Below, in pieces: positions 1 to 64,000 of a DNA stretch of 64,000 nt. The translations under genes were made by a program, and so were the position numbers. The notes under the pieces were generated by a model, which was not told the origin of the DNA, searched no databases, and saw only the letters and a program-made list of their open reading frames with translations. Positions within the stretch are counted from its first letter, which is position 1. The number at the start of each line of letters is the position of its first letter. The stretch is taken from positions 257,673 through 321,672 of the forward strand of contig JAJPKF010000020.1 of the NCBI GenBank assembly GCA_021323865.1, in the 5' to 3' direction. Source of the stretch: Pseudomonadota bacterium. GTDB lineage: Bacteria; Chloroflexota; UBA5177; JAJPKF01.

Positions 1-165
1 ATTCACGACCGAGGGAGCCTCGAGTCGGGTCTGAATCTGTGAACGCTCAACAGGCATGCTCTGCCGTGCGCCGTCGGTGGGACTTGAGGCGGCGGCAATG
101 CGATCGGGCGTGGTGAACGGAATGAGCAGGGAAAGGAGAGCCAGCGGGAGAAGAATCCGTTTCAT
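1..165 (-). CDS. N-terminal (signal-peptide) end of a secreted/lipoprotein-like protein, partial, runs off the window start
   Basis: Reverse complement of ~121-165 reads ATG AAA CGG ATT CTT CTC CCG CTG GCT CTC CTT TCC CTG CTC = MKRILLPLALLSLLIPF (hydrophobic signal), and the frame stays open to coordinate 1. Not in the ORF track because it is partial. Confidence 0.35.
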   Translation of the reverse strand, partial: MKRILLPLALLSLLIPFTTPDRIAAASSPTDGARQSMPVERSQIQTRLEAPSVVN

Positions 166-441
166 CAGGAGCCTTGGGTAGAGATTGAGATTGCAATCTC
201 ATCCGGGCGAACCCAGTCACAATTCGACATAGCCAGGCTCGGTAAGCCCAAGCAGGCTACTGTCAAACATTTGGTGAGGACCTGAGGGGTGTGAGTCCGA
301 GGGCCGTCTTAGGAGAGTCGGCCTCGATTCCGCGGTCCGGAAGCGGTCGCCAGCCCGAAGAATGAAGCCGGCCGGCCCCGCGCTACGGGATCGCTAAGGC
401 TGGAAGGCCCGCACGCTGGGAGGAAGGGCGTGGCGCCGACC

Positions 442-1077
442 TCACTCGAGTACCATCCACCGCCGACCGTCGATGAGCTCACGTGCAGCGTCCGCATGGC
501 CGGCATGACAAGCGGTCTCGGCGATGACGTGGAGCATGACCTGCCGGAGGTTCTGGAAGCGCCAGCTCGACCACCGGTCTTCGGGCCACCAGGCCGGCCC
601 AGCCTCGAGGCTGGTACGGGCGATGACCTGATTTGACCGCTCGACCTCCAATCGGTATCGCGCGATTACCTCTTGAGGCGCGACGGATTCCGGCACTCGC
701 CACGCCGCTTCGCCTGCGGTGTCCGGAGACCCCGGAACCTCCTCAGATTCTCCCGCCATGATGACGCCGAACCAGAATCGCTCAACGTCGAGCGCAAGGT
801 GTCGAAGCAGGCCGACGCAGGTCCATGCCGAAGGCAGGACAGGCCGTCGGAGGTCGACGTCTGAAAGGCCTTCCAGGATTCCCAGCACGTGATCTCGTTG
901 ACTGGTCAGGGCTCGAAGGAGTAACTCTCGCTCGCCGGACGCCGATGACTCAGTCAACGTGTTCCCCGTCTCGTCCCAGGATGCAGCTCGTTTCGACGAG
1001 TGATCGGTCCACACGCTATGTGTATCAGAAGATGCCGCGACATCGGCCAACCCGAGGCCGCCGTCACTCGTGCGCAA
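442..1077 (-). CDS. DinB_2/DUF664-like (mycothiol-dependent maleylpyruvate isomerase N-terminal-domain-like) protein; start may be internal
   Basis: The C-terminal motif ...VMLHVIAETACHAGHADAARELIDGRRW is typical of DinB_2 four-helix-bundle metal-binding proteins. Paralogous to 30179-30697 and to the C-terminal half of 12250-13050. Confidence 0.6.
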   Translation of the reverse strand: MRTSDGGLGLADVAASSDTHSVWTDHSSKRAASWDETGNTLTESSASGERELLLRALTSQRDHVLGILEGLSDVDLRRPVLPSAWTCVGLLRHLALDVERFWFGVIMAGESEEVPGSPDTAGEAAWRVPESVAPQEVIARYRLEVERSNQVIARTSLEAGPAWWPEDRWSSWRFQNLRQVMLHVIAETACHAGHADAARELIDGRRWMVLE

Positions 1078-1162
1078 CGGAATCGCGTAGGCACCCGCCG
1101 ATAGCCACGTGAAACCTCCCCGCTGCCGCAGACTGGAGTAATCGAAATCCTGGAGGCGACCG

Positions 1163-1801
1163 ATGAACCAGCCCTATCCCGTGTCTTTCGCAGTCGATTA
1201 TCCGGCCAGACCCCTTGACCGTATGTCCACATTGCTTCGCTTCTTCTACGCTATTCCGATCTTCATCATCCTCGCCACGCTTTCCCACAGCGAGTGGCAG
1301 GGCGCCAGCAGCGCTCATGGGTTCCACGCCTCGGCCAGCTCACTCGAATTCGGGGGATTGTTGACGCTCGCTCCGGCGCTCATGATCATCTTCCGGCAGA
1401 AGTATCCACGCTGGTGGTTTGACTGGAACGTTCAGCTTCTGGCCTTCAGCAGTCGGGTCTTCGCCTACTTCTCGCTCATGAGCGATCAGTACCCCTCGAC
1501 CGACGAGGAGCAGTACGTCCATCTGAACGTCGTCTACCCGGATGCGGCCGCCGACCTCAATCGCTTTCTACCCATCGTCAAGTGGCTCCTGGCCACTCCG
1601 CACTACATCGTGCTCATTTTCCTGAATCTGGGCGCCTTCTTCGCGGTCATCTTCTCGTGGTTCGCGATCCTCTTCACCGGCACCTATCCACGCGGCATCT
1701 TCGACTATGTGGAAGGCGTGATGCGGTGGAACAACCGAGTGGTGGGTTATGCCTTCATGCTGGTCACCGATCAGTACCCCCCCTTTTCGCTCTCGACATA
1801 G
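1163..1801 (+). CDS. DUF4389-like integral membrane protein (internally duplicated)
   Basis: Two repeated halves, each with a YP(A/R)...DR/WW motif followed by long hydrophobic helices (RFFYAIPIFIILATL; WLLATPHYIVLIFLNLGAFFAVIFSWFAILFTGTYPRGIFDY). Confidence 0.55.
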   Translation: MNQPYPVSFAVDYPARPLDRMSTLLRFFYAIPIFIILATLSHSEWQGASSAHGFHASASSLEFGGLLTLAPALMIIFRQKYPRWWFDWNVQLLAFSSRVFAYFSLMSDQYPSTDEEQYVHLNVVYPDAAADLNRFLPIVKWLLATPHYIVLIFLNLGAFFAVIFSWFAILFTGTYPRGIFDYVEGVMRWNNRVVGYAFMLVTDQYPPFSLST

Positions 1802-1934
1802 GCGATTCAAGCAGCCGGTGACTGCCGGTCGGCCAATGATCTAGACACTGAGGGCTTGACGTGGTGCAGTGGTCGGGGTGAGTATGGTCCAAATGTCCGG
1901 GTTGTCAAACCTGGACGATTGGTGAGGTGTCGGA

Positions 1935-3917
1935 GTGGCCAGGATGCTATCGCAGACGGAGAAGAGTCGAATGCTCCCGCGGATGATCGGCTCAGTTGCC
2001 ATTCTGATGGCTTCCCTCGGTCTCACCGCCGTGGCGGGACCGACGGCGGCAGCTGCGCGTACGTATGACGGTCCTCGAACGAGTCATCCCGTATTCCTCC
2101 GGCCCCCGGTTTACCACCGCGGGCGGCGGGACGGTTGCCCCTCGACGGGGTGTCCCCCGGCAGATGCCCATCTGAGCTACGGCGGCGGCCCGGTGATGCA
2201 TGCGGTCACGGTGTACACGATCTTTTGGCTGGCGCCCGGCTATCACTTCGAAGCCGCCTATGACGGCACGCCTGGCTCAACCGTGGCCGACCGGCGCTTT
2301 GAGAGCCTGATCAACCGCTTCGTCACTGACGTGGGAAGCACGCCCTTCTACAACACCCTGACGCAGTACTCGGATCAGACCGGTCCGGTGCGCAACGCCG
2401 TCACTTTCGGAGGGTCGTTCGTCGACATCGGGAAGCTCAACCAGTTCAAAAAGGGAGATCTGGGCACCGCCGCGCAGCCACTCATGGACTCGGACATTCA
2501 GGCCGTCATCAAGAGGGCGGCGAAGGATGAATCCTGGCCGTTGGGCAGTCCCAACGTTCAGTACTTGGTGTTCACGCCTGCGACGGTGCAGAGCTGTTAT
2601 TCGTCGATGAGCTGCGACGCCGAGATCGATACCGGGTCCGGCGCATACTGTGCTTACCACTCCAGCTTCGCCGTCGCCGCGGGGACGGTCCTGTACTCCA
2701 ACATGTTCGACGCCGGCTATTCGACAGCGTGCGGAGGGCCCAACTGGCAGGTCGGCGGAATGTCCGTGGGACCGTACGACGGCTACGGCCCAAACGGCGA
2801 CGCCGTCGCGGACTACGAAATCAATCCCGCTTCGCACGAGATGGCGGAGACGGTGACCGATCCATCGGGCTCGACCGGTTGGTACGACACCGGGAACACC
2901 AATGAGATCGGCGACACCTGCGCCTATAACTTTGCCACACTGAATCCGGATCACGGGGATGTCGTCCTTCACGGTGATCCCTACCTGATTCAACAGGAAT
3001 GGAGTAACGCGACCGATGTCTGCACGGTCGCCTTCCACCGCCCGACCAAGCTGCCCGTCAATTCCACTGCCGACTCGGTGCCATCGCTGGGGATCACGCC
3101 GCTCTGCTCCAACACCCCGGGCGGAGACGTCGCCAATCCTTCCTACAGCCTGCGTTGTGCCATCGCCGACGCGGACAACGACGCGCTCGCCGGAACCTTC
3201 CACCACGTCATCACTTTTAAGAAGTGCTCCTCGTGTTCCATCAAGCTGCAGAGCCCCCTGCCCGCGATTCAAGCGACCGGCCTCGCCATCTCCGGTGGCG
3301 GGAAGACAATCATCCTTGGGCGGCACGCGATCCCTCGTGGCCTGGTGATCAATGGGAATGGGGTCGTCGTGACGGGCCTGACGGTCAAGAACTTTACCGC
3401 CGATGGGATCGACGTCAGCGAATCGACGTCCGTGCGGATCGGCGGCAGCAAGGCCGACACGCTCACGAGTAACGGCGGCTTCGGCATCACCGTCGGCAGC
3501 TCCGCCACGGACAGTTCCACGGTGATCGTGAGCGGGAACCGCATCTATAAGAACGCCAGAGGTGGGATCAACCTCGCCGGACAGGCACCCGGCAGCTGCA
3601 CCGCCGGCCTCAAGCCGGGCGCTCCAAACGCCTATCTTCCCTGCCCCGTTATTCAGACGGCGATACCGGGACATGTGGCAGGCACGGCGTCCTGCAACGA
3701 CCACTGCGTCGTGCAGCTCTTCCTCGTTCCCAAGCAACCGGACGGCACGAATCACGGCCAGGCCAAGGCTTTCATCGGTCGATCCGGAGTGGTCGGGAAC
3801 AAGTGGTCCATCGTCCCGACTGTGGGTCTGACCAATGGTGAGCGAGTGACGGCGACGGTCACGGATCCTGGACGCGGCTACACTTCGGAGTTTTCCGCTA
3901 ACGGCAAGGTGACCTAG
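1935..3917 (+). CDS. Large secreted protein: signal peptide, N-terminal domain of unknown function, C-terminal right-handed parallel beta-helix (pectate-lyase-like) repeats
   Basis: N-terminus MLPRMIGSVAILMASLGLTAVAGPTAAAA is signal-like. C-terminal segment NGNGVVVTGLTVKNFTADGIDVSESTSVRIGGSKADTLTSNGGFGITVGSSATDSSTVIVSGNRIYKNARGGINLAG has the G/N-rich beta-helix coil pattern. Clear coding-like composition over 660 codons. Confidence 0.6.
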   Translation: MARMLSQTEKSRMLPRMIGSVAILMASLGLTAVAGPTAAAARTYDGPRTSHPVFLRPPVYHRGRRDGCPSTGCPPADAHLSYGGGPVMHAVTVYTIFWLAPGYHFEAAYDGTPGSTVADRRFESLINRFVTDVGSTPFYNTLTQYSDQTGPVRNAVTFGGSFVDIGKLNQFKKGDLGTAAQPLMDSDIQAVIKRAAKDESWPLGSPNVQYLVFTPATVQSCYSSMSCDAEIDTGSGAYCAYHSSFAVAAGTVLYSNMFDAGYSTACGGPNWQVGGMSVGPYDGYGPNGDAVADYEINPASHEMAETVTDPSGSTGWYDTGNTNEIGDTCAYNFATLNPDHGDVVLHGDPYLIQQEWSNATDVCTVAFHRPTKLPVNSTADSVPSLGITPLCSNTPGGDVANPSYSLRCAIADADNDALAGTFHHVITFKKCSSCSIKLQSPLPAIQATGLAISGGGKTIILGRHAIPRGLVINGNGVVVTGLTVKNFTADGIDVSESTSVRIGGSKADTLTSNGGFGITVGSSATDSSTVIVSGNRIYKNARGGINLAGQAPGSCTAGLKPGAPNAYLPCPVIQTAIPGHVAGTASCNDHCVVQLFLVPKQPDGTNHGQAKAFIGRSGVVGNKWSIVPTVGLTNGERVTATVTDPGRGYTSEFSANGKVT

Positions 3918-4127
3918 AAGTCCCGCCGCAGCTGGGTGGCGGATATCCCCTGGTTGCTACAATGCGTGACAGAACACCGACGGGAGCGTTCCCATGGCAA
4001 CTGGCTTCCTGCAGGCCCCCGTTCCGGCGGTACTCGCCTAAGACCCAGATGATGCCCGCGCCTTCCTAGAAGGCGGTCTCGCGCCTTGAGGCGCTGAGCG
4101 GCGGATTCGGCTTGATCGGTCACCTGG

Positions 4128-5957
4128 GTGGTGACCTGGCACATTGCAGAGCCCATCGCCGGCCGGCCTGCAGCACCTTCGTTTCGGCTACCCAGAATTC
4201 GTGCTGCAACAAGGAGCCGACCGTTGCCAAAGCTTGCCCGTTCTTTGCTCTTCTCGTACCTCCGTCCGGAGTGGCGGCGCACTGCCGTGCTGGGCGTCTT
4301 GCTGCTCGCCGGCATTGGCCTCCAGCTGGCCAATCCCCAAATCGTCAAGGTTTTCATCGACCGAGCCGTTGCCGGTGCGTCGCCGGCTCAGCTGGCCACG
4401 ACCGCCGTGCTGTTCCTCGTGGTTGCGGTCCTCGCTCAAGTCGCCACGGTCGCCGAGACCTACCTCGCCGAGGATCTCGGGTGGCGCACGACCAACGCCC
4501 TCCGTGCCGACCTAACCCGCCACGTGCTTTCACTCGACGGCTCGTTTCACGCCGAGCACAGCTCCGGGGAGCTGATCGAACGGATCGACGGCGACGTGTC
4601 GGCCATCGCCGACTTCTTCGCCCGCTTTGTCGTTCAGATTCTGGGTAGCGGCCTCTTTCTGGTCGGCGTGCTCGTCCTCCTCTACGCTGCCGATTGGCGT
4701 GTCGGGGCTGTCTTGACCGTCTGCAGCCTCGTTGGAGTCGGCTTCATGATTCGTGGTGGAGGCTTCGTGGCCGGGCGAGCGGGCGCGGCTCGGCAGGCGG
4801 CGGCAGCGCTCACCGGCTATCTGGAGGAGTCCTTGGGAGCGCTGCCGGACCTGAAGGCCAATGGCGCGGATGCGTACGCGATGCGCCGTATGAACGAACG
4901 CCTCGCAACCCGATTTCATCGCGCCTGGCGGGCCGCCCAGGGCGGATCACTCTTCAACGGCGTTATCGGCGTGATCTTCGCGGCCGGTACTGGAGCCGCC
5001 CTGGCGTTGAGCATCGGCCTCCACGCCGCCGGCGCCATGACCATCGGGACCGTATTCCTGGTGTTCCGCTACGCCGGCATGCTCCAGGTGCCATTGGGTC
5101 GTCTCACGTATCAGATGAACAGGCTTCAGCAGGCGCTCGGCGGCGTGGTGCGGGTGCGAGGCCTCCTGGACACCAAGCCTCGTGTGCCTGATGGCAGTGG
5201 TGTCTCGCTGCCTGCCGGACGGCCGACCCTCCAGCTGGAGCATGTGTCCTTCAGCTACGGCGAACTGCCGGTTCTCGACGATGTCTCCTTCCGATTGGAG
5301 GCGGGTGAGGTGCTGGGCCTGCTGGGGCGTACCGGCTCAGGGAAGACGACGATCTCGCGGCTGCTCTTCCGGCTGCATGATCCGACCAGAGGCAAGATCC
5401 GGCTCAACGGCATCGACATCCGCAACGCCACGCTCGACGATCTCCGTGCCCGAATCGGACTCGTCACCCAGGATGTGCAGCTGCTGCAAGGCACCCTGCG
5501 TGACAACGTGACCATGTTTGACGGCACTCTGCCCGATCGGACGCTTCGAGACGCGTTCCGAGCGCTGGGTCTTCGCGAGTGGCTTGCTGGTCTGCCGGCA
5601 GGGCTCGACACTCTACTGGGAACCGGCGGCCGCGGTGTATCCGCCGGCGAGGCTCAGCTCATCGCGCTGGCGCGTCTGTTTCTGAAGGACCCAGGTCTGG
5701 TGGTGCTCGATGAGGCGTCGTCACGCCTGGATCCATACACCCAGGCGCTCCTCGAGGAGGGCATGTCGCGGCTCCTGTTGGGCCGCACAGCGATCGTGAT
5801 CGCGCACCGGCTGGAGACTGTGCAGCGGGCCGATACGATTTTGATTCTCGAAGCAGGTTGTATCACCGAGCTAGGCCCCCGCCGGCAGCTCGGCGCTGAT
5901 CCTCTGTCTCACTACTCCCGGCTGCTTCGGGCGGGCATGGCCGAGGCGCTGGCATGA
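4128..5957 (+). CDS. ABC transporter, fused permease/ATP-binding subunit (exporter type), first of a heterodimeric pair; true start probably ~4220 (LPKLARSLLFSYLRPEWRR)
   Basis: Six-helix TMD followed by an NBD with Walker A GRTGSGKTT, signature VSAGEAQLIALARL, Walker B VVLDEASSRLD and H-loop AHRL. Confidence 0.85.
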   Translation: MVTWHIAEPIAGRPAAPSFRLPRIRAATRSRPLPKLARSLLFSYLRPEWRRTAVLGVLLLAGIGLQLANPQIVKVFIDRAVAGASPAQLATTAVLFLVVAVLAQVATVAETYLAEDLGWRTTNALRADLTRHVLSLDGSFHAEHSSGELIERIDGDVSAIADFFARFVVQILGSGLFLVGVLVLLYAADWRVGAVLTVCSLVGVGFMIRGGGFVAGRAGAARQAAAALTGYLEESLGALPDLKANGADAYAMRRMNERLATRFHRAWRAAQGGSLFNGVIGVIFAAGTGAALALSIGLHAAGAMTIGTVFLVFRYAGMLQVPLGRLTYQMNRLQQALGGVVRVRGLLDTKPRVPDGSGVSLPAGRPTLQLEHVSFSYGELPVLDDVSFRLEAGEVLGLLGRTGSGKTTISRLLFRLHDPTRGKIRLNGIDIRNATLDDLRARIGLVTQDVQLLQGTLRDNVTMFDGTLPDRTLRDAFRALGLREWLAGLPAGLDTLLGTGGRGVSAGEAQLIALARLFLKDPGLVVLDEASSRLDPYTQALLEEGMSRLLLGRTAIVIAHRLETVQRADTILILEAGCITELGPRRQLGADPLSHYSRLLRAGMAEALA

Positions 5958-7786
5958 GCGAACTACTGCAAACCGGTGCTGTTGCGACTCAGGGTCCGAG
6001 ATCGGGGAGACTGGGCGGAGCCGCTCCCCCTTCGCTGCCTGAACCGCGGCGGGACATGCCGGCCGCAGGCTCCCTGAGGATCCTCCTCCGACTCCTCCGG
6101 TTCAGTGGCCACTATACAGTCCTTTGTCTCGGCTACGCGGTTGCCAGCTTTTTGATTGGGCCCCTGCTGCTGGGATTCGCCACGCAGGCGTTCTTTGACG
6201 GTCTGGCCGGCAAGCATGCCTCCCTGAGCACCTGGGGAGCCATTGCGGTCCTGGTGGCGGTGCAGGTGGCGGACGCGATGTCAGGCGTCATCTTTCGCAG
6301 TCCCTGGAGTTCCATGCAGCAGAAGGCTCAGGCGCTCCTGCGGTGGAATCTGTTTGCCGGCGTCCTGCGAGGATATGGGAGGCACGGCCTCTCCCATCCC
6401 GCGGGCGAGATCGTGACCCGCTTCCGTGATGATCCGGAGCTGAGCGCCGACACCCTTGACGCTTTCTGCGATCTCGTGGGTCGAACCTTGTTCGCAGCCG
6501 TGGCGTTCATCGTGATGTGGCGGATCAGCCCGCAAGTCACGGCGGTCCTTTTTGTGCCTTTGGTGCTGTGCTCGTTCATCACAAGGGCGCTCGGACGGCG
6601 GATCAGGGCGTATCGGGCCGCATCTCGTGTGGCCACGGGCCGGATGACCGAGTTTCTCGCCGAGCTGGTGGCGGCCCAGCTGGCTGTGAAAGTGGCGGGA
6701 GCCACAGGCCGGGTCGTCAACCGGTTGGAGGAGCTGGGTGAGGTCAGGCGGAGAGCGGAAGTTCGCGACACTGTGTTCGGGGCCATTCTGGATGCATTCG
6801 ACCTCAATCTCGGCAATGTCGGCGCCGGCATCGTCCTGCTCCTGGGTGCGCAGGGGTTACGGTCCGGCACCTTCACGGTCGGAGATCTCGGTCTGTTCGT
6901 CGTCTACCTGGATGCACTGACGTGGTTTCCGGACGAGATCAGCCGCCTCATCGGAGGGCTACAGCAGATGGAGGTATCTCTGGAGCGCATGCACGCTGTG
7001 GCTCCCGGCGAAGCCAAGGCTACCTTCGCGGCTCCTGGAGCCCTCTCGCTGCATGGCGCTTCGTACGCGGCAGGCTGCAAAGAGGATGGAGAGCCCCCGT
7101 CCTTCTCGCTCAGCGATACTCTGCAGAGACTCGAGGTCTTGGGCTTGACCTACGCCCATCCCGGCGAGGCGCCCGCGGTCGAACATGTCTCGTTCACCCT
7201 GGAGGCCGGCACCCTCACCGCCATTACCGGAAAGATCGGCGCCGGGAAGACCACCGTCCTTGAGATCCTCCTGGGCCTGCGCCGGCGCGACGCGGGCGAG
7301 ATCCGCTGGAACGGGCGGCCCGTTGAGGACCCGGCCACGTTCTTCGTGCCTCCTCGAGCTGCGTTCGTCCCTCAGGTGCCCAGGCTATTCAGCTGGACAA
7401 TTCGGGAGAACATTGTGCTGGGTCGGCCTGCCGACGATGGAGCCCTGAGCCAGGCGATCGAAACGGCGGTACTCGAACGTGAGGTCGACGACTTCCCCCG
7501 GGGACTCGACACGCTCGTCGGGCCTCGGGGGCTGCGGCTCTCGGGTGGTCAGATGCATCGCGTGGCCGCGGCTCGCGCCCTCCTCCCTGACCCCGAGCTC
7601 CTGGTCTTCGACGATGTATCGTCGGCCCTCGACGCCGAGACGGAGCGGGAACTTTGGCGCCGTCTCTTCCAGCGGCGTGGCTCGGCGACATACCTGGTGG
7701 TCACGCATCGCCCGGCCGTCCTGAGCCGAGCCGATCAAGTCCTGGTCATGGAGCGAGGGCGGCTCGTCGCAGGTTCTGAAGGTTGA
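5954..7786 (+). CDS. ABC transporter, fused permease/ATP-binding subunit, second of the heterodimeric pair
   Basis: Walker A GKIGAGKTT, signature LSGGQMHRVAAARAL, Walker B LVFDDVSSALD, H-loop VTHR. Start overlaps the stop of the upstream ABC gene (ATGA). Confidence 0.85.
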   Translation: MSELLQTGAVATQGPRSGRLGGAAPPSLPEPRRDMPAAGSLRILLRLLRFSGHYTVLCLGYAVASFLIGPLLLGFATQAFFDGLAGKHASLSTWGAIAVLVAVQVADAMSGVIFRSPWSSMQQKAQALLRWNLFAGVLRGYGRHGLSHPAGEIVTRFRDDPELSADTLDAFCDLVGRTLFAAVAFIVMWRISPQVTAVLFVPLVLCSFITRALGRRIRAYRAASRVATGRMTEFLAELVAAQLAVKVAGATGRVVNRLEELGEVRRRAEVRDTVFGAILDAFDLNLGNVGAGIVLLLGAQGLRSGTFTVGDLGLFVVYLDALTWFPDEISRLIGGLQQMEVSLERMHAVAPGEAKATFAAPGALSLHGASYAAGCKEDGEPPSFSLSDTLQRLEVLGLTYAHPGEAPAVEHVSFTLEAGTLTAITGKIGAGKTTVLEILLGLRRRDAGEIRWNGRPVEDPATFFVPPRAAFVPQVPRLFSWTIRENIVLGRPADDGALSQAIETAVLEREVDDFPRGLDTLVGPRGLRLSGGQMHRVAAARALLPDPELLVFDDVSSALDAETERELWRRLFQRRGSATYLVVTHRPAVLSRADQVLVMERGRLVAGSEG

Positions 7787-7817
7787 GTGGTCAGACGCGC
7801 AGCCGGCCCAAGGCGGC

Positions 7818-8336
7818 GTGGAGAATGTCGTGATGCGCGCAGCCACAGAGCAAAGCCGGCCTCAGAGACCGGACCCAGACCTGTCGCGGCATTTGCTTCG
7901 AGCCCGCGACTTCATCGATGCACACTATGAGCATCCGCTGTCCGTAGCCGAGGTGGCCAGGGCCGCACATGTGTCAAGCGCTCACTTTGCGCGCCGATTT
8001 CGGGCCGAGTTTGGGGAGACGCCCCACCAGTACCTCAGCAGCCGGCGACTCGAACGAGCAGCATACCTGTTACGCAATACGGATTACTCGGTTGCGCATG
8101 TATGTCTGTCGGTAGGGTTCACCAGTGTTGGGTCATTTACCTCGGCCTTCGGTCGAGCGTACGGCATGACGCCGACTCGCTATCGAACCCGGCACCTGCC
8201 GGCACTCATCGCCCGGCTCATTCCGCCGTGCGTGCTCGAATTGGTCGACCGGCCCCGGCCTAAGAGGGCATCGGAGGTATCTCAAGCCCGAGACCCATTG
8301 GCGCAGCATGGCCCAACTGTGGCGACCGAAAGCTGA
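7818..8336 (+). CDS. AraC/XylS-family transcriptional regulator (HTH domain only, short)
   Basis: LSVAEVARAAHVSSAHFARRFRAEFGETPHQYLSSRRLERAAYLLRNTDYSVAHVCLSVGFTSVGSFTSAFGRAYGMTPTRYR is the canonical double-HTH AraC C-terminal domain. Confidence 0.8.
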   Translation: MENVVMRAATEQSRPQRPDPDLSRHLLRARDFIDAHYEHPLSVAEVARAAHVSSAHFARRFRAEFGETPHQYLSSRRLERAAYLLRNTDYSVAHVCLSVGFTSVGSFTSAFGRAYGMTPTRYRTRHLPALIARLIPPCVLELVDRPRPKRASEVSQARDPLAQHGPTVATES

Positions 8337-8407
8337 GGCAGACCACCTCGATCAAATGAGTCAAGCTGGCCCGAACATGACAGATAGCGGCTGGTACATC
8401 CGGTCAT

Positions 8408-8821
8408 ATGATCGAGTACTACGGAATGGAAAGGAGCACCCAAATGCCGTCAGTCACGCACATCGGCCGCGTGTTGGTCCCCGTTAACGACCAGGATGCT
8501 GCCATCGAGTTCTATCGCGACAAGCTGGGGTTCAGTGTCACCGCCGACATTCCCTATGGGGAGGGCAGCCGTTGGGTGGAAGTCATGCCTCCCGACGGTG
8601 GGGCCGCCATTGCGCTGACTCCGCCGCAGGGTGAGTATCAACCCGGCCGCATGACCGGAATCTCGTTGCAATCATCCGATGCCCGGTCCGCCCACGCCGA
8701 TCTTCGGGCCAAGGGCGTGGACGTCGACGATCAGCTCATGGGCGGAGACGGGACGGTGCCGCCACTGTTCTTCTTCCGTGACCTGGACGGAAACCAGCTC
8801 ATGGTTGTCGGTGGCTCCTAG
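8408..8821 (+). CDS. VOC (glyoxalase/bleomycin-resistance/dioxygenase) superfamily protein
   Basis: IGRVLVPVNDQDAAIEFYRDKLGF...WVEV...ALT...DVD has the beta-alpha-beta-beta-beta VOC pattern. Confidence 0.7.
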   Translation: MIEYYGMERSTQMPSVTHIGRVLVPVNDQDAAIEFYRDKLGFSVTADIPYGEGSRWVEVMPPDGGAAIALTPPQGEYQPGRMTGISLQSSDARSAHADLRAKGVDVDDQLMGGDGTVPPLFFFRDLDGNQLMVVGGS

Positions 8822-8995
8822 CACTCGAACCTTCGGCGGCTCTCCTCGGACTTCCTGGGTAGCGATGCCCTGTACTGGCTCGTGTGCGCACTCTCCAGCC
8901 ACTCGACGGCCGGAAACTGAGCAGGATAGGAGAAGACGCGGCCCGGGATCGACCGGTAGAACGAGGGGTAGTCCAATCAGCGAGAGGAGAGTCGT

Positions 8996-9412
8996 ATGAT
9001 CCTGCAGGTGAGCCACGCAACATTGTGGGTGCGCGATCAGGACGAGGCCTTGGAGTTCTTTCGGAAGCTGGACTTTGAGGTCCGCGAGGACGTGAGGAAC
9101 GGCGATTTTCGGTGGCTGTCCGTCGCGTCAAGGGAGGATCCCAACGTCGCCGTGGTTCTGGCCAAGCCCGGGTTCCCCATGGACTCTGAGACGGCCGAGT
9201 TGGTTGAGAACGCCGTTGCCAAGGGCATGCTCAGCACCATCGTGTTCTCCACCGACGACTGCTTTGGAGCGTACGAGGAGCTGAAGTCAAAGGGCATCGA
9301 GTTCACGCGTCCGGCGGACAATCGGGGCTATGGTATCGACGCCTCGTTCCGCGACCCATCAGGGAACGAATTCCGTATGCTTCAGGCGGCCGGGCAGCCG
9401 GCGGCGTCGTAG
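8996..9412 (+). CDS. VOC (glyoxalase-fold) superfamily protein
   Basis: ATLWVRDQDEALEFFRKLDFEV...DPSGNEFRM is the VOC signature. Confidence 0.7.
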   Translation: MILQVSHATLWVRDQDEALEFFRKLDFEVREDVRNGDFRWLSVASREDPNVAVVLAKPGFPMDSETAELVENAVAKGMLSTIVFSTDDCFGAYEELKSKGIEFTRPADNRGYGIDASFRDPSGNEFRMLQAAGQPAAS

Positions 9413-9421
9413 CTCACAAGA

Positions 9422-9464
9422 GGCGTCGACTCGGGTGGGTCATTAACTCACCCGACTCGACGCC
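9422..9464 (+). terminator. Imperfect inverted repeat (16-bp stem, one C-C mismatch) immediately downstream of the VOC gene; possible intrinsic terminator without a T-tract
   Basis: ggcgtcgaCtcgggtg-(loop ggtcattaact)-cacccgaCtcgacgcc, located 10 nt after the stop at 9410-9412. Confidence 0.3.
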
Positions 9465-9860
9465 CGCCGCGGCGAGCCATTCGGGGCGTACATCCTCCGC
9501 TCTCGAGTCGCCCGGCTCATGGCCCAGCCGGCCACATTTGACAACCTTCATCGGCTGCTGCTAGCATCCGGGGTTGTCCTGATTGACAATTGCGGCCAGG
9601 CGAACGCCACCCGTAGTGAGGCGGATGAGGGGAGTCGTTGCGACCCAATGTGGAGGCGGTTGGCCAGCCGGGTTTGCGCATTCTTGTCATGCATGTTCGG
9701 GCCCTCGTTCTCTGCCATCGCCCCTTGAGCGTCTTGTGCCGATCTTGGGCATGAGCCGAGCCCGCCTGAGGGAGGCGGCCACTGCCGCCATGACGTCATG
9801 CGCACTTACCGCTCCGTCGTACCAATCGACCAGACATATCCTTGGAACTGGAGACGAATA

Positions 9861-11921
9861 GTGAAACGCCGTATCCTTGCCGTGGCCGCAACCGCAATCC
9901 TCGGTGGCGTGGGTTTCATCCCCGCCGCTGTCAGCGCTTCGACGCCCTCGGTTCGTATGGGCACCGTTCACGGCACATTCTTCGCTGGGAATTCCTCGGG
10001 CAGCTTCCTGACTCCGGGATTCGAGCTGTTCCAGCAAGATTTCAAGGCGATTGACTTCAACCCACCAACGGGCGCCTATGCCGGCGATGTGACAAACGCT
10101 CCTCAGTGTTCCAACAACACGCATGTCAACGAGTCCACACGTCCTTTTACGGATGTGATCCCGCGAGGCAATGGAAGCTGCGCCAAGGTTGTCGCCAAGG
10201 GCAACGGATACAGCGCCGGAAAGAGCCCGGCTGCGTTTGAGGCAAGCTTCCTCAGCGAGCTGAAGGTAAGTGGACCGGGCACTGTGAAGTTTGTTGTATC
10301 GTCCGACGACGGGTTCGTCATGGGTCTTGGTCCCACCGGTTCATCTCAACCCACGCTGGTCGCCGGACCGCAGACCAATCTTCCTCAGGCCACATTTATA
10401 GGCGGATTTCCGACACTGGCGGGAGACAATTCCGGCCACTCTGCCACAACTATCTATCGGATCGCGATCAGCTTTCCCAAGGCCGGCACCTATCCCCTCG
10501 AGTTCGACTATGCGGAAGAGGGAACGCTCGGCTTGGCACTCACCTTCGGAACGGCCGCGGGGAAGCCGCTTGTTTCTTCATTTCCCACTCCGGCAAGAAC
10601 CGTCAAGATGGGCAATGTCACCGGGACGTTCTATGCCAATCCAAGCGGTTCAGATAGCTTTGTCCCCCCGAGCACTAAGGCGCTCTTCTCGACCGTCTTC
10701 CCGGTCATCGACTTCGATCCGCCGGTCGGGGCGCATAGTGGCGATCCCAAGAATGCCCCCAATTGCAGCCCTCCCAGCAAGGTGACAGAGCTGACGGCCC
10801 CCTTCACCGACGTGATCCCACGGTATGCGGGCGGAAAGGTGCACTGTACCCTCCAAGTCGCGGAGGGCAACGGGTATCAGGCGTTTGTGAATCCCGTGGC
10901 CTTTGAGGACACCATGGTGACGTCGATTCAGGTGAACAGTGCCGGAAACCAGGTCTTCAACGTGTCGGCCGATGACGGGTTCGTCCTCGGCTTCGGAAAG
11001 AGTGGTGGCCGCACGCCCACGTTCGTTGCCGGACCACAGAACGGATTCACCGTCGGGGACAAGAGCTTCGCCAGTCACGTGCCCTTGATGTTTGGAGACA
11101 ACACCGGCCACTTTCCAACCCAGATCTACGTGCTGGTGGTGCACTTCCCGGCCGCCGGCACCTACCCGATGGAGATGGATCACGCAGAGAACGGGATTGC
11201 CGCTACGTCGCTCACGTTCGGCCAGGCCCCGAACACGCCCCTGGCTTCGACGGTCGGAGCTGAGATGGGAAGCGTCACCGGTACGTTCTACAAGAACCCC
11301 TCGGGCTCCGGAACATTCCAGCCGCCGTCCTCGAAACCGCTGTTCAGCAAGACATTCGGAGCCATCGACTTCGACACGCCCAAGGGCGTCAAAAAGGGAG
11401 ATCCACCGAACGCTCCGAGCTGTAGCCCCGGGAACTCGGTCAACGAGAAGACGGCGCCCTTCACCGATGTGGTCCCTCATTACGGCAAGGCCAAGACAAC
11501 CTGCACGCTGCAGCCCGCGACAGGGAATGGACATACGATATTCGTCAAGCCGAAGGCATTCGAGGACACGATGGTCGCGTCGCTCCATGTCGACTCCGCG
11601 GGAGATCACACGTTCGCCGTCTCTGCCGACGACGGCTTCGAGGCAGCGTTCGGGTCGAGCCACGGGAAGCGACCGACCTATGTTTCGGGCCCGCGCCGGG
11701 GCTTCAAACATGGGGCGAAGAGCTTTGCCAGTCATCTGCCGCTCATGTTCGGCGACAATGCCTCACATTTGCCGTCCCGGATCAACATCATCGTTGTGCA
11801 CTTCCCCGTAGCCGGAACCTATCCCATGGAGATCGATCACGTGGAGAACGGCATCGGCTACACTGCCCTCACGTTCGGCAGCGCCGCGAATGTGCCCTTC
11901 GCCTCGACCAAGCTGAAGTAG
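9861..11921 (+). CDS. Secreted protein with three tandem ~220-aa PA14-like repeats (GTG start with GGAG upstream; signal peptide VKRRILAVAATAILGGVGFIPAAVSA)
   Basis: Three collinear repeats begin near 9954, 10597 and 11260. Each contains DF(N/D)PP.G...GD..NAP.CS...V.E.T.PFTDVIPR, then ...VSSDDGFV.G.G, ...P..VAGPQ, ...GDN.GH, and A/PAGTYP.E.D.AE.G....LTFG. The DDGF...AGTYP core resembles PA14/GLEYA-type beta-sandwich carbohydrate-binding domains. Confidence 0.7.
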   Translation: MKRRILAVAATAILGGVGFIPAAVSASTPSVRMGTVHGTFFAGNSSGSFLTPGFELFQQDFKAIDFNPPTGAYAGDVTNAPQCSNNTHVNESTRPFTDVIPRGNGSCAKVVAKGNGYSAGKSPAAFEASFLSELKVSGPGTVKFVVSSDDGFVMGLGPTGSSQPTLVAGPQTNLPQATFIGGFPTLAGDNSGHSATTIYRIAISFPKAGTYPLEFDYAEEGTLGLALTFGTAAGKPLVSSFPTPARTVKMGNVTGTFYANPSGSDSFVPPSTKALFSTVFPVIDFDPPVGAHSGDPKNAPNCSPPSKVTELTAPFTDVIPRYAGGKVHCTLQVAEGNGYQAFVNPVAFEDTMVTSIQVNSAGNQVFNVSADDGFVLGFGKSGGRTPTFVAGPQNGFTVGDKSFASHVPLMFGDNTGHFPTQIYVLVVHFPAAGTYPMEMDHAENGIAATSLTFGQAPNTPLASTVGAEMGSVTGTFYKNPSGSGTFQPPSSKPLFSKTFGAIDFDTPKGVKKGDPPNAPSCSPGNSVNEKTAPFTDVVPHYGKAKTTCTLQPATGNGHTIFVKPKAFEDTMVASLHVDSAGDHTFAVSADDGFEAAFGSSHGKRPTYVSGPRRGFKHGAKSFASHLPLMFGDNASHLPSRINIIVVHFPVAGTYPMEIDHVENGIGYTALTFGSAANVPFASTKLK

Positions 11922-12249
11922 CGGATGACCACTCCTCGAGCCCAGCCCGCTGGCTGAGCTCGAGGAGGTGTCTCCCGGCACATGCCCGCCCAGGATCGCG
12001 GCTGCAGGGCCTGGTATGAATGTCGTGGTTCGAAGCAGTTACGAGGGCGACGTCCAGTGGCCTGGCGAGTCTTAGCAGGTCCGCTCGGATGAGGCTCCCA
12101 GCCGGCAGTAGACACCAGAACCGGGACTTGGGGCCATAGCCGGGACTGGCCTGCTGCTTCCGCCTCCTGGAGGAGAATCGTACTGGTCTCGCCGGACCTG
12201 TTCGATGCCGAGCCTCACCGAACGATATCCATGGAATGGAGACGCATCG

Positions 12250-13050
12250 ATGACGGAATTTCACGACCAAGATCTATCAGGCGCCACCTTTGAGCGCGTG
12301 AACCTCACGGATGCAAGGTTTACCAGAGTTGACTTCAGCGGCGCGGTGATACGTGGCAGCCTGCTGGAAGGAGTCCGGCTTCGTGGGGCCGAGCTGATTG
12401 ACGTGGAGATCAGCGCCGAGCTGCAGAACGTGGTCGTGAATGGCGTCAATATCGCGCCGCTCATCGACGCGGAGTTGAATCGGCGGATGCCCGAGCGGGC
12501 GAAGATGCGCCCCGAAAGTCCTGAGGCGTTTCGGGAGGCGTGGGCCATCCTCGAAGGGTTGTGGGCCGGAACCATTGAGCGTGCCCGTACCTTCCCGGAA
12601 GAGACACTGCATCAGAGCGCGAACGGCGAATGGTCCTTCATCCAAACCCTTCGGCACCTGAACTTTGCCACTGCCGCCTGGGTGGAACGGATGGTCCTCG
12701 GCAACCGCTCTCCCTGGCACCCGCTGGACCTCCCCTGGGACGAGGCTCCGGGTTGGGAGGGCATTCCCTGGGACCGGGAGGCTCGACCTTCCCTCGATGA
12801 GGTGCTGGCGGTCCGCGGTCGACGCCAGGCCACAGTGGCCCGGGTCCTCGCTTCCCTGACGCAAGAGCAGCTTGCCTCCGAGGTGACCCGGACAGAGCCC
12901 GGCTGGCCGCAAGTCGAGACCTTTCCGTTCAAGGAGTGTCTCCTCATCGTGATTAACGAGGAGTGGGAGCACCGACTCTATGCGGAACGCGATCTTACCG
13001 TCCTCGAAAAAGAGGCGCCGGAATCGCGGCGCGCATTCCCCACATCCTGA
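12250..13050 (+). CDS. Fusion protein: N-terminal pentapeptide repeats + C-terminal DinB_2/DUF664-like domain
   Basis: ATG at 12250 preceded by GGAGAC. N-terminus [47 protein letters not shown] (A(D/N)LxG pentapeptides). C-terminus [24 protein letters not shown]...[18 protein letters not shown] is DinB_2-like. Confidence 0.7.
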
Positions 13051-13104
13051 GCCTGGCGATGGGGCACACGGCCAATGCCGCCGCAGATAAGGTCGACCAA
13101 TCGG

Positions 13105-13520
13105 TCTCGCATATCGCCGACAGCCATGACTTCATCCGGGTGCAGGGACCACGAGAGAACAACCTCCAAGACGTGAGCATCGACATCCCCAAGCGCCGTC
13201 TGACGGTGTTCACGGGCGTCTCGGGCTTGGGCAAGAGCTCGCTGGTGTTCGATACCATAATCCCAGCGGCTGATCAATGAAACCTACAGCGCGTGCGTGC
13301 AGGGCTTTATGCCGGCGCTGACGCGACCGGATGTCGACGTGCTCGAGGGCCTGACCACCGTCATCAGGGATCAGCAGCGCATGGGGGCTGATCCACGCTC
13401 CACGTCGGGACCGCCACAGACGCGAACGCCATGCTACGTATCCTCTTCAGCCGCTTGGGGCGGCCCCACGTGGGGCCTCCCAATGCCTTCTCCTTCAATA
13501 CCCCCCTCGGTGCGCGCCGT
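13105..13520 (+). pseudogene. Remnant of a uvrA-like (excinuclease ABC subunit A family, possibly the short UvrA2/DrrC-type paralog) gene: N-terminal ~150 codons spread over three frames, remainder deleted
   Basis: Frame a: [45 protein letters not shown] (UvrA N-terminal Walker A). Frame b after a shift near 13262: [45 protein letters not shown] (matches UvrA ...SLSAYARQFL..KPDVDSIEGLSPAISIDQK..RNPRST). Frame c after a shift near 13400: NAMLRILFSRLGRPHV..NAFSFNTP (UvrA ...YDYLRLLFARVG.PHC...LFSFN). Similarity then ends ~13520 and the next gene begins at 13676. Confidence 0.6.
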
Positions 13521-13675
13521 GGGGGCCATCACCGTCGAACGGGGCCATCGCGGCACGGGGTTTCCAATCGGCTCGGGCTCAATGTGCCGCATCGACAGGC
13601 GTACTGCGAATCCCGCAGTCTCGTAACGGTTTCCGTAACGAATCTTGGACGCCACTTCGATAGACTGACGATGAA

Positions 13676-15424
13676 ATGGCGGCAGGACTTCGAGTTTCGC
13701 GGCTTCCGATATTCCGCAAGAGAGCGGGGTCGGAACCCGTCCCGTCCGCGGCTCCCCAAATGTCGGCGAAGTCGGTCATTGAACCGCTCGACATCGCGCC
13801 GAACGATCCGCTGCTGGCCTACTTGGTGTCGTCCCCCGGCGCCGTGGACATCCAGCAGTTGGAGCTGGATTCACCCGCCGTACGGTCGATGAAGGCAGCG
13901 GGCATCAAGCTGGCCGTGCCGCTGGTCTCTCAGGGTGAGCTTATCGGCATGCTGAATCTCGGGCAACGAATGAGTGAACAAGAGTACTCATCCGACGATC
14001 GCGCATTGCTGAACAATCTCGCTGCTCAAGCCACCCCGGCATTGCGAGTGGCCCAGCTGGTTCGCCAGCAACAGGCGGAAGCCAAGGAGCGGCAGCGCAT
14101 CGAACAGGAGCTACAAGTCGCGCGGCTCATCCAGCATACGCTCCTTCCCAAGAACCTCCCACAGGTTGAGGGTTGGCACGTCGCAGCGCACTACCAGCCC
14201 GCACGGGCCGTCGGCGGTGACTTTTACGATTTCATCGAAATGGAGGATGGTCGGCTGGGGCTCGTCGTCGGAGATGTTACGGACAAGGGAGTTCCCGCCG
14301 CACTGGTCATGGCGACCACTCGCAGCGTGCTGCGAGCAGCGGCGGAATCCATGGCCCGCCCGGGCGAGGTCCTGCGACAAGCCAATAACAAGCTGTGTCC
14401 CGACATTCCAGAAAACATGTTCGTCACCTGTCTGTTTGCCCTCCTCGATCCGGTTGAAGGTCGGCTCGTCTACGCCAACGCCGGCCACGACGCGCCCTAT
14501 CAGCGATCCGAGGCGGGCGTGGTCGAGCTGCGAGCTCGCGGTATGCCGCTCGGTCTCATGCCCGATATGGAGTATGAGGAGCTTGAGACCCAGCTGGCTC
14601 CGGGCGATGCCATCCTCTTCTACAGCGATGGGTTGGTTGAAGCACACAACTCAAACCGGGAAATGTTCAGCTTTCCGCGGTTGCGCGAGCTGCTTGCTCG
14701 GCACGTCATGTCGACGCCGGACGAGCTCGTTGACTTCCTGCTCGACAACCTGGCTCGCTTCACCGGACGTGAATGGGATCAGGAAGACGACATCACCTTG
14801 GTCACGCTCCAGCGCGTGCACAATGTCGCTCGCCACACGGCATTTGCCACGAGCATGCTGGAGGAGGTCGAACCGCCTCCGAGCGACGAGACCCAGGCTG
14901 CATATGGCGAGGAGACGCCTGGCACGGACGCAAGCGGCAAGGCGAGTTCCACAGATGCTCCGATGTCTGCCGTTCGACCCGCCGACGACGGGGCGATCTG
15001 GGACAGGATCACAAAGTTCGAAATCGCCAGCCGGCCAGGAAATGAGCGCGTCGCAATTGAGCGAGTGCGCGAGGCGTTAAGAAGCGTCGATCTTCCGGCC
15101 CGAACATGTGAGCGTTTGGAGACGGCGGTAGGCGAGGCGACGATGAATGCCATGGAGCACGGCAACAAGTATCAGTCCGATGTCACCGTCGTCATTTGCG
15201 TCGAGCTTTCTCCCCGAGCGATTCGGATCGGAGTTACAGACCAGGGGGAACCGATCCCCCTCGAGACTGAGGAGCCTGACCTAGAGCTGAAGCTGGCCGG
15301 GATGCAGAGCCCCCGCGGCTGGGGCATGTTTCTCATCAAAAACATGGTGGACGACATGCAGGTGGTGGACGATGCGGTCGGCCATACCCTGCAGCTGACT
15401 GTTCACCGGGAAAGGAGCCACTGA
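13676..15424 (+). CDS. Fused partner-switching regulator: partial GAF + PP2C (SpoIIE/RsbU-type) phosphatase + C-terminal RsbW/SpoIIAB-like HATPase (anti-sigma-factor-type Ser kinase) domain; real start possibly ~13760 (MSAKSV..)
   Basis: GAF C-terminal half ...GIKLAVPLVSQGELIGMLNLGQR. PP2C motifs LQVARLIQHTLLP, GGDFYDF, GLVVGDVTDKGVPAAL, DAILFYSDGLVEA. HATPase_c ...ETAVGEATMNAMEHGN...VVICVEL...RIGVTDQGEP....GWGMFLIKNMVDDMQV. Confidence 0.75.
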   Translation: MAAGLRVSRLPIFRKRAGSEPVPSAAPQMSAKSVIEPLDIAPNDPLLAYLVSSPGAVDIQQLELDSPAVRSMKAAGIKLAVPLVSQGELIGMLNLGQRMSEQEYSSDDRALLNNLAAQATPALRVAQLVRQQQAEAKERQRIEQELQVARLIQHTLLPKNLPQVEGWHVAAHYQPARAVGGDFYDFIEMEDGRLGLVVGDVTDKGVPAALVMATTRSVLRAAAESMARPGEVLRQANNKLCPDIPENMFVTCLFALLDPVEGRLVYANAGHDAPYQRSEAGVVELRARGMPLGLMPDMEYEELETQLAPGDAILFYSDGLVEAHNSNREMFSFPRLRELLARHVMSTPDELVDFLLDNLARFTGREWDQEDDITLVTLQRVHNVARHTAFATSMLEEVEPPPSDETQAAYGEETPGTDASGKASSTDAPMSAVRPADDGAIWDRITKFEIASRPGNERVAIERVREALRSVDLPARTCERLETAVGEATMNAMEHGNKYQSDVTVVICVELSPRAIRIGVTDQGEPIPLETEEPDLELKLAGMQSPRGWGMFLIKNMVDDMQVVDDAVGHTLQLTVHRERSH

Positions 15425-15786
15425 TGGCTAATGAGCCTCTTGAAGTAACGGTTCGCCGGCTCCCGGCCCTGACGGTTCTGGACCTCGAGGGAGAGATCAA
15501 CGGCTTGGCCGAGTCACGACTCAATCACGCTTACGCAGACGCGGAGGGTGCAGGGCCACGGACCGTATTGCTCAATTTTTCGGGCGTGGACTATATCAAC
15601 AGTACCGGCATCGCCCTGATCGTCAGCCTGCTCGGACGCGCACGAGCGAGTGGTCGCGAGCTGCGCGCCTGTGGCCTCAGCGAGCACTATGTCGAGATTT
15701 TCAACATCACCCGGCTGGCCGACTTCATGTCCGTGTTTCCGAATGAGGAAGCAGCAGTCAGTGAGGCTGCTCTGGGCGCCGGATAG
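15424..15786 (+). CDS. STAS-domain anti-sigma-factor antagonist (SpoIIAA/RsbV-like)
   Basis: LTVLDLEGEINGLAESRLNHAY...VLLNFSGVDYINSTGIALIVSL...RELRACGLSEHYVEIFNITRL is the STAS fold with its phosphorylatable Ser/Thr region. ATGA overlap with the upstream gene. Confidence 0.8.
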   Translation: MANEPLEVTVRRLPALTVLDLEGEINGLAESRLNHAYADAEGAGPRTVLLNFSGVDYINSTGIALIVSLLGRARASGRELRACGLSEHYVEIFNITRLADFMSVFPNEEAAVSEAALGAG

Positions 15787-15848
15787 AGGAAGAGGCGCCC
15801 CCGGGATCCGCGTCAGCTACCACACCACTGTGCAAACGAGAGGAAACC

Positions 15849-16193
15849 ATGGACCAAACACAGACGTTCGGCGTCCGGGCAACTGAGGGTGCAGCGGTCA
15901 TCGACATCACCGGCGAACTCAATGCCTCGAGCGACCCCGCACTTTCCGATGCCTATGCCCAGGCGTCCGAGCTGAGCGGGCTGATCCTCCTCAACTTCGC
16001 GGGTCTCGAGTACATGAATAGCTCGGGCATTGGCCTCCTCGTTACGCTGCTCATTCGGGCCAATCGGCAGAAGAAGCGCCTCGCGATCTGCGGCCTGTCT
16101 GACCACTACCGGCATATCTTCCAGATCACGAAGCTCGACGATGCGATGAAGATCTATGAAACCGAAGCGGACGCGTTAGGGAGCGATCGATAG
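15849..16193 (+). CDS. Second STAS-domain anti-sigma-factor antagonist
   Basis: AAVIDITGELNASSD...LILLNFAGLEYMNSSGIGLLVTL...KRLAICGLSDHYRHIFQITKL; paralog of 15424-15786. Confidence 0.8.
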   Translation: MDQTQTFGVRATEGAAVIDITGELNASSDPALSDAYAQASELSGLILLNFAGLEYMNSSGIGLLVTLLIRANRQKKRLAICGLSDHYRHIFQITKLDDAMKIYETEADALGSDR

Positions 16194-16236
16194 CGGCGTC
16201 CACTGACGGACGCCGAAGACCAAGTGGAGGATAACC

Positions 16237-17013
16237 ATGACCGAAAGCCGAGAGCAAAGAGCCTCGCAGATACCTCGTGACGCGGCCAACTGGGCGACAC
16301 AAACTGATGCCGTCAGGCTGTCGGCGGTCCCAACCGGGGCCCGGAATCTCAACGTAGAAGGGAAGCAGGCAGTCGGTCCACTTCAGGGCTTCGGACCAAT
16401 GTGGCAAAAGACCTACCGTGTCCGTCTCCAGGGAAGCGACGCCACGCCCAAGGATGTCATCGCGGCCTGGAAGGAGAACTTCCCCAAATTCTGGCCGCCG
16501 GGCAACACGTTCTATGCGCCGCTCACCGGCATTGCTCCAGGAGAGGCGGCCTTGATCAACTCCTCACTGCCTGGAGGAATGCCGCTCTCGACGGGGGTGA
16601 TGGTGCTCTACGCGGACGATGAGTCATTCACCCTGATGACCACCCAGGGCCATCCCTTCTCCGGTTGGGTGACCTTCAGCGCGACCGTCGAGTCGGAGGG
16701 AGGTATGACGTGCACCGTGGCCCAAGCGCAGGTGCTGATGCGCGCCAATGACCCACTTTATGCGGTTGGCATGCGGTTCGGCGGCCATAAGCAAGAGGAC
16801 CGCATCTGGGAGTGGACGCTGGCCTCCGTAGCGAAGCACTTCGGCGTCGAAGCGCAGGTCGACACCAATTGCCAGTGTGTCGACCGGAGGCCCCAGTGGA
16901 GGCGGGCGGGAAACATCTGGTACAACGCCGGAATTCGGTCGGGCATGTACGTGATGACGACGCCCGTGCGCTTCGTCGCGCGGCCATTCTCCCGTCCTCG
17001 CACGGGCGCATAG
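16237..17013 (+). CDS. Hypothetical soluble protein (no family recognised)
   Basis: 258-codon ORF with coding-like codon usage and a GGAGGATAACC RBS-like sequence upstream. No motif I can name. Confidence 0.5.
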   Translation: MTESREQRASQIPRDAANWATQTDAVRLSAVPTGARNLNVEGKQAVGPLQGFGPMWQKTYRVRLQGSDATPKDVIAAWKENFPKFWPPGNTFYAPLTGIAPGEAALINSSLPGGMPLSTGVMVLYADDESFTLMTTQGHPFSGWVTFSATVESEGGMTCTVAQAQVLMRANDPLYAVGMRFGGHKQEDRIWEWTLASVAKHFGVEAQVDTNCQCVDRRPQWRRAGNIWYNAGIRSGMYVMTTPVRFVARPFSRPRTGA

Positions 17014-17339
17014 CCCGTCGTCAACCAGAGCTGTCTGGGTTCGTCACCGGGGTGTGCACCAATCGAGAGGGCAAGCGGGGCATGACAAATTGGTAATTCC
17101 CCTCACGTGGTCCAGTTGAGCCCTTCAGACGCTGCGGCTCCGCTCCTCGGGGAGTTCAGGCGCACCACGGACATGACCCCTATTGGAGAATGGCCGCGAC
17201 AGATCCGTCTCGGCCGGCTTTCTCAGCGACTCGGGTCGTTTGTGCGGGAGCCGATGAATCTCCAGCCGGCCTACCGGCGGCTGGTTTCTGAGCCGGGGGT
17301 GCGAGGACTCGGTCGCGCTGCCACAGGAGGCGCATTCCG

Positions 17340-18536
17340 ATGATGGTCAAACCGGCAAACAGGCCACGTCTCTGGGTGCCGGTCTGGTTCATCACTGCCG
17401 CCACCGGAACCGCCGTCTGGATCGCAGGCCCGATCGTGGAGTGGACGCGTCTGCAGACCGTTTGTCACCATGAGTCTCGCTGCTTGAACACGCAGCTCAA
17501 CGTCATGGCCGCGCGGACCCTCACGCAGCACCACGTCTCGCTCGTGGACTACGCGTTGGGTTCGTTCGCCATGCTGGCCCTTCTCTGGGTCCTCTGGTAC
17601 GGGCTTGCGGCCCTCCTGGTGTTCAAACGTCCCGAGGACAGGGGCGCACTGCTGGCGGCCTTCTTCTTGGTCATCTTTCCGATGTGGGAGTACAGCGATC
17701 TCGTGCCCTGGTGGGGATGGCTCGGAGGAGTCTTCGTGGGAGTGCTGCTGCTCTTCGCCCTGATCTTCCCAGACGGGAGATTTCAGCCGCCCTGGACCAA
17801 GTGGCTTGCCGTCGCAGTAGCGTTGTTCTTCGGCCTCAACTTTCTGTCATCGCTCTCCTTCCTGAATGGGCCTCTGGGACTGGTCATGTTCGTTGGTCTG
17901 GTTGCGCTGGTGGTCGTCGCCCAGGTGCACCGGTTTCGGACCGTGTCGTCCTGGTCCGAGCGTCAGAGAACGAAGTGGGCCGTGTTGGGTCTGACAGCGG
18001 CCGTTGCCGGGGTGATGACCACCTGGCTCCTCGGCTCAATCCTGCCAATCCCAACCGGATCCGGCTCGATCTTCAGCGCTGTCGACAACCAGGTGGGCAC
18101 CGCTATGGTGATGTCGGTCATCCCAGTCTCGATGGCCGTGGCCGTCCTCCGGAACCGATTGTGGGACATTGACCGAGTCATGAGTCGGGCTCTGGCCTAT
18201 GCCGTCCTGACAGCCGTGGTCATCGGCGTCTACGTCGGGAGCGTGGTCGGGCTTCAGTCTCTCTTGGCGCTCTTCGCTCACAACGGCTCGCCCGTCGCCA
18301 TCGGGCTCTCGACTCTCGCCATCGTCGCCCTGTTTGGCCCGCTGCACAGGCGGATCCAGCGCACCGTCGAGCGAAGGTTCTACCGGGCCCGCTACGACGC
18401 GGCTCGTACGGTGGCTGCTTTCGGGGAGCGCCTTCGAGACCAAGTTGATCTTGAACAGCTTAGTCACGGCCTGACCGGTGTTGTCCGGGACACTCTTCAT
18501 CCCGAGCATGTGTCGCTTTGGCTGCGCCAGACGTGA
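17340..18536 (+). CDS. Paralog P1 of the seven-member array of ~10-TM membrane proteins (conserved C-x5-C ectoloop; C-terminal RRFYRARYDAARTV...HPEHVSLWLR tail)
   Basis: GGAGG then ATG. TM1, then TVCHHESRCLNTQLNV, then ~9 more hydrophobic helices with conserved loops RPEDRGA, FPDGRFQPPWTKW, HRFRTVSSWSERQRTKWA, LRNRLWDIDRV, then the tail. Followed by hairpins. Confidence 0.8.
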   Translation: MMVKPANRPRLWVPVWFITAATGTAVWIAGPIVEWTRLQTVCHHESRCLNTQLNVMAARTLTQHHVSLVDYALGSFAMLALLWVLWYGLAALLVFKRPEDRGALLAAFFLVIFPMWEYSDLVPWWGWLGGVFVGVLLLFALIFPDGRFQPPWTKWLAVAVALFFGLNFLSSLSFLNGPLGLVMFVGLVALVVVAQVHRFRTVSSWSERQRTKWAVLGLTAAVAGVMTTWLLGSILPIPTGSGSIFSAVDNQVGTAMVMSVIPVSMAVAVLRNRLWDIDRVMSRALAYAVLTAVVIGVYVGSVVGLQSLLALFAHNGSPVAIGLSTLAIVALFGPLHRRIQRTVERRFYRARYDAARTVAAFGERLRDQVDLEQLSHGLTGVVRDTLHPEHVSLWLRQT

Positions 18537-18546
18537 CAAGGATGAC

Positions 18547-18588
18547 GGGCTGGCGAAAACGTTTCCCAGCCCCCGCCACTTGGGAAAC
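18547..18588 (+). terminator. Two overlapping, mutually exclusive GC-rich hairpins in the P1-P2 spacer (terminator/attenuator-like); a 12-bp palindrome GGCGCCGGCGCC follows at 18628-18639
   Basis: gggctgg(18547-53)/ccagccc(18566-72) and gtttccca(18561-68)/tgggaaac(18581-88) share nucleotides, so only one can form. This is the only sizeable spacer inside the array besides the P4-P5 gap. Confidence 0.3.
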
Positions 18589-18678
18589 GGTCGCCGCGGA
18601 CATTTTGGGCGTGTGGACCGACCCCTTCGGCGCCGGCGCCTTTTGGCCTGAGCAGTTCTCTCCCTTGATCCGTACCCG

Positions 18679-19923
18679 ATGAGCACTCGGAGCGTATCGA
18701 CTGCTGACCTGTCGCCGCGGACGGCTCGAATCGCCCAGATTGTGTGCCTTGTGTTGATCGCCGGAGGGGTCGCCCTGCTCGTGGCTGCCCTCGTCTGGAT
18801 GTGGCCTGGCATGGTCCACCCATGCGCACGGCTTACGACGTGTCAGCAATACCAGCTTGACTCGGCATCGGCCCAATTCCTGAGCCGGCACGACATCAGC
18901 CTCAGCGCTTATGCAACCGGCCTTGCCTTCCTCCTGATCCTCACCACGCTCGTATGGTACGCGCTGGCGGCTTTGATCCTCTGGAAGCGGCCCGGAGACC
19001 GGGGCGCAATCGTGGCGGCCTTTTTCCTTGCCCTGTTTCCTCAGCTCCCGCTTGGCACAATTACCAACTGGGATGCTGGAGCCGACGCCTCTATTGGGCT
19101 GGTAGCGCTGATCATCTTCGGTCTCCTGTTTCCGGACGGTCACTTCAAGCCCCGATGGACCCGGTGGTGGGCACTCGGGGTCTTCGTCATGCTTGTGGCC
19201 ATTTCATTTACTCCAGGTTCCAGCAGCGGGAACGGGAACTTCCTGTGGGTCGTCCCCGTCCTTGTGCTTCCCGCCGCCGTGGTCGGGACGCAGATTTACC
19301 GGTATCGCAAGTTGTCGACGTGGTCTGAGCGTCAACGCTCGAAGTGGGCGTTCTTCGGCATTATTTCAGGGATTCTGGGTATCATCCTCGTCTTTGTTAC
19401 CGGCACGATCACCCAGCCTTCGACCACGGCCGGAATGGGCGGCGGCGACCTGTCGGGACTCTGGGTCAGCGCCGGAATCGTTATCTTTCCGCTCGCCATT
19501 CCCGTCTCGATCACCATCGCGCTGCTTCGGAGCAACCTATGGGACATTGACCACATCATCAGTCGGGCTCTGGCCTACGCCGTCTTGAGCGCGGTCATCG
19601 TGGGGGCGTACATCGGTGGCGTTGTCGGCCTCCAGTCCCTCTTCGCGCTGTTCGCCCACAACGGCTCGCCGGCGGCCATCGCCCTATCGACGCTCGCAAT
19701 CGTGGCACTCTTCGGCCCAATGCTCAGACGCATCCAGCGCATTGTGGACCGAAGGTTCTATCGGAGCCGGTATGACGCCGCCCGCACGGTTGCCACCTTC
19801 GGCGAGCGGCTGCGTGACCAGGTCGATCTGGGCCAGCTTTCCTCCGGCTTGACCGCCGTTGTCCATGAGGCCCTTCATCCGGAGCATGTATCGTTGTGGC
19901 TCCGAGAGATGAGGGAAGGGTGA
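18679..19923 (+). CDS. Paralog P2 of the membrane-protein array
   Basis: CARLTTCQQYQLDSASAQFL..., RPGDRGA, FPDGHFKPRWTRW, YRYRKLSTWSERQRSKWA, LRSNLWDIDHIISRALAYAVLSAVIVGAYIGGVVGLQSLFALFAHNGSP, DRRFYRSRYDAARTVATFGERLRDQVDLGQLSSGLTAVVHEALHPEHVSLWLREMREG. Confidence 0.8.
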   Translation: MSTRSVSTADLSPRTARIAQIVCLVLIAGGVALLVAALVWMWPGMVHPCARLTTCQQYQLDSASAQFLSRHDISLSAYATGLAFLLILTTLVWYALAALILWKRPGDRGAIVAAFFLALFPQLPLGTITNWDAGADASIGLVALIIFGLLFPDGHFKPRWTRWWALGVFVMLVAISFTPGSSSGNGNFLWVVPVLVLPAAVVGTQIYRYRKLSTWSERQRSKWAFFGIISGILGIILVFVTGTITQPSTTAGMGGGDLSGLWVSAGIVIFPLAIPVSITIALLRSNLWDIDHIISRALAYAVLSAVIVGAYIGGVVGLQSLFALFAHNGSPAAIALSTLAIVALFGPMLRRIQRIVDRRFYRSRYDAARTVATFGERLRDQVDLGQLSSGLTAVVHEALHPEHVSLWLREMREG

Positions 19924-21113
19924 CGGACAGGCAGAAGATATTCGCACTCCGCGCCGTCTGGTCCGCGGTCGCCATCGGGGTTTCAGTCGTCTGGGCTCAA
20001 GCCTTCACCGCCGGCATCGGCCGACTAATGTCGGTGTGTCATGTCGCCTCCGCATGCTCGAGCTATCAGCTCGATGGCCCGGCGTCCCGTGTGCTTACGG
20101 ACCATGGCATCCCGCTCGCCCTCTATGCCGGCATCACGGCTGTAGTCACAGTCGGAGCCTGGCTGGTCTGGTTTGGGCTGGGGGTCCTGCTGGTCTGGAG
20201 GAGACCGCGGGATCGCGGAGCCTACATCTCGGCGCTGTTCCTTGCCGTCTTTCCCCTGATGTTCGCGTCGCTTTGGGCGGCGACGACGGCGCAAACGAAG
20301 CTCTTCTCCGGAATCGCCATCTTCTCGCTGATTCCACTCCTGCTGCTGTTTCCGAACGGCCGGTTCGTCCCGCGCTGGACCTGGGTATTCCTCACCTTCG
20401 TTTCGATCCTGGTGGCCTACGGTCAACTGACGAGGGGGCACTTGTTGCACAAGGCCCTCGGCCCGTTCGGAGCCGTCATTGTCCTCCTGATTGCGATGGG
20501 CCTGCAGATTCATCGATTTCGCTCCATATCATCGTGGCGGGAGCGCCAGCAGACGAAGTGGGCCACACTGGGGCTCTGTGCCTGCGTCATCGGCTTCGCC
20601 GCGACGCTGCTGCCCATACTCATCGGCAAGGTCGCTACGAATTCGCTCTACTCAGACTTCGTCGACATCCTTCTCGCCCTCACCACATCGGCCATTCCCA
20701 TCACCTTAGCGATCGCCGTCCTGAGGAGCGGGCTCTGGGACGTTGACCACATCATCAGTCGGGCTCTGGCCTACGCCGTCTTGAGCGCGGTCATCGTGGG
20801 GGCGTACATCGGTGGCGTTGTCGGCCTCCAGTCCCTCTTCGCGTTATTCGTGCACAATGGCTCTCCGCCGGCGATCGCCCTGTCGACACTCGCCATCGTC
20901 GCTTCGTTTGGTCCACTCCGGAGACGGATCCAGCACGTCGTTGACCGGCGCTTCTACCGAAGCCGGTACGATGCCTCGCTCACATTGGCCGCCTTCGGCA
21001 AGCGGCTTCGGGATCAGGTCGATCTCGGAGAGCTCTCTCATGACCTGACGGGTGTTGTTCACGAGACCCTGCACCCTGAGCACGTTTCGCTGCGGCTGCG
21101 AGCTCCAGGATGA
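19920..21113 (+). CDS. Paralog P3 of the membrane-protein array (GTG start overlapping the P2 stop, GTGA)
   Basis: VTDRQKIFALRAV...SVCHVASACSSYQLDGPASRVL..., RPRDRGA, FPNGRFVPRWTW, HRFRSISSWRERQQTKWA, LRSGLWDVDHIISRALAYAVLSAVIVGAYIGGVVGLQSLFALFVHNGSP, DRRFYRSRYDASLTLAAFGKRLRDQVDLGELSHDLTGVVHETLHPEHVSLRLR. Confidence 0.8.
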   Translation: MTDRQKIFALRAVWSAVAIGVSVVWAQAFTAGIGRLMSVCHVASACSSYQLDGPASRVLTDHGIPLALYAGITAVVTVGAWLVWFGLGVLLVWRRPRDRGAYISALFLAVFPLMFASLWAATTAQTKLFSGIAIFSLIPLLLLFPNGRFVPRWTWVFLTFVSILVAYGQLTRGHLLHKALGPFGAVIVLLIAMGLQIHRFRSISSWRERQQTKWATLGLCACVIGFAATLLPILIGKVATNSLYSDFVDILLALTTSAIPITLAIAVLRSGLWDVDHIISRALAYAVLSAVIVGAYIGGVVGLQSLFALFVHNGSPPAIALSTLAIVASFGPLRRRIQHVVDRRFYRSRYDASLTLAAFGKRLRDQVDLGELSHDLTGVVHETLHPEHVSLRLRAPG

Positions 21114-22282
21114 GAGCGACAGTCGAAGCTGTCTTGCGCCGGCACTCGCGGCTGCTGGCCCGGTTGGTATGGGTCGCACTGACCGCGATCGTTCTAGCCG
21201 TCTTCGTCTCGCAAATTCCGGAGGAGTGGAGCTCCCTCGCGACCGTCTGCCGCGGAGCGGCTGCCTGTGCGAATCGGGGCGGTCTCGACGCGTCGGCGGC
21301 TCACACCCTCATCCGACACGGCATTTCCCTACCGGTCTTTGCGTCGCTCATCGTCATGTTCTCGACCACCGTGCTCGCGATATGGGTCCTCCTGGGTGGC
21401 CTCATCGTGTGGCTCAAGCCCGACGATCGAGGAGCCCTGGTCGCTGCTTACTTTCTGGCCGTCTTTCCCCTGTTGCTCGATTCACAGATCCCGCTCGCCG
21501 TCACCTTCACGGCCCTGATTCTCTTTGGCCTGCTGTTTCCTGACGGACACTTCCAGCCTGGGTGGGCGAGATGGCTGGCTGCGGCCGCGCTTGTCGGCGC
21601 CGCCGCTTCCCCATTTGCCGGTGCCCCCGCCGGCATCGCTTCTCTGGTCCTGCTTCTGGCAGCGATCCCGCTCCAAATCTACCGCTTTCGGAAGGTGTCG
21701 ACCTGGGAGCAACGCCAGCAAACCAAGTGGGCCGTCTTCGGGCTAACCGCGACCGTGCTCGGCTTCATTGTGCTGCTGCCGATCTTCAAATTCGGAGCCG
21801 GCTCCCTGGGCGGCGTACTTCTCCAGAACCTCGGCTTCATTACCGTTATCACGATAATGCCGGTCTCCATGGCCCTGTCCGTGCTTCGGAACCGCCTGTG
21901 GGATATCGACCGGATCATCAGCCGCGCCCTGGGCTATGCCCTCCTGAGCGCGGTCACCGTGGGCGCATACGTCGGAGGTGTCGTCGGCTTCCAGTCACTC
22001 TTTGGGCTGTTCGCTCACGACGGCTCCCCTGTTGCCATTGCCCTGTCCACCCTGGCAATTGTGGCGCTGTTTGGCCCCCTGCGCAGACGCATCCAGCAAA
22101 TTGTCGATCGACGGTTCTATCGAAGTAGATACGATGCGTCCCGCACACTCGCCACTTTCGGCGAGCGGCTGCGTGACCAGGTCGATCTGGGCCAGCTTTC
22201 CTCCGGCTTGACCGCCGTCGTCCATGAGGCCCTTCATCCGGAGCATGTATCGTTGTGGCTCCGAGAGATGAGGGAAGGGTGA
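21110..22282 (+). CDS. Paralog P4 of the membrane-protein array (ATGA overlap with P3)
   Basis: TVCRGAAACANRGGLDASAAHTL, KPDDRGA, FPDGHFQPGWARW, YRFRKVSTWEQRQQTKWA, LRNRLWDIDRIISRALGYALLSAV, DRRFYRSRYDASRTLATFGERLRDQVDLGQLSSGLTAVVHEALHPEHVSLWLREMREG (3' end nearly identical to P2 at DNA level). Confidence 0.8.
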   Translation: MRATVEAVLRRHSRLLARLVWVALTAIVLAVFVSQIPEEWSSLATVCRGAAACANRGGLDASAAHTLIRHGISLPVFASLIVMFSTTVLAIWVLLGGLIVWLKPDDRGALVAAYFLAVFPLLLDSQIPLAVTFTALILFGLLFPDGHFQPGWARWLAAAALVGAAASPFAGAPAGIASLVLLLAAIPLQIYRFRKVSTWEQRQQTKWAVFGLTATVLGFIVLLPIFKFGAGSLGGVLLQNLGFITVITIMPVSMALSVLRNRLWDIDRIISRALGYALLSAVTVGAYVGGVVGFQSLFGLFAHDGSPVAIALSTLAIVALFGPLRRRIQQIVDRRFYRSRYDASRTLATFGERLRDQVDLGQLSSGLTAVVHEALHPEHVSLWLREMREG

Positions 22283-22411
22283 CGGACACGCAAAAGATAT
22301 TCGCACGCCGTGCCGAGCACCTACATGGGGAACTGGACAACGACCGGCTGTCCAAGGAGCTCTGGTCTGGGCCTTGCACCCCGCGTCAGTCTCCATCACG
22401 TTGAGGGAGCC

Positions 22412-23650
22412 ATGAGGCCTGTCCGACTAGACGCAAGGAGGAGCCGCTTCCGAGGAGTGCGTCACGAGCGGGCGGTGCAGGCACTGTGGCTTGCGATGGC
22501 GCTGTTCGGCAGCGCTCTGTGGGCTGGCATTCCAATCTCTCAGTGGGGCCGCCTACTGCGCGTGTGCCGGCCCGTCTCAACCTGTGCCCAGTTTCAGCTC
22601 GACGCAGCCTCCGCTGGCCTCCTCCAGCAGCGCGGGGTCTCGCTCGACGATTACGCGATGTTTACGGGCATCGTTCTCGCCACAGGCTGGACGATCTGGT
22701 ACGGCATGTCGGCGCTCGTCATCTATCGCAAGCCCGGGGAGCGGGCAGCGTTGATATCCGCCTTCTTTCTCTTGGTCATGCCCCTGGCAGCCGTCGCCCT
22801 CTGGGTTTCGTGGGGGCTGCTTCTAGCCCTGGCCTCTCTCGCGGCGCTGAACCTCTTTGGCCTCCTGTTCCCCGACGGACGATTCTCACCCCGTTGGACC
22901 CGCTGGCTGGGGATAGGCGTGGTGGCGGCATGCGGTTTCTTGGCGATTCCGGTCTTCGCCAACTCGTCGTTTTATTGGGTCATCCCGCTTTTCGTCGTTC
23001 CGCTTCTCATAGCCGCGCTTCAGATCTATCGGTTCCGCGCCATTTCCTCGTGGCGTGAGCGTCAGCGTAGCAAGTGGGTCTTTCTGGGCCTCGGGACCGG
23101 TCTGGCGGCTTTCCTTTCCATCATCGTCACCCTGAATTTCGTTGGGGCCGGTAATAGTAGCAACGGCACCTTGGGCGGTGGCACGCTGGCGGGTGCACTG
23201 GTAACTCCCGTGTTTGTAATCGGCATCGGCCCGGTGCCGCTTTCAATAGGCATTGCGATTTTGCGCAGCGGCCTCTGGGACATAGATAGGGTGGTTAGTC
23301 GCGCACTGGGGTACTCAGTGTTGACCGTGATCCTCGGGGCTATCTACATCGGCGGAGTGATTGGCCTCCAGGGACTGATCGGCTTGATCGCCGGAAACGG
23401 CTCAGCCGCGGCCGTCGTACTGTCGACGCTAGTGGTGGCCGCTCTCTTTGGCCCACTCCGTCGCCGCCTCCAGAATCTTATCGATAGCCGCTTTTACAGG
23501 TCCCAGTATGACGCCGCGCGAATGGTCAGGAGCTTTGCCGAGCAACTACGGGACGAAGTAGACGTAGACCGGCTCTCAACCGACTTGTCCTCGATCGTGC
23601 GCCAGGCCCTCCATCCTTCACACGTCTCGCTTTGGCTTAGGGAGCAATGA
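22412..23650 (+). CDS. Paralog P5 of the membrane-protein array (ATG at 22412 after GAGGGAGCC; the ORF-track start at 22310 is probably too early)
   Basis: RVCRPVSTCAQFQLDAASAGLL, KPGERAA, FPDGRFSPRWTRW, YRFRAISSWRERQRSKWV, LRSGLWDIDRVVSRALGYSVLTV, DSRFYRSQYDAARMVRSFAEQLRDEVDVDRLSTDLSSIVRQALHPSHVSLWLREQ. Confidence 0.75.
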   Translation: MRPVRLDARRSRFRGVRHERAVQALWLAMALFGSALWAGIPISQWGRLLRVCRPVSTCAQFQLDAASAGLLQQRGVSLDDYAMFTGIVLATGWTIWYGMSALVIYRKPGERAALISAFFLLVMPLAAVALWVSWGLLLALASLAALNLFGLLFPDGRFSPRWTRWLGIGVVAACGFLAIPVFANSSFYWVIPLFVVPLLIAALQIYRFRAISSWRERQRSKWVFLGLGTGLAAFLSIIVTLNFVGAGNSSNGTLGGGTLAGALVTPVFVIGIGPVPLSIGIAILRSGLWDIDRVVSRALGYSVLTVILGAIYIGGVIGLQGLIGLIAGNGSAAAVVLSTLVVAALFGPLRRRLQNLIDSRFYRSQYDAARMVRSFAEQLRDEVDVDRLSTDLSSIVRQALHPSHVSLWLREQ

Positions 23651-24846
23651 CATACATCGTCTCGGAGCAGCGCTGGAGACAGGTCGCCTGGCTACTCCTC
23701 GCGCTTTGGGGCGCGGTATTGTGGCTCGCGGGCCCTGCCTCACAGTCGCTGAGAATCCGGTCGATTTGTCGCCCTCTCTCCTGTAGCTCCTATCAGCTGG
23801 GTGCGCCGGCCGCCTCGACGCTCTCCGGCCACGGCATATCCCTCACGGCCTATGCCGTCTTCACTGTCCTCGTCCTGGGCTTCTTATCCGTCGTCTGGTA
23901 TGGCCTGGCCGGACTCATCATCCTGCGCGAGCCGGACAACCGGGGGGCGGTCATGGCCGCCTTCTTCCTCGTCGCCTTCCCGCTCTTGGAGGTCGCGACC
24001 TGGATCCCAAGCGCACCGTCAGGGCTGAAGAGCCTATTACCGGCGACCGGCGTCGCGGTGCTCCTGCTCTTCTGTCTCCTGTTCCCGGATGGCACCTTCG
24101 CTCCCGGTTGGGCCCGATGGCTCGTGCCTTTGGCTCTGGCGGGAGGTCTCTCGGCCTATCTGCCTCTGCTCCCGCGAGGCGTCGTCCTGGCCATCGCGCT
24201 GGCGTCGGTGGTGGCTGCCCAGGTTGCTCGCTTCCGGACGATATCATCCTCGGCTCAGCGTCAGCAGACCAAGTGGGCGCTCTATGGTGTGATCGCGGCC
24301 GCCGTTGCCTTCGCCACGCTGGCGGCGGGATTCCTGGTCGTGCCTGCCGCTCAGACCGGACCCGGCGGACTATACCGAAGCTTCGCGAACAGCACCGGTC
24401 TCGCCCTGGCAGCGTCCCCAATTCCCATAAGCACCGGCATCGCCATCTTGCGCTACCACCTGTGGGACATCGACCGCGTCGTCAGCCTCACCCTCGGCTA
24501 TGCGCTCCTGACGGCGATGTTGGCGGGTCTTTACATCGCCGGCGTCATCCTCCTGGAACAGCTCGTCCAGGTCTTCACGCCCAGTGGCTCTGACGCCCCC
24601 ATTGCGCTGTCGACGCTTACGGTCGTGGCCCTGTTTGGACCGCTGCGGCGCCGAATCCAGACGGGTATTGACCGGTACTTCTATCGTGCGAAGTACGATG
24701 CCGCGCGCACCTTGGCGGCCTTCGGCGACCGGCTTCGACGTGAAGTCGATTTGGATGCCGTGAGCCGCGACCTCACCGGCGTGGTCGAAGAAGCGCTCAG
24801 GCCCGAGCGAGTAACGCTCTGGGTGCGCACCGAGGCAAAGTCGTGA
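23647..24846 (+). CDS. Paralog P6 of the membrane-protein array (ATGA overlap with P5)
   Basis: SICRPLSCSSYQLGAPAASTL (C-x4-C variant), EPDNRGA, FPDGTFAPGWARW, ARFRTISSSAQRQQTKWA, LRYHLWDIDRVVSLTLGYALLTA, DRYFYRAKYDAARTLAAFGDRLRREVDLDAVSRDLTGVVEEALRPERVTLWVR. Confidence 0.75.
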   Translation: MTYIVSEQRWRQVAWLLLALWGAVLWLAGPASQSLRIRSICRPLSCSSYQLGAPAASTLSGHGISLTAYAVFTVLVLGFLSVVWYGLAGLIILREPDNRGAVMAAFFLVAFPLLEVATWIPSAPSGLKSLLPATGVAVLLLFCLLFPDGTFAPGWARWLVPLALAGGLSAYLPLLPRGVVLAIALASVVAAQVARFRTISSSAQRQQTKWALYGVIAAAVAFATLAAGFLVVPAAQTGPGGLYRSFANSTGLALAASPIPISTGIAILRYHLWDIDRVVSLTLGYALLTAMLAGLYIAGVILLEQLVQVFTPSGSDAPIALSTLTVVALFGPLRRRIQTGIDRYFYRAKYDAARTLAAFGDRLRREVDLDAVSRDLTGVVEEALRPERVTLWVRTEAKS

Positions 24847-26111
24847 GTCGCCGTTCCAGTTTCCTTTGGGCTCGTCGCGGAGAGGTCGCTGGCGTGAGTA
24901 GCGGGAACGGGGCCTCGGGACGCATGTTTGGCCGGGAGACGGAGCTCGGCATCAGAGTGGCCTGGGCGCTGGTGGCGAGCGCCGTTACCATCACCTGGGC
25001 AGTGGCCGTGGCGGCTCAATGGAAATCGCTGACCTCGGTATGTCATCGAGCATCCAGCTGCACGAACTTCCAGATGGACGAGGCCACCGCCCATCTGTTG
25101 GCCGCCCACGGCATTCAGCCGGAAGTGTACGGGGTGTACACCGCTCTGGGGCTGGCACTGGTGTGGGCGGTATGGTGTGGACTTGGTGGACTGATCGTCT
25201 GGCGGCGCCCGCGAGAGGTGGGAGCCGTGGTATCCGCCTTCTTCATGGTCCTCTTCCCGCTGTTCGAGATCAGCTTTTGGTTTCCCAGCGGCAACGGCTC
25301 CCAGCTCATGGGAGCCGTTGCGTTCCTGGCGTTAACCATGTTCTACCTGCTCTTCCCCAATGGCAGCTTCGCCCCACGCTGGTTTCGCTTCGTCCCCATC
25401 GCCCTCATTCCTTTAGGGCTGATTTCCAACTTCCTGCCATGGCTCCTCGGGCCGATGCTCCTCGTGTTTTTCCTCAGTGTTTCTGGCAGTCAGATTTATC
25501 GCTTCCGCATGGTGTCCTCTTGGAAAGAGCGACAGCAGACCAAGTGGACAGTGGCCGGCCTGTTGGTTTCCATACTGCTGTTTGTCGCCGTGGCGGTGGT
25601 CCCATTCAGCGTGGATCCAAAGGTTGGGTATTCAGGCACCGGATATGAGGTGCTCACCATCACCCTGGTGCCGATTGTCACGACGCTCATTCCGCTCTCC
25701 GTGGGGGCGGCCATCTTTCGCAGCGGCCTTTGGGATATCGACCGCATCATCAACCGCGCTCTCGTTTACGGCGTCCTCAGCATCGCGCTGGCCGTCGCCT
25801 ATGTGGGCGGCGTTCTGGGGCTCGAGGCGCTGTTCAGACTCTTCATACGGGGCAGCGCGGCGCCAGCGATCGTCGTTTCGACGCTCGCCATTGCCGCCCT
25901 CTTCGGGCCGCTTCGACGGCGAATTCAGGATGCCATCGACCGGCGCTTCTATCGAGCCAGATACGACACCGCCCGAATCCTTTCCGCCTTCGGTGACCGG
26001 CTTCGGCAGGAGGTGGACCTGATGAATCTCACGCAGGACATGACCTCGGTAGTACAGGAGACGCTGCGTCCAGAGCACGTGTCGATTTGGCTGAGCGGGG
26101 AGATGTCATGA
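24843..26111 (+). CDS. Paralog P7 of the membrane-protein array (GTGA overlap with P6; an alternative ATG at 24927 is possible)
   Basis: SVCHRASSCTNFQMDEATAHLL, RPREVGA, FPNGSFAPRWFRF, YRFRMVSSWKERQQTKWT, FRSGLWDIDRIINRALVYGVLSIA, DRRFYRARYDTARILSAFGDRLRQEVDLMNLTQDMTSVVQETLRPEHVSIWL. Confidence 0.75.
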   Translation: MSRRSSFLWARRGEVAGVSSGNGASGRMFGRETELGIRVAWALVASAVTITWAVAVAAQWKSLTSVCHRASSCTNFQMDEATAHLLAAHGIQPEVYGVYTALGLALVWAVWCGLGGLIVWRRPREVGAVVSAFFMVLFPLFEISFWFPSGNGSQLMGAVAFLALTMFYLLFPNGSFAPRWFRFVPIALIPLGLISNFLPWLLGPMLLVFFLSVSGSQIYRFRMVSSWKERQQTKWTVAGLLVSILLFVAVAVVPFSVDPKVGYSGTGYEVLTITLVPIVTTLIPLSVGAAIFRSGLWDIDRIINRALVYGVLSIALAVAYVGGVLGLEALFRLFIRGSAAPAIVVSTLAIAALFGPLRRRIQDAIDRRFYRARYDTARILSAFGDRLRQEVDLMNLTQDMTSVVQETLRPEHVSIWLSGEMS

Positions 26112-26226
26112 CGTCGGGCCTGTCCGGCTCGGGCCTGCCAACAGTAGCGGCATTTGAGCCGGTATCCAACCAGGTTTCTGGGTACCCGATTCACCGTCGT
26201 CAAACAAAGTGTAAGGAGGAGAACAG

Positions 26227-26682
26227 GTGGTACGAGCGTTTCGAGTCGTCTGGGCGTCACTCATCTGGTTGTTTATGATCATGATTCCGATTCAGTTCTA
26301 CCTGGCGGGCCACGGAGCAATGGAAGGAGCACATGCCGCCGACAAAGGGATCAGGCCCATGAAGACTGGGTGGGACCCGCATGCCTCATTCGGTACGATC
26401 ATGCTGCTGGTGTCGCTTCTGGTGCTCCTGGCTGCTCTCCCCGCCCGTCCGACACGCCGGCTTCTGGGCATGAGCGTAGCTCTATTCGTCTTCATGGTCA
26501 TCCAGTTCGTGCTGCCCTTCTTCAACGATTCGGCCGGCACTCGTTGGGTCGCTGCCTTTCACGGCGTCAACGCATTGATCGTTACCGGCCTGGCAATGGG
26601 TCTCATCATCCGGACACGACCCTACTGGCCATTCACGAAGTCCGAGGCTGCAGAGGCGGAGGCCGGCGCTGCCATGACATGA
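26227..26682 (+). CDS. Small integral membrane protein (4 predicted helices), hypothetical
   Basis: AGGAGGAGAACAGGTG Shine-Dalgarno. ASLIWLFMIMIPIQFYLAG; IMLLVSLLVLLAAL; VALFVFMVIQFVLPFF; ALIVTGLAMGLII. Confidence 0.55.
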   Translation: MVRAFRVVWASLIWLFMIMIPIQFYLAGHGAMEGAHAADKGIRPMKTGWDPHASFGTIMLLVSLLVLLAALPARPTRRLLGMSVALFVFMVIQFVLPFFNDSAGTRWVAAFHGVNALIVTGLAMGLIIRTRPYWPFTKSEAAEAEAGAAMT

Positions 26683-26904
26683 AGTGAGTTCGGTTGGGCA
26701 TCACTCATTCAGCCGCACCTTCAAAGACCGGGCATGAGGGCCAATCCGGAAAGTTGTCAGGCGAGTTGTGGCCCAACCGCCACCCGAACGAGCATCTCCG
26801 GGATATTCTGTCCGGCCAACGTGACTGCACGAGGAGGTGGGACGTCTAGCGTTGGTCTCCGATCGGTGCGGGAGCCAGGTTGCCCTCAGCCTCGCGCATT
26901 GCGA

Positions 26905-29802
26905 TCACCATTCGGTTAGCTTCCACACCTCTGGCCTCAGCTCCCCGGACTCCACTCCGATCTCGGCATAAATCGAGACGGCCGCTTTCAGGTGGCCCAT
27001 CGCGTCCTCGCCGTTGCCTAGATCATGTGCCAGATCGGCCAGAAGATTGTGTAAGGCCGCTTCGCGATGCCGGTCTCCGCAGGAGGCGCTGAGATGGAGA
27101 GCTTCGACGGCGAGGCTGCATGAAGTCTCAGCGTCGCCCATTCGTCGTGCCACGAGCGCCAGATTTTGCAGGGAGCGCACCCGCAGCGCCGAATCGTCCA
27201 GTTCACGCGCCAGTTCGAGACTTGCTTGCAGGTGCTTCCTGGCCCTCGCCAGATCACCGACTCCGGCTGCGACGATTCCCACGGTGCCGTTTGCCAGCAC
27301 AGCCGCTCGGCCATCACCGGTTTTCTGGGCCAGATCGAGGGCACGGTGCGCGAGCGGCAGAGCGCGCTTTGCGTCGCCTTGATGGTAAATGGACATGCTC
27401 CAACCCGAATAGATGCCGGCCAGCTCAGATGGACCCAGTTCGGGACCCAGGTCGACAGCCCTCTTGAAGTGCCCTTCGGCGCGCTCATGATCGCCCCATC
27501 GGTCCTGCGCGGCGCCCAGCTTGGACTCCAGCCGGGCATTCGTGCCTCCGTTCACTTCCAGCGCGCTTTCGTATGACAACACCGCAGTCTGGTACTCGCC
27601 AAGCGTAAGCCGGAGATCTCCGATAGATTCCCAGAGGTGGGCCGGGTCCGAATGCCCAAGATCCAATGCTGCACGAAAGTGTTCGATGGCGTCCGCGGCG
27701 GCGAACAGGCTCGCGGATCGCTCGCCGGCCTTGGCGTGCCACAGGGCAGCTTCCGCGTCCGAGCCACCCGCACGATAATGCCGTGCGATTTCGCCCGCGG
27801 AGGCCGACAGCTGCGCAGAGGAGTTCAGTTGTGCGAGTGCGTCGGCCGTACGTCGGTGTAACAGACGAAGCCGCGGAGCACTCGCCGATTCCAGAACGAC
27901 GGATCTCTGCTTGTCGTGGCTAAAGTCGTAGATAACGTCCCCATCCGGTTCAGACGGAGAGCGATCCACCAAACCGCGGCTGACGAGCTCCTCCAGTGCT
28001 CTGATGGTCATCTCCTCGTCGCGTCCTGCCGCCTGTTGCAGGGTCGCGAACTGGAAGGAATGACCGATGACGGCTGCCGTGGTGAGTACCTGCCGGGCCC
28101 CCTCACTCACGCGAGTCACCCGCGAAATCAGAACATCCCGCACGCTCTGGGGGATGGTAGCCAGCTCCCCCTCCGCTAGCTCAGCGAGATACTCACTGAC
28201 AAAGAGGGGAACGCCTTCACTCTCTTCGAAGAGGCGGTCGGGTAGATCGGCCCGGTCAGCCTGCTCTTTGGAAGCAACTGACTGGACGATTTGCCTGATT
28301 TCATTTGACTTAAGACGCCCTGGCCGGACCTCGGTAAGATTTCCCAGACGTCGGGCACTCACGGTTATCTGTCGCAGTGGCTCCGCTGCCGCGGGTTCCT
28401 CCTCTCTCCACGCCAGCGCGACGAGGAGTCTCTGCCGGTCGATCCGCCGGAGGAGGTAGGCAAGCCAGGCCAGTGTCGAGTCGTCAATCCAGTGCAGGTC
28501 GTCAACCATGAGCAGCAGGGGCTTGTCCAGCGCGCACGCCAGGATCGCCGACGTCACGGACTCGAGGAAGCGGGTCTCGGCCGCCAGTCGCTCCATGCGA
28601 TCGCCTTGCGTCCGGATCTCCGGGTCCTCAACGTCCTCGTCCATAGCCACGAGGCGGCCGAGCTCTCTGCGATTGCTGACGGAAAGGGGCGAGGCGACGC
28701 TCGAGTGATGCAACTGCGGCAGGGCCACTCGAAGGAGCTGGATTAGCGGCGCGTACGGCAGATCTGATTCGCCTTCATAACATCGTGCCGCCAGGACTCG
28801 AAATCCGCGCACCCGAGCCCGTTCCTCCAGCTCCTCCAGGAGCCGGGTCTTTCCGATGCCCGCCTCTCCCTTTACGACCACGACATGTGCCGCCTCTGTG
28901 GCATGATCCAGCGCTTTGCTGAGGCGATCGACCTCGGCCGCTCGTCCCGTGAGTGGAAGCCGGCCCGCTGCCGGACTTCTAATGGGACTCGGCCCGACGA
29001 TGGCCGATTCAGGACGAGCGGTACGGCCCTCGCGAATCGCGGCATATAGGGACTCCGTCTCCTCCACTGGTGGGACCGCCAGCTCTTCCTCGAGGATGCG
29101 GAGACATTCGCGATACTGGCGGATCGCCGCGGCACGGTCTCCCTTCTGGGCATAGGTCGACATAAGGAGCCGGTGCGACGACTCGTCGAGTGGGTCAAGG
29201 TCGACGAGTCGCCGTGCCATGGCGATTGCCTGCTCTAGCTCATTCGCAGCGGCGAGCCCTTGGGCGGAGGCACCGAGTGCCCACGCGAGCTCTCGGCGAT
29301 ATGCATCTGTCTGCGTTGTCTGCCAGGCATCGAAGTCTGAGCCCGCGTGTGCTGAGAACCCCGTCAGGAAGTCGCCGCTGTAGGCCGAAATCGCCTCGAG
29401 AAGGAGGCGGACGGACCGCGAACCTGGAGGCAGGGCGCCATCCATGTGTTCCCGAGCGCTTTTCAGCAAGCTTCGAAACAGTACGACGTCGAGAGCCAGG
29501 TGCTCAAGGTCGAGACGGAGCGATTGACTCTCGGTGACGATGGCGGACGAGCCAATCGCGCCTCGAAGCGTGGAGAGCGTTCGACGCAGAGATGACCTGG
29601 CGGAAGCGGCGTCCGCCTCAGGCCAAAGCATAGCCACCAGCTCATACCGAGATCGGGGCTTATCCGAGGCCGCCAGCAGCGCCAGCAGCGCAATCGCCTT
29701 CCGGGTATCGACCTCTACCCGAAAGCCGCCGCGCTCGATTCTGGGAGGGCCGAAGAGCGTCACCGAGATGGCCGGCACTCGATGTGTCCCGCCATCTTGC
29801 AT
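26905..29802 (-). CDS. AfsR/SARP-family large regulator: N-terminal OmpR-like winged-helix + BTAD, central NB-ARC/AAA ATPase, C-terminal TPR repeats
   Basis: N-terminus VTLFGPPRIERGGFRVEVDTRKAIALLALLAASDKPRSRYELVAMLWPEADAASARSSLRRTLSTLR (SARP DNA-binding) with BTAD helices (DFDAWQTTQTDAYRRELAWAL...RLVDLDPLDESSHRLLMSTYAQKGDRAAAIRQYRECLRILEEELAVPP). P-loop VVVKGEAGIGKTRLLEELEE and hhhDDLHWID. C-terminal repeated TPR-like helices (AKAGERSASLFAAADAIEHFRAALDLG...). Confidence 0.85.
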   Translation of the reverse strand: MQDGGTHRVPAISVTLFGPPRIERGGFRVEVDTRKAIALLALLAASDKPRSRYELVAMLWPEADAASARSSLRRTLSTLRGAIGSSAIVTESQSLRLDLEHLALDVVLFRSLLKSAREHMDGALPPGSRSVRLLLEAISAYSGDFLTGFSAHAGSDFDAWQTTQTDAYRRELAWALGASAQGLAAANELEQAIAMARRLVDLDPLDESSHRLLMSTYAQKGDRAAAIRQYRECLRILEEELAVPPVEETESLYAAIREGRTARPESAIVGPSPIRSPAAGRLPLTGRAAEVDRLSKALDHATEAAHVVVVKGEAGIGKTRLLEELEERARVRGFRVLAARCYEGESDLPYAPLIQLLRVALPQLHHSSVASPLSVSNRRELGRLVAMDEDVEDPEIRTQGDRMERLAAETRFLESVTSAILACALDKPLLLMVDDLHWIDDSTLAWLAYLLRRIDRQRLLVALAWREEEPAAAEPLRQITVSARRLGNLTEVRPGRLKSNEIRQIVQSVASKEQADRADLPDRLFEESEGVPLFVSEYLAELAEGELATIPQSVRDVLISRVTRVSEGARQVLTTAAVIGHSFQFATLQQAAGRDEEMTIRALEELVSRGLVDRSPSEPDGDVIYDFSHDKQRSVVLESASAPRLRLLHRRTADALAQLNSSAQLSASAGEIARHYRAGGSDAEAALWHAKAGERSASLFAAADAIEHFRAALDLGHSDPAHLWESIGDLRLTLGEYQTAVLSYESALEVNGGTNARLESKLGAAQDRWGDHERAEGHFKRAVDLGPELGPSELAGIYSGWSMSIYHQGDAKRALPLAHRALDLAQKTGDGRAAVLANGTVGIVAAGVGDLARARKHLQASLELARELDDSALRVRSLQNLALVARRMGDAETSCSLAVEALHLSASCGDRHREAALHNLLADLAHDLGNGEDAMGHLKAAVSIYAEIGVESGELRPEVWKLTEW

Positions 29803-30178
29803 TCCAGATTGTATTGAAGCGTCGATGGTTTGGGCGAGTTGGCAAGGCTCAGCCTTCCAAAGCTGGCCCGGAGTTGATCTCAGCGGACAGTGCCGCGCCG
29901 TCTCGCTTCTAGGCCGACTGTACTCTCATTGCCCGCTCCTGCCTGGGCCCACTTCTGAGCCTCTCTTCTGACCTTTGCCGCGATGCGTCCGGCGGTCGGA
30001 GCTATTCCGAGTCGGTTTTCTCCCGCTGCGCACAGATACACCGAGATCTGCAACGTGGCATGTACGAAAAGAACCGAATTGATATGACGGATTGGCGCTT
30101 CATCGGGAGGCAGTCATAAAGGCCGGCCAGGTCGAGGTCCGCAGGCGACTTGGACCGCTGGTAGGAGCGGTGAGGAAG

Positions 30179-30697
30179 TCACCGCGGGCCCAACCCGGTG
30201 CGCCCGTCGATCAGCTCTCGCGCGATGTCCAGATGGCCGGCATGCCGGGCGGTCTCTTCGATCATGTGCAGCACAACCCAGCGCACATCGGGCGGTTCCT
30301 CCATCTCCGGGTCGCCATGCCTTCCCAGCGGCTTGGACGACATCGGTGTCGCCGACAGCACTGCATCAGACCGGGCGCATTGGTCCCGGTAGAACGCGAC
30401 GATGTCCGCCGACGGCAGCTCGGAGACAAACGCCGCCGTCGGGTCATAGGGTGTCATATCCGCGTCGGGCGGTGGCGCCGGGCGAATGCCTGCCACGACG
30501 CCCTGAAACCAGTGCCACTCTGCGCCGCCGAGATGTTCGACCAATCCAGCCGGCGTCCAACCGGAAGGCACCACCGACTGGTGCCAGCCCTCTTCGTCCA
30601 GACCATCCACGATGGAAAGCACCGCGCCTCGCTGGGCCTGCAGAAAGGCCAACAGCGCACCATCATTTTGTTCTTGGGAATCGTCGGTCATAGTCAT
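30179..30697 (-). CDS. DinB_2/DUF664-like protein (start at ATG 30697 after GGGAGG; ORF-track start 30859 is too long)
   Basis: MTMTDDSQEQNDGALLAFLQAQRGAVLSIVDGLDEEGWHQ...VVLHMIEETARHAGHLDIARELIDGR; paralog of 442-1077. Confidence 0.65.
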   Translation of the reverse strand: MTMTDDSQEQNDGALLAFLQAQRGAVLSIVDGLDEEGWHQSVVPSGWTPAGLVEHLGGAEWHWFQGVVAGIRPAPPPDADMTPYDPTAAFVSELPSADIVAFYRDQCARSDAVLSATPMSSKPLGRHGDPEMEEPPDVRWVVLHMIEETARHAGHLDIARELIDGRTGLGPR

Positions 30698-30895
30698 GGC
30701 CTCCCTTTCATCGAATACTCCATGGGACCGGGGCCAGCGAAATTGCCAGGACATGCGGCGGGTATGGTGGAAGCGTAGCACGACCAACCACGAGCGGACA
30801 CTCCCATTCCGCAAAGGATCCCGTTGTGTGGACGGCACCGAAGAGCCACCCCGGATCAACCTGGCTGGGCATCCTGAGAGAGCGCGACAAGTTTG

Positions 30896-31675
30896 CTACC
30901 CACCAGTTCCGACGTCGCCACGTTCGTACTCGTCGTGACGGCGCCACCAGAAGTCGGCCTCGTTCCGTCCCAATGGCGCCCGGTCGAGCCATTGATAACC
31001 GCCCCAGAGGGCATCGAGGCCTCGAGCGTATGCAGAGTAGGTATGATAAACCTCCCCGTTGTCGAGGGCGAAGGCGCTCATGCCAGGCATCTGTCGGGAG
31101 TAGGTGGCCCAGTCGGTGCCCACGGGAGAGGCATTTGGGCCGTCCTCGACGTTTGGGTCCGGCCGCAAGTCCACCGTTCGGAAGTTGTATTCGACGGCGC
31201 CGCTCTGCTGCTGCTCTTGCGTGATGGCGGCCTGAAAGTCGAAGTTGAAGTCTGTGTTGAATGATGAGGCCCATGGAAATGTCCAGCCCATTCGTCGCTT
31301 GAAGGCCTGGAGCCTGGCCAGGGGGGCGCGAGACACGGCCCACAGCATGACGTCATGGTTGGCCAGATGGATCACAAAGCCATTGAAGCCGTCGGCAATG
31401 GCCGAGCAGGCGGGACAGCCCGCCTGATACTCGGGTCCGAACATAAAGTGGTACACGAGGAGCTGTGACCGTCCCCTGAAGAGATCGGCGAGTGAGGCTC
31501 GGCCCTCGTCCGTGTCGAACTGGTATTCCTTGTCCATCCGTACCCAAGGCAGGCGACGGCGCTGCTCCGCGACCTCGTCGCCCTGACGGGTCAATGCCTT
31601 CTCGGCCTCGAGCAGCTGCATGCGAGCTGTGCGCCACTCCTCACGAGTCGCGACGTGGTGTTCAGGCATGGTCAT
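30896..31675 (-). CDS. DUF899-like thioredoxin-fold protein
   Basis: ATREEWRTARMQLLEAEKALTRQGDEVAEQRRRLPWV...LADLFRGRSQLLVYHFMFGPEYQAGCPACSAIADGF matches the DUF899 pattern with the CxxC-like GCPAC. Confidence 0.65.
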   Translation of the reverse strand: MTMPEHHVATREEWRTARMQLLEAEKALTRQGDEVAEQRRRLPWVRMDKEYQFDTDEGRASLADLFRGRSQLLVYHFMFGPEYQAGCPACSAIADGFNGFVIHLANHDVMLWAVSRAPLARLQAFKRRMGWTFPWASSFNTDFNFDFQAAITQEQQQSGAVEYNFRTVDLRPDPNVEDGPNASPVGTDWATYSRQMPGMSAFALDNGEVYHTYSAYARGLDALWGGYQWLDRAPLGRNEADFWWRRHDEYERGDVGTGG

Positions 31676-31945
31676 CTCCTTCCCGGTTGCTGTTCAGTGA
31701 GTTCGATGGGACCGTCGGCGAGGCAGCGAGCCTTGAGGTCTCGTCTCCAAGACGTCAGAGCCCCTTCTCCAGTGTGGCGAAGACAAAGGCGAGAACGTCC
31801 AGCAATCGACCCGGAGTCCTTCCTCCCGCCCGGCTGTGACCTCGGCCGCCCGATTCGAAAAGGTCTGAAGACGGCGAGGAAGAGCGAAATCCTTGGCGGC
31901 TGACGGGGTATGGTCTGAGGGAAGGCTCCAAACGGGAGGTGGCCG

Positions 31946-32518
31946 GTGGTCCCGCACGAGTACCACGACTTTCTAATCGGTAGCTCTCAGGCAAGCGCGG
32001 CGCTGATCGGGTTGCTCTTTGTGGCCGTCTCCCTTGCTCCGGACCGCGTGTTCGGCGCGGAGGCGTCGGCTCGCCACCGGGCGCAGGCCTTGAGCGCCTT
32101 TACGGCGCTCGCGAACGCGTTTTTTACCTCCATGGCCGGTCTGATTCCCGACGTGAACATGGGCGCCGTCGCCATCGTTGCCGCCGCCGTTTCTCTCGTC
32201 CAGACGGCCTCGCTCCTGTTTCTCTGGCCTCGATGGAGGGAACAGGCGCGGCTGGGCCGGGCCGTCTTCCTGCTGCTCGTGAGCGCGGGCGTATACGCGG
32301 CAGAGCTTTACGCCGGGGTCAAGTATCTGGGAAAGGTGACCGACGAGGGGCCCATCCCCGTCTTGTTCATGTGCGTGCTGGTCATGTTCTTTGTGGGCCT
32401 GTCGCGCGCTTGGGAGCTGATGGGGGCCGCGGATAACGCGGGGCTCATCATGCAGATTCGCCGCCGCCTGGCACCTGACCGTGACCGCATGGAGCGGACC
32501 GAGGGACAGGGAACGTGA
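31946..32518 (+). CDS. Hypothetical integral membrane protein (5 helices)
   Basis: AALIGLLFVAVSLAP; ALANAFFTSMAGLIP; AIVAAAVSLVQTASLLFLW; VFLLLVSAGVYAAELYAGV; PVLFMCVLVMFFVGL. Confidence 0.5.
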   Translation: MVPHEYHDFLIGSSQASAALIGLLFVAVSLAPDRVFGAEASARHRAQALSAFTALANAFFTSMAGLIPDVNMGAVAIVAAAVSLVQTASLLFLWPRWREQARLGRAVFLLLVSAGVYAAELYAGVKYLGKVTDEGPIPVLFMCVLVMFFVGLSRAWELMGAADNAGLIMQIRRRLAPDRDRMERTEGQGT

Positions 32519-32633
32519 GTGGAGAACGCGGGACTCGTCGCCGGCACAGTTGGGACAGAACGCCTGATATCGTGACTCGCATGACAACACGGCGAAGCGG
32601 AATGGCTCAGCAGCGAGCGGCGAGAGACACCAT

Positions 32634-33602
32634 TTGTCGAGAGCCTCCATGATTGAGACCGACGATCTAGCCTCCTCAGCAAATCGTCCTTCCATCACCC
32701 CTGCTATCTCGACAAGCGGACTTTCCAAGCGCTTTGGGAATCGCTCGGCGGTCAGGGACCTCACCATCGAAGTGCCGTCGGGGCGGGTCGTGGGATTCGT
32801 CGGTCCCAACGGGTCGGGAAAGACGACGACCATTCGGATGATGCTGGGGCTGATCCGTCCATCCTCGGGGACCGCTCGGGTGCTGGGAGAGTCAATCGCG
32901 GACCCCCCTCGATATCTGAGCCGCGTGGGTGCCCTCATCGAGACGCCCGCCTTCTACCCCACACTCTCCGGCGTGGGGAATCTCCGAGTGCTGGCCACGC
33001 TGGGCGGCATTGGCTACGGGCAAATCTCGCATCTCCTCGACGTCGTCGGTCTTTCGGGCCGTGAGCGCGACATGGTGGGCAGCTATTCGTTGGGGATGAA
33101 GCAGCGCCTGGGCGTTGCCGTGGCCCTGCTTCCGGATCCGGAGCTCCTCATCCTGGACGAGCCGGCCAACGGGCTCGATCCGGAAGGCATCATCGAGATG
33201 CGGGAGCTGCTGCGTCGTCTGCGTGACGAGGGGAAGACGCTCTTCGTCAGCAGTCATCTGCTTGGCGAGCTGGAGCAGGTGGCCGACTGGCTGGTGATGA
33301 TCAAGAGTGGCGAGGCCCTCTATGCCGGTCCCACCAGTGAGCTGCGCTCACATGAGACCAGCGGCTTCGTTCTCGGAGCCGCCGTTGAGCAGCTCCCCGC
33401 CCTGGAGTCCCTCATGGAGGGTATGGGCTTCGAATGCCGTGTCGAGGGCGACTCGGTCCGGGTTACGGCACCGCCCGAAGCCGCAGCTCTCATCAACGAA
33501 CAGTCCATGCGGGGGGGGATCACGCTGACGGAGATCCGTCCTATCCGCCCAACCTTGGAGCAAACGTTTCTTGACATGATTTCCGGAGATGGCGATGCTT
33601 GA
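32634..33602 (+). CDS. ABC transporter ATP-binding protein (ABC-2/DrrA-like)
   Basis: Walker A GPNGSGKTT, Q-loop, signature YSLGMKQRLGVAVAL, Walker B LILDEPANGLDP, H-loop SSHLL. Confidence 0.85.
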   Translation: MSRASMIETDDLASSANRPSITPAISTSGLSKRFGNRSAVRDLTIEVPSGRVVGFVGPNGSGKTTTIRMMLGLIRPSSGTARVLGESIADPPRYLSRVGALIETPAFYPTLSGVGNLRVLATLGGIGYGQISHLLDVVGLSGRERDMVGSYSLGMKQRLGVAVALLPDPELLILDEPANGLDPEGIIEMRELLRRLRDEGKTLFVSSHLLGELEQVADWLVMIKSGEALYAGPTSELRSHETSGFVLGAAVEQLPALESLMEGMGFECRVEGDSVRVTAPPEAAALINEQSMRGGITLTEIRPIRPTLEQTFLDMISGDGDA

Positions 33603-34407
33603 GGCGTTCCGGAGCGAATGGATCAAGAACCGGCGGCGCTCCATGCTGATCGGGGCCGGTCTGATGCCGCTACTGACCATCATCTTCGTGCCGCTCGGCA
33701 TCAGACGCGCACTGAGTGGTGGTGGCGGCGGCCGGTTCGCCGGACCGGGAGACCTGACGAAGCTGGTTCTGGAAGGGGACAAGGGTCTCACCACTCTTCT
33801 CAGCCGCGGCGGGACGCTGTCGGCGGTCATTGCGCTGGCCATCGTAGCGTCGTCGATGGCGGTCGAGTACCCTCACGGAACGCTGCGGAACCTGCTCGTC
33901 CGTCAGCCGCGCCGCATTCAGCTGCTGTCGGGCAAGTTCCTCAGTCTTCTGACGTTCGTGTTTATCGCCGGCACACTATCGCTGGGGCTCGGGGTGCTCA
34001 CGGCCTTACTGGTGGCGCCTGGACAGGGCGTCGACACGGCCGCGTGGACCAGCTCTACGGGAGTCTCGAACCTCGTGACTCTGTATTGGGAGCTGCTCGT
34101 CACGATCCTCGGGTACTCGGTTCTGGGCTACTTCAGCGCTGTACTCTTCCGGTCTCCCGCCGCGGCCGTTGCGGTGCCGCTGGTATACATCATCATTCTC
34201 GAGAACCTAATCGGTGCCGTCTGGACCGATGCGCCGAACTGGCTGTACGGCAAACTGCTGGGCGGGGTCATCAACGGTGAGTCGGTGCTACGGAGTGACA
34301 CTGCAGTCGCCGGCTTGAGCCGAGGGCTGACGCTCAGCATCATCTACATGGCCGGCATGGGCATGGTGAGCGCGCTCATCTTCCGCTTCCGCGACGTCAC
34401 CTCGTAG
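33589..34407 (+). CDS. ABC-2 type transporter permease
   Basis: Overlaps the ATPase stop. Six hydrophobic helices (LIGAGLMPLLTIIFVPLGI ... LTLSIIYMAGMGMVSALIF). Confidence 0.75.
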   Translation: MAMLEAFRSEWIKNRRRSMLIGAGLMPLLTIIFVPLGIRRALSGGGGGRFAGPGDLTKLVLEGDKGLTTLLSRGGTLSAVIALAIVASSMAVEYPHGTLRNLLVRQPRRIQLLSGKFLSLLTFVFIAGTLSLGLGVLTALLVAPGQGVDTAAWTSSTGVSNLVTLYWELLVTILGYSVLGYFSAVLFRSPAAAVAVPLVYIIILENLIGAVWTDAPNWLYGKLLGGVINGESVLRSDTAVAGLSRGLTLSIIYMAGMGMVSALIFRFRDVTS

Positions 34408-34412
34408 GCGCG

Positions 34413-35108
34413 TCAGGTCGCTGGCCCGCCCTCTCTCATTCGTTCGATACCGTCGAGTATCAGGTCGAGGCCGAAGGCGAACTCCTCGTTGCCCGTCGGG
34501 GCATTGGAGGCCAGGTGCTGCCGTCCGTGTTCGACGGTGTAGGGAAACTCCTCGTCGGAAATCTGCCGGAACAGCATCGGGATGGCCTTTCGGATCTCGG
34601 CAGCGTGACGGGAAATGCTAACCTGCCAGAGCGTGAAGCCCATGATGTGGCTCTCAATGGCGTGATAGGCGTGATGGGTCAGCTCGGGGGAGAAGCCTGC
34701 GCTCCGAAGCGTGCGCAGGAGACCTTCCATGTAGGTGAGTCGTGCCCTCCGGATCCGGGACGGCCCAGTCGACAACATCAGTGCGCACGCCCAGCGATGC
34801 CGGATCATCGCATCGTGAGCGGAGATGGCGAACCGGCGAACGTCACTTTTCCACTCGCCGTTCCCGTCCGGTACTTCGATCTCGGCATCAACCAGGTCGA
34901 GCAGGCCATAGATCAGGTCTTCTTTGTTGGCGACATGACGGTAGAGAGACATGGCCTCGACGCCGAGAGCGTGACCGAGCTTGCGCATGCTGACTGACTC
35001 GATACCCCCGGCGTCGGCCAGCTCCATGGCGGCTTCGAGGACGCGCTCCCGACTGAGCGGACGTCGACGTCCGGCCTCGGGGCTGGAGCCAACCGGCCTC
35101 GCAGTCAT
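34413..35108 (-). CDS. TetR-family transcriptional regulator
   Basis: RERVLEAAMELADAGGIESVSMRKLGHALGVEAMSLYRHVANKEDL is the TetR N-terminal HTH. Confidence 0.8.
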   Translation of the reverse strand: MTARPVGSSPEAGRRRPLSRERVLEAAMELADAGGIESVSMRKLGHALGVEAMSLYRHVANKEDLIYGLLDLVDAEIEVPDGNGEWKSDVRRFAISAHDAMIRHRWACALMLSTGPSRIRRARLTYMEGLLRTLRSAGFSPELTHHAYHAIESHIMGFTLWQVSISRHAAEIRKAIPMLFRQISDEEFPYTVEHGRQHLASNAPTGNEEFAFGLDLILDGIERMREGGPAT

Positions 35109-35206
35109 ACCGGGAACCGTTGGATGCGATTCGGTCTCAACGGTGCAATGTCGTTCTGCCCGGCCGTGGCAACTGGTTCTTTCTCACGCTTCGGTCCACG
35201 AGTGCC

Positions 35207-36247
35207 TCAGCTCGTGGTGATGACGATCTTGGCCTTCGCATGCCCGGTCGCCAGGTAGCGGAAGGCCTCGGCCGTTTGATCGAGTGGAAACGTGCGGTCG
35301 ATGCAGGGCATCAGCTTTCCTTCGTCGACGAGCTTGGCCAGGGTTGCGAGGTCCTCCGGGTTGAACTGAGCGATGAAGAAGGCGATCCGTCCCTTGATGA
35401 ACCGTCGGACCATCATGGACCATCCGATCTTACTGAGCGCGCGAAGCATGTTCTTGCCATGCCCGTCCTGATGTCCTCCTCCGGCGAGCACGAGCGTGCC
35501 GTTGGGCGTCAGCACCCGCCGAAGATCTCGAAGGGAGCGGTTCCCGACCACGTCAAACACCAGGTCGTATCGCTCCCCACTTTGTGCGAAGTCCTCTCGG
35601 GTGTAGTCGAATACCCGATCGGCGCCGAGAGAGCGCACCAGTTCGCCATTTCCGGGGCCGCACACGGCGGTCACCTCACCGCCGAGCGCCTTGGCGATCT
35701 GAACCGCGAAGGTGCCGACACCCCCGGCAGCGCCGTTGATGAGAACCCGACTGCCGGGCTGGAGCCGGCCCTTGTCGCGCAGCCCTTGGAGCGCCGTCAG
35801 GCCGGCGATGGGTATGGCCGCCGCCTGTTCGAACGTGAGCCGAGCGGGTTTGCGGGCCAGTACCTTGGCGGACGCGAAGCCGGCCAGGGAGCCGCGCGCT
35901 CCTCCGAACACCTCGTCTCCGACGCGGAAGCCGGATGCCGCGCTGCCGACCCGGACGACGACCCCTGCGACGTCCGATCCCGGGGCGGGGTTGGACGGTT
36001 TCTTGAAGCCGCTGAGGGCTCGCGTCACCAGAGATCCACCCAACATATGGAGGTCAGCGGGATTGATCGATGCGGCGCGCACTTCCACCAGAAATCGATC
36101 CGGTTCCAGATCCGGAAGCGCAACGTCGACCGGCTTCCAGGCAGCGCTCCCATATCCCTCGAAGGGCATGGCGCGCATGGTGGCCGGCAGCTCCTGGGCG
36201 GTGCGATCGTCGTTCCTGGTCGCCGGCTCTGTCGAGGGGATGTTCAT
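35207..36247 (-). CDS. Zinc-independent MDR-superfamily NADPH:quinone oxidoreductase (Qor-like); start at ATG 36247 after GGAGAC
   Basis: FLVEVRAASINPADLHMLGG..., GxGxxG-like Rossmann VLINGAAGGVGTFAVQIAKALGGEVTAVCG, and C-terminal GKLMPCIDRTFPLDQTAEAFRYLATGHAKAKIVI. Confidence 0.8.
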   Translation of the reverse strand: MNIPSTEPATRNDDRTAQELPATMRAMPFEGYGSAAWKPVDVALPDLEPDRFLVEVRAASINPADLHMLGGSLVTRALSGFKKPSNPAPGSDVAGVVVRVGSAASGFRVGDEVFGGARGSLAGFASAKVLARKPARLTFEQAAAIPIAGLTALQGLRDKGRLQPGSRVLINGAAGGVGTFAVQIAKALGGEVTAVCGPGNGELVRSLGADRVFDYTREDFAQSGERYDLVFDVVGNRSLRDLRRVLTPNGTLVLAGGGHQDGHGKNMLRALSKIGWSMMVRRFIKGRIAFFIAQFNPEDLATLAKLVDEGKLMPCIDRTFPLDQTAEAFRYLATGHAKAKIVITTS

Positions 36248-36488
36248 CACTGTGTCTCCTTGCTTATAATTCCAGGCAGTGCTTACAAAGTAAGCATACA
36301 TCGTAAGCTGGACTCTTTGTGGCCGCTGCGTGCGACTGTGATGAGGATCACATCGACCGGCTCAGGACATGAGGCCGTGAGAGGCTACCCGAGCCGCGAA
36401 GTCCTGCGCACTGATGCCTTGGCAGGGTTAGGAAGTGTTGGAATCGGGAATTGACCTGGGAGACGTGTGAATCCCTTCGCGCAAGAGC

Positions 36489-36977
36489 TCAGTAAGGTCG
36501 CCCAGGGCCACGAAACCGACGTTCCAGATAGGGGACAAAGTGCCCGGCATAACGCTCCTGCAGGTCAGGCCGCTTCCAATCCCATCCGGTAACCACACCT
36601 CGGCAGGCTGCGGAGCCGCACACGCATTGCATGGTCCATGCGGCGTCGTCGCTCAGAAGCCCGTAGTCAATTGTCAGCTCCTCGCCGGGGCCGATCGTGC
36701 GTCTCGCAGAGATGGAGGTAGCGTCCGCCATCCAGAGGTTCGAGTCACAGGAATGATTCCCGCGAACCACAGGGTCGTCGAGCGCAAACAGGATGATCTC
36801 GTCCTCGGAAATCGCGGCGCAGTCATAGCGAGCCAGCCTTTTCAGCCCCTCAAGTCGACTCTTGGGAACGATCTCACCGCCCCAGCGAATCAGCAGCTCT
36901 CCCTTCGCGACCGCCGCCGTAGCACGGAGGCCAAGTCCATGAATGTCCGACGGAGCGACGGCGATTCGCCCATCCAT
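36489..36977 (-). CDS. SET-domain protein (putative protein-lysine methyltransferase)
   Basis: GLGLRATAAVAKGELLIRWGGEIV...RGNHSCDSNLWMADATSISARRTIGPGEELTIDYG...CVCGSAACRG has the SET core (NHSCxPN-like, ELTxDY) plus a cysteine post-SET. Confidence 0.7.
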   Translation of the reverse strand: MDGRIAVAPSDIHGLGLRATAAVAKGELLIRWGGEIVPKSRLEGLKRLARYDCAAISEDEIILFALDDPVVRGNHSCDSNLWMADATSISARRTIGPGEELTIDYGLLSDDAAWTMQCVCGSAACRGVVTGWDWKRPDLQERYAGHFVPYLERRFRGPGRPY

Positions 36978-37081
36978 CCACGACCTTCGCCGGACAGTCG
37001 CATTACCGAGCAGCCATGTCCGGGTGGCACCGTGACGTTACTCTGAGGGACATGTCTTGAGCCGGCACGCGTCCCCTCGGC

Positions 37082-37477
37082 TCACCGCTCGCGCTTGAGC
37101 TTGCGCCAACCTCCCGCACGGTTGTTGGCGATGATCTGTCTGAACATGGTCGAGAGTGCGCGTGCGTTGATGGTGCCGTCCTGGCGAACGGCAACCGTGC
37201 GCGCCGTCTGGTTGCCGTGGCCGCCCGTAATGATTCCTTCCGGGTCCGGGACGATGGCGCCGTCGTAGAGGAAGATGTTCACGTGGTCCTTCGCAGCCAC
37301 CAGAGCGCAGATGTTCCCCTGAAGCACAAAGTACGGATACCTGCTCCGCTTGATCGTCTCCGTTACCTCGGGATCGGCACCGTGGACGAGATCACGCACC
37401 CCGTAACAGATCGTTTGCTGCCAATCCGGCAGGGTCTCGATGTAGGCATCGACGAGCGGGTCTCGTTCGTAGGTCAC
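37082..37477 (-). CDS. DUF1801/YdhG-like protein
   Basis: DAYIETLPDWQQTICYGVRDLVHGADPEVTETIKRSRYPYFVLQGNICALVAAKDHVNIFLYDGAIVPDPEGIITGG fits the YdhG-like pattern. Confidence 0.6.
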   Translation of the reverse strand: MTYERDPLVDAYIETLPDWQQTICYGVRDLVHGADPEVTETIKRSRYPYFVLQGNICALVAAKDHVNIFLYDGAIVPDPEGIITGGHGNQTARTVAVRQDGTINARALSTMFRQIIANNRAGGWRKLKRER

Positions 37478-38460
37478 ATTGTGTCCGACATCTGATCGGC
37501 CTCATTCTGCTGGGCTGCCTGGGCCTTCCGTCCGGGTACAAAGTTCATGTCCGTCCGCCTACCGCGGAAGTGAACTGTGTCGCCGACGGTGACGATGGTT
37601 TCTTGGAACGGAATCCAGCTCTCGCCCATGATCCGCGTGCGGCCACTTGTATCCGGCCTGATCCAGATCGGTGAGCCTGCCGGCCTCAGGCCCGCGAGCG
37701 GCTTGATCATGCTTCGTTCGCCGGTATTCTGATCGATCGCGGTCACCTCGCATCGATCGCATGGCTTGGCCTGGCAGACCTTCACGCCGTTGACGACGAC
37801 TTGCGTGTAGTCGTGGATGGCCCACAAGGGAAGCCCGTCCAGGAGAAGCTGATAACGGAACCTGTTGGGATCCGGAGCGGTACCGCTCGCAGCGAAGGCC
37901 GCCTCGGCATCACCCAGCATCACCGCGTGGACCGGGTAGCCGTCCTGGGCGCGTAGCGGGTTATTGTTCTCCATGAAGTACGTCGCCGTCATCCGGTTCC
38001 ATGGTCCGGCCGTTCGGACCACACTGACCGCCCGGCCCAGATGCTCGGTCAGCCAGCGAGACAGTACCGGGACTTCCAACGCCTGTCCCCGGTACTTGAA
38101 AAGCCGTACGGGAATCGCCCTGGCCGGATCATCCTTGTCCGGTCCAGGATCCAAGACCTCATCCTTGCCCTCGAACGTGAAGCTCAGACCAGCGTCCCCC
38201 AGGGAGGGACGTATCAGAGCCAGCTTGGGAGATCCCGGAAAGTGCAGGCCCAAGGAAGGAACCAGCCGCGTCCGCTGCGTGATAAAGGAGTGATCACCGT
38301 CGGGATTGGGACGCGCATCGACGACAAACAGGGAGTGATCCAACACCCGCCCGTCCATGCTTTCCAGCCCCGAGCGCGTCATACGCGCTCGGCTCAGCTT
38401 GACCGCGCCTCCTCCCTTGATCGGTTGAATCTGGATGTCGACGATTCGCGCCTGAGGCAT
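37474..38460 (-). CDS. MOSC-domain protein (MOSC N-terminal beta-barrel + MOSC); start at ATG 38460 (MPQARIVDIQIQPIKGG); the ORF-track start at 38835 is too long
   Basis: Opens with IQPIKGG, as MOSC N-terminal beta-barrel domains do. C-terminal ...GDAEAAFAASGTAPDPNRFRYQLLLDG...CQAKPCDRCEVTAIDQNTGER has the MOSC conserved Cys. Confidence 0.7.
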   Translation of the reverse strand: MPQARIVDIQIQPIKGGGAVKLSRARMTRSGLESMDGRVLDHSLFVVDARPNPDGDHSFITQRTRLVPSLGLHFPGSPKLALIRPSLGDAGLSFTFEGKDEVLDPGPDKDDPARAIPVRLFKYRGQALEVPVLSRWLTEHLGRAVSVVRTAGPWNRMTATYFMENNNPLRAQDGYPVHAVMLGDAEAAFAASGTAPDPNRFRYQLLLDGLPLWAIHDYTQVVVNGVKVCQAKPCDRCEVTAIDQNTGERSMIKPLAGLRPAGSPIWIRPDTSGRTRIMGESWIPFQETIVTVGDTVHFRGRRTDMNFVPGRKAQAAQQNEADQMSDTM

Positions 38461-38641
38461 TCCGTATTCTAGGCAAGAGCACACCCGTTCCGAAGCAGGC
38501 GCCAAGCCATTACCGCCGACAGCACAGAGCAAAAGATGCGGCCTGCCCCTCCGGAGATCAGGACCACGTGTGGAGACCAACTCGGGACCGAGGCCGTGCC
38601 GAGCTGTGGAGCTTGAACGAAGGATGCGTCTTCGAGCCCCA

Positions 38642-39832
38642 ATGACGACGTACGCCGGCGCGCTCGTGGGCCTGTCTCTGGGAGCCGCTCTCACCGCCCA
38701 CGCCTTGTCGTGGAAGGCTCGGACGCACCTCAGCCCTCCCCGGCTGCACGTCCAGGGGCACCTGCTCGTGAATCGCGCCGGTCGGCCGGTGTTGCTCCAT
38801 GGTGTCAACCGGTCGGGTACGGAGTACGCCTGCATTCAGAACACCGGCATCTTCGATGGTCCCAGCAATGCGGCGTCCGTTGGCGCGATGGCGGCGTGGC
38901 ATGTCAATGCCGTGCGCCTGCCCCTCAATGAGGACTGCTGGCTCAACGTGAATACGAGAGGGATTGATCGCCGCTATGTCGGGGCACGGTATCGACGGGC
39001 AATCGTGCGCTATGTCAGACTCCTCAATCGCTATGGCATGGATGTTCTGGTGAATCTGCACTGGAGCGGCCCCGGCAAGCTGAGGGCCCTGGGCCAGCAG
39101 CCCATGGCCGATGCTGACCACACTCCGGCATTCTGGCGCAGCGTCGCCGCCACGTTCCGGAAGAACCCCTTCGTGCTGTTCGACCTCTACAACGAGCCCT
39201 ATCCCGACGCCGATCGGGACACAGCCCGCGCCTGGTATTGCTGGCTCCATGGAGGGCAGGGACATGAGGCCGGGAGTAAACGGGTATGTCCGGGGGTTAC
39301 CTATTACAATGCCGCCGGGCGCGATACGCGGCGGACCTATCGGGCAGTGGGCATGCAATCGCTGATCAACGTCGTGCGGAGAGCAGGAGCGCGTCAGGTC
39401 CTCGTGGCGGACGGCGTGTCATATGCCGACTCGCTTTCGGGCTGGCTGACCCACCGGCTGCACGATCCGCTCCATAATCTCGCCGCCGGCTGGCACCCCT
39501 ACAACTTCAACATCTGTGGCGATTCGGTCCACTGTTGGAAGCGTCACGTCGCCCCGGTTACCCATCGGGTGCCGCTGATAGCAGGCGAGCTTGGCGAGGA
39601 CGACTGCAGCGGTCGGTACATCAACCGCGTCATGTCCTGGCTCGATCGGCATCAGGCGAGCTACCTCGCCTGGACCTGGGACACCTGGTATGGCGATCGC
39701 TGCCGCCCGAACCTGGGGCCGGACGGTGACATCAGTGTGATCTCCAGCTACAGCGGGAAACCATATCCCGGCATGGGCGTGGCCTACAAGCGGCACCTGG
39801 CCTGCCTGGCCCGCCGTACCGCGACCTGCTGA
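38642..39832 (+). CDS. Secreted glycoside hydrolase family 5 (cellulase/endoglucanase-like); start at ATG 38642 with signal peptide MTTYAGALVGLSLGAALTAHA
   Basis: NRAGRPVLLHGVNRSGTEYAC, AMAAWHVNAVRLPLNEDCWL, NLHW, FDLYNEPY (acid/base NEP), IAGELGEDDCSG (nucleophile). Confidence 0.8.
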   Translation: MTTYAGALVGLSLGAALTAHALSWKARTHLSPPRLHVQGHLLVNRAGRPVLLHGVNRSGTEYACIQNTGIFDGPSNAASVGAMAAWHVNAVRLPLNEDCWLNVNTRGIDRRYVGARYRRAIVRYVRLLNRYGMDVLVNLHWSGPGKLRALGQQPMADADHTPAFWRSVAATFRKNPFVLFDLYNEPYPDADRDTARAWYCWLHGGQGHEAGSKRVCPGVTYYNAAGRDTRRTYRAVGMQSLINVVRRAGARQVLVADGVSYADSLSGWLTHRLHDPLHNLAAGWHPYNFNICGDSVHCWKRHVAPVTHRVPLIAGELGEDDCSGRYINRVMSWLDRHQASYLAWTWDTWYGDRCRPNLGPDGDISVISSYSGKPYPGMGVAYKRHLACLARRTATC

Positions 39833-39879
39833 TCGGTGGACGGAGGCGCCCAGCCCTGGGCTCCGCAAGGGGTTTAGGC

Positions 39880-40215
39880 TCAGCCGACGCTCTTCTGAAG
39901 CTCCCACGCGGCCTCGATCGCGTCTTCGATAGCTCCTCGGACCCCGTCCGTGAGATCGGCAATGACCATCATGTGCTTCCGGTACCGCTTCGGCACGCTG
40001 AAGGTTTGGGGAAATTGCCAGAGGATCGCATCACGGTATTCGAAGTCGGCTCGAATCACAATGTGTCTCTCGTCCAAGGCCCGGACCACCAGCCTGCCCT
40101 GGTATCGCCACTCGGGAAGCCCTCTCGGTTCGGTGGTGCGAACGCCAGGGAGCGTCGAGGCGAACCTGGCAACGTCTTCGATATCTACGGCAGGACTCCG
40201 GGTCGAAACGTAGGT
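39880..40215 (-). CDS. YjbR/MmcQ-like small protein; start unclear (no in-frame ATG; AAGGAG at ~40225)
   Basis: Minus-strand frame reads ...DIEDVARFASTLPGVRTTEPRGLPEWRYQGRLVVRALDERHIVIRADFEYRDAILWQFPQTFSVPKRYRKHMMVIADLTDGVRGAIEDAIEAAWELQKSVG, the YjbR pattern. Confidence 0.45.
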   Translation of the reverse strand, partial: TYVSTRSPAVDIEDVARFASTLPGVRTTEPRGLPEWRYQGRLVVRALDERHIVIRADFEYRDAILWQFPQTFSVPKRYRKHMMVIADLTDGVRGAIEDAIEAAWELQKSVG

Positions 40216-40261
40216 TTGCTCCTTATAGCTGATGCATGTTGACCTCCTGCGGCATCTGTGA

Positions 40262-40930
40262 TTGAATGAACATATGACCGACCAGTCAGTCAGTTCTAGT
40301 CCGGCTGTGGACTCAGCCGGCGTGCGAAAGGCGCGTATCCGAGAGGAACGACGTCAGGCGATTCTGGATGCCGCCATTCCCTTGTTTGCCGCCAATGGCT
40401 TCTCGGATACCGGAATCTCGGAGATTGCACAGGCCGCCGGTATGAGCCATGGCACCGTCTTTCTCTACTTCCGAAACAAAGAGGCGCTCTTTTTCTCGGC
40501 CGTCGTCGAGCCGCTCCGGGATATGGAGCGAGCGTTCAGCTTCGAGGAGACCGAGGGAAGACCGCTGCAGCGGCTCCAGCAAGTGATCGCTAACCATGTC
40601 AGATTCGTGGCCCATCACCGCGACTATCTGCGCCTCGTGCAGTACGTCCTTGGCCACTATGAACGTTTTCAGGATTCGGCCACGGAAGTCTTGGCGCAAA
40701 CGGAGCGGTACGGCGAATCGCTGGTGGCGCTGATTCGGGATGGCCAGCGGGCGGGACAACTGGTCCCCGGTGATGCCCACGCCACAGCGCTCGCCTATCT
40801 TGGCTACATCAATGGTATCGGCTTGGTGGTGGATGTGCGTGGGAACCAAGAGTCTCCAATCTGGGACGCCATGGCCGGCCTTGGCCTCCGCCTCTTCGGT
40901 CCGACGAACATGAGCGACGGGACGAAATGA
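40262..40930 (+). CDS. TetR-family transcriptional regulator
   Basis: RRQAILDAAIPLFAANGFSDTGISEIAQAAGMSHGTVFLYFRNKEALF. Confidence 0.8.
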   Translation: MNEHMTDQSVSSSPAVDSAGVRKARIREERRQAILDAAIPLFAANGFSDTGISEIAQAAGMSHGTVFLYFRNKEALFFSAVVEPLRDMERAFSFEETEGRPLQRLQQVIANHVRFVAHHRDYLRLVQYVLGHYERFQDSATEVLAQTERYGESLVALIRDGQRAGQLVPGDAHATALAYLGYINGIGLVVDVRGNQESPIWDAMAGLGLRLFGPTNMSDGTK

Positions 40931-41613
40931 CCATCATCGAGAACCCTGCACAGTCGGGTCAGACGGATGCAGAAATGGCAACCGGAGCTGCTGCCTTGGA
41001 AGTCCCCACGGTTGGGGTACTCCAGGTGCTCTTCGGAAACCGCTGGGCACTCCTGCTCGACTTCGTGCTTCCCGTTGTCGGTTACCAGGTGCTGGCCAGT
41101 CGCGGGGCCTCTCCAACCATGGCCCTGAGCCTCACGACTGTCTTTCCCATCGCTGGCATCCTCGGCAGCTGGTTCCGTGAGCGGAGGCCGGATATTCTGG
41201 GCATCATCAGTCTGCTGTTCATCGTGGCAGGGCTGGCAGCGACCATGGTCACGGGGGATCCCCGCCTCACCCTCATGAAGGGGTCCATCATCACTGGTGC
41301 ATTCGGATTGGCGTTTCTTGCATCGCTGTTACTGCCGCGACCGTTGGCCTTTTACCTGGGACGGCGGATGATGACCGGAGGGAAGCCGGACCTCATGTCG
41401 CGCTGGGATGCGCTTTGGGAGTATCCACGATTCCGGTACGGAAATCGCGTCGTCTCCATGGTGTGGGGTTTCGGGCTGATCGTCGAAGCGCTCCTCCGGG
41501 TCGTCCTCGCCCTGAGCCTTACCACCTCGACATTCGTCTGGCTGTGGTCGGTACTGAGCTACGGGATCTACGCGTCGCTGCTCGTCTGGACGGTCTGCTA
41601 TGCCCGTCGCTGA
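40927..41613 (+). CDS. VC0807/DUF3159-like polytopic membrane protein (ATGA-coupled to the TetR gene)
   Basis: Five or six helices with ...RRPDILGIISLLFIVAGLAATMVTGDPRLTLMKGSIITGAFGLAFL...WDALWEYPRFRYGNRVVSMVWG. Paralog of 59986-60660. Confidence 0.6.
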   Translation: MTIIENPAQSGQTDAEMATGAAALEVPTVGVLQVLFGNRWALLLDFVLPVVGYQVLASRGASPTMALSLTTVFPIAGILGSWFRERRPDILGIISLLFIVAGLAATMVTGDPRLTLMKGSIITGAFGLAFLASLLLPRPLAFYLGRRMMTGGKPDLMSRWDALWEYPRFRYGNRVVSMVWGFGLIVEALLRVVLALSLTTSTFVWLWSVLSYGIYASLLVWTVCYARR

Positions 41614-41639
41614 TCTGACCGTGAACCGACAACCGAACG

Positions 41640-42143
41640 ATGCCGGCCATGATAAGGGGATGCCTTCGCTTCAGCACCACGCGGCGCGGTTCGAGTGATG
41701 GGACGGTGAAACCCCGCATCCACGTCATCACCCTGGCGGTCCATGATCTCGAGCGTTCTCTCCGCTTCTATCGCGACGGGCTCGGTCTGGCGTCGGGCCG
41801 GATCATCGGCACGGAGTTTCACGAAACGGAAACTACACCAGCTGGTGCCATCGCATTGTTCGAGCTTGACCGCGGACTGTTTCTCTGTCTCTACCCCTGC
41901 TCGGATCTTGCCAAGGACGCCGGGATACCCATTCAGGGTGCGGTGTCGGGGCAGTTCAGCCTGGGGCACGCGGTCAAGTCTCGGGAGGAAGTGGATGCGG
42001 TGCTGGCCGGGGCCGTGGCCGCCGGGGCCACGCTGACCGACGAGCCGCACGACCGTCCGTGGGGAATCTACAGTGGTTACTTCAAAGACCCGGACGGTCA
42101 CCTTTGGGAGGTCATCTGGAACCCGGCCCTCGAAGACGTGTGA
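41640..42143 (+). CDS. VOC (glyoxalase-fold) protein; start may be GTG ~41709
   Basis: IHVITLAVHDLERSLRFYRDGLGL...DPDGHLWEV. Confidence 0.7.
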   Translation: MPAMIRGCLRFSTTRRGSSDGTVKPRIHVITLAVHDLERSLRFYRDGLGLASGRIIGTEFHETETTPAGAIALFELDRGLFLCLYPCSDLAKDAGIPIQGAVSGQFSLGHAVKSREEVDAVLAGAVAAGATLTDEPHDRPWGIYSGYFKDPDGHLWEVIWNPALEDV

Positions 42144-42316
42144 GGGATCTGAGTGACCGGTTCACGAACCCTCATTTCGATGGTGGTCTCCACACACATG
42201 GGGGTGCTGAACGAGTTCCATCAGCGGGCGGGGCCCGCTCGTCCCCTGTGGTCTGAACCCACTTCGCTGCGTGGGGAAGCCCATTTGAGAGTCAGCCACT
42301 CAAACAGAGAGGGAGG

Positions 42317-42733
42317 ATGCCGATGAAGGTAACACGACAAACGAAACCCACCGGCACCGGCCCGAAGGAATGGTTCACCGGCTCGGTGTACATCGATCCC
42401 ATCGCCGAACCCACCGATGGTCACGGCCTCAGCGCGAGCAGCGTTCACTTCACGCCGGGCGCTCGGACCGCCTGGCACACCCATCCCAAGGGCCAGACGA
42501 TATTCGTGGTCGAGGGCGTGGGCCTCGCCCAGCGTCGAGGCGGCTCCATCGAAGTGATCCGTCCCGGTGACCGCGTCTTTTTCGAACCAGGCGAAGAGCA
42601 CTGGCACGGCGCCGCGCCCGATCGCTTCATGGTCCACATCGCCATGCTCGAGGTTGACGAGCAGGGCAACGCGGCGAGCTGGCTCGAACACGTCGACGAG
42701 CAGGAGTACGCCAGGGCGGCCCTGGAACGCTAG
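42317..42733 (+). CDS. Cupin-domain protein
   Basis: SVHFTPGARTAWHTHPKGQTIFVVEGVGLAQRRGGSIEVIRPGDRVFFEPGEEHWHGA has the two-His cupin motifs. GGGAGGATGCCG ATG Shine-Dalgarno. Confidence 0.7.
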   Translation: MPMKVTRQTKPTGTGPKEWFTGSVYIDPIAEPTDGHGLSASSVHFTPGARTAWHTHPKGQTIFVVEGVGLAQRRGGSIEVIRPGDRVFFEPGEEHWHGAAPDRFMVHIAMLEVDEQGNAASWLEHVDEQEYARAALER

Positions 42734-42816
42734 TCGCACAGACCCGACCCTGCGGCTTGGCAGCCGGCCGTGGGGCCTTGTGCAGAGCTGTCACCGCCGC
42801 AAGGATAGGCGGGTAG

Positions 42817-44535
42817 ATGGCGCCGAAGAGCCTAACGCTACTCGCCTTCGCCATCCATTGGGCTATGTCCGACGAGGCGCCGACCCGCAACTCTGAGTGG
42901 AGGGGAGCAGCCCTCCGGACACCGGTTGAGGCGGACGAGCTGAAGCGCTTTGGGGTGCTGCAGGGCGCGATGCATCTTCCCGCATCGCTACCAAATCCAG
43001 GCACATCACGGAGATCCCTGACGAACGCAGAAGCCCTGCCGGCCGGCGCCACACCTAAAAGCGTTGCGACATCCGCGCCGCGTCCGCGACTTCTGGCAAC
43101 TCCCCGCACCACCCGGTACAGCCGCGATTCGGTTCTGGCTCCCCTGGTCGTCGTGGCCGTCGCTTCCATCTGGGCAGTTCTCCAAAGGTTCGACGCTCAC
43201 TACATCTCCTTCTCGGATGGCGTCTACACCTATATCGCCGCAGCGGTGGCCCGATCAGGGCCTGCGATTCTCTACCACCGGGTGGTTCTGTCGCAGCCGC
43301 CCGGAGTCGTGCTCTTCGGCGCAATGATCTGGAGACTCTCCCCGGCCGTCTCGTCGATCCGGTTGGCCCTGGCGGCGCTGCTCGTCACTACGGGCCTGTT
43401 GACGTACGCGCTCGCGCGAGTGCTCGGCCTGGGACGGCCGGCCGCTGTGGTGGCGGCAGCGGTGGCCGTCACGGCGCCGCTTCGGGCGCAATACGGCGGA
43501 CTCGACGGCGAGGCCTTTCTGTCGCCTCTGGCGCTGGCGCTGACCATCCTCACCTCGCGTTCTCGCACGGGAGTGGCAGGCCTGCTCGTCGGGCTGGGGT
43601 TCCTGTTCAAGCTGACCTGGGCCCCATTCGCGTTGGCGGGGCTGGTTGCCATCGGGGCCGAGGCCGGTCCTCGCGCCGCGCTTCGCTCCGCCGGCCTGGC
43701 GTTCCTGAGCGCGTCGACGCTGGTTTCGATCGGCATCCTGGCATTCGGCTGGCACACGGGAGACATGCTGAAACAGGCGGTTCTGGGTGAATCCGGCAGC
43801 GGGCTGCAGTTGGCGCTCCTGCCCGGTATCCTGATCATCGTGGTTCTGAGCTGGTGGTCGCTGGGCATTCCCGCCATGGCCGGACGCTTCGCGCTTGACC
43901 GATCATCTCGCCTCATGGCGGTTGCCGGCTTGTTCTCGGGACTGCTCATGCTCAAGCAGGGCACCTTTCTCAACGTGCTCATCCCGCTCGAGCCGTTTGT
44001 GGCGATCGCCGCAGTCGCGGGCACTCTGCAGCTGTGGGGACGTGCCACTGCGCGAAGCCGGGCTCTCGCCGGCATCTGCATGGTGTTCGTCGTGCTGCAC
44101 ACCGTCAGCCTTGCCTCAGGTGCGGGACGGTCCGCCCTCCCCGTCCCCATCGGCGCCGCCATCCTCAACACGCATGACGGCGCTCAGATCGCGCGAGCCG
44201 CCGCAGCGGTCGATGCCGGCACCAAGCCAGGTCAACGAGTGTTCGTCAACCCGCTGATCGCCGTGGCCGCGCACAGACGGGAACTGGACGATCAAGCCGA
44301 TTGGTTCATCCTTCACGCAATGTCGCGATCCTGCCAAGGCCGTGGCGCACAGTGCACTGAGTGGAGACGGCTGGGCCGGGCGATTGCCGATGCAGAGCCC
44401 GCAGCCGTCGGCATCGACGCGAACGTCCGCAGCTTCGACCCCACCTTCGCCTCCGGCCTTCCTCGACGGCGCTATCGTGCGGCATTTCGGGTGGATGCTC
44501 CTCCGCTGCATACCGTGATCTACGTGGCTCGATGA
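42817..44535 (+). CDS. Large polytopic membrane protein, GT-C-like (DUF2029/mannosyl- or arabinosyl-transferase-like); real start probably ~43120
   Basis: 11 or more hydrophobic helices (VLAPLVVVAVASIWAVL ... ICMVFVVLHTVSLA) with acidic loop motifs. The first ~100 ORF-track residues are non-membrane and Ala/Pro-rich. Confidence 0.5.
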   Translation: MAPKSLTLLAFAIHWAMSDEAPTRNSEWRGAALRTPVEADELKRFGVLQGAMHLPASLPNPGTSRRSLTNAEALPAGATPKSVATSAPRPRLLATPRTTRYSRDSVLAPLVVVAVASIWAVLQRFDAHYISFSDGVYTYIAAAVARSGPAILYHRVVLSQPPGVVLFGAMIWRLSPAVSSIRLALAALLVTTGLLTYALARVLGLGRPAAVVAAAVAVTAPLRAQYGGLDGEAFLSPLALALTILTSRSRTGVAGLLVGLGFLFKLTWAPFALAGLVAIGAEAGPRAALRSAGLAFLSASTLVSIGILAFGWHTGDMLKQAVLGESGSGLQLALLPGILIIVVLSWWSLGIPAMAGRFALDRSSRLMAVAGLFSGLLMLKQGTFLNVLIPLEPFVAIAAVAGTLQLWGRATARSRALAGICMVFVVLHTVSLASGAGRSALPVPIGAAILNTHDGAQIARAAAAVDAGTKPGQRVFVNPLIAVAAHRRELDDQADWFILHAMSRSCQGRGAQCTEWRRLGRAIADAEPAAVGIDANVRSFDPTFASGLPRRRYRAAFRVDAPPLHTVIYVAR

Positions 44536-44710
44536 CTGCCATGCCCCTTCGCGATGATCGTCTCTCGCATCAGCTCGGCGTGTGAAGTGACCGGGTCTGT
44601 CGCATCGAGCACCGGTTTCGGCTAGAGTAGGACGCCGAGGCTGCCCGCCGGTATCGCCGGACGGTCCACTTCAATCGCTCGAAAGGAAGCTGGTAGCAGG
44701 TCGCCTTCGG

Positions 44711-46369
44711 ATGGGTCGGTCAATGGATTGGATGGGTAGCTCAGAAGACGCCCCCCGGGAGCGGCCGAAGGCGACGGCTGATACGACGACATCCCGGAGG
44801 GATCCGGAGGCGGCCCGACTACGCCTGGCCGACATTCTGGCCGCCCTGTCAATTTCCACGGATCTGGGGCATGGTCAAGCTCCTGAGACTGCGATGCGTG
44901 TCTGTGTTGTGGCCATGCGCCTGGCGGACCTCCTCGGTTTGAGTGCGGGCGACCGGGCTTGCATCTACTTCGCCGCCCTGCTGCGTCACATCGGCTGCAC
45001 CGCCTACGCCCACGAAGAAGCGGAGCTGTTCGCTGGTGATGAGATCTCGATACGCGGCGGCGTGGCGCCTCTCGACACCGCCAATCCACGGGAGATCGTC
45101 GGCTTTACGATTTCGAACGTCGGGTCTCACCTCGCGCCGTTGCCACGTGCTGTGGCGGTAGCGAAGGCGTTGACCCGCACGCCTCGAACCATGAGTGACC
45201 TCGCCGCGTCGAACTGCGAGGTGGGGTCGATGATGGCGCGCCGCCTCGATCTTCCGGACTCCGTACAGACCGCGCTGAATCAGGTCTATGAGCGTTGGGA
45301 CGGCAAGGGCTGGCCCCGGCGCCTCTCAGGCGAGGGTCTGTGCCTCGCTGTGCGCGTCGTTACGGTTGCGGACGCCGGCATTGCCCTGGTTGATGCTGCG
45401 GGCGTAGAGCCTGCTCGAGACGCGGTGGGCAGGCGTGCCGGAGGGATGCTCGACCCGGAGATCGCGGCCACCTTCTCGCATCATTGCTCGAGCATTCTGG
45501 AGCAGCCTCATGAGGAGGACACCTGGGAAACCGTACTGGCTTCTGAACCGGAGCCGTATCGCACTGCGGGTGAGACGCGGCTGGACGGCATCTGCCGCGC
45601 GTTCGCCGACATGGCCGACCTGAAGCTAACGTTCACGCGTGGCCACTCATCCGAGGTAGCACGCCTGTCGGCCGGCGCGGCCTCGCATCTTGGGCTGGAT
45701 CCGACCGAGGCGGCGAACGTAACGCGCGCGGCCTTCCTCCACGACCTGGGCCGTGTCGCCATTCCGAACGGTGTGTGGGAAAAGGCCGGCCGGCTTTCAG
45801 CCTCCGATTGGGAACGAGTGCGCCTCCATCCCTACTACTCCGAGCGAATCCTGTGTCGCTCGGGCGCGCTGGCCCACCTGGGTCCCATTGCCGGCATGCA
45901 CCATGAGCGGCAGGACGGCAGCGGATACCACCGCCAGCTCTCCAAAGCGGCGATACCACTGCCCGCGCGGGTCCTTGCGGCCGCGGATACATACCAGGCG
46001 CTGACGAGCGACCGGCCCTACCGCGTTGCGTGTGATGCGAGCGAGGCTGCTTTGATGATGGAAACGGAGGTGGCAGAAGGAAGGCTGGACGCGCAAGCGG
46101 TTGCCGCCGTGTTGACAGCCGCGGGCCATTCGAAGAAGACGCGATCGGCCTGGCCGGATGGTCTGACCGATAGGGAGGTGGAAGTCCTAAGGCTCATTGC
46201 CCGAGGCGCCTCGCAGAAGGAGGTTGGCCGTCAGCTGGTGATTTCACACCGTACGGCCGCCCACCACATCCAGCACATTTACGACAAGGTGGGCGTCGCC
46301 ACGCGGGCGGCGGCAGCCATGTATGCCATGGAGCATGATTTGCTGGCGGAAGCTCGCTGGCGACCCTGA
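44711..46369 (+). CDS. HD-GYP-type (GYP to GYH variant) phosphohydrolase-like domain(s) fused to a C-terminal LuxR-type HTH
   Basis: First HD-like region ...AALLRHIGCTAYAHEE. Second: HDLGRVAIP...RLHPYYSERIL...MHHERQDGSGYHRQL (HHExxDGxGYP consensus with P replaced by H). C-terminus REVEVLRLIARGASQKEVGRQLVISHRTAAHHIQHIYDKVGV is the LuxR/GerE HTH. Confidence 0.7.
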   Translation: MGRSMDWMGSSEDAPRERPKATADTTTSRRDPEAARLRLADILAALSISTDLGHGQAPETAMRVCVVAMRLADLLGLSAGDRACIYFAALLRHIGCTAYAHEEAELFAGDEISIRGGVAPLDTANPREIVGFTISNVGSHLAPLPRAVAVAKALTRTPRTMSDLAASNCEVGSMMARRLDLPDSVQTALNQVYERWDGKGWPRRLSGEGLCLAVRVVTVADAGIALVDAAGVEPARDAVGRRAGGMLDPEIAATFSHHCSSILEQPHEEDTWETVLASEPEPYRTAGETRLDGICRAFADMADLKLTFTRGHSSEVARLSAGAASHLGLDPTEAANVTRAAFLHDLGRVAIPNGVWEKAGRLSASDWERVRLHPYYSERILCRSGALAHLGPIAGMHHERQDGSGYHRQLSKAAIPLPARVLAAADTYQALTSDRPYRVACDASEAALMMETEVAEGRLDAQAVAAVLTAAGHSKKTRSAWPDGLTDREVEVLRLIARGASQKEVGRQLVISHRTAAHHIQHIYDKVGVATRAAAAMYAMEHDLLAEARWRP

Positions 46370-46542
46370 GCGCGCGGCTCCATCGGGACTACCGAATGCC
46401 CTCGAGCGGCGCCGGCCGGTTGACACGGCTCATCCGGGAAATGGGCCAAATGACCGATGAATCGAGGACTCATTTCCGCCTACGCTGGTCCTATGCGCAT
46501 CGAGACGATGTGGCAAATTCACGATGAGATAGGAGCAGAACA

Positions 46543-46977
46543 ATGTCGGAAGAGCAGAACGAGAAGGTCGTCAGGACGTGGCTGGAAGAGGCATGGAACA
46601 AGGGAAACATCGACGGGCAGGCTCGAATTCTTTCACCCTCTTACTCGTGGGACGGTCTGCCGCCGCCCTTCGGGACCGGTCCCCAGGGTTTGCTGAACTT
46701 CGTTCACGGCTTCCGGAGCGCCTTCCCTGATCTCCAATTCACCATGCAGGATCTGATCGCCAAGGGCGACAAGGTCGTCTGGCGGATCGAGGGGGGCGGA
46801 ACGCAGCGGGGTGAGTTCTTGGGTATCCCGGCGACCGGCCGGTCGTTCAAGGTCTCCGCGATCATCATTAGCCGCTTCGAGTACGGTCTGTGGCGCGAGG
46901 ATCACGTCTGTTGGGACCGACTGGGCATGCTGGAGCAGCTGGGTGTGATTCCGACGGCCGAGGGCACGGCAGCGTAA
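46543..46977 (+). CDS. SnoaL-like/NTF2-fold (ester-cyclase-like) protein
   Basis: EEQNEKVVRTWLEEAWNKGNIDG...RSAFPDLQFTMQDLIAKGDKVVWRIEGGGTQRGEFLGIPATGRSF. Confidence 0.65.
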   Translation: MSEEQNEKVVRTWLEEAWNKGNIDGQARILSPSYSWDGLPPPFGTGPQGLLNFVHGFRSAFPDLQFTMQDLIAKGDKVVWRIEGGGTQRGEFLGIPATGRSFKVSAIIISRFEYGLWREDHVCWDRLGMLEQLGVIPTAEGTAA

Positions 46978-47136
46978 CTGACGCGAGCTGGGTGAGCGGC
47001 CGTCCCGGTCTGCAGGACCCCGAAGCATGTCAGGGTGGTGAGATTCCATCGGGTCAGCAGCGGGTCGTCCTTGATCGCTCGCGATGGCTCAGGTTTCGCG
47101 GGCACCGGTGTCCGCGAGCCTGAGCCATTACTGCAT

Positions 47137-48099
47137 CTACCCGGGCTTGCGGCCAATCAATGCCACATATGCGTCGTCAGGCATCGGAGGTCGGTCCGTA
47201 TTCCCCTTAACGATCTCGATGTCTGTAAATCTGGCCAGCTCCAGCAGGAGGGCCAGCTCGTTCTTGAAGTACTCGTTCTCGGTGAGGTGGTGGTGTTCTT
47301 CCTGGACGACCGCTCCATCCCGATACAGACGTGCTTCTATTTCGAGGGTGATGCGCTGGTCCAGCGGATCTATGGCGGCGAGCCGCGCCCGCAGGTTCAG
47401 CTGTTCACCGTTCGCGGCCGTCTTTGGCTCTCCCCAGTCGGGATAGGGTCGAGGAAGCTGCTCTCGCTGCTGGGCCGGGTAGGCGTTCCACCAGCCAATG
47501 TTCATGTACGGCAGACACAGGTCGATGACGAGGGCTCCGCCGGGCTTGAGGTGACGGTACGCACGTCGAAGGGACTCCCGATCCTGCTCTCGGGTTGAGC
47601 CCAATCCAAACGCTCCGCATATAAGGATGGTGCGGTAGCGACGCGGCGTGTTCAGCTCGTGCATTGGTTGGACGTGCAGTCTACCGGTGGGAAGATGCCG
47701 GTTCAGAAGCTCGCGCCGGGAGAACTCGATCATGTCCGGCGAGACGTCGCAGCCGTCGACATCCAGCCCTTCGCCGCGGAGCGGGATGAGAAGCCTTCCC
47801 GACCCACATCCGAGGTCAAGAGCCGGCTCACCGAACCTCCGGACGGCCGAGCGCCAGAACCCGAGCTCCTCCGGTTCGGCACGGTTGAATTCGGCCCACC
47901 ATCTCGCAATGAGTCCGTAATGCCAAGTGGCAGGCTGCAGCGGGAGGGCCACTGCTCTCCTTCCCAACTGCTGGGGATTGGTCCGAGTTCTGGTCGTCAA
48001 GATAGTCCCCCCTGAATCCTCCGGCGCACTCGCGCCCCTCAGACGCCCTAGGGGCTCTATCCCGGGATAATCCGGCAGCCGGCCGAATGTATCCGGCAA
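47137..48099 (-). CDS. Class I SAM-dependent methyltransferase
   Basis: ALDLGCGSGRLLIPL (motif I), DVDGCDVSPDMIEFSR, LKPGGALVIDL. Confidence 0.75.
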   Translation of the reverse strand: MPDTFGRLPDYPGIEPLGRLRGASAPEDSGGTILTTRTRTNPQQLGRRAVALPLQPATWHYGLIARWWAEFNRAEPEELGFWRSAVRRFGEPALDLGCGSGRLLIPLRGEGLDVDGCDVSPDMIEFSRRELLNRHLPTGRLHVQPMHELNTPRRYRTILICGAFGLGSTREQDRESLRRAYRHLKPGGALVIDLCLPYMNIGWWNAYPAQQREQLPRPYPDWGEPKTAANGEQLNLRARLAAIDPLDQRITLEIEARLYRDGAVVQEEHHHLTENEYFKNELALLLELARFTDIEIVKGNTDRPPMPDDAYVALIGRKPG

Positions 48100-48117
48100 C
48101 TCGACCGCCCGCAGTGT

Positions 48118-48582
48118 CTAGGCAGCTTCCAAAGCCGCGATGTCGAGTTTCACCATGCCCATCATGGCTTTCATGCGGCGTTCGGCCCGGGCCGGGTCGG
48201 GAGGGCTCAGCAGCTCTCCAATGTTCTCGGGAACGATCTGCCACGAAAGGCCGAATCGATCCGTCAGCCAACCGCAGGCCACTTCGGTTCCCCCTTCCGC
48301 GGTCAGCTTGTCCCAGTAGTAGTCGATCTCCGCCTGGTCCTTACAGGCGACAGTGAAGGAAAAGGCGGGGGTCAGCTTCTGCTCGGGACCTCCATTGAAG
48401 AGCTGAATTTTCTGTCCTTCGATCTCCACTCGGGCCATCAGGACGCTCCCCTCCGGAAATGGCGCGCCGGGCCCCCAACGATCGACGCCGAGCGACCGTG
48501 CATTCTTGAAGACCGAGAGGTAGAGATTCATCGCCTCCTCGGCCTGGTTCTCAAACCACAGAAACGGCGTGACGGTAGGCAT
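48118..48582 (-). CDS. VOC-superfamily protein of the PhnB/3-demethylubiquinone-9 methyltransferase-like type
   Basis: MPTVTPFLWFENQAEEAMNLYLSVFKNA...QKIQLFNGGP...DRFGLSWQIV. Confidence 0.65.
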   Translation of the reverse strand: MPTVTPFLWFENQAEEAMNLYLSVFKNARSLGVDRWGPGAPFPEGSVLMARVEIEGQKIQLFNGGPEQKLTPAFSFTVACKDQAEIDYYWDKLTAEGGTEVACGWLTDRFGLSWQIVPENIGELLSPPDPARAERRMKAMMGMVKLDIAALEAA

Positions 48583-48853
48583 GACAGGCTCCTTCAGATT
48601 GATTCCCAGATTGTAGTCCTCAGGGCAGGCCCGACCTCGGCGACCTCATGCTCTCGTCTCTGTTCGGACAGTGTCCGCCTCGGCCGTATTCGCGGCATTT
48701 CCGCGGGCGTGTTTCGGCTGATTCGAGGGCCAGACTCCGGATGGGACAGGGGAAGGGATAGAGCCAAACGGTGGCGGCACAAGGTGTCATCCAGCGGTCG
48801 CAACATCGGCAGTCTACAATCCACTAATCCGCAGCCATGCTCGAGGTTCCCCC

Positions 48854-49336
48854 ATGCCGGATCCATCGGTCACTCATGTCACCTTTACGTTCGACCGGCT
48901 CTGCCAGGCTCGGGTGGAGCGGGTCTTTCAAGCCTTTGCCGACCCGCGACAGAAGACCCGCTGGCAGGACTCGCCGGAGGTTGAGCCGGCCGAGCCCGAC
49001 GCCGGAGACGACTACCTGGAGTTCGACTTCCGGGTCGGGGGCCACGAGCGCTTCGCCTTCAAGGTCGACGATGTGACCTACGAATATGACGCACAGTACT
49101 TCGACATTGTTCCCGACCGGAGGCTCGTGTACCGCTACGCGATGGCGGCCAACGGGCGGCCCGACTCGATGTCAATCGTCACGGTGGTCCTAACGCCGCA
49201 AGGGGAAAGGACGGCACTGAGCTACACCGAGCAGGGTACGTTCCTGGATGGGATCGACGACCCAGCCATCCGCGAGGCCGGGATCTCGGAGCTCCTCGAC
49301 AATCTGGTCACGTTTGTCTCGCTGCCGGTTCGCTAG
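48854..49336 (+). CDS. SRPBCC/AHSA1 (activator of Hsp90 ATPase homolog)-like protein
   Basis: VTFTFDRLCQARVERVFQAFADPRQKTRWQ...EFDFRVGGHERF. Confidence 0.6.
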   Translation: MPDPSVTHVTFTFDRLCQARVERVFQAFADPRQKTRWQDSPEVEPAEPDAGDDYLEFDFRVGGHERFAFKVDDVTYEYDAQYFDIVPDRRLVYRYAMAANGRPDSMSIVTVVLTPQGERTALSYTEQGTFLDGIDDPAIREAGISELLDNLVTFVSLPVR

Positions 49337-49574
49337 CTCCGAGCATGCCCTCCAGCGCAGAAGCGTGCCGAGGGCCATGGCAGGTGCTCGCACCGCAACT
49401 TTCACCGAAAGTTCAACAGGAAATCAGACTTTCGCAACCTTTGATTCTTATGACTGAAGATATGGCCTGGGTAGTGCCCAGACGACCCCAGGCAACAGAA
49501 CCCTGATTCGCGGGTGCGGCGGAGCCCAGTAGAGGCTCGCCGCGAGAAGCTCGGCGGACGGAGGAGCACCGAGC

Positions 49575-50324
49575 ATGCCCCTACTCCAGCGGACGGTCAT
49601 CGAAGCGGCCCCCACGGAGACAGAGGCGCCCTCGCGGCCGGAAGGCCGCGGCAAGTTCCTGTTCCAGGGGGCCGAGAAGCTCTACGTGCGCGGGGTAACG
49701 TACGGGACCTTTGCGCCGGGTCCGGACGGCTGCGATTATCCCGAACCCGCGACCGTTAAGAGCGACTTCCAAACCATGGCCGCCCGGGGCATCAATGCGG
49801 TGCGCACCTACACGGTCCCGCCTCGGTGGCTGCTCGACCTTGCGGAGCAGCAGGGGCTGCTCGTCATGGTCGGCATTCCCTGGGAACAACACGTCGCGTT
49901 TCTCGACGACCCGGCCATGGTGCGCCGAATCAGGGATCGGGTCCGCAGCGGTGTGGCGGCATGCGCAGGCCATCCAGCCGTACTTTGCTATGCCATCGGG
50001 AACGAGATCCCTGCCTCGATCGTGCGGTGGCACGGCCGGCGAAACATCGAGCGGTTCCTCAGGACCTTGTACCAAGTGGCGAAGAGCCAGGACCCCGATG
50101 CGCTGGTCACCTATGTCAACTTTCCCTCGACCGAATACCTACAGCTTCCCTTTCTCGATCTGGTCTGCTTCAATGTCTACCTGGAGTCCGACGAGGCCTT
50201 CGACGCCTATCTGCCTCGACTCAGCAATCTGGCCGGAAACAGACCCCTGCTCATGACCGAGATCGGGTTGGACAGCTCCCGTCATGGAGAGACCCGGCAA
50301 GCCCAGTTCTGGAATCCCAAGTGA
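49575..50324 (+). CDS. Cytoplasmic clan GH-A (TIM-barrel) glycoside-hydrolase-like protein
   Basis: FLFQGAEKLYVRGVTYGTFAP...GINAVRTY...YAIGNEIP (NEP-like acid/base)...PLLMTEIGLDS (TE nucleophile-like). No signal peptide. Stop TGA overlaps the GTG of the next gene. Confidence 0.65.
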   Translation: MPLLQRTVIEAAPTETEAPSRPEGRGKFLFQGAEKLYVRGVTYGTFAPGPDGCDYPEPATVKSDFQTMAARGINAVRTYTVPPRWLLDLAEQQGLLVMVGIPWEQHVAFLDDPAMVRRIRDRVRSGVAACAGHPAVLCYAIGNEIPASIVRWHGRRNIERFLRTLYQVAKSQDPDALVTYVNFPSTEYLQLPFLDLVCFNVYLESDEAFDAYLPRLSNLAGNRPLLMTEIGLDSSRHGETRQAQFWNPK

Positions 50325-52102
50325 GACGGGTCTTCGCCGCGGGTTTCGCCGGCGCTTTTGTCTTCTCCTGGACGGACGAGTGGTATCGGGGCGGAGCAGA
50401 AATCATGGACTGGGACTTCGGGTTGACAACCCGGAGGCGCAAGCCCAAGCCGGCCCTGACTGCGGTTTCTGCCTCCTTCGGACACATCCCCTTTCCCCCC
50501 GATGTCGCTTGGCCACGGATCTCGGTGGTCGTGTGCACCCACAACGGCTCACGGACGATTGGGGATTGTTGCGAGGGCCTGCTGCAGCTCGACTATCCAG
50601 AGTTCGAGGTCATCGTGGTTGACGACGGCTCAACCGACGGCGCTGCCGAGATCGTGGAGAGCTACGGGTTCCATGCGTTCAGAACCAGCAATCGCGGCCT
50701 GAGCGCAGCACGCAATACCGGCCTGCAGCTGGCAACCGGGGAGATCGTGGCCTATCTCGACGACGACGCGCGACCTGACCCCCAATGGCTTCGGTACCTG
50801 GCCTACAGCTTCATGACCTCGAATCACGCAGCCATCGGAGGTCCGAACATCGCGCCGTCCAGTGATGGTCCCATCGCACAGTGCGTGGCCAACGCTCCGG
50901 GCGGTCCGATTCACGTCCTTCTGACCGACCAAACCGCCGAGCACATACCCGGATGCAACTTTGCGGTTCGATCGTCATGTTTGCGGCAGCTACAGGGCTT
51001 CGATCGACGCTTCCGCGTCGCCGGTGACGACGTCGACATGTGCTGGCGGATCCAGGATGCCGGTTGGACCATCGGCTACAGTCCGGGTGCGATGGTTTGG
51101 CATCACCGCAGAAACTCCATCAAGGCCTACTGGAAGCAGCAGGTCGGCTATGGTCGGGCCGAAGCGCTGCTGGAAAGCAAATGGCCGGAACGGTACAACA
51201 CCTTCGGCCATGTGAGCTGGAAGGGCAGAATCTACGGCGCCGGTCCCACGCGCGCACTGCCTTCATTTCGTGCCCGAGTGTACGGAGGAGTGTGGGGGAC
51301 GGCGCCATTTCAGTCCATTTACGAACGGGTACCCGGCGGCCTGGGATCATTGCCCCTGATGCCGGAGTGGAATCTTCTGACGGTGTTCCTGGGCGGCTTG
51401 GGGCTGCTGGGTTTCCTCTGGCGGCCGCTGCTCGCGGTGCTGCCGTTGTTCGGGCTCGCCATCGGTATTCAGCTGCTGCAGTCGCTGCTGAGCGCCTCTC
51501 GGGCGTCGTTTCCGGCTACCGCCGGCCGCAGCAGGGGCGGCATGATCGCAATCACCACACTGCTCCATGTGCTGCAGCCGATGGCGAGGCTTTGGGGCAG
51601 ACTCCGCTACGGATTGACGCTATGGCGCCTCGGCTCGCGGGCGACACGGCACATATCTCCCGCGCTGCCCAGGCCGCGTCGGATCGACATATGGCGCGAG
51701 ACCTGGGAAGCGCCCGAGACGATGCTGACCAGCCTGGACTCCTGGGTCAGACGCCACGGCCTTCCCACCCGGTCAGGCGGTGGGTTTGACCGCTGGGACA
51801 TGCAGGTGTGCGCCGGCATCCTTGGCTGTGCCCGGCTGAGGATGGCCGTCGAGGAGCACGGTCAAGGCGCGCAGCTGTTCCGGTTTCGGGCCTGGCCCAT
51901 TCCCTCGGTCACGGGTCTGACGCTCATGGGAGTGCTCCTGTTCCTCTGCGCGGCAGCGGCGGTATCCGGCTCGGTGGTGGCGTCAGTCTGCCTGGCTGTC
52001 GTGCTGGCGTTTTTCCTCTTTCACATGGTTAGAGACCTGTCCTGCAGCATTGGATCGGTGCTTGCCGCGTTACACTCCGCCGCAGACCCCGAGCGGCGGT
52101 AG
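50321..52102 (+). CDS. Family-2 glycosyltransferase with C-terminal multi-helix membrane domain (GTG start in GTGA overlap)
   Basis: ISVVVCTHNGSRTIGDCCEGLLQLDYPEFEVIVVDDGSTDG...RGLSAARNTGLQLATGEIVAYLDDDARPD...GGPNI...CNFAVRSSCLRQLQGFDRRFRVAGDDVDMCWR gives the GT2 DxD/DDD plus a QxxRW-like region. Then four or more hydrophobic helices (LTVFLGGLGLLGFLW..., LTLMGVLLFLCAAAAVSG...). Confidence 0.75.
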   Translation: MRRVFAAGFAGAFVFSWTDEWYRGGAEIMDWDFGLTTRRRKPKPALTAVSASFGHIPFPPDVAWPRISVVVCTHNGSRTIGDCCEGLLQLDYPEFEVIVVDDGSTDGAAEIVESYGFHAFRTSNRGLSAARNTGLQLATGEIVAYLDDDARPDPQWLRYLAYSFMTSNHAAIGGPNIAPSSDGPIAQCVANAPGGPIHVLLTDQTAEHIPGCNFAVRSSCLRQLQGFDRRFRVAGDDVDMCWRIQDAGWTIGYSPGAMVWHHRRNSIKAYWKQQVGYGRAEALLESKWPERYNTFGHVSWKGRIYGAGPTRALPSFRARVYGGVWGTAPFQSIYERVPGGLGSLPLMPEWNLLTVFLGGLGLLGFLWRPLLAVLPLFGLAIGIQLLQSLLSASRASFPATAGRSRGGMIAITTLLHVLQPMARLWGRLRYGLTLWRLGSRATRHISPALPRPRRIDIWRETWEAPETMLTSLDSWVRRHGLPTRSGGGFDRWDMQVCAGILGCARLRMAVEEHGQGAQLFRFRAWPIPSVTGLTLMGVLLFLCAAAAVSGSVVASVCLAVVLAFFLFHMVRDLSCSIGSVLAALHSAADPERR

Positions 52103-52105
52103 CTC

Positions 52106-53866
52106 GTGAGCAACTACAGCGACTCTCTCCTCTATCGACGGTTGGCACGGCAGGCCCGGCCTTACTGGCCGCACATCGGGGGTCTGTTTCTGCTGAGCCT
52201 GCTGGCCACACCCATCGCGCTGCTGACTCCGCTGCCGCTCAAGATCGCGGTGGACAACATCGTCGGCCATCATCCCTTGCCGGGCTTCATCGCCTGGCTC
52301 ATCCCATCGGCCGTCGCGAGGTCTCACCTATCCGTGCTCGCATTGGCGGCGGTGATCTTCGTCGTGGTGGCCTTCCTCAATCAGCTCCAGCAATTGGCGA
52401 CCACCGCATTGAGCACCTATGCCGGCGAGAAGATGGTCCTCAGCTTTCGGGAGCAGCTCTTTCGCCAAGCCCAGCGCTTGTCACTGGCATATCACGACAT
52501 GAAGGGCACCACCGATTCCGTCTACCGCATACAGTACGACGCTCCCTCGATCCAGTGGATCGGCATTTACGGCGTCATCCCCTTCGTGTCCGCGCTCTTC
52601 ACGCTGGTGGGCATGTTTGTGGTGACCGTCCAGATCGACTGGGTCCTGGCCGTGGTGGCGATGACCGTATCTCCGGCGCTCTTCCTGGTGGCGCGTTCCT
52701 ACCGCCGGCGCCTCCGGGATCGCTGGCGCAACGTCAAGGACCTGGAGAGTTCTGCGATGTCGGTGGTGCACGAAGGGCTCTCGGCGATACGGGTGATCAA
52801 GGCCTTCGGGCAGGAAGACCGAGAGCAAAAGCGGTTCATCGAGCGTTCCGGCGCCGGCATGTGGGCCCGAATCCGGGTGACCATCATCGCCGGGTGGTTC
52901 GATCTGGCGATCTCCATGATTACCGCCCTGGGCACGGCGGCCGTTCTCTTTATCGGTATGCTTCACGTCGAGGCGCACATCATCACCGTCGGACTGCTGC
53001 TGCTGATCATGGGCTATCTGGTCGAGCTCTACGCACCGCTGCAGACGGTCAGCCAAAGCTTCGCCATGCTGCAGTCCTCCCTCGCGAGCGCGGAGCGAGC
53101 CTTCACCCTACTCGACCAAGCTCCCGATGTCGTGGAGAAGCCCCATGCGCGGCCGTTGATGCGGGCGCTGGGGGACATCAGCTTCGATGATGTTTGGTTC
53201 CGCTACGGCGAGGAACGCCCGGTTCTCAGCGCGGTGTCGTTTCACGTGGCGCCCGGAACCAAGGTGGGAATCGCGGGCGCGACCGGGGCCGGTAAGACCA
53301 CGCTGGTCAGCCTGCTCACCCGCTTCTATGACCCTACCCAGGGCTCGATCATGCTCGACGGCATTGATCTCCGTGATTACAAGCTCGCCGATCTCCGCAA
53401 TCAATTCGCCATCGTGCTCCAGGATCCAGTGCTCTTTTCGACCACCATCGCCGAGAACATCGCCTATGGGCGGCCCGATGCCCGGCCGGAGGAGATCATG
53501 GAGGCCGCACGGATGGCCAACATTCATGACTTCATCAGCAGTCTGCCGGAGGGCTACGAGACGCAGGTTGGAGAGCGCGGCATGCGCATGTCGGGCGGCG
53601 AACGTCAGCGCATATCGCTGGCCAGAGCGTTCCTCAAGGATGCGCCTATCCTGATCCTGGACGAGCCGACGAGCTCAGTGGATCTGCGAACCGAGGCTGC
53701 CATCATGGCAGACATGGAACGCTTGATGGAGGGCAAGACGGCGTTTCTCATCGCTCACCGGCTCTCAACCCTTTCGTCGTGTGACCTGCGCCTCGAAATC
53801 GACTCCGGGCAGCTCCGGTCTCAGAAGAGGGAAGTGACGCCCGATTCAGTGACCGTCGCGAGCTGA
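52106..53866 (+). CDS. ABC exporter, fused permease/ATP-binding (MsbA/lipid-or-glycan-flippase-like)
   Basis: Six-helix TMD. Walker A GATGAGKTT, signature MSGGERQRISLARAF, Walker B LILDEPTSSVD, H-loop AHRL. Confidence 0.85.
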   Translation: MSNYSDSLLYRRLARQARPYWPHIGGLFLLSLLATPIALLTPLPLKIAVDNIVGHHPLPGFIAWLIPSAVARSHLSVLALAAVIFVVVAFLNQLQQLATTALSTYAGEKMVLSFREQLFRQAQRLSLAYHDMKGTTDSVYRIQYDAPSIQWIGIYGVIPFVSALFTLVGMFVVTVQIDWVLAVVAMTVSPALFLVARSYRRRLRDRWRNVKDLESSAMSVVHEGLSAIRVIKAFGQEDREQKRFIERSGAGMWARIRVTIIAGWFDLAISMITALGTAAVLFIGMLHVEAHIITVGLLLLIMGYLVELYAPLQTVSQSFAMLQSSLASAERAFTLLDQAPDVVEKPHARPLMRALGDISFDDVWFRYGEERPVLSAVSFHVAPGTKVGIAGATGAGKTTLVSLLTRFYDPTQGSIMLDGIDLRDYKLADLRNQFAIVLQDPVLFSTTIAENIAYGRPDARPEEIMEAARMANIHDFISSLPEGYETQVGERGMRMSGGERQRISLARAFLKDAPILILDEPTSSVDLRTEAAIMADMERLMEGKTAFLIAHRLSTLSSCDLRLEIDSGQLRSQKREVTPDSVTVAS

Positions 53867-53870
53867 CGAA

Positions 53871-54884
53871 GTGCTTGCGCAAGAGGAGCTGTCGACTGCT
53901 GCCGCCCGGAGCGAGACACCTTCCGATCTGCCTACCGACGACGAACTTCTCTTCGGCCTAGCCATCGCTCTGTCGGAGACAGGGTCGAAGCCTCGGAAGC
54001 TGGAGCTGGTGGACCGAAGGCCCAATCCCGAAGCCTCCACCTTTGCCAGTGAGCGCATCACCTGCCGCGTCGACGGCACCGAGCTCCGTCTCTTCTGCAA
54101 GTACGCGGTGAGCCGGGTGGGAGAACCGGACCCGGCAGCGGGCCTCGCCTACGAGATCGCGGTCTACCGCTCGATCCTTGGCCATCTCAACCTCGCAACC
54201 CCGCGCTATTACGGATCGGTTGATCAGGGCGTCCCCTCGGCGCCCTGGCTGGTCGTGGAGTCGATCGAGGCTGCCCAATCGATTGACGTCATGGAGGGGA
54301 CGGAGGCGGTTTGCGCGGCCGCAAAGTGGATCGGAAACTTCCACCGCCTCATGGAATCATCCGGGAGCCGCTTCGACACCGGCTTTCTCAGTCAGTTCGC
54401 CGAGGCCGACTGCGTCGCGCCGCCGGAGTGGCTGGATCGTCTCAAACAGCTCCCTCGGGGGGCTGAGCCGGTTTGGTGGTACCGGCTGGTTCGGTATTTT
54501 CTGAGGCTGGCGCCGATCCTGGCGGAGGACGCGACGGTCATTCACGGCGACTATTACGGACCGAACGTGCTGTTCCAACAGGGCCAGGTACGTCCGCTTG
54601 ACTGGCATACGGCAAGGTCCGGTCCCGGCGTCATCGACCTGGCGATGCTGCTCGAGGCTCGCCCGAGCTCTCAAGTCGAACCGATCGTGTCGGCCTATCG
54701 TCTGGCCCGGTGGGGTGCAAACCCGCCGGCTGACCTCTTAGACAGATTGACTGCCGCTCGACTGTGGCTGCACTTCAGAACCGTCGGCGTTGTCTGGGTC
54801 CCCGGCCGCGGCAGGAAGTGGCGACTTGAGTCCCTGCGGGAGGAGGCACGCGAGTTGGGGTTTCTCCGTTCCTCGAATGGTTGA
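53871..54884 (+). CDS. Aminoglycoside-phosphotransferase (APH)/choline-kinase-fold phosphotransferase
   Basis: Brenner-type catalytic loop VIHGDYYGPNVLF and DWHTARSGPGVIDLAMLLE (DxxxxG). N-terminus LFCKYAV. Confidence 0.7.
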   Translation: MLAQEELSTAAARSETPSDLPTDDELLFGLAIALSETGSKPRKLELVDRRPNPEASTFASERITCRVDGTELRLFCKYAVSRVGEPDPAAGLAYEIAVYRSILGHLNLATPRYYGSVDQGVPSAPWLVVESIEAAQSIDVMEGTEAVCAAAKWIGNFHRLMESSGSRFDTGFLSQFAEADCVAPPEWLDRLKQLPRGAEPVWWYRLVRYFLRLAPILAEDATVIHGDYYGPNVLFQQGQVRPLDWHTARSGPGVIDLAMLLEARPSSQVEPIVSAYRLARWGANPPADLLDRLTAARLWLHFRTVGVVWVPGRGRKWRLESLREEARELGFLRSSNG

Positions 54885-55923
54885 GGCCAGCGCAGGTGCC
54901 GCTGGGGATCGAGGGGTGGCTGTTGCCGGGCACTCGAACTTGCGCCCGCCCTACCCGGCCGACTCAGCGCTGCGTGAAGGGCTCGAAGGTATTTTCCGGC
55001 GGGCCCGGCCCCATGCGCGACTGGAGATCGTGTCGAGGCAGCTAAATCCATTCACCAGCACCTTTGCCTCGGAGAAAGTGGTGTGTCGGGTCGACGGCGA
55101 GGTGGTTCGCCTGTTTTGCAAATACGGCACCGGCCGTAATGCCGCCGAGCAAGGGGCGGATCCCAAGCTGCTGGGCTACGAAACCGAGATATACCGCTCG
55201 GTGCTTCCGACACTACAAGTCTCGACTCCACTTTTTCATGGGGCTATCCTCTCGGGACTGCCGCATTCGCCCTGGCTTTTCATCGAGGATCTTGACGGCG
55301 CCACCCAGCTCGACAAGTCGCCAACGCTCGATGTCTATCTGCGGGCCGCGGCCTGGATCGCCCGGTTCCACGACGAATCTCGAGCGCTTCTCGATGACCC
55401 CCGAGCGCGCTTCATTCGCCGTTTCGTCCTCGACGACTATCTGGCTCCGATCGAGCCCATCGGATCCATGGATCTCTTCGGAGCCGAGGGCGACTGGCTG
55501 GGTGAGGTCATCGAGCGCTACTGCGATCTGGCGCCCATCCTCACCGACGATCCCGTGCTCACCCATGGCGAGTACTATCCGCAAAACATTCTGGTTCGGG
55601 GAGACCGGATCGCTCCGGTTGACTGGCAGGGTGCAAGGATCGGAGCGGCCGAGGTCGACCTGGCCATGCTCACGGACGCCTGGTCAAATCGACAGACCGC
55701 CCGGATGGTACAGCACTACCGCAGTGCGAGCCGGCAGAAGATGAGCGATGAATCATTCGAGCGCCGCTTCCTGGCCGCCCGGATCTACGTTCAGCTTTAC
55801 TGGCTCACGACCGAGCCGGGCCGGGTGCGCTTTCTTCGATCTGAAGCACGGCACCTCGGGGTGAAGGTGCCGAAGGCGCCACCTCGGCCAACCCGGCAGG
55901 GGCCGGGCAGGCCCGCGAGCTGA
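54877..55923 (+). CDS. Second APH-fold phosphotransferase, paralog of the upstream gene (ATG 54877 overlaps the upstream stop; ORF-track start 54790 is too early)
   Basis: LTHGEYYPQNILV and DWQGARIGAAEVDLAMLTD. Shares TFASE(R/K)(I/V)(T/V)CRVDG..(L/V)RLFCKY with its neighbour. Confidence 0.7.
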   Translation: MVEASAGAAGDRGVAVAGHSNLRPPYPADSALREGLEGIFRRARPHARLEIVSRQLNPFTSTFASEKVVCRVDGEVVRLFCKYGTGRNAAEQGADPKLLGYETEIYRSVLPTLQVSTPLFHGAILSGLPHSPWLFIEDLDGATQLDKSPTLDVYLRAAAWIARFHDESRALLDDPRARFIRRFVLDDYLAPIEPIGSMDLFGAEGDWLGEVIERYCDLAPILTDDPVLTHGEYYPQNILVRGDRIAPVDWQGARIGAAEVDLAMLTDAWSNRQTARMVQHYRSASRQKMSDESFERRFLAARIYVQLYWLTTEPGRVRFLRSEARHLGVKVPKAPPRPTRQGPGRPAS

Positions 55924-55924
55924 A

Positions 55925-57133
55925 ATGACCAAGCGCGTGATCGTGGTGCTTGGGGTTATGGCGGGTAATCCCTATGCCGGCATCGCCTGGCAATGCCTTC
56001 AATACCTGATTGGCCTGCGGCGTCTCGGCCATGAGGTCTACTACTTCGAAGTGTCCTCCGTGTGGCCGTACGATCCGAACCGTCGGAGTCCGGTGGACGA
56101 CTCCGCGTATCCACTGAGCTACCTCCAGAGGCTTGCGGCCGACTTCGATTTCCGTGGCCGCTGGGCCTACCGCCGGAGCTACTCCGATGGCGAGTGGTTC
56201 GGCCTGCCGAGGACGCGCGCCGAGGCCATACTTCGGGAAGCCGACGCCGTGCTCAACATCTCGGGCGCCACGGACGTTCGCGCCGAGGGCTTGAGCGAGA
56301 ATCTCATTCTCGTGGGAACCGATCCGGTCGTGGAGGAGGCCCGGTTGGCCGCCGGCATCGAGGACACAGCCTGCCATATCTCGGCGCACCGAGCCAGCTT
56401 CACCTTTGGCGAGAACATCGGGACCGACCGGTCGCCCGTGCCGGCCTTCCCCAATCTCGCCGGAACGACGCGCCAGCCCGTGGTTCTCGATTTCTGGGGA
56501 CCGCAAGGCGCTCCATCCCGGGATGTCTTCACGACAGTGGGCAACTGGCATCAGGAAGGCACGGAGATCGCATTCGGCGGCGAGACATACTTCTGGAGCA
56601 AGGATCGGGAGTTCCTAAGGTTCGTCGACCTGCCGCGGCGCCTCGGCATGCAGATAGAGCTGGCGACCACATTGGATCCCTCGGGCGAGCTGGAATCGCC
56701 TGGCAACGGCTCCCTTCCGGCCGGTGCCGGAACACCACGAGAGGTGTTGGAGAGCCATGGATGGAGGCTGATCGATGCCCTGGCCCTGACCGGCGATCCG
56801 TGGTCCTATCGCGACTACATCCGGGCCTCGAAGGGTGAGTTCACGGTGGCCAAGGACGCCAACGTCCGGCTCCGAACCGGCTGGTTCAGCGATCGCAGCG
56901 CCTCATACCTGGCCGCCGGACGGCCGGTCATCACCCAAGACACCGGCTTCGGCGACGTGCTCCCCACCGGCCGCGGTCTGTTCGCCTTTCGGTGCATGGA
57001 GGATATTCTGGCCGCCTTTGCCGCCATTCAAGCGGACTACGCCGAACACAGCCGCGCGGCGCGTGACATCGCCCAGCAGTATTTCCGTGCGGAGACCGTG
57101 CTGAGTCGCATGCTGGCCGACGCGGGCCTCTAG
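55925..57133 (+). CDS. Hypothetical protein, probably a GT-B-fold glycosyltransferase-like enzyme
   Basis: C-terminal SDRSASYLAAGRPVITQDTGFGDVLPTGRGLFAF resembles the GT1/GT4 donor-binding helix-loop. N-terminal VIVVLGVMAGNPYAGIAWQCLQYLIGLRRLGHEVYYFE is Rossmann-like. Not a confident family call. Confidence 0.45.
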   Translation: MTKRVIVVLGVMAGNPYAGIAWQCLQYLIGLRRLGHEVYYFEVSSVWPYDPNRRSPVDDSAYPLSYLQRLAADFDFRGRWAYRRSYSDGEWFGLPRTRAEAILREADAVLNISGATDVRAEGLSENLILVGTDPVVEEARLAAGIEDTACHISAHRASFTFGENIGTDRSPVPAFPNLAGTTRQPVVLDFWGPQGAPSRDVFTTVGNWHQEGTEIAFGGETYFWSKDREFLRFVDLPRRLGMQIELATTLDPSGELESPGNGSLPAGAGTPREVLESHGWRLIDALALTGDPWSYRDYIRASKGEFTVAKDANVRLRTGWFSDRSASYLAAGRPVITQDTGFGDVLPTGRGLFAFRCMEDILAAFAAIQADYAEHSRAARDIAQQYFRAETVLSRMLADAGL

Positions 57134-57958
57134 GTGCCCCGTAGTACCGCCGGTGAAGGGCGTGGCGATCTCCCTTCATCGGCTCCGGGCCGAACCTCTG
57201 TCGACGGAGCCGTGGCATTGGGAGAAGCAGCGCCCAATGTCGAGAGGCGCCTCATCGTCAACGCCGACGATTTTGGGCTCTCGCCGGGCGTGAACGAGGG
57301 GATTATCCGGTCTCATGAGGAGGGCATCGTTACCAGCGCCAGCCTCATGGTCCGTCAGGCGGCTGCAGCCGAGGCCGCGTCGTATGCACGCCGCTCCCCT
57401 CGTCTCAGTGTTGGCCTGCACCTTGACCTGGGAGAGTGGGAGTTTCGTGGCGCGGAGTGGAGGATCCGATATGAGGTGGTTCCGATGGATCAAAGCGAAG
57501 CGGTCGAGCGGGAGGTGGAGAGCCAGCTTGATCGGTTTCACGATCTCGTGGGCACGCATCCCACGCACATCGACAGCCACCAGCACATTCACCGAGACCA
57601 GCCCGCCCGCTCGGCGGTTCTCGCGGCGGCATCCGAGTTGAGAATACCGGTTCGGGACATGACCGAGGAGATTCGCTACCTCGGCGACTTCTACGGGCAA
57701 GACGATACGGGAAATCCGCTGCCGGAGCTGGTCAGCGTCGCGGCATTGGTGCGACGTGTCTCGGAGCTGCCCGCGGGTACCACCGAGCTGGGCTGCCACC
57801 CGGGCCTCGACGACAAGCTGCCCTCGGCCTACGGCCGCGAACGAGCCCTGGAGGTGGAGGCTTTGTGTAGTCGGGAGGTCAAGGCGGCGATCACGGAGGT
57901 TAATGTCTCCCTCATTTCCTTCCGCGACGTTGCGTGCTCGCCGTTGAGGGCCCGATGA
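57134..57958 (+). CDS. YdjC/ChbG/HpnK-family carbohydrate deacetylase; true start probably ~57240
   Basis: LIVNADDFGLSPGVNEGIIRSHEEGIVTSASLMV...VGLHLDLGEW...HIDSHQHIH has the YdjC conserved D and H motifs. Confidence 0.75.
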   Translation: MPRSTAGEGRGDLPSSAPGRTSVDGAVALGEAAPNVERRLIVNADDFGLSPGVNEGIIRSHEEGIVTSASLMVRQAAAAEAASYARRSPRLSVGLHLDLGEWEFRGAEWRIRYEVVPMDQSEAVEREVESQLDRFHDLVGTHPTHIDSHQHIHRDQPARSAVLAAASELRIPVRDMTEEIRYLGDFYGQDDTGNPLPELVSVAALVRRVSELPAGTTELGCHPGLDDKLPSAYGRERALEVEALCSREVKAAITEVNVSLISFRDVACSPLRAR

Positions 57959-58935
57959 AGATCCTCGTCACCGGGGGAGCTGGATACATCGGCAGCCATA
58001 CCTGCAAGGCGCTTGCGGCTGCCGGCATTGAGCCGGTCGCCCTCGACGACCTCAGCACCGGCTGGCGCGATCTGGTACGGTGGGGCCCCTTGGTCGAGGG
58101 AACCCTGGCCGATCGCGACTTCATCGCTTCGACGCTGCGGAAACACCACGTTGCCGGCGTCATCCACTTTGCCGCCAAGGCATATGTGGGCGAATCGGTA
58201 ACCAATCCTCGCGAGTACTTTCAAGCCAACGTCGTCAACACCCTCAACCTCTTGGCGGCGATGCTCGACGCGGGGGTCAGGCACATTGTCTTCTCGTCGA
58301 CGTGCTCCGTCTACGGCACATCCGCCGGTGTCCCCATACGCGAGGAAGAACCTCCGAAGCCGGTCAACCCATACGGGGAGTCGAAGCTCTTCGTCGAGCG
58401 CGTGCTGGGCTGGCACGAGCGCGCGTATGGCTTGAGCTGGATGGCACTGCGCTACTTCAACGCCGCCGGCGCGAGTCCGGATGGAGATATTGGGGAGAAG
58501 CATGAGCCCGAGACACATCTGATCCCGCTCGCGATCGCGGCCGCCCTGGGTGCAGAACGGCAGCTTGGCATCTTTGGAACCGACTACCCGACCCCCGACG
58601 GCTCAGCCGTTCGGGACTACATTCATGTCGACGACCTGGCAGCGGCCCATCTGCTGGCGCTCGAGCGTCTGCAGGGCGGGGGACAGAGTGGGCCGCTGAA
58701 TCTGGGGACCGGGAAGGGCCACTCGGTGCGCGAGGTGGTGCAGTCCGTCGAGAAGGTCAGCGGCCGAACGGTGCCGGTGGTCGAAATGGCGCGCCGTCCC
58801 GGAGACCCTGCGGAGCTGGTTGCCGACCCCAGCCGGGCGAGGGAACTTCTGGGCTGGGAGGCCAGGTATCAGGACCTCGACGGCATTGTCGAGAGTGCGT
58901 GGCGGTGGCAGAGCCGGGCAGAGCGCTCTGGCTAG
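57955..58935 (+). CDS. galE: UDP-glucose 4-epimerase
   Basis: MKILVTGGAGYIGSH (GxxGxxG), YGESK (YxxxK), NLGTGKGHSVREVV. ATGA overlap with the deacetylase gene. Confidence 0.85.
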   Translation: MKILVTGGAGYIGSHTCKALAAAGIEPVALDDLSTGWRDLVRWGPLVEGTLADRDFIASTLRKHHVAGVIHFAAKAYVGESVTNPREYFQANVVNTLNLLAAMLDAGVRHIVFSSTCSVYGTSAGVPIREEEPPKPVNPYGESKLFVERVLGWHERAYGLSWMALRYFNAAGASPDGDIGEKHEPETHLIPLAIAAALGAERQLGIFGTDYPTPDGSAVRDYIHVDDLAAAHLLALERLQGGGQSGPLNLGTGKGHSVREVVQSVEKVSGRTVPVVEMARRPGDPAELVADPSRARELLGWEARYQDLDGIVESAWRWQSRAERSG

Positions 58936-59010
58936 TCGCCAGCGAATCCAACGCCCCAAGTGAGCCTTCCCGTCGGCGCCCGGACGCTCATCTATCCCCG
59001 CCGCAGGAGT

Positions 59011-59937
59011 CTACCCTGGGGACGGCGGGTCACGCCTCGGGAGGGTCGATCTCATCAGTCTCACCGCGGCACCCAAACGCTCGACCCCGGTGACGTCGCT
59101 CGGCTGGATCGTACAGACCAAGTGCGTGATCCCGGCGTCCGCAAACTCACCAAGCGCCTCCGCCACTTCCTCGACGGTGCCGGTAATTTGCGATTCACCG
59201 GGCTGACCCGACTCATTGTCGCCGAGGAGCGTCATGTCTGTGCCGGCCGTGAGTTGGACCGTGGCGGGATCGCGCCCGACGTCGCGACAGGCAACCAGGA
59301 ACGAGGCGTACAGAGACGAGACCGACGCGCCGTTCGCGTGTCCATTGGTGGTCCAAGCATCGGCGTAGGTGGCGGCAAGTCGGAGCATGCGCGGCCGCCA
59401 GGCGGCGATCCAGATCGGAAGCTGATCGCCTGAGGGCCCGCGGGGACGCGAAAAGGCGTCGTGGACTGAGTAGTAGGCACCCTCGAAATCGACATGTCCC
59501 TCCCGCATCAGGGGAATGATGATCCGAAGCGCCTCCTCGAACCGATCGACACGGTGATCAGTCGGATAGCCGAACATCTCGTGCTCGGTATCGTTGCACC
59601 CGGCGCCGAGCGCGAAGATCGAACGGCCGCCGCTAATCTCGTCGAGAGTAGATGCCATTCTCGCCAGGAGAGCCGGCGTTCGAAACGCCGTGCTGGCGAC
59701 CATTGGCCCAAGCTGGATGCGGGACGTGCACGCCGCGAGTCCGCTCAGAAATGTGAAGGCTTCCCAGCCGCCGATGTTGGGCCGGCCGGGCTCGTTGAAC
59801 AGGAAGTGATCCGCAAGCCAGAAGGAATCGAGGCCCGCATCCTCGGTCGCGCGCGCCATGTCCAGGATTTCGGCAAAGCGAGCGGTTCCGCGTCGGTGTC
59901 TTCCCTCGCCTTGGTCACCGACAACGCCGACTTGCAC
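59011..59937 (-). CDS. LLM-class (luciferase-like) flavin/F420-dependent oxidoreductase
   Basis: ARATEDAGLDSFWLADHFLF...FALGAGCNDTEHEMFGYP. Confidence 0.75.
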   Translation of the reverse strand: MQVGVVGDQGEGRHRRGTARFAEILDMARATEDAGLDSFWLADHFLFNEPGRPNIGGWEAFTFLSGLAACTSRIQLGPMVASTAFRTPALLARMASTLDEISGGRSIFALGAGCNDTEHEMFGYPTDHRVDRFEEALRIIIPLMREGHVDFEGAYYSVHDAFSRPRGPSGDQLPIWIAAWRPRMLRLAATYADAWTTNGHANGASVSSLYASFLVACRDVGRDPATVQLTAGTDMTLLGDNESGQPGESQITGTVEEVAEALGEFADAGITHLVCTIQPSDVTGVERLGAAVRLMRSTLPRRDPPSPG

Positions 59938-59985
59938 TCGTGCCCCTCAATCCGGCCACCGTTGTGAGCCTGTTCGCTCTCTTTC

Positions 59986-60660
59986 TTATCCGTCCTGCGG
60001 CGCAAGCGCCTTGCGCTGGACTCGCCGGCCGTACGCCATCGTCAGGGCAAATGTCCCAGCGAACATGCCGTAAAAGAGGACCTGCGACGCCACCAAGAAC
60101 GCGGATGTCGAGAGGATGAAGACAAGCGCCGCCCGAACGACGGCATCGCCGACAAAGGCCACGCCCCATGTGACGGTGATGACTCGCATGGCATGACGAA
60201 AGCTGGGATATTGCCAGAGGTCGTTCCAGTGTCGCCACCGTTCCGGATCTCCGCCGGTTGAGAACTTGCCGGCGATGTAAAACATCAGCGGCCGGCTTGT
60301 GAGTAGCGAGCCAAAGAAAATAAGGCCAAAGATCCCCGTGAAGACTGACTCCTTGAGGAGACTGAAACGCGGGTTTTGGGAGATGAGGCTTGCCGCGGCG
60401 CTGATGCCAATGAACAGCAGCGAGATCAAGGCAATCACGTCGAATTGACGAGTTCGGATCCAGTCCCAGATGCTGTATGCGAGCGGAAAGATGGAACCCG
60501 AAACCAAGGCCGGGACCTGGGAAACGCCACGAGCCGTGAGCACTTGATAGAGGATGATCGGCAGCGCCGCATTGACGACGAGATTGGGTATGAGGAACCG
60601 GATCAGACCTCGAGAAGAGGGCTGTTCGGGGTCTCGAGCCAGAGATTCGGATTGAGGCAT
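59986..60660 (-). CDS. VC0807/DUF3159-like membrane protein, paralog of 40927-41613 (start at MPQSES.., 60660)
   Basis: ...QFDVIALISLLFIGISAAASLISQNPRFSLLKESVFTGIFGLIFF...WNDLWQYPSFRHAMRVITVTWG aligns position-for-position with the 40927 protein. Confidence 0.6.
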   Translation of the reverse strand: MPQSESLARDPEQPSSRGLIRFLIPNLVVNAALPIILYQVLTARGVSQVPALVSGSIFPLAYSIWDWIRTRQFDVIALISLLFIGISAAASLISQNPRFSLLKESVFTGIFGLIFFGSLLTSRPLMFYIAGKFSTGGDPERWRHWNDLWQYPSFRHAMRVITVTWGVAFVGDAVVRAALVFILSTSAFLVASQVLFYGMFAGTFALTMAYGRRVQRKALAPQDG

Positions 60661-60834
60661 CAACTCGCGAGAAGGCCTGCCAAACGATGAAGAAGCAACT
60701 CTGGTCACCCGTGTGTGTTCGGTCCATCGGGTGCGCACCCGAACTCTGCTCTCATAGACCAGAGGCTCCGACCATCCAGTCGGAGCGCGGCCCGAGGTTC
60801 CCTTCGGAAAAGGTGGGTCGAGTCTCTTCGGCGC

Positions 60835-61371
60835 CTACTGCGAGGGCGTGGTCGGATTATCGTCGGCTTCGGCACCGTCCGGAATCTCGTCCATCTCTGA
60901 TTGGAGTCGGGCGACCGTCTGGTCGGTGTTCCGGACATCGATGTCACGGACCTGTTCGAACATTGGGTTCGGCCCGTGCAGCGCTGTCTCGACCATCCCG
61001 AGACCGGACGCCGCAGAGCTGCCCAATGGTCCGGCGCCCGGCCGCATGCCGAGGGCCATCTGCTCATCCTGCATCTGCTGAAGGTTGCCATCAACCTGAA
61101 CCGCCGCGATCTCGGTCTTCTTCCACAGTCGCCGCACCCGATTCCAAAGGGCTCCCATTACCGCCGGCTCCCGTCGCTCTCGTGCCGAACGGACAATATG
61201 TTCGGCCGTGACGCATTCTAGTCGCCCGCGCCTCGGCGGCGAATCGTTTGCCGGGTGCACTGCCGGCCGCCCATAGGTGGCGAGACAGGTTGTCTTTGGC
61301 CTGCCTTTCGCTCGGACCCTGAACTGAGCCTGACGCCGAGCCTTGGAGGGCCACCCTGTGCAACTGCCCAC
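60835..61371 (-). CDS. Hypothetical protein (start probably internal, ~61160)
   Basis: ORF with moderate coding bias; no recognisable motif. Confidence 0.3.
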   Translation of the reverse strand: MGSCTGWPSKARRQAQFRVRAKGRPKTTCLATYGRPAVHPANDSPPRRGRLECVTAEHIVRSARERREPAVMGALWNRVRRLWKKTEIAAVQVDGNLQQMQDEQMALGMRPGAGPLGSSAASGLGMVETALHGPNPMFEQVRDIDVRNTDQTVARLQSEMDEIPDGAEADDNPTTPSQ

Positions 61372-61437
61372 CCACTAAGGCTGCTGGAGAGAATATGACA
61401 GATAGCCGGACGATGCTATACGAGGAGAACCCCGGGC

Positions 61438-62487
61438 GTGACCCTCGATCGCAAGCCGCCGTCCAAAGATACCGGGCAGCAGACCGGACAGTCGCGTAAT
61501 GAAAAGCACACTCCGCCCGGTCTGCCGGATATCTGGACGCTCCGAATGAGCTACATGGAATTCGAAGACATGGAGTACCCCCACTTCCACGTCGGCTACC
61601 TGACCCAGTTTGCGATCATGGCCTCTCCCACCGGCTGGTCGACCGAACGTCCGCCGGACTGGGTCGACGAACCGAGCAATACGACGCACTGGTCAATCTC
61701 CTGGCCTGTAGCCCCGCTTGGCGGCTTGTTCGTCCAGCCCGAGGGTACGGGGAGGTGGGCGACGAAGTTGGACGACCACGGCCGCTATCGGGTCGCGGGC
61801 ACGGTCGTCGCCGTGCCGAAGCGTGACTTCTTCTGGCAGGATGCGTGTGAATGTTGGTCTCCCATGCCGAATTGCCTGCTCGACTGCGGCATCGTGATCA
61901 TGGCACGGCTGTATCAACCGGGCGAGCACACCTACCGTGTGGACTGCGGGCAGACAGAGACTCGAGGCCTCCTGCGCCCCACAGTTGGCGACTTCGTCTC
62001 CGGGGAGGTGTTCCTGGACATTCACATTCCGGAACTGCGAGGAGTGCCTCCCTGCATCTATACCTGGAGAATCACTGGTCTCAAGGGCCGAGACAACGAG
62101 CACCTGACGTCCACAACCAAGGGAGAGACGGAGCTCGTGTCGGCCCGGTTGACCCGCGCAGAGCCGCTCCGCGAGCGAGATGATCTGGCGGTCGTGCTCT
62201 TGCCCATGTCTCCGGCACCGAGGCACGTGAGGCTCATCATGCAAGCGGCCGGGGTTGACCGGCATGAGTCGGAGCGGCTCTTGACGCAGGCGCCCGTCCC
62301 GCTTCGGTCACGCCTCACGCAGGACGAAGCACGCCGCCTGATGGCCAAGCTCGAGGAAGCCGGGATCCTGGCGGCTATCTCATACGTGCCCCGCCGGCCC
62401 TCGGGAAGGGATGTCCGGTTTAGACCCGGCAAAACGTGGGACTACGGCCCTGACGATTACATACCGCGGGTGACTTGGGAGCCGTGA
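61438..62487 (+). CDS. Hypothetical protein with C-terminal ribosomal-L7/L12-CTD-like domain
   Basis: C-terminal HVRLIMQAAGVDRHESERLLTQAPVPLRSRLTQDEARRLMAKLEEAGILAAISYV follows the L7/L12 C-terminal domain pattern (..IK.VR..TGLGLKEAK.LVE.AP..LKEG.SK.EAE.LK.KLEEAGA). Cys/Trp-rich N-terminal part. Confidence 0.45.
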   Translation: MTLDRKPPSKDTGQQTGQSRNEKHTPPGLPDIWTLRMSYMEFEDMEYPHFHVGYLTQFAIMASPTGWSTERPPDWVDEPSNTTHWSISWPVAPLGGLFVQPEGTGRWATKLDDHGRYRVAGTVVAVPKRDFFWQDACECWSPMPNCLLDCGIVIMARLYQPGEHTYRVDCGQTETRGLLRPTVGDFVSGEVFLDIHIPELRGVPPCIYTWRITGLKGRDNEHLTSTTKGETELVSARLTRAEPLRERDDLAVVLLPMSPAPRHVRLIMQAAGVDRHESERLLTQAPVPLRSRLTQDEARRLMAKLEEAGILAAISYVPRRPSGRDVRFRPGKTWDYGPDDYIPRVTWEP

Positions 62488-62621
62488 CTCGCTCTGTAAG
62501 GGGATAATCCGGCTTCCAGGTCCGCGCCTCTCTTCGTTCCGCCTGGCTCGGAACTGTTGGCCACATTGGGCCTTTAGGCGGCTCCAACTCGGTGGGCAGC
62601 TAGAAAGGCGAAGCGGATCAT

Positions 62622-62890
62622 CAGTTGTTGGAGGGGATTTTCGCGTTCACGTTGCCCCAACAGCGAATAGTGCCGTCCGTGAGCCCGCAGGCGCTATCTC
62701 CACCGTTTCCGGCGCTGACCTGTGAGTATGTACCAGGGGGTGGAGAGTTCCGGCCGGCATAATTCCAGCCCCAGCACTTGGCTGTACCGTCGGCGGTAAG
62801 GCCGCAGGACAGTTGCCAGCCGGCCGAAACCTGCGTGAAGGTGCCGGCTGCTGGATCGGACTGTCCCTGCGAGTCGGCTGACTGTGTCCA
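62622..62890 (-). pseudogene. Fragment containing two RCC1-like repeats, no start codon (in-frame TGA immediately upstream)
   Basis: Minus-strand frame reads QSADSQGQSDPAAGTFTQVSAGWQLSCGLTADGTAKCWGWNYAGRNSPPPGTYSQVSAGNGGDSACGLTDGTIRCWGNVNAKIPSNN*. The pattern (VS.G...SC.LT.DGT..CWG.N..G) is the RCC1 blade. It is a different frame from the 62647-63291 ORF in the track. Confidence 0.4.
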
Positions 62891-62943
62891 GGCTCACAGA
62901 GCGAGGCGAACCCACGCATGGCCCGGCGTTCTAGGCTCGTACT

Positions 62944-63510
62944 GTGGACGCATGGTTGAACCGGCTTCGGGCGGTGATCCCCTCGCTGGTCCGGCCGGGC
63001 TTTCTGCTGGGCGGTGTGGCGCTCGTCGGGGTCGGGGTGAGCGGATTGCTGAGCGCGTTGATGGCCGCCGTCTTCGGCGCCGCCTCTGTGACGGGAGACA
63101 TTCCCGGAGATACCTACACGCCGGACCGCTGCGCGCAGCTCCTCCGCCTCGCCCACGCCTCGACCTGTGAACGGGCCGCCGTCCTCCATCACCTCGACGA
63201 GGTGACGACCAATCGTGTGGCAGCCGGCATGCTCGGGCTGTTCGTCCTCGGGCTGTGGGTGTGGCTCCGGCTCACCCGCGGCAACCGTCACCGGCCTGGA
63301 GTGCTGCCCGAGCGCTTCACGTCCACGGTCGGGGCCTCGCTATTCCTCCTGGCGGCGGCCCTCCTGATCCTCGACGGGCTGGGTCGTCTGGCCCTGGGAA
63401 CCCAGGCGGGAGCCGGCGCGTCACTGAGCGGTGGCATCGTCTCGGCCTTTTTGGGGGTCGCCTTCGCGGTCGCGTTCCTCCGGGATGTTCCCTCCGCTCC
63501 GCCTCCCTAA
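62944..63510 (+). CDS. Hypothetical integral membrane protein (4 helices)
   Basis: GFLLGGVALVGVGVSGLLSALMAAVFGAASV; AAGMLGLFVLGLWVWL; ASLFLLAAALLILDGL; GIVSAFLGVAFAVAFL. Confidence 0.45.
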   Translation: MDAWLNRLRAVIPSLVRPGFLLGGVALVGVGVSGLLSALMAAVFGAASVTGDIPGDTYTPDRCAQLLRLAHASTCERAAVLHHLDEVTTNRVAAGMLGLFVLGLWVWLRLTRGNRHRPGVLPERFTSTVGASLFLLAAALLILDGLGRLALGTQAGAGASLSGGIVSAFLGVAFAVAFLRDVPSAPPP

Positions 63511-63589
63511 GCCGCTTGGGTTTGGCTCCAGAGGTCCGGAACCAGCTCCCAGCGGGGTCCTACCGGCGAGAGATTGAAGGGCAACGGTC

Positions 63590-64000
63590 TCAGTGCAACG
63601 CGCTGCGGCTAAGCCGGAAACCGGTCCCGTCGTGGAGGTCTTCGTGGCTCCAGGCGCGAGCGGCTTCGGGCACCAGTCTCAGGATCCCGCTGCCGCTGGG
63701 GTCCGGGGCGAAACGACCGTACTTGGCATTCCAGACTTGAACAAGCCGCTTACCCTCCTCAACGGGAAGGGTCAGATCTTCAACCGTGCCATCGAGGATC
63801 ACCACCGCGTTGGTGCTTTCCAAGTGGACGGTCGCGTATGGGTTGACCGAGAGGTTACGGGACCACCTCGTGTGCGGATGTCCGTCGAAGTAGAGCATCT
63901 CATCGATCCAGATGCCCCAGACCGGTGTGGCGTGCGGTTTGCCGGTCCGGCCGGCCGTGACCAGCCAGTAGGCATGGCTTGCCTCGAGCTGGTGCTCGAC
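63590..64000 (-). CDS. Pyridoxamine-5'-phosphate-oxidase-like (PPOX/F420-dependent split-barrel) protein, 5' partial (continues past window end)
   Basis: ...NPYATVHLESTNAVVILDGTVEDL...VQVWNAKYGRFAPD fits the FMN/F420-binding split barrel. The frame stays open to 64000. Confidence 0.45.
   Translation of the reverse strand, partial: VEHQLEASHAYWLVTAGRTGKPHATPVWGIWIDEMLYFDGHPHTRWSRNLSVNPYATVHLESTNAVVILDGTVEDLTLPVEEGKRLVQVWNAKYGRFAPDPSGSGILRLVPEAARAWSHEDLHDGTGFRLSRSALH

What the first reader, a model, noticed from the sequence alone, without database searches (positions are those of the whole stretch)
13676..16193. Self-contained partner-switching module immediately upstream of the array: a single protein fusing a PP2C phosphatase to an RsbW-like kinase, plus two STAS antagonists, with no sigma factor in sight
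In canonical RsbU/RsbV/RsbW or SpoIIE/SpoIIAA/SpoIIAB systems the PP2C phosphatase and the HATPase anti-sigma kinase are separate, opposing proteins, and the kinase sequesters a sigma factor. Here both activities sit in one 582-aa polypeptide behind a partial GAF domain. Two tandem STAS paralogs follow, ATGA-coupled to it. No sigma-factor gene lies within ~20 kb on either side. The output therefore may not be a sigma factor; given its position, the adjacent membrane-protein array is a candidate target or input. The GAF domain looks N-terminally truncated (only its C-terminal half is present), and the gene abuts the uvrA remnant. A deletion may therefore have removed its original 5' end.
Basis: partly seen in the sequence, partly recalled or inferred. 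Interest (0 to 1): 0.6.

Follow-up and report, generated by a model that had tools for sequence, protein, structure and literature searches.

The report
Two-piece membrane sensor phosphatase-kinase switch
The fused phosphatase-kinase with two small partner proteins is real and of a known kind, but its "truncated" sensor domain is the conserved second half of a domain whose first half sits at the end of each neighbouring membrane protein, which points to an undescribed way of plugging several sensors into one signalling enzyme.

Summary
ORF 13676-15424 encodes a partial GAF, an intact PP2C phosphatase and an intact RsbW-type kinase. Two STAS genes follow, each keeping the phosphorylatable serine. 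No sigma-factor gene is visible in the window.

Fused phosphatase-kinases are already known (HsbR, CrsR, SypE, Rv1364c).

The "truncation" is not a deletion. Thousands of homologues about 550 aa long start at the same point.

In 40 orthologous loci from Chloroflexota and Actinomycetota, the gene order is enzyme, STAS, STAS, then a 255-aa START-fold protein. 32 of the 40 also carry 1-10 copies of the array-type membrane protein, often translationally coupled directly upstream. 22 carry a BTAD/AAA/TPR regulator.

Natural single-chain fusions exist. In P0427, array protein 1 matches residues 50-428 and the enzyme matches residues 446-940. A profile of such fusions aligns to solved GAF domains as one unit, with the array tail as helix 1 plus strand 1.

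My best reading is a GAF domain split between interchangeable membrane sensors and one soluble phosphatase-kinase that sets STAS phosphorylation. Physical complementation and the output are inferred, not shown.

The parts
13676..15424 (+). PPK: bifunctional regulator made of the GAF remainder, a long linker helix, a PP2C phosphatase and an RsbW-type Ser kinase. 582 aa; an alternative start at 13760 gives 554 aa.
   Evidence: Pfam and NCBIfam. More than 8000 homologues, typically about 550 aa, with the same domains. Best solved match is 3KE6 Rv1364c. AF2 model pLDDT 81.5.
13787..14143 (+). GAF remainder (two short helices and one beta-hairpin) plus the linker helix that runs into the PP2C domain.
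   Evidence: GAF_2 matched only over profile positions 79-135 of 136. AF2 gives H17-24, H39-46, E51-57, E60-66 and H78-128 in 554-aa numbering. This is the most conserved block of the family. It is continuous with the array-type tail in natural fusions.
14246..14815 (+). PP2C/SpoIIE phosphatase domain.
   Evidence: PF07228, E 2.7e-55, full profile length. Metal-binding Asp motifs are invariant. Aligned to Rv1364c, SiaA, RssB and SpoIIE structures.
15026..15400 (+). HATPase_c_2 (RsbW/SpoIIAB-type) kinase or anti-sigma-like domain.
   Evidence: PF13581, E 2.9e-21, profile 2-126 of 127. N box, DxG and GxG motifs align with SpoIIAB 1TH8 and are invariant in the family.
15424..15786 (+). STAS1, an anti-sigma-antagonist-type protein with candidate phospho-site Ser60. 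Its start overlaps the PPK stop by 1 nt (TGATG).
   Evidence: The orthologous group carries the motif VDYINSTGI.
15849..16193 (+). STAS2, the second antagonist paralogue, with candidate phospho-site Ser58.
   Evidence: The orthologous group carries LEYMNS[SG]GI. A second STAS gene is present in 38 of 40 orthologous loci.
16237..17013 (+). P258: conserved fourth gene of the operon. Uncharacterised family of about 255 aa with a START/SRPBCC (helix-grip) fold.
   Evidence: Present directly after the STAS genes in 38 of 40 loci. 5637 homologues, all 'hypothetical'. AF2 pLDDT 69. Foldseek top hits are PYL/PYR ABA receptors, CoxG and a Bet v 1-fold lyase. Weak DUF1990 match.
17340..18536 (+). Array protein 1. 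About 8-9 hydrophobic segments followed by a cytoplasmic tail that corresponds to GAF helix 1 plus strand 1 ('...VDLEQLSHGLTGVVRDTLHPEHVSLWLR').
18679..19923 (+). Array protein 2, same architecture.
   Evidence: Its tail DNA is nearly identical to that of array protein 4.
19896..21113 (+). Array protein 3, same architecture.
21110..22282 (+). Array protein 4, same architecture.
22310..23650 (+). Array protein 5, same architecture.
23647..24846 (+). Array protein 6, same architecture.
24843..26111 (+). Array protein 7, same architecture.
26905..29802 (-). BTAD + AAA_16 + TPR regulator (large SARP/AfsR-like, with a weak N-terminal winged-helix match). Conserved neighbour and candidate transcriptional output.
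   Evidence: Pfam. Homologue within 10 kb in 22 of 40 loci, and in 17 of the 25 loci with full flanks.

Best explanation
The three genes are the catalytic core of a conserved, so far uncharacterised partner-switching operon of Chloroflexota and Actinomycetota.

The 582-aa protein (PPK) is a bifunctional enzyme. Its RsbW-type kinase domain phosphorylates a conserved serine on the two STAS proteins, and its PP2C domain removes that phosphate.

PPK is not a truncated protein. It is the soluble half of a two-piece membrane sensor. Each array protein supplies a variable multi-pass membrane sensing part and a conserved cytoplasmic tail that is helix 1 plus strand 1 of a GAF domain. PPK starts with the rest of that GAF domain, followed by a long helix into the phosphatase.

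I propose that a tail docks into PPK's incomplete GAF (fold complementation in trans). This would tether PPK to one of several alternative sensors. The sensor's state would then pass through the linker helix to shift the phosphatase/kinase balance, as in the coiled-coil-linker model for sensor-PPM phosphatases.

The STAS phosphorylation state is then read by a partner not yet identified. Candidates are the co-conserved BTAD/AAA/TPR transcription regulator, the START-fold protein, or a sigma factor encoded elsewhere and held by the kinase domain.

Shown here: the domain content, the intact motifs, the operon conservation, the co-localisation, and the homology of array protein plus PPK to single-chain natural fusions. 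Inferred: physical docking, the direction of regulation, and the output.
For: 1. Intact enzyme and substrates.

2. The N-terminus is a family trait. All 120 best homologues are 433-687 aa long, typically about 550 aa, and 118 of them combine GAF + SpoIIE + HATPase_c_2. They share a start point. In a search with the first 126 residues of the 554-aa form, most of the 150 best representatives match at about residues 30-60 of the target. About 13 match at residues 340-620 of longer, fused proteins.

3. Rosetta stone. In P0427 (947 aa), array protein 1 residues 38-395 align to residues 50-428 (E 2e-40). PPK residues 15-546 align to residues 446-940 (54% identity, E 0). The two matches abut with a 17-residue linker. 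P0467, P0418, P0454 and loci L034, L035 and L038 show the same junction, '...SLWL' - linker - 'DDPL..'.

4. The joined piece is one GAF. A profile of 10 fusions matches solved GAF domains end to end: 5W10 E 1.2e-09 (profile 22-161), 4MCW, 3OOV (chain 2-164 of 169) and 3TRC. The tail aligns to the GAF N-terminal helix and first strand. An artificial tail+PPK chimera extends the Pfam GAF match from profile 52-130 to 1-130 and raises the score from 32.5 to 39.6 bits. AF2 of PPK alone gives only two strands before the linker helix.

5. Genomic linkage in 40 orthologous loci:
- 40 have a STAS gene, 38 have two STAS genes, and 38 have P258.
- 32 have at least one array gene and 20 have two or more, up to 10.
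- 21 of the 25 loci with full 10-kb flanks have an array gene.
- In 17 loci the last array gene ends directly upstream of PPK, with gaps of about -4 to +93 nt.
- Cultured examples: Kribbella sp. (L009), Ktedonobacter racemifer (L010), Blastococcus saxobsidens (L015).

6. Among the seven paralogues the sensing part is variable (identity 0.14-0.5). The last two membrane helices plus the tail are the best conserved part (0.58-0.72). Two tails are homogenised at DNA level.

7. Mechanistic precedent: sensor domain, then crossing helical linker, then PPM dimer (PMC12143880). Bifunctional PP2C-kinase regulators acting on STAS proteins: PMC6482189, PMC7693655.
Against: No direct evidence exists for a tail-PPK contact. 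A structure prediction of the pair was not possible.

The GAF here is minimal, and AF2 models PPK's N-terminal elements with fair confidence on their own (pLDDT about 80-89). It might therefore be a stable mini-domain.

In this window the array lies downstream of the operon after a 326-nt gap, not coupled upstream. Four of the 25 loci with full flanks have no array gene within 10 kb.

Pfam detects only the C-terminal half of GAF even in a contiguous fused homologue (protein 4).

The output is unknown. The BTAD gene is absent from 18 of the 40 loci.
Confidence: 0.6

Rival explanations
1. Canonical anti-sigma circuit with a distant sigma factor. The kinase domain of PPK sequesters a SigB/SigF-type (or RpoS-like) sigma factor encoded elsewhere, and dephosphorylated STAS releases it. 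This rival concerns the output only and is compatible with the split-sensor input.
For: The kinase domain is a full-length HATPase_c_2 with matches to SpoIIAB and RsbW. CrsR and HsbR, which have the same PP2C-kinase order, were reported to interact with RpoS (PMC6482189). Rv1364c interacts with SigF in vitro (PMC7693655). Two of 40 loci have a SigB/F-like gene within 10 kb (L050, L007).
Against: No sigma gene is in the window, and none is conserved near the module: 38 of 40 loci lack one. The conserved neighbours are instead a START-fold protein and a BTAD regulator. Several RsbW-like domains act only as kinases, for example RsbW2 of M. smegmatis (PMC7693655).
Confidence: 0.35
2. Same pathway, no fold complementation. 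The array proteins and PPK descend from a fused ancestor and still work together. PPK's N-terminal piece is a self-sufficient mini-domain, and the tails serve only for dimerisation or for another contact.
For: AF2 gives pLDDT 80-89 to PPK residues 11-60 without any partner. In this window and in about 10 other loci the array is not adjacent to PPK. Tail-terminated membrane proteins form a large family (952 hits) that may have other partners.
Against: The split falls inside a single fold: strand 1 is on one protein and the closing hairpin and last helix are on the other. The break point is exactly conserved across two phyla. The tail end is the best conserved part of the array paralogues. The array gene is frequently translationally coupled to PPK.
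Confidence: 0.25
3. One reading: a self-contained module whose GAF was clipped by a recent deletion next to the uvrA remnant, so the sensor is degenerate.
For: A frameshifted uvrA-like remnant ends about 50 nt upstream. Pfam sees only the C-terminal half of GAF.
Against: The same N-terminus is found in all 120 best homologues and in 40 loci with unrelated upstream genes. The basic leader peptide is present in the 13676 ORF.
Confidence: 0.03
4. The START-fold protein P258 is a ligand-gated regulator of the PP2C domain, analogous to plant PYR/PYL receptors that inhibit clade-A PP2Cs. The module would then have a second, small-molecule input.
For: P258 follows the STAS genes in 38 of 40 loci. Its model's best PDB matches are PYL/PYR receptors (E 4.6e-05, target-normalised TM 0.67). 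PYL binding inactivates PP2Cs (PMC13525633).
Against: The model confidence is moderate (pLDDT 69). The helix-grip fold is very common, and PYL entries are over-represented in the PDB. CoxG and a lyase score almost as well. Sequence identity is 9-16%. No gate or latch motifs were examined.
Confidence: 0.15

Closest known systems
HsbR/HsbA (Pseudomonas aeruginosa) and CrsR/CrsA (Shewanella oneidensis)
   Same: One polypeptide carries a sensor domain, then PP2C, then an RsbW-type kinase/anti-sigma domain, in the same order. It sets the phosphorylation state of a STAS antagonist, and the phospho-state selects binding partners (PMC6482189).
   Different: Their input is a receiver domain fed by a phosphorelay. 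Here it is a GAF remainder apparently completed by separate membrane proteins. They have one STAS partner; here there are two conserved paralogues plus a START-fold protein. Sequence similarity is limited to the domains.
Rv1364c of Mycobacterium tuberculosis (PDB 3KE6)
   Same: It is the best solved match (E 5.5e-18). PP2C and GHKL kinase are in one chain, and both activities act on a STAS domain (PMC7693655, citing Greenstein 2009).
   Different: Rv1364c has an N-terminal PAS domain and a fused C-terminal STAS. Here the STAS proteins are separate, although homologue P0011 is fused to a STAS. There is no membrane sensor array.
SypE/SypA of Vibrio fischeri
   Same: A bifunctional kinase and PP2C phosphatase controls a STAS protein, and no sigma factor is known as the target (PMC3610818, PMC10120452).
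   Different: Different domain order, with a central receiver domain flanked by the kinase and phosphatase domains (order recalled, not checked in the paper). No GAF and no membrane partner.
RsbU/RsbP/RsbZ-type sensor-PPM phosphatases with a coiled-coil linker
   Same: An N-terminal sensor (including GAF in RsbZ) is joined to the PPM domain by a long helix (PMC12143880). PPK has a 50-residue helix in that position.
   Different: Those sensors are complete and in the same chain, and the kinase RsbW is a separate protein.
Natural single-chain relatives (P0427, P0467; TM-GAF-PP2C forms such as the Caldilinea aerophila locus L038)
   Same: They have the same membrane family, the same tail, the same GAF remainder and the same PP2C, with or without the kinase, at 54-64% identity in the shared parts.
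   Different: They are not split and are not seen with multi-copy arrays. None is characterised.

Membership tests
RsbU/RsbV/RsbW-type partner-switching system | PPM/PP2C phosphatase with the metal-binding aspartates | tested here: met
   PF07228, E 2.7e-55. D154, D172, D290 and D343/D344 are invariant in 34 homologues. Aligned to Rv1364c and SpoIIE.
RsbU/RsbV/RsbW-type partner-switching system | GHKL serine kinase/anti-sigma domain with N, G1 and G2 boxes | tested here: met
   PF13581, E 2.9e-21. E..N..HG, DxG and GxG align to SpoIIAB 1TH8 and are invariant. As recalled from memory, B. subtilis RsbW also lacks the second glycine of G1.
RsbU/RsbV/RsbW-type partner-switching system | STAS antagonist with a phosphorylatable serine | tested here: met
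   TIGR00377 is above its cutoff for both proteins. Ser60 and Ser58 align with the phospho-Ser of RsbV, TM1442 and SpoIIAA and are conserved in orthologues.
RsbU/RsbV/RsbW-type partner-switching system | A cognate sigma factor encoded with the module | tested here: not met
   No Sigma70 domain in the window ORFs covered. tblastn with SigB, SigF and RpoE found nothing in the window and a SigB/F-like gene in only 2 of 40 orthologous loci. A distant sigma factor cannot be excluded.
RsbU/RsbV/RsbW-type partner-switching system | Phosphorylation-dependent exchange of binding partners | not testable with these tools
   Needs biochemistry.
HsbR/CrsR-type fused regulators | N-terminal receiver domain | tested here: not met
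   No Response_reg match. The N-terminus is a GAF remainder.
HsbR/CrsR-type fused regulators | PP2C followed by a kinase/anti-sigma domain in one chain | tested here: met
   Residues 191-380 and 451-575.
Rv1364c-type multidomain regulators | PAS sensor and a C-terminally fused STAS | tested here: not met
   No PAS. The STAS genes are separate. One homologue, P0011, has a fused STAS.
GAF domain (complete fold) | N-terminal helix and first strand contiguous with the rest of the sheet in one chain | tested here: not met
   PPK matches only GAF_2 profile positions 79-135. AF2 shows two strands. The missing helix 1 and strand 1 align to the array tails.
PYR/PYL/RCAR-like START receptors (for P258) | Helix-grip fold | tested here: met
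   Foldseek probability 1.00, E 4.6e-05, target-normalised TM up to 0.67, on a model with pLDDT 69.
PYR/PYL/RCAR-like START receptors (for P258) | Ligand-gated binding to and inhibition of a PP2C | not testable with these tools
   Sequence identity is 9-16%. Gate and latch loops were not examined.
SARP/AfsR-like regulators (for 26905-29802) | Winged-helix DNA-binding domain + BTAD, with or without NTPase and TPR | tested here: inconclusive
   BTAD 1.2e-20, AAA_16 3.1e-25 and TPR are clear. Trans_reg_C is only E 0.014.

The most novel reading that the evidence does not exclude
A GAF domain is naturally split between two proteins and reassembles in trans as a plug-in connector. Up to ten alternative membrane sensors, each ending in GAF helix 1 plus strand 1, would compete for or take turns on a single soluble phosphatase-kinase that begins with the rest of the fold. 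Many inputs would thus be multiplexed onto one STAS phosphorylation switch. That switch would feed a SARP-type regulator rather than a sigma factor, with a PYL-like START protein as a possible second regulator of the PP2C.
Probability: 0.4. Interest if true: 0.8.

Novelty: new variant of a known kind. Interest (0 to 1): 0.6.

Why it matters
Partner-switching modules are a major bacterial signalling device, but how their phosphatases receive signals is known for only a few cases. Here a very large, unnamed family has a fixed six-part gene set spanning two phyla: more than 8000 enzyme homologues, 5637 START-fold partners and about 950 sensor proteins.

Its membrane sensors and its enzyme share one domain between them. 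If the halves do reassemble, this would be a natural example of fold complementation used to exchange sensors. It would explain why the sensor genes are amplified into arrays. It would also give a simple, testable system for how a GAF domain drives a PPM phosphatase through its linker helix.

Two practical points follow for annotation. 'N-terminally truncated GAF' proteins of this type should not be called pseudogenes. The hypothetical membrane proteins ending in '...SLWLR' are sensor halves.

Tried and rejected
Both prediction jobs were then spent on P258 and on PPK alone.
- Two context look-ups with window ORFs failed because the ORF starts differ from the called genes.
- I tested whether the array gene and PPK are joined by stop-codon read-through or frameshifting. 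In 17 split adjacent loci, only 6 share a frame, which is the chance level. Gaps run from 4-nt overlaps to +93 nt. They are ordinary separate, often coupled genes.
- The promoter/terminator scan of 12.9-27 kb gave no more sites than shuffled sequence.
- PADLOC gave no defence-system match apart from a generic TPR hit, so a defence reading was dropped.
- Literature searches for a natural split GAF, and for a bacterial START-PP2C or START-STAS link, found nothing.
- 'Pfam sees only half a GAF' was rejected as an argument on its own, because a contiguous fused homologue shows the same partial match.


Full report
**What is at 13676-16193**

The three ORFs exist as described. Pfam results for the 582-aa product are:
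- A full-length SpoIIE/PP2C domain at residues 191-380 (E 2.7e-55).
- A full-length HATPase_c_2 domain at residues 451-575 (E 2.9e-21).
- GAF matches restricted to the C-terminal part of the models (GAF_2 positions 79-135 of 136).

The two small products are STAS proteins, and NCBIfam's anti-sigma-antagonist model scores above its cutoff.

The best solved relative is Rv1364c (3KE6), followed by SiaA, RssB and SpoIIE. SpoIIAB and RsbW match the C-terminal domain.

In alignments of 14 and 34 homologues the catalytic motifs are invariant:
- PP2C metal-binding motifs: GGDFYDF, GDVTDKG, NAGH, SDG, EDD.
- Kinase motifs: N box, DxG, GxG.

STAS1 Ser60 and STAS2 Ser58 sit at the phospho-serine position of RsbV, TM1442 and SpoIIAA. 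The motif is conserved in two distinct orthologous groups. A pseudo-kinase or a dead phosphatase is therefore unlikely.

- The PPK/STAS1 junction is TGATG, a 1-nt overlap, not ATGA. STAS2 lies 62 nt further on.
- The public gene call starts at 13760 (554 aa). The 13676 start restores the basic leader peptide seen in the homologues.

**No sigma factor**

No Sigma70 domain was found in the window genes covered: the precomputed gene table for about 3.7-22.1 kb and direct scans of ORFs across 0.4-1.8, 9.8-19.9, 26.2-42.7 and 46.5-47.0 kb. Two short overlapping ORFs upstream were not scanned. The same search did find sigma genes in four other loci, which serves as a positive control.

Only 2 of 40 orthologous loci have a SigB/F-like gene within 10 kb. 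The lack of a local sigma gene is therefore a property of the family.

**The fusion is a known kind**

- HsbR and CrsR are REC-PP2C-kinase proteins acting on the STAS proteins HsbA and CrsA (PMC6482189).
- SypE is another bifunctional regulator of a STAS protein (PMC3610818).
- Rv1364c has both activities in one chain (PMC7693655).
- NCBI names members of the present family 'ATP-binding SpoIIE family protein phosphatase'.

**The 'truncated GAF' is not a deletion**

More than 8000 homologues were found. All 120 best are 433-687 aa long, typically about 550 aa, and 118 of them combine GAF, SpoIIE and HATPase_c_2. Those aligned begin, after a short basic peptide, with the block 'DIAPNDPLVAYF...SPAL...VPLVSQGELVGLLNLGPR', the most conserved part of the protein. 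Their upstream neighbours differ from locus to locus.

The uvrA-like remnant (12963-13626) is therefore incidental.

**The conserved operon**

I fetched 80 loci from species-representative genomes and added metagenomic contexts. I searched them with the window's proteins. Forty loci hold a full-length orthologue. They include Ktedonobacter racemifer, Kribbella sp., Blastococcus saxobsidens, Gaiellales, Rubrobacter and Acidimicrobiia.

| Feature | All 40 loci | 25 loci with full 10-kb flanks |
|---|---|---|
| At least one STAS gene downstream | 40 | not counted |
| Two STAS genes | 38 | 24 |
| Homologue of the 258-aa protein next | 38 | 25 |
| BTAD/AAA_16/TPR gene | 22 | 17 |
| At least one array-type membrane protein | 32 | 21 |
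| Two or more array genes (up to 10) | 20 | not counted |

The window's minus-strand gene 26905-29802 is that BTAD/AAA_16/TPR protein. In the window the seven-gene array sits between the 258-aa gene and the BTAD gene. Some relatives carry an FAD amine oxidase at that position.

**The link between the array and the enzyme**

The array proteins have no Pfam domain. All of them end with '...RRFYRxRYDAxRT..F..RLRD.VDL..L...L..VV.E.L.P.HVSLWLR' plus a few residues. About 950 homologues share this form.

One homologue (P0169) continues past that point into the rest of a GAF domain and a histidine kinase. Open frames in loci L034, L035, L038, L083, L085 and L086 continue into 'DDPL..YL....SP....L....VPL.SQGEL.G' and a PP2C domain.

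A search of 1.84 billion representatives with the first 126 residues of the 554-aa form gave 8792 hits at E 1e-3 or better. Most of the best 150 match near the target's N-terminus (split form). About 13 match at residues 340-620 of proteins 540-1008 aa long. Two of these, P0427 and P0467, are complete single-chain versions: membrane part, tail, GAF remainder, PP2C, kinase.

By BLASTP against P0427:
- Array protein 1 (residues 38-395) covers P0427 residues 50-428 (E 2e-40).
- PPK (residues 15-546) covers P0427 residues 446-940 (54% identity).
- The two matches abut.

A profile built from ten such fusions aligns to solved GAF domains in one stretch, from their first helix to their last. Examples are 5W10 (E 1.2e-09), 4MCW, 3OOV and 3TRC. 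The tail corresponds to helix 1 and strand 1.

Joining the window's own tail to PPK's N-terminus extends the Pfam GAF match from positions 52-130 to 1-130. AF2 of PPK alone shows only two short helices and one hairpin before a 50-residue helix that enters the phosphatase.

**The split is genuine and conserved**

In 17 loci the last array gene ends immediately upstream of PPK, as a separate ORF. The gaps run from 4-nt overlaps to +93 nt. The reading frames agree no more often than chance, so there is no sign of read-through.

Among the window's seven paralogues the N-terminal membrane part is variable. The last two membrane helices plus the tail are the best conserved part. The tails of paralogues 2 and 4 are nearly identical at DNA level over about 135 nt, against about 80% identity upstream.

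**Model**

PPK is the soluble catalytic half of a two-piece sensor, and the array proteins are interchangeable sensing halves. Docking of a tail would complete the GAF fold. The signal would then pass through the linker helix to the PP2C dimer, following the model of PMC12143880, and shift the kinase/phosphatase balance on the two STAS proteins.

The domain homology, the break point, the operon and the co-localisation are shown. The docking, the direction of regulation and the output are inferred.

**Possible outputs**

The 258-aa protein belongs to a large unannotated family (5637 hits). It is predicted to have a START/helix-grip fold. Its best PDB matches are plant PYL/PYR receptors, which inhibit PP2Cs. 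The model is of moderate quality and the fold is common, so this is a lead only.

The BTAD/AAA/TPR protein is a plausible transcriptional output. A distant sigma factor held by the kinase domain, as reported for CrsR, remains possible.

**Verdict**

The module is a new variant of a known kind of system. The split-GAF coupling to multi-copy sensors is the part worth following up. I found no description of it in the literature searched.

Noticed in passing
window 19790-19950 and 22150-22310: The 3' ends of array genes 2 and 4 are nearly identical at DNA level: about 135 nt with one mismatch, running about 25 nt past the stop codon. The sequence upstream is only about 80% identical. This looks like recent gene conversion of the tail between paralogues.
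   Followed up: partly
window 12963-13626: Frameshifted remnant of a UvrA-like gene. The N-terminal 50 residues are intact (best match 7SH1, E 1.5e-29) and the reading frame then breaks several times. Only about 650 nt remain of a gene whose solved homologues are 640-993 aa long.
   Followed up: partly
window 16237-17013: A 258-aa protein from a large unannotated family (5637 homologues) with a predicted START/helix-grip fold. Residues 1-54 are highly conserved but modelled with low confidence, as expected for a segment that folds on binding.
   Followed up: partly
window 21110-21113, 23647-23650, 24843-24846 and 19896-19923: Array genes 3/4, 5/6 and 6/7 overlap by 4 nt, and genes 2/3 overlap by 28 nt. 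The array is probably one translationally coupled transcription unit.
   Followed up: no
proteins P0361, P0437, P0449, P0463, P0472, P0475, P0479: Giant proteins of 1800-3950 aa carry 9-19 tandem copies of a GAF segment about 30% identical to the PPK N-terminus.
   Followed up: no
protein P0011: A 63%-identical homologue of 687 aa has a STAS2-type domain fused to its C-terminus. This gives the PP2C-kinase-STAS order of Rv1364c. It could be a true fusion or an assembly frameshift.
   Followed up: no
proteins P0121, P0168, P0214: Some gene calls run from the end of one array copy straight into the next. Tandem array copies are therefore sometimes in frame without a stop, or are two-sensor fusions.
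   Followed up: no
window 9798-11921: A 707-aa protein built of three long internal repeats of about 220 aa each, with a weak PA14 match (E 0.0016) and an N-terminal hydrophobic segment.
   Followed up: no
window 16194-16216: A 7-bp GC-rich hairpin (GGCGTCC-ACTGAC-GGACGCC) lies just after the STAS2 stop codon and has no T run. It might modulate read-through into the 258-aa gene.
   Followed up: no
loci L003, L004, L005: In several relatives an FAD-dependent amine oxidase gene of about 475 aa follows the 255-aa START-fold gene. In the window the array occupies that position.
   Followed up: no

Follow-up and report, generated by a model that had tools for sequence, protein, structure and literature searches.

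SpoIIE of Bacillus subtilis and SiaA of Pseudomonas aeruginosa are PP2C phosphatases that are anchored in the membrane and act on STAS-type or SiaC partners, and both are single chains with one input, in which a multi-TM N terminus is followed by a regulatory region and the PP2C domain. In PPM phosphatases, control by an N-terminal sensor domain, such as GAF, is exerted via a coiled-coil linker (PMC12143880). In Mycobacterium tuberculosis, Rv1364c carries a PAS domain, an RsbU-like PP2C, an RsbW-like kinase, and an RsbV-like STAS domain in one chain. In the B. subtilis stressosome, the sensors RsbRA to RsbRD, which feed RsbT and RsbU, are several paralogs whose sensing parts vary and whose docking part is conserved, and all act on one PP2C phosphatase, which starts a partner-switching cascade (PMC12143880).

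The 64-kb stretch of DNA analyzed here (the window) codes for a partner-switching set (PP2C, RsbW-like HATPase_c_2 kinase, and STAS substrates) together with seven paralogous membrane proteins, P1 to P7. These are probably seven sensors that plug into one shared signaling enzyme, as the two-thirds of a GAF domain that they lack are found in a soluble phosphatase/kinase whose gene lies immediately upstream of the array (the partner; 13676 to 15424, plus strand). Like the partner, Rv1364c has a phosphatase and an anti-sigma kinase in one chain, with STAS as the substrate (PMC12143880), and it is also the best solved match of the PP2C region of the partner (PDB 3KE6; 33% identity, E value of 1e-11), with the PP2C fold also matching 5UCG and 6K4E. 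However, Rv1364c is soluble, with a complete PAS domain and a fused STAS domain, while in the window the GAF domain is truncated, the STAS proteins are separate, and the input would come from separate membrane proteins. The paralogs share the logic of RsbRA to RsbRD but not their ancestry, as RsbR is a soluble globin-STAS protein that works in a large complex via the RsbT kinase, whereas the window has 10-TM sensors that would be coupled by completing a split domain. SpoIIE and SiaA have the layout of the fused relatives described below, although we detected no sequence similarity in their TM regions.

The seven-gene array

ORF calling recovered seven consecutive genes on the plus strand between 17340 and 26111, in agreement with the initial annotation. 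They are P1 (17340 to 18536, 398 amino acids [aa], with its tail at about 18348 to 18533), P2 (18679 to 19923, 414 aa), P3 (19896 to 21113, 405 aa, although the product in the public record has 397 aa), P4 (21110 to 22282, 390 aa, the basis of both structure models), P5 (22310 to 23650, 446 aa, with an uncertain start, as the ATG at 22412 is also plausible), P6 (23647 to 24846, 399 aa), and P7 (24843 to 26111, 422 aa). Several of the junctions are 4-nt overlaps (ATGA/GTGA). Aligned end to end, the paralogs are 39 to 51% identical to P1 and share 63 invariant columns, and all seven match the family HMM with E values of 1e-138 to 1e-153 (4e-150 for P1 and 3.6e-153 for P2), so their likeness is not due to chance. 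The motifs described earlier were all found again, namely, C-x5-C (C-x4-C in P6), RPxDRGA, FP(D/N)GxFxPxW, (Y/H)RFRxxSxWxERQxxKW, LRxxLWD(I/V)D, and the tail motif, here in the form RFYRx(R/K/Q)YD...(V/I)(S/T)(L/I)(W/R)(L/V).

Pfam and NCBIfam searches bore out the absence of kinase, GGDEF, transporter, or enzyme domains. None of the paralogs carries a Pfam domain, no transporter or enzyme signature rose above noise in either database, neither has a curated model covering the family, and a search of PDB sequences gave no match even at an E value of 10. Among curated models, similarity was limited to PrsK, the XrtA/PEP-CTERM histidine kinase (TIGR02916), whose profile positions 137 to 348 match the stretch from the final TM helices through the linker to the GAF start (E value of 1.4e-6 for P4). 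An identity with PrsK was rejected, as the best score, from a local match to profile positions 151 to 348 only, was 27.1 bits against a cutoff of 300 bits, HisKA and HATPase domains are absent, and there is no PEP-CTERM context.

The family had been regarded as lineage specific, which is wrong, as a profile search retrieved 27,507 cluster representatives across Chloroflexota and Actinomycetota. Most members are stand-alone, and thousands share one end position: 195 of 200 complete homologs terminate 0 to 25 aa past the tail, and P1 to P7 stop 0 to 3 aa beyond the end of the HMM. Another genome (locus L002) has orthologs of P6 (84% identity) and P7 (87%) with the same ends.

Topology and conservation

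Hydropathy, the positive-inside rule, and the helices seen in an AlphaFold model of P4 (mean pLDDT of 86, falling to 51 to 66 in the tail), gave about 10 TM helices, with the N terminus inside, the cysteine loop outside, and the tail inside, as had been predicted. The proposed pattern of a variable outside and a constant inside was also seen in 64 homologs, for which conservation was measured as the frequency of the commonest residue per column. Of the four cytoplasmic loops, the short RPxDRGA loop had a frequency of 0.61 and the other three had frequencies of 0.77 to 0.86; the values were 0.57 to 0.85 in the segments of the tail, the best conserved of which was beta1 (0.85), compared with 0.26 to 0.49 in the ectoloops and 0.34 to 0.49 in TM1 to TM8. 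When the paralogs were compared region by region, synonymous sites were saturated throughout (pS of 0.63 to 0.70), while pN was 0.24 in the tail (against a pS of 0.70) and 0.44 to 0.49 in the N-terminal parts, so purifying selection maintains the tail of these old duplicates. The tails of P2 and P4 share a gene-conversion patch (pS of 0.32).

The C-terminal tail and the GAF domain

The conserved tail of ~60 aa, which the initial annotation took for a family signature with no characterized function, is the N-terminal third of a GAF domain (alpha1 and beta1), preceded by a linker helix. This is clearest in fused homologs, in which the tail is followed in one chain by the remainder of the GAF domain and by either a PP2C phosphatase or a HisKA_3 histidine kinase; the best 120 family hits include about 35 TM-GAF-SpoIIE proteins and about 16 TM-GAF-HisKA_3 kinases. 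In P0188 (816 aa), for example, the TM module is followed by a Pfam GAF match (profile positions 1 to 133) that starts inside the tail and then by SpoIIE. Fused proteins such as P0188, P0385, and P0465 have the ~10-TM module, the loop motifs, the linker helix, and alpha1-beta1 in common with the paralogs, and the hallmarks of the fused family (FPDGxFxPRW, YRYRxxSxxxRQQTKW, LRxRLWDID, and the linker RRRIQxxIDRRFYRxxYDA) are present in P1 to P7. NCBI names P0385 a "GAF domain-containing SpoIIE family protein phosphatase." We know of no characterized member among the TM-GAF-SpoIIE and TM-GAF-HisKA_3 proteins of Chloroflexota or Actinomycetota. The cytoplasmic loops are conserved to the same degree in the fused proteins and so belong to the transduction core of the module itself and do not serve docking in the split form alone.

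The window departs from these homologs in that the chain ends just after beta1, with the remainder of the GAF domain, the PP2C domain, and the RsbW-like kinase on a separate protein, and in that the input module is present as seven diverged copies. A complete GAF domain with an effector (PP2C or HisKA_3/HATPase_c) in the same polypeptide is absent from all seven, and because they end past beta1 without any Pfam domain, we consider them a split variant and not ordinary members of the TM-GAF-effector group. The paralogs correspond to the N-terminal half of a recognizable sensor architecture (TM-GAF-PP2C or TM-GAF-histidine kinase), which is a mild form of the outcome that the initial annotation had named as its refutation; as this architecture is a signaling one, the reading as a sensor module is supported.

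The two proteins complement each other along the GAF profile. A full GAF fold (about 130 to 150 residues) is found in one chain neither in the paralogs nor in the partner. Alone, the tail had no match to Pfam GAF (PF01590), and the partner matched it only at profile positions 35/52 to 130 (32.2 bits for 52 to 130). When tail and partner were joined, all six tails tested spanned positions 1 to 130 with 35.7 to 39.3 bits (cutoff of 22.4), a modest gain of 3.5 to 7 bits. Solved GAF domains align only to positions 50 to 150 of a profile built from alpha1 to alpha5 of the fused proteins. P4 joined to the partner is collinear with 33 fused TM-GAF-PP2C proteins (38 to 49% identity), the partner aligning from just past beta1 onward and the junction falling in a variable loop of the fused proteins, right after VSLWLR. 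The VSLWL residues, a low-confidence helix in the model of P4 alone (pLDDT of 51 to 56), form a beta strand (380 to 384) in a single-chain model of P4 plus partner, in which alpha1 has a pLDDT of about 82 and a 50-residue helix (468 to 518) lies in the position of the coiled-coil linker; as this covalent fusion was built on the alignment of the fused homologs, the model is not an independent test.

The soluble partner and its neighborhood

The partner consists of a short basic amphipathic N-terminal motif, a Pro/Ala-rich linker, the truncated GAF domain, a long linker helix, a PP2C domain of the SpoIIE/RsbU type (Pfam SpoIIE, E value of 2.7e-55), and an RsbW-like kinase (HATPase_c_2, 2.9e-21), and it has no TM module of its own. 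The public record places its start at 13760; we favor 13676, as the stretch ahead of the GAF remainder is of constant length among homologs, with about 33 residues in most of 119. No tail-like sequence was found in 20 partner orthologs even at maximum sensitivity (best score of 4 bits). The conserved amphipathic motif might stabilize the truncated GAF domain unaided, which counts against a need for completion by another protein. A further point against such a circuit is that, with Pfam covering some of the ORFs of the window, the cluster yielded no sigma factor or other output.

Downstream on the same strand follow an RsbV-like anti-anti-sigma factor (STAS protein 1, 15424 to 15786; Pfam STAS, 3.4e-14), the presumed substrate of the phosphatase/kinase, a second STAS protein (15849 to 16193; 3.4e-16), and a conserved 258-aa protein (16237 to 17013) of no assigned function, with only a weak Pfam match to DUF1990 (E value of 0.006, below the cutoff). 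The same layout is found at the locus of the fused P0394, a protein that has HATPase_c_2 as well and whose gene precedes a STAS gene and a gene for a 283-aa protein without Pfam hits.

In about 20 other genomes, arrays of this kind likewise have the partner, two STAS genes, and the 258-aa gene next to them. The partner was found in 20 of the 81 family loci; it lies immediately after a family gene in 12 of them (gaps of -91 to +125 nt), and 5 have it ahead of the family genes, as in the window. STAS genes are present in 19 loci (18 besides the window), as a pair in all but one, and 17 of the 18 others have the two side by side; the 258-aa gene also occurs in 19 loci (18 besides the window), next to the STAS genes and sometimes duplicated.

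Fused homologs, gene neighborhood, and GAF profile complementarity point in the same direction as the earlier suggestion that the tail serves a common cytoplasmic partner. We consider it somewhat likely that a sensor phosphatase has been split within its GAF domain and that P1 to P7 serve as its alternative input modules in the membrane, each completing the GAF domain of one effector in trans. The tail of a paralog would insert its beta1/alpha1 into the incomplete GAF domain of the soluble protein, rebuilding the fused architecture and tethering the effector to the membrane. A conformational change in the TM module could then be relayed by the GAF domain and the linker helix and so determine PP2C activity, which the phosphorylation state of the STAS protein would follow, as in partner switching. 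With seven paralogs and one conserved tail, different signals might converge on, or compete for, a single effector, and the parts that diverge among the paralogs are those facing outward or embedded in the membrane.

The distribution of the family does not fit completion in trans everywhere. Of 24 loci with 6 kb or more of flanking sequence on each side, only 6 have the partner, and some orphans are closely related to a fused sensor (66 to 71% identity), both of which count against it. Also, stand-alone copies at L085 and L088 adjoin complete fused sensors that have their own alpha1-beta1 and would be better explained if truncated paralogs were modulators that pair with fused TM-GAF-effector sensors, or with each other, and tune or poison dimeric signaling. 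The pairing surface would then be the TM domains plus the linker and alpha1 helices, and no split GAF domain would be completed. PPM sensors do work as dimers via helical linkers (PMC12143880), an eight-copy array adjoins the fused TM-GAF-PP2C protein P0401, and the gene of the orphan P0418 converges on that of a fused TM-GAF-HisKA_3 kinase. These copies, and the many orphans without a nearby partner, keep such heteromerization alive, and yet we regard it as unlikely for the window, where the family HMM found no fused member, only the seven stand-alone copies, and where the one cognate effector has neither a TM module nor alpha1-beta1. It also leaves unexplained the precise split point and why the best conserved element of the tail is beta1, a strand of the sheet, and not a dimer helix.

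Orphans and stand-alone members, the lack of an effector domain and of a family model, and the strongly conserved cytoplasmic loops would also be expected of autonomous membrane proteins (transporters, enzymes, or structural proteins) that have only ancestry in common with sensor N termini, with the tail as a self-contained cytoplasmic element, such as a homo-oligomerization hairpin. We find this improbable, as searches of Pfam, NCBIfam, and PDB turned up no sign of a transporter or enzyme, fused sensors show conservation of these loops too, the tail is recognizably GAF alpha1-beta1 and is poorly ordered alone in the model, and about 20 genomes repeat the association in operons with PP2C and STAS genes. 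Finally, although the short gaps to a downstream partner in 12 loci could in principle permit read-through or frameshifting, it is very improbable that the paralogs are fragments of a broken sensor gene (a pseudogene or an assembly or frameshift error) or are joined to a partner by programmed read-through, given the common end position of thousands of members, seven intact copies, saturated pS with low pN in the tail, and the orthologs of P6 and P7, and read-through cannot join the genes of the window, in which the partner lies upstream of the array.

Returning to completion in trans, two candidates had been put forward as partner of the tail, and the evidence singles out the GAF-PP2C-kinase protein. 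The other, an AfsR/SARP-like regulator with BTAD, AAA_16, and TPR domains in Pfam (26905 to 29802, minus strand), is a recurrent convergent neighbor, although nothing ties it to the tail. Its homologs are found in 13 other loci, also next to one orphan and one fused member. It is the only recurrent regulator nearby and is possibly part of the circuit.

A sensor phosphatase apparently divided within its GAF domain

The seven plus-strand paralogs P1 to P7 (17340-26111) end in a common tail, which the initial annotation treated as a family signature with no assigned identity. Fused homologs, in which the membrane module, a GAF domain and either a PP2C or a HisKA_3 kinase form one chain, identify this tail as alpha1-beta1 of a GAF domain. 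In P0188, a fused homolog of 816 aa, the TM module is followed by a match to the Pfam GAF profile (profile positions 1-133) that starts within the tail, and then by a SpoIIE-type PP2C. Past "...YVSLWLR", P0188 shows clear homology to a soluble protein of 582 aa that the window encodes at 13676-15424 on the plus strand (here called the partner). In the partner, Pfam recognizes GAF profile positions 35-130 only, together with SpoIIE (2.7e-55) and HATPase_c_2 (2.9e-21) domains. Among the top 120 proteins in a search with P0188, about 35 have the TM-GAF-PP2C arrangement and about 16 are TM-GAF-HisKA_3-HATPase_c kinases, and interleaved among them are stand-alone modules 66-71% identical to its N-terminal half. 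A join of P4 and the partner is collinear with 33 fused proteins (38-49% identity), the junction falling in a variable loop of these proteins directly after beta1. This collinearity means that the window encodes the two halves of a sensor phosphatase as separate genes, with the break inside the GAF domain. The closest solved relative of the partner is the RsbU-RsbW portion of Mycobacterium tuberculosis Rv1364c.

Starting from its annotated start, the partner matches the Pfam GAF profile only at positions 52-130 (32.2 bits). Addition of the last 62 residues of P1, P2, P3, P5, P6 or P7 extended the match to positions 1-130 in all six cases (35.7-39.3 bits), while the tail by itself gave no Pfam GAF match. 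A profile of the fused proteins from alpha1 to alpha5 matches solved GAF domains (Ta0848, PDE, and DevS) at positions 50-150 only, and its numbering runs collinearly with that of complete GAF chains 150 residues long. Two structure models seem to point the same way. When P4 is modeled alone with AlphaFold, the tail is a helical stretch of low confidence (pLDDT, 51-66). When it is modeled with the partner, with the chains covalently joined and an alignment taken from fused homologs, alpha1 (360-375) reaches a pLDDT of about 82 and VSLWL (380-384) takes the form of a beta strand. Apart from this one, the strands of the small domain are limited to a hairpin of the partner (441-446, 452-457) plus a bridge of two residues; a 50-residue helix leads into the PP2C domain.

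Ahead of the GAF remainder, most of 119 partner homologs have a lead of constant length (30-38 residues; median, 33), in which a basic amphipathic motif precedes a Pro/Ala-rich linker (homologs P0264-P0322; 13676-13790 in the window). The motif, phi-W-x-x-phi-phi-x-R-R, is conserved (for instance, TLWRTVRRRR and NFWQVFVRRR in homologs and RLPIFRKRAG in the window) and has the periodicity of a helix, not of a strand. We considered that the partner N terminus might hide an alpha1-beta1 of its own and rejected this, because of that helical periodicity and because HMMER, with every filter disabled, found no tail-like sequence in any of 20 partner orthologs (best score, 4 bits). One possible role for the lead motif is that of a helix docking on the membrane or on a sensor. 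The public record begins the partner gene at M29 (13760), and since such a start would drop the conserved motif, the true start is probably 13676.

Conservation and topology of the array

An ORF check of the window recovered all seven plus-strand genes at the positions first proposed, as well as every motif described for them, including the C-x5-C ectoloop (C-x4-C in P6). Aligned to P1, the paralogs are 39-51% identical over the whole length, with 63 invariant columns, and a family HMM matches each of the seven at E values of 1e-138 to 1e-153. Hydropathy and the positive-inside count, together with an AlphaFold model of P4 built from 64 homologs (mean pLDDT, 86), agree with the proposed topology, predicting about 10 TM helices, with the Cys loop outside and the N terminus and tail in the cytoplasm. 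The pattern of a variable outside and a constant inside likewise holds across the 64 homologs, the frequency of the commonest residue being 0.77-0.86 in three of the four cytoplasmic loops, 0.61 in the short RPxDRGA cytoplasmic loop, and 0.57-0.85 in the tail segments, against 0.26-0.49 in the ectoloops and 0.34-0.49 in TM1-8. The extracytoplasmic surface is small, consisting of one loop of ~36 residues with the Cys pair and several short loops; that the sensed signal is membrane embedded or redox is a reasonable guess and nothing more. The bundle may resemble 7TM receptors, at the fold level only. Over the array (18000-26000), AT skew is strongly negative (-0.22 to -0.27) and in most of the remaining window it is about zero, which fits a coding strand whose hydrophobic residues are specified by T-rich codons.

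Family identity and breadth

A scan of all seven paralogs found no Pfam model and no NCBIfam model above cutoff, returning noise and one weak match (E value, 1.4e-6) to the TM-GAF histidine kinase PrsK, local to the final TM helices and the beginning of the GAF of PrsK. A sequence search of the PDB with the paralog profile gave nothing at an E value of 10. With no signature whatever for a transporter or an enzyme, we rejected both readings of P1 to P7.

The family had been taken for a lineage-specific expansion, which proved wrong, as the profile of the seven retrieves 27,507 representatives (50% clustering), from both Chloroflexota and Actinomycetota, and 7,180 of these match at an E value of 1e-30 or better. 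The best matches are nearly all stand-alone proteins of 400-450 aa; where a source is named, as it is for a few of them, it is Chloroflexota, Ktedonobacterales or Anaerolineae. Longer, fused proteins such as P0188 make up a minority of the matches. A genome scan yielded 80 loci from Ktedonobacterales, Chloroflexia, Anaerolineae, Dehalococcoidia, and Rubrobacter and other Actinomycetota. Tandem arrays are common among them, with a maximum of 10-11 copies, and 195 of their 200 complete members stop 0-25 residues past the tail. As arrays and the same end recur across the 80 loci, both are traits of the family and not peculiarities of the window.

Age, selection and gene conversion

Synonymous differences among P1 to P7 are saturated in every region (pS, 0.63-0.70; tail, 0.70), so that the copies must be old. 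Nonsynonymous differences (pN) are 0.23-0.24 in the tail and TM9-10 versus 0.44-0.49 in the N-terminal parts, and because the tail value is half the N-terminal one despite saturated pS, tail conservation is attributable to purifying selection. Recent homogenization is limited to two short patches, in the tails of P2 and P4 (19700-19920 and 22060-22279) and in TM9-10 of P2 and P3 (about 19560-19760 and 20750-20950), where pS drops to 0.32-0.33 from about 0.65 elsewhere, which indicates gene conversion between array members; the C-terminal ...LSSGLTAVVHEALHPEHVSLWLREMREG is identical in P2 and P4. Gene conversion is ruled out as the source of tail conservation, as tail pS is saturated outside these patches, and the excess nucleotide identity in the 3' third of P1 to P4 comes mostly from amino acid constraint. 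A related Chloroflexota MAG (locus L002) has the same flanks as the window and only three array members (3030-6713), two of which are orthologs of P6 (84%) and P7 (87%). It follows that the paralogs are ancient and their copy number dynamic, with a gain or loss of four copies separating these close relatives.

Gene neighborhood of the partner

In the public record of the contig (JGI metagenome 3300005532), the partner, two STAS genes (15424-15786 and 15849-16193), an unannotated 258-aa gene (16237-17013), and the array follow one another on one strand. The partner recurs in 20 of 81 loci. In 12 of these it immediately follows a family gene (gap of -91 to +125 nt), and in 5 it lies upstream, as in the window. 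STAS genes are found in 19 of the 81 loci, as a pair in all but one. The 258-aa gene is equally frequent (19/81), accompanying the PP2C-STAS-STAS cluster at 18 loci besides the window, at some of them as a tandem duplicate; its product has a weak, sub-threshold match to DUF1990 (E value, 0.006). P0394, a fused TM-GAF-PP2C-HATPase_c_2 protein, is followed by a STAS gene and an unannotated 283-aa gene, an arrangement that amounts to the window operon with the split healed.

Proposed mechanism and alternatives

In the best-supported mechanism, which we propose from the documented split architecture, complementarity, operon and selection, P1 to P7 would be alternative input modules, and we infer that their tails dock on the partner. 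Each paralog would supply the alpha1-beta1 that the truncated GAF of the soluble PP2C/RsbW-like protein lacks, which would rebuild the fused architecture in trans and draw the effector to the membrane. Control is inferred to pass from the divergent TM and extracytoplasmic parts to the GAF, from there along the long linker helix, and so to the PP2C, whose activity would determine how far the two STAS proteins are phosphorylated. A route of this kind from sensor to phosphatase has been shown for RsbU, and it has been proposed to apply generally where PPM phosphatases have PAS, GAF, receiver or HAMP inputs (PMC12143880). The earlier idea of a sensor acting on a common partner thus largely stands, given the fused homologs and the operon, once corrected for the identity of the tail and the breadth of the family. 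The full proposal is tentative, its chances lying slightly short of even: a GAF domain naturally split over two polypeptides and restored by fragment complementation, with arrays of up to about 11 interchangeable "plug" (alpha1-beta1) sensors that time-share or compete for one partner-switching output through a single soluble PP2C/RsbW "socket" effector, these sensors being a widespread, unrecognized input class of Chloroflexota and Actinomycetota with >27,000 clusters and no family model.

The main rival is that stand-alone modules heteromerize with full-length fused sensors, as only 6 of the 24 loci that have ample flanks contain the partner, orphan stand-alone members are common, and some stand-alone copies adjoin fused sensors that already own alpha1-beta1. 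In the window, however, the family HMM finds no fused member, and the sole cognate effector has neither a membrane anchor nor alpha1-beta1, so complementation is the better reading there; across the family, the two are not mutually exclusive. Autonomous function of the modules is unlikely, given the lack of any transporter or enzyme signature from Pfam or NCBIfam in P1 to P7. A pseudogene or assembly artifact, also unlikely, was rejected in view of the end shared by 195 of 200 homologs, the selection on the tail, and the P6 and P7 orthologs.

PP2C, RsbW-like kinase, STAS, and GAF domains are known kinds. The membrane module, its mostly stand-alone existence with an end inside the GAF, and its multicopy arrays beside a GAF-truncated effector all appear to be undescribed in the literature and curated family libraries that we searched; a literature search for split GAF domains and for the family in Ktedonobacteria or Chloroflexi returned nothing relevant beyond the general PPM phosphatase mechanism. 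If complementation is true, tens of thousands of "hypothetical" multi-TM proteins, whose tandem arrays are often the largest in the genomes of Chloroflexota and Rubrobacter, would be inputs to PP2C partner switching and perhaps to histidine kinases too, and PP2C proteins annotated as "GAF" would be recognized as incomplete alone. A regulatory domain split within its fold would be a new bacterial coupling principle, in which alternative donors of the missing strand allow many-to-one integration without a stressosome-like scaffold, and synthetic signaling could draw on a split-domain pair that evolved in nature.

Other genes associated with the family

An AfsR/SARP-like BTAD-AAA-TPR regulator lies at 26905-29802 (minus strand) in the window and in 13 other loci (for example, L082, 10044-13838, and L085, 9432-12365), convergent wherever its orientation was inspected. 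It adjoins stand-alone arrays, one orphan member, and one fused TM-GAF-PP2C member, and it may be the transcriptional output of the system or its regulator. A promoter and terminator scan of 13-27 kb was uninformative, the sites not exceeding those in shuffled sequence. Directly downstream of the array is a gene for a small DUF6220 membrane protein (26227-26682); the three-copy array of L002 is followed by the same gene, and in locus L049 a weaker homolog immediately precedes a family gene.

No partner with a GAF remainder and HisKA_3 was found in the 80 loci, which carries little weight as these were chosen by similarity to the window. At locus L088 (2518-5301, minus strand, and 5192-5842), a fused TM-GAF-HisKA_3-HATPase_c member is accompanied by a LuxR-type response regulator, and thus the module is wired to two-component signaling as well as to PP2C partner switching. 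A stand-alone member is convergent with this fused kinase.

Follow-up and report, generated by a model that had tools for sequence, protein, structure and literature searches.

Gene-conversion-like tracts between tandem paralogs of an unnamed bacterial membrane protein family

The sequence analysed here, a 64-kb stretch of DNA referred to as the window, carries an array of seven tandem paralogs in which two short patches of perfect or near-perfect identity link genes that are otherwise saturated at silent sites. Gene conversion between members of the array, or a patch recombination equivalent to it, is well supported as the origin of both, with a probability which we put at about 0.8, and would represent a new example of a known process. 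This reading should be taken with the caution that a single genome sequence stands behind it and that the recombination may have been either non-reciprocal or a double crossover. No exact repeats of 30 nt or longer occur within the window other than those of the two tracts.

The seven genes, P1-P7, all lie on the plus strand and are old tandem paralogs which are mostly translationally coupled. They comprise P1 (17340-18536, 398 aa), P2 (18679-19923, 414 aa), P3 (19920-21113, 397 aa from a GTG at 19920, the start also chosen by the gene caller in the JGI contig L005), P4 (21110-22282, 390 aa), P5 (22310-23650 as an ORF from GTG 22310, the true start by alignment being probably ATG 22412), P6 (23647-24846, 399 aa) and P7 (24843-26111, 422 aa); the nearest counterparts of P6 and P7 are A2 (83% aa identity) and A3 (85%), both in the small array L001. 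Each of the seven is a full-length ORF with its own start, and stop/start overlaps are found at the P2/P3 (GTGA), P3/P4 (ATGA), P5/P6 and P6/P7 junctions. The spacers that precede P1, separate P1 from P2 and P4 from P5, and follow P7 share no homology, GC3 is 0.76, and a scan for promoters and terminators gave results at or below shuffle expectation. The genes encode polytopic, all-helical membrane proteins of an unnamed family which is very large (about 37,700 clusters at 50% identity) and has no Pfam or NCBIfam model; searches of Pfam, NCBIfam and PADLOC with the paralogs gave no significant family, a PDB sequence search gave no genuine match, and a Foldseek comparison of the AF2 model (pLDDT 84) with the PDB returned only non-significant 7TM-like matches (E at least 0.2, TM at most 0.37).

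The first tract joins P2 and P3. A first-pass annotation had quoted a 99-nt string common to both genes, and this string does occur exactly twice, but at 19549 and 20745; the positions given for it, 19551-19649 and 20744-20842, were off by 1-4 nt, with unequal offsets. Extension of the exact match adds two further bases on the left and yields a maximal block of 101 nt, 19547-19647 (plus strand) in P2 and 20743-20843 (plus strand) in P3, so that the copies are close direct repeats with a spacing of 1,196 nt. The block encodes the peptide DHIISRALAYAVLSAVIVGAYIGGVVGLQSLFA, as had been described, and in P2 covers codons ~290-323 within the penultimate long helix (helix 288-325 of the AF2 model). 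The right-hand flanks diverge just as reported (ctgttcgcc... vs ttattcgtg...), and a dot alignment places two breakpoints, each copy being bordered left and right by diverged sequence. Where the annotation went wrong was in taking the genes to be 70-80% identical otherwise: P2 and P3 share 54% of nucleotides and 45% of amino acids over the whole gene, the nucleotide figure falling to 42% across the 5' two-thirds and reaching ~71% in the 3' third once the tract is left out. With a background this much lower than supposed, the block becomes more striking, not less.

Four measures exclude chance as the source of the block. The longest exact run between P2 and P3 outside it is 11 nt, and no other pair of paralogs exceeds 17 nt; at an identity of 0.709 the chance of such a block is 0.709^101 = 8e-16, or 2e-11 when corrected for 21 pairs x 1300 positions. 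The GENECONV-type check that had been proposed was carried out as a Sawyer/GENECONV-type permutation, in which the block comprises 71 consecutive matching polymorphic sites and the second tract, described below, 41; neither was equalled in any of 2000 permutations, whether the whole gene or the 3' part alone was used, the largest permuted runs being 22 and 36 respectively. Among codons specifying the same amino acid in P2 and P3, 33 of 33 are identical inside the block, vs a fraction of 0.38-0.51 in the flanks, and because the identity extends to synonymous sites, selection on the protein offers no explanation for it. The suggestion of recent recombination between array members is supported by this combination of fully identical synonymous sites, two sharp edges and silent sites that are otherwise saturated, while the alternative raised alongside it, a very recent duplication of the whole gene, does not fit a pattern in which identity is far from uniform along the gene. 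At this segment the five other copies are 59-79% identical to the block, and its similarity to P1 and P4 (76-79%) resembles that of the P2 flanks (76%) and is unlike that of the P3 flanks (69-70%), which weakly suggests that the copying went from P2 to P3.

The second tract spans a gene boundary. The 3' end of P2, together with its stop and the opening 31 nt of P3 (19798-19954, plus strand), recurs at the P4/P5 junction (22157-22313, plus strand), 2,359 nt away, with 5 mismatches in 157 nt (96.8% identity) and exact runs of 62 and 69 nt. The copy at 19798-19954, probably the donor, takes in 123 nt at the end of P2, the TGA stop and ~31 nt downstream which hold the in-frame GTG start at 19920 and the first codons of P3. 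The probable recipient at 22157-22313 takes in the corresponding 123 nt of P4, which differ at one synonymous site, then the stop, and then a relic of the 5' end of P3 that is 31 nt long and has four mismatches. The differences are T/C, G/C, G/A, T/G and C/T. Identical codons make up 40 of the 41 that specify the same amino acid in the tract, compared with ~0.3-0.5 outside the tracts and between all other pairs. The relic of the P3 start runs in a frame different from that of P5 and closes after 41 codons, and P4/P5 is the sole junction among P2-P7 that lacks a GTGA or ATGA stop-start overlap. A start out of frame at P4/P5 points to the P2/P3 junction as donor, and argues for one-way copying in this tract.

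Array copy number among relatives is 3, 4, 7 and at least 9. In L003, an array of nine family members unrelated to the present one, significant tracts of 127, 92, 68 and 68 nt are found in the same region of the gene, and synonymous identity is 0.65-0.85 for the 3' part but 0.44-0.48 for the 5' part; the small arrays L001 (3 copies) and L004 (4 copies) gave no significant tracts. Neighbour-joining trees of the N- and C-terminal parts are discordant: bootstrap support for the grouping of P2 with A1 of L001 drops from 1.0 (N-part) to 0.0 (C-part), whereas that for P1-P4 rises from 0.0 to 0.73. Masking of the tracts leaves 67 columns and poor resolution. A tract that is independent of the first and crosses a gene boundary, the tracts of L003 and this discordance between 5' and 3' trees all lend support to recombination. 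Whether A1 is a clean chimera of a P2 N-part and a P5 C-part, arising by unequal crossover, can be read in two ways, since protein-level trees favour it (P5+A1 at 0.90) but silent-site identity in the C-part favours P2 (0.57 for P2-A1 vs 0.34 for P5-A1). Pervasive recent homogenisation of the 3' parts of P1-P4 was also considered and rejected: outside the two tracts their silent sites are at background, as diverged as in any pair, and on this account the window shows two isolated events and not an ongoing process of that kind.

We envisage that a stretch of one copy served as the repair template for another copy ~1.2 kb away, by ectopic homologous recombination of the gene-conversion type in which strand invasion would be followed by copying or heteroduplex repair and by resolution without crossover, and that at least 101 nt of P2 or P3 were replaced. 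A separate and slightly older event would have placed at the P4/P5 junction a copy of ~157 nt comprising the 3' end of P2, its stop and the first codons of P3. The two events fall within the final third of the gene, which starts at the LWDID motif and encodes the last helices and a cytoplasmic tail; no other part is conserved enough for pairing, and the 5' two-thirds have diverged too far to participate. The data show the tracts and their significance, the identity at silent sites, breakpoints on either side, the leftover gene start in the recipient and the recurrence in a second array; we infer the pathway (RecA-type conversion vs a double template switch), the one-way nature of the transfer and the direction taken by the 101-nt event.

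The minimal pairing segment of E. coli RecA is ~25 nt. The flanks of the tracts offer no more than 17 nt of exact identity at ~71% overall, which is below this minimum, so that each event must be rare or must use another route. An alternative would be double template switching, independent of RecA, in the course of replication, or repair involving copies that lie 1.2-2.4 kb apart; either would leave the same footprint by a different pathway. The arrangement of the copies as close direct repeats (1,196 and 2,359 nt) is in its favour, as is the low identity of the flanks, which disfavours classical RecA pairing; however, the tract edges carry no microhomology-flanked deletions or duplications, and the sequence does not discriminate between pathways. 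We regard this alternative as rather unlikely. A different objection is that the identity was made or misplaced in assembly or polishing, through collapse of paralogs, chimeric paths or consensus correction. The sequence does come from a metagenome assembly, and the region is evidently hard to assemble, since one assembly breaks inside the P2/P4 repeat. That break, however, in the JGI contig L005, falls exactly at the last base which the two copies of the P2/P4 block have in common, as expected of a graph branch at a genuine repeat, and its position at the end of the shared 62-mer implies that both continuations were present in the reads. Up to that point L005 matches the window base for base along 6,540 nt, a stretch that holds the 101-nt tract in P2 as well as in P3, so that two assemblies with different contig ends agree over 6.5 kb; each copy has unique, in-frame sequence on either side, and De Bruijn assemblers join at shared k-mers and do not invent identity within sequence that is ~71% identical. 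The same phenomenon is seen in an independent array from another sample, and a near-identical P2 from run SRR5579884, with one amino acid different, retains both tract peptides. An artefact is therefore very improbable. The identical contig L005 was all that the strain search recovered: a genome-contig scan with P2, metagenome scans with an exact 39-mer of the tract and with the P2 protein, and a look-up of the SRR5579884 variant P0001 yielded no close strain with different tract boundaries.

It could also be asked whether selection holds the nucleotides themselves identical, because the coding sequence contains an RNA structure, a binding site or a recombination signal. Tracts of different arrays do begin near the same LWDID-coding motif, and exact runs of 41-65 nt occur there even between different genomes, although these short runs fit a conserved peptide at a GC3 of 0.76, and the exact tract sequence is absent from L001, L003 and L004. 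Neither an Rfam match nor a fold energy better than that of shuffles (z = +0.54) was found, the identity is confined to two of the seven copies where the other five are 59-79% identical, and the second tract involves another segment of the gene and another partner, all of which makes such an element extremely unlikely. Programmed variation, the deliberate shuffling of segments so that a surface protein varies, as in the cassette systems of pilE/pilS and vlsE or in a DGR target, would account for tandem variable membrane proteins with recombination tracts and for a copy number that ranges over 3, 4, 7 and at least 9 among relatives. Yet all seven ORFs are full length, with their own starts and coupled translation, a silent truncated cassette is missing, the exchanged segments belong to the conserved and not the variable part, and only two events are visible; for a DGR, moreover, the first tract has no differences, the mismatches of the second are not adenine-specific, and no reverse transcriptase domain was found among the neighbours scanned. 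We find this explanation scarcely credible, and gene conversion or an equivalent patch recombination is retained as the preferred reading.

The context of the array deserves comment in its own right. Upstream on the plus strand lies a gene (13676-15424; Pfam, NCBIfam) for an N-terminally incomplete GAF domain followed by a SpoIIE/PP2C phosphatase (Pfam SpoIIE, 2.7e-55) and an RsbW-like kinase (HATPase_c_2, 2.9e-21), and this is followed, also on the plus strand, by two STAS proteins, the first of the anti-anti-sigma type (15424-15786) and a second (15849-16193), and by a conserved 258-aa protein with no family assignment (16237-17013) which in syntenic loci always stands between the STAS genes and the array; a DUF6220 membrane protein (26227-26682, plus strand) closes the array in all of these loci. 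L001 and L004 have the same gene order. With a PPM/PP2C phosphatase, STAS proteins and a HATPase_c_2 kinase encoded together, the domain assignments identify the genes as a putative partner-switching module of the RsbU/SpoIIE-RsbV-RsbW type. No sigma factor or other output of the switch was found among the adjacent genes scanned.

A link between the array and the phosphatase is suggested by a natural fusion protein, P0204, in which the membrane module of the family is joined to GAF-PP2C; its C-terminal half is 60% identical to the upstream phosphatase, and its GAF match (profile positions 1-133) falls at residues 408-547, spanning the family tail. The phosphatase of the window on its own matches GAF positions 35-130 (34.6 bits), and joining the P2 tail to it in silico extends the match to 1-130 (38.8 bits), a gain of only ~4 bits from a tail that alone gives no match. 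Weak collinear matches to PrsK are seen in the membrane paralogs (profile 137-348) and at the N-terminus of the phosphatase (profile 408-470). The conserved tail of the array proteins looks like the missing start of the GAF domain of the phosphatase. One could go further and propose that the array is a repertoire of interchangeable membrane sensors signalling through the single upstream GAF-PP2C-kinase, that each sensor ends with the first helix and strand of a GAF domain and the incomplete GAF of the phosphatase supplies the remainder in trans, and that conversion confined to the 3' adapter third, with the last helices and this GAF stub, keeps the sensors compatible while the 5' parts diversify. 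We consider this larger scheme possible but doubtful, and as distant members of the family occur as singletons in unrelated contexts, away from any phosphatase, the support which gene neighbourhood lends to a split GAF domain is limited. If the scheme were true, the locus would be a variable-sensor/constant-adapter design maintained by recombination.

Gene conversion is a textbook process, and the value of the present case lies in its unusual cleanness, with perfect 101-nt and ~157-nt patches amid saturated silent sites, one of which crosses a gene boundary and leaves a dead start codon behind. It shows that bacterial paralogs with a local identity of only ~70% can undergo conversion, and warns that in trees and orthology calls for this family the 5' and 3' parts should be treated separately. 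The operon context may matter more than the conversion footprint, since the P0204 fusion, by linking the family to GAF-PP2C partner-switching phosphatases, suggests that in Chloroflexota-like soil bacteria several sensors may together form the input to a stress or sigma-factor switch.

Conversion of this kind between bacterial paralogs is established (tufA/tufB; PMC5485169). As with tufA/tufB in Salmonella, the rRNA operons and the duplicated mtrA (PMC5485169, PMC6053082), the tracts described here are continuous, join paralogs of one chromosome, are identical at silent sites and end where homology ends, and, as in concerted evolution, the paralogs of L003 resemble one another locally more closely than they resemble their counterparts elsewhere. 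However, the partners in the window are 54% identical in nucleotides overall and ~71% locally and not nearly identical as in conversion of the tufA/tufB type, the patches measure only 101-157 nt and have not homogenised whole genes, and one of them spans a gene boundary and has damaged the start of the next gene. The antigenic-variation systems pilE/pilS, vlsE and msp2 likewise consist of arrays of related segments with gene-conversion tracts, but the present array has neither silent truncated cassettes nor a single expression site, and it is the constant part that is converted. GAF-regulated PPM phosphatases are known (PMC12143880), and the P0204 fusion and the operon of the window, with its PP2C, RsbW-like kinase and two STAS proteins, resemble membrane-anchored GAF-PP2C phosphatases (SpoIIE/RsbU-type) and TM-GAF histidine kinases of the PrsK type. 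In contrast to these proteins, the sensor module here is a separate gene, multiplied from three to at least nine times, which stops ~35 residues into the GAF profile at the point where the phosphatase begins.

The seven tandem membrane-protein paralogs, all on the + strand, are P1 (17340-18536), P2 (18679-19923), P3 (19920-21113), P4 (21110-22282), P5 (22310-23650), P6 (23647-24846) and P7 (24843-26111); P3 is taken to start at the in-frame GTG at 19920, which overlaps the P2 TGA and was chosen by the gene caller in an identical contig, the ORF list placing it at 19896 instead. The first-pass annotation had reported a 99-nt string shared by P2 and P3, within genes otherwise 70-80% identical, as a gene-conversion footprint. 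The string does occur exactly twice, at 19549 and 20745, and its peptide and diverged right flanks are as described, the coordinates being displaced by 1-4 nt, and exact-match extension lengthened the perfect block to a maximum of 101 nt (19547-19647 and 20743-20843). The background identity had been overestimated: P2 and P3 share 54% of nucleotides and 45% of amino acids overall, and nucleotide identity is 42% over the 5' two-thirds and, with the block left out, 71% over the 3' third. Beyond the block their longest exact match is 11 nt.

A 101-nt run at the local identity of 0.709 has a probability of 8e-16, or 2e-11 once corrected for all pairs and positions. The annotation had also named a GENECONV-type test; in a Sawyer/GENECONV-style analysis, in which the order of polymorphic sites was permuted 2000 times, the 71 consecutive polymorphic sites common to P2 and P3 were never reached (0/2000), the permutation maximum for this pair being 22 over the whole gene and 36 over the conserved 3' part only. 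Everywhere in the family, codons for the same amino acid are identical between paralogs in only ~0.3-0.5 of cases, i.e., silent sites are saturated, whereas inside the block 33/33 are identical, and protein-level selection therefore cannot explain it. The similarity of the tract to P1 and P4 resembles that of the P2 flanks (76%) and not that of the P3 flanks (69-70%), and it is by this one measure that the event would appear to have run from P2 to P3.

A second tract, absent from the first-pass list, matches P2 19798-19954 to P4 22157-22313 with 96.8% identity over 157 nt (62 nt exact, one synonymous mismatch, 69 nt exact and then four mismatches). It covers 41 polymorphic sites, a length reached by 0/2000 permutations, and its codon identity is 40/41. 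The two tracts are the only direct or inverted exact repeats of at least 30 nt in the entire 64-kb window, and among all other pairs of the seven paralogs no exact match exceeds 17 nt. This second tract passes through the TGA stop into the following gene: in the P2/P3 copy the bases past the stop (VTDRQKIFALRA...) are the GTG start and first codons of P3, and their counterparts in the P4/P5 copy (VTDTQKIFARRA...) do not share the reading frame of P5 but lie in one which closes after 41 codons. The P4/P5 junction (window 22279-22313) thus holds an out-of-frame relic of the P3 GTG start and first ~11 codons, carried with the P2 3' end. Within P2-P7, the 4-nt stop/start overlap (GTGA or ATGA) is missing only at the P4-to-P5 junction. 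The P5 ORF has an odd, long N-terminal extension from GTG 22310, and its true start is likely ATG 22412. The simplest reading is that the P2/P3 junction was copied one way onto the P4/P5 junction, replacing the original start region of P5.

The best explanation, to which we assign a probability of about 0.8, is that copies within an old tandem array recombined ectopically on two recent occasions, by events of gene-conversion type which would have been restricted to the sole segment similar enough for pairing. The conversion proposed in the first-pass annotation is supported by the significance of the tracts, their silent-site identity and two-sided edges, and their recurrence in another array; the directional relic is equally an observation, whilst the pathway and its non-reciprocity are what we infer. 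RecA-independent double template switching would leave the same trace in the sequence as conversion, but is improbable. Were the tract a nucleotide-level element, it would be one which has no match in Rfam, folds no better than shuffled sequences (z = +0.54) and is identical in only 2/7 copies, the other five paralogs being 59-79% identical to the 101-nt region.

An assembly artefact could in principle produce such identity, but over 6,540 nt, a stretch that takes in the two copies of the 101-nt block, a JGI contig (3300005532, Ga0070739_10000040, 279,652 bp) does not differ from the window at any base. Its end falls at 22218 in window coordinates, on the last of the 62 nt that P2 and P4 share ahead of their first mismatch, and this is the branch point expected in the assembly graph if both continuations were present in the reads, as for a true repeat. 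Both tract peptides are also retained in a variant of P2 that comes from a separate run, SRR5579884, and has one N-to-S change directly after the tract. A cassette or DGR system accords poorly with an array in which every copy is full-length, the conserved part is the exchanged part and tract mismatches lack adenine specificity; a reverse transcriptase was not found among the scanned neighbours.

The nearest relatives are Chloroflexota MAGs: in L001 and L002 this operon has three paralogs (A1-A3), L004 has four (C1-C4), and L003 (1-11069) is an 11-kb contig composed solely of paralogs, at least nine in tandem (B1-B9). Trees of the 5' two-thirds and of the 3' third, which starts at the LWDID motif, conflict, with bootstrap support: P2 + A1 received 1.0 in the former and 0.0 in the latter, P1-P4 0.0 and 0.73, and P5 + A1 0.0 and 0.90 (protein level). 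A sliding-window comparison puts the switch at this motif, where the 101-nt tract has its left edge. These older exchanges are ancient, since silent-site identity in the 3' parts of P1-P4 outside both tracts is at background (0.31-0.51), against 0.55-0.75 for the counterpart pairs P6/A2 and P7/A3. Despite its protein-level grouping with P5, A1 (L001 3102-4244) has 3' silent sites closer to P2 (0.57) than to P5 (0.34); it may have arisen long ago as a chimera by unequal crossover, or be composed of mosaic patches. L003 has exact tracts of its own (127 nt in B4/B6, 92 nt in B8/B9, 68 nt in B4/B5 and 68 nt in B5/B6), all within the same 3' region as those of the window, with B4/B6, B4/B5, B5/B6 and B4/B8 significant by permutation; together with a silent-site identity of 0.65-0.85 in the 3' part versus 0.44-0.48 in the 5' part, this indicates ongoing 3'-biased homogenisation. 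The same tests found no tracts in the small A and C arrays, thus recombination confined to the 3' third recurs in the larger arrays of the family.

The genes that precede the array on the same strand encode a (partial GAF)-SpoIIE/PP2C-HATPase_c_2 phosphatase (13676-15424), a pair of STAS proteins and a 258-aa protein that is also conserved; DUF6220 follows downstream of the array. L001 and L004 share this order, which represents a partner-switching module, of RsbU/RsbV/RsbW type. The 258-aa protein (16237-17013) is without family assignment (weak DUF1990-like match, E = 0.006), and in L001, L002, L004 and the JGI contig it likewise sits between the STAS pair and the array. L001 and L004 have an FAD-dependent amine-oxidase-like gene between DUF6220 and a BTAD-AAA-TPR regulator, which the window (26683-26904) lacks. 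A single ORF at 12205-13050, joining pentapeptide repeats to a DinB_2 domain, appears unconnected with the array.

The paralogs matched no family in Pfam, NCBIfam or PADLOC and no PDB entry by sequence, and belong to a membrane family of 37,687 clusters (50% identity, E <= 0.001) without a Pfam or NCBIfam model. An AlphaFold2 model of P2 (74-sequence alignment, pLDDT 84, pTM 0.76, low confidence over the final 15 residues) predicts an all-helical polytopic membrane protein whose long helix 288-325 corresponds to the 101-nt tract; a Foldseek search of this model against the PDB gave nothing significant. Several family entries of 900-1450 aa hold two or three complete copies per ORF; these are fusions of tandem paralogs or else gene calls with read-through.

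One 816-aa member, P0204, is a natural fusion of membrane module and phosphatase: residues 29-438 align with full-length P2 (36% identity), residues 460-802 share 60% identity with residues 36-380 of the window phosphatase, and a complete Pfam GAF at 408-547 begins inside the conserved tail of the membrane family. By itself the window phosphatase matches the GAF profile from position 35 to 130; an in silico fusion with the P2 tail lengthens the match to 1-130, with a gain of only ~4 bits. The conserved tails of P1-P7 (e.g., 19798-19920) appear to correspond to GAF positions ~1-34, and the phosphatase begins at ~35. Weak, collinear matches to PrsK, a TM-GAF histidine kinase, place the paralogs at profile positions 137-348 and the phosphatase N-terminus at 408-470. 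This alignment evidence suggests the hypothesis that each paralog is a sensor module, detached and multiplied, and that its tail represents the start which the phosphatase GAF lacks, the domain perhaps being completed in trans. It should be considered with caution, as the match improves by few bits and the more distant members of the family occur singly, at loci well away from phosphatase genes. That a repertoire of variable sensors with constant adapters feeds one split-GAF phosphatase, conversion keeping the adapters compatible, is doubtful.

GAF-regulated PPM phosphatases are known (PMC12143880), and conversion among paralogous genes of bacteria is well established (PMC5485169, PMC6053082). 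The P2/P3 and P2/P4 tracts represent this known process, and stand out because the partners have so little identity in the background and because one tract crosses a gene boundary.
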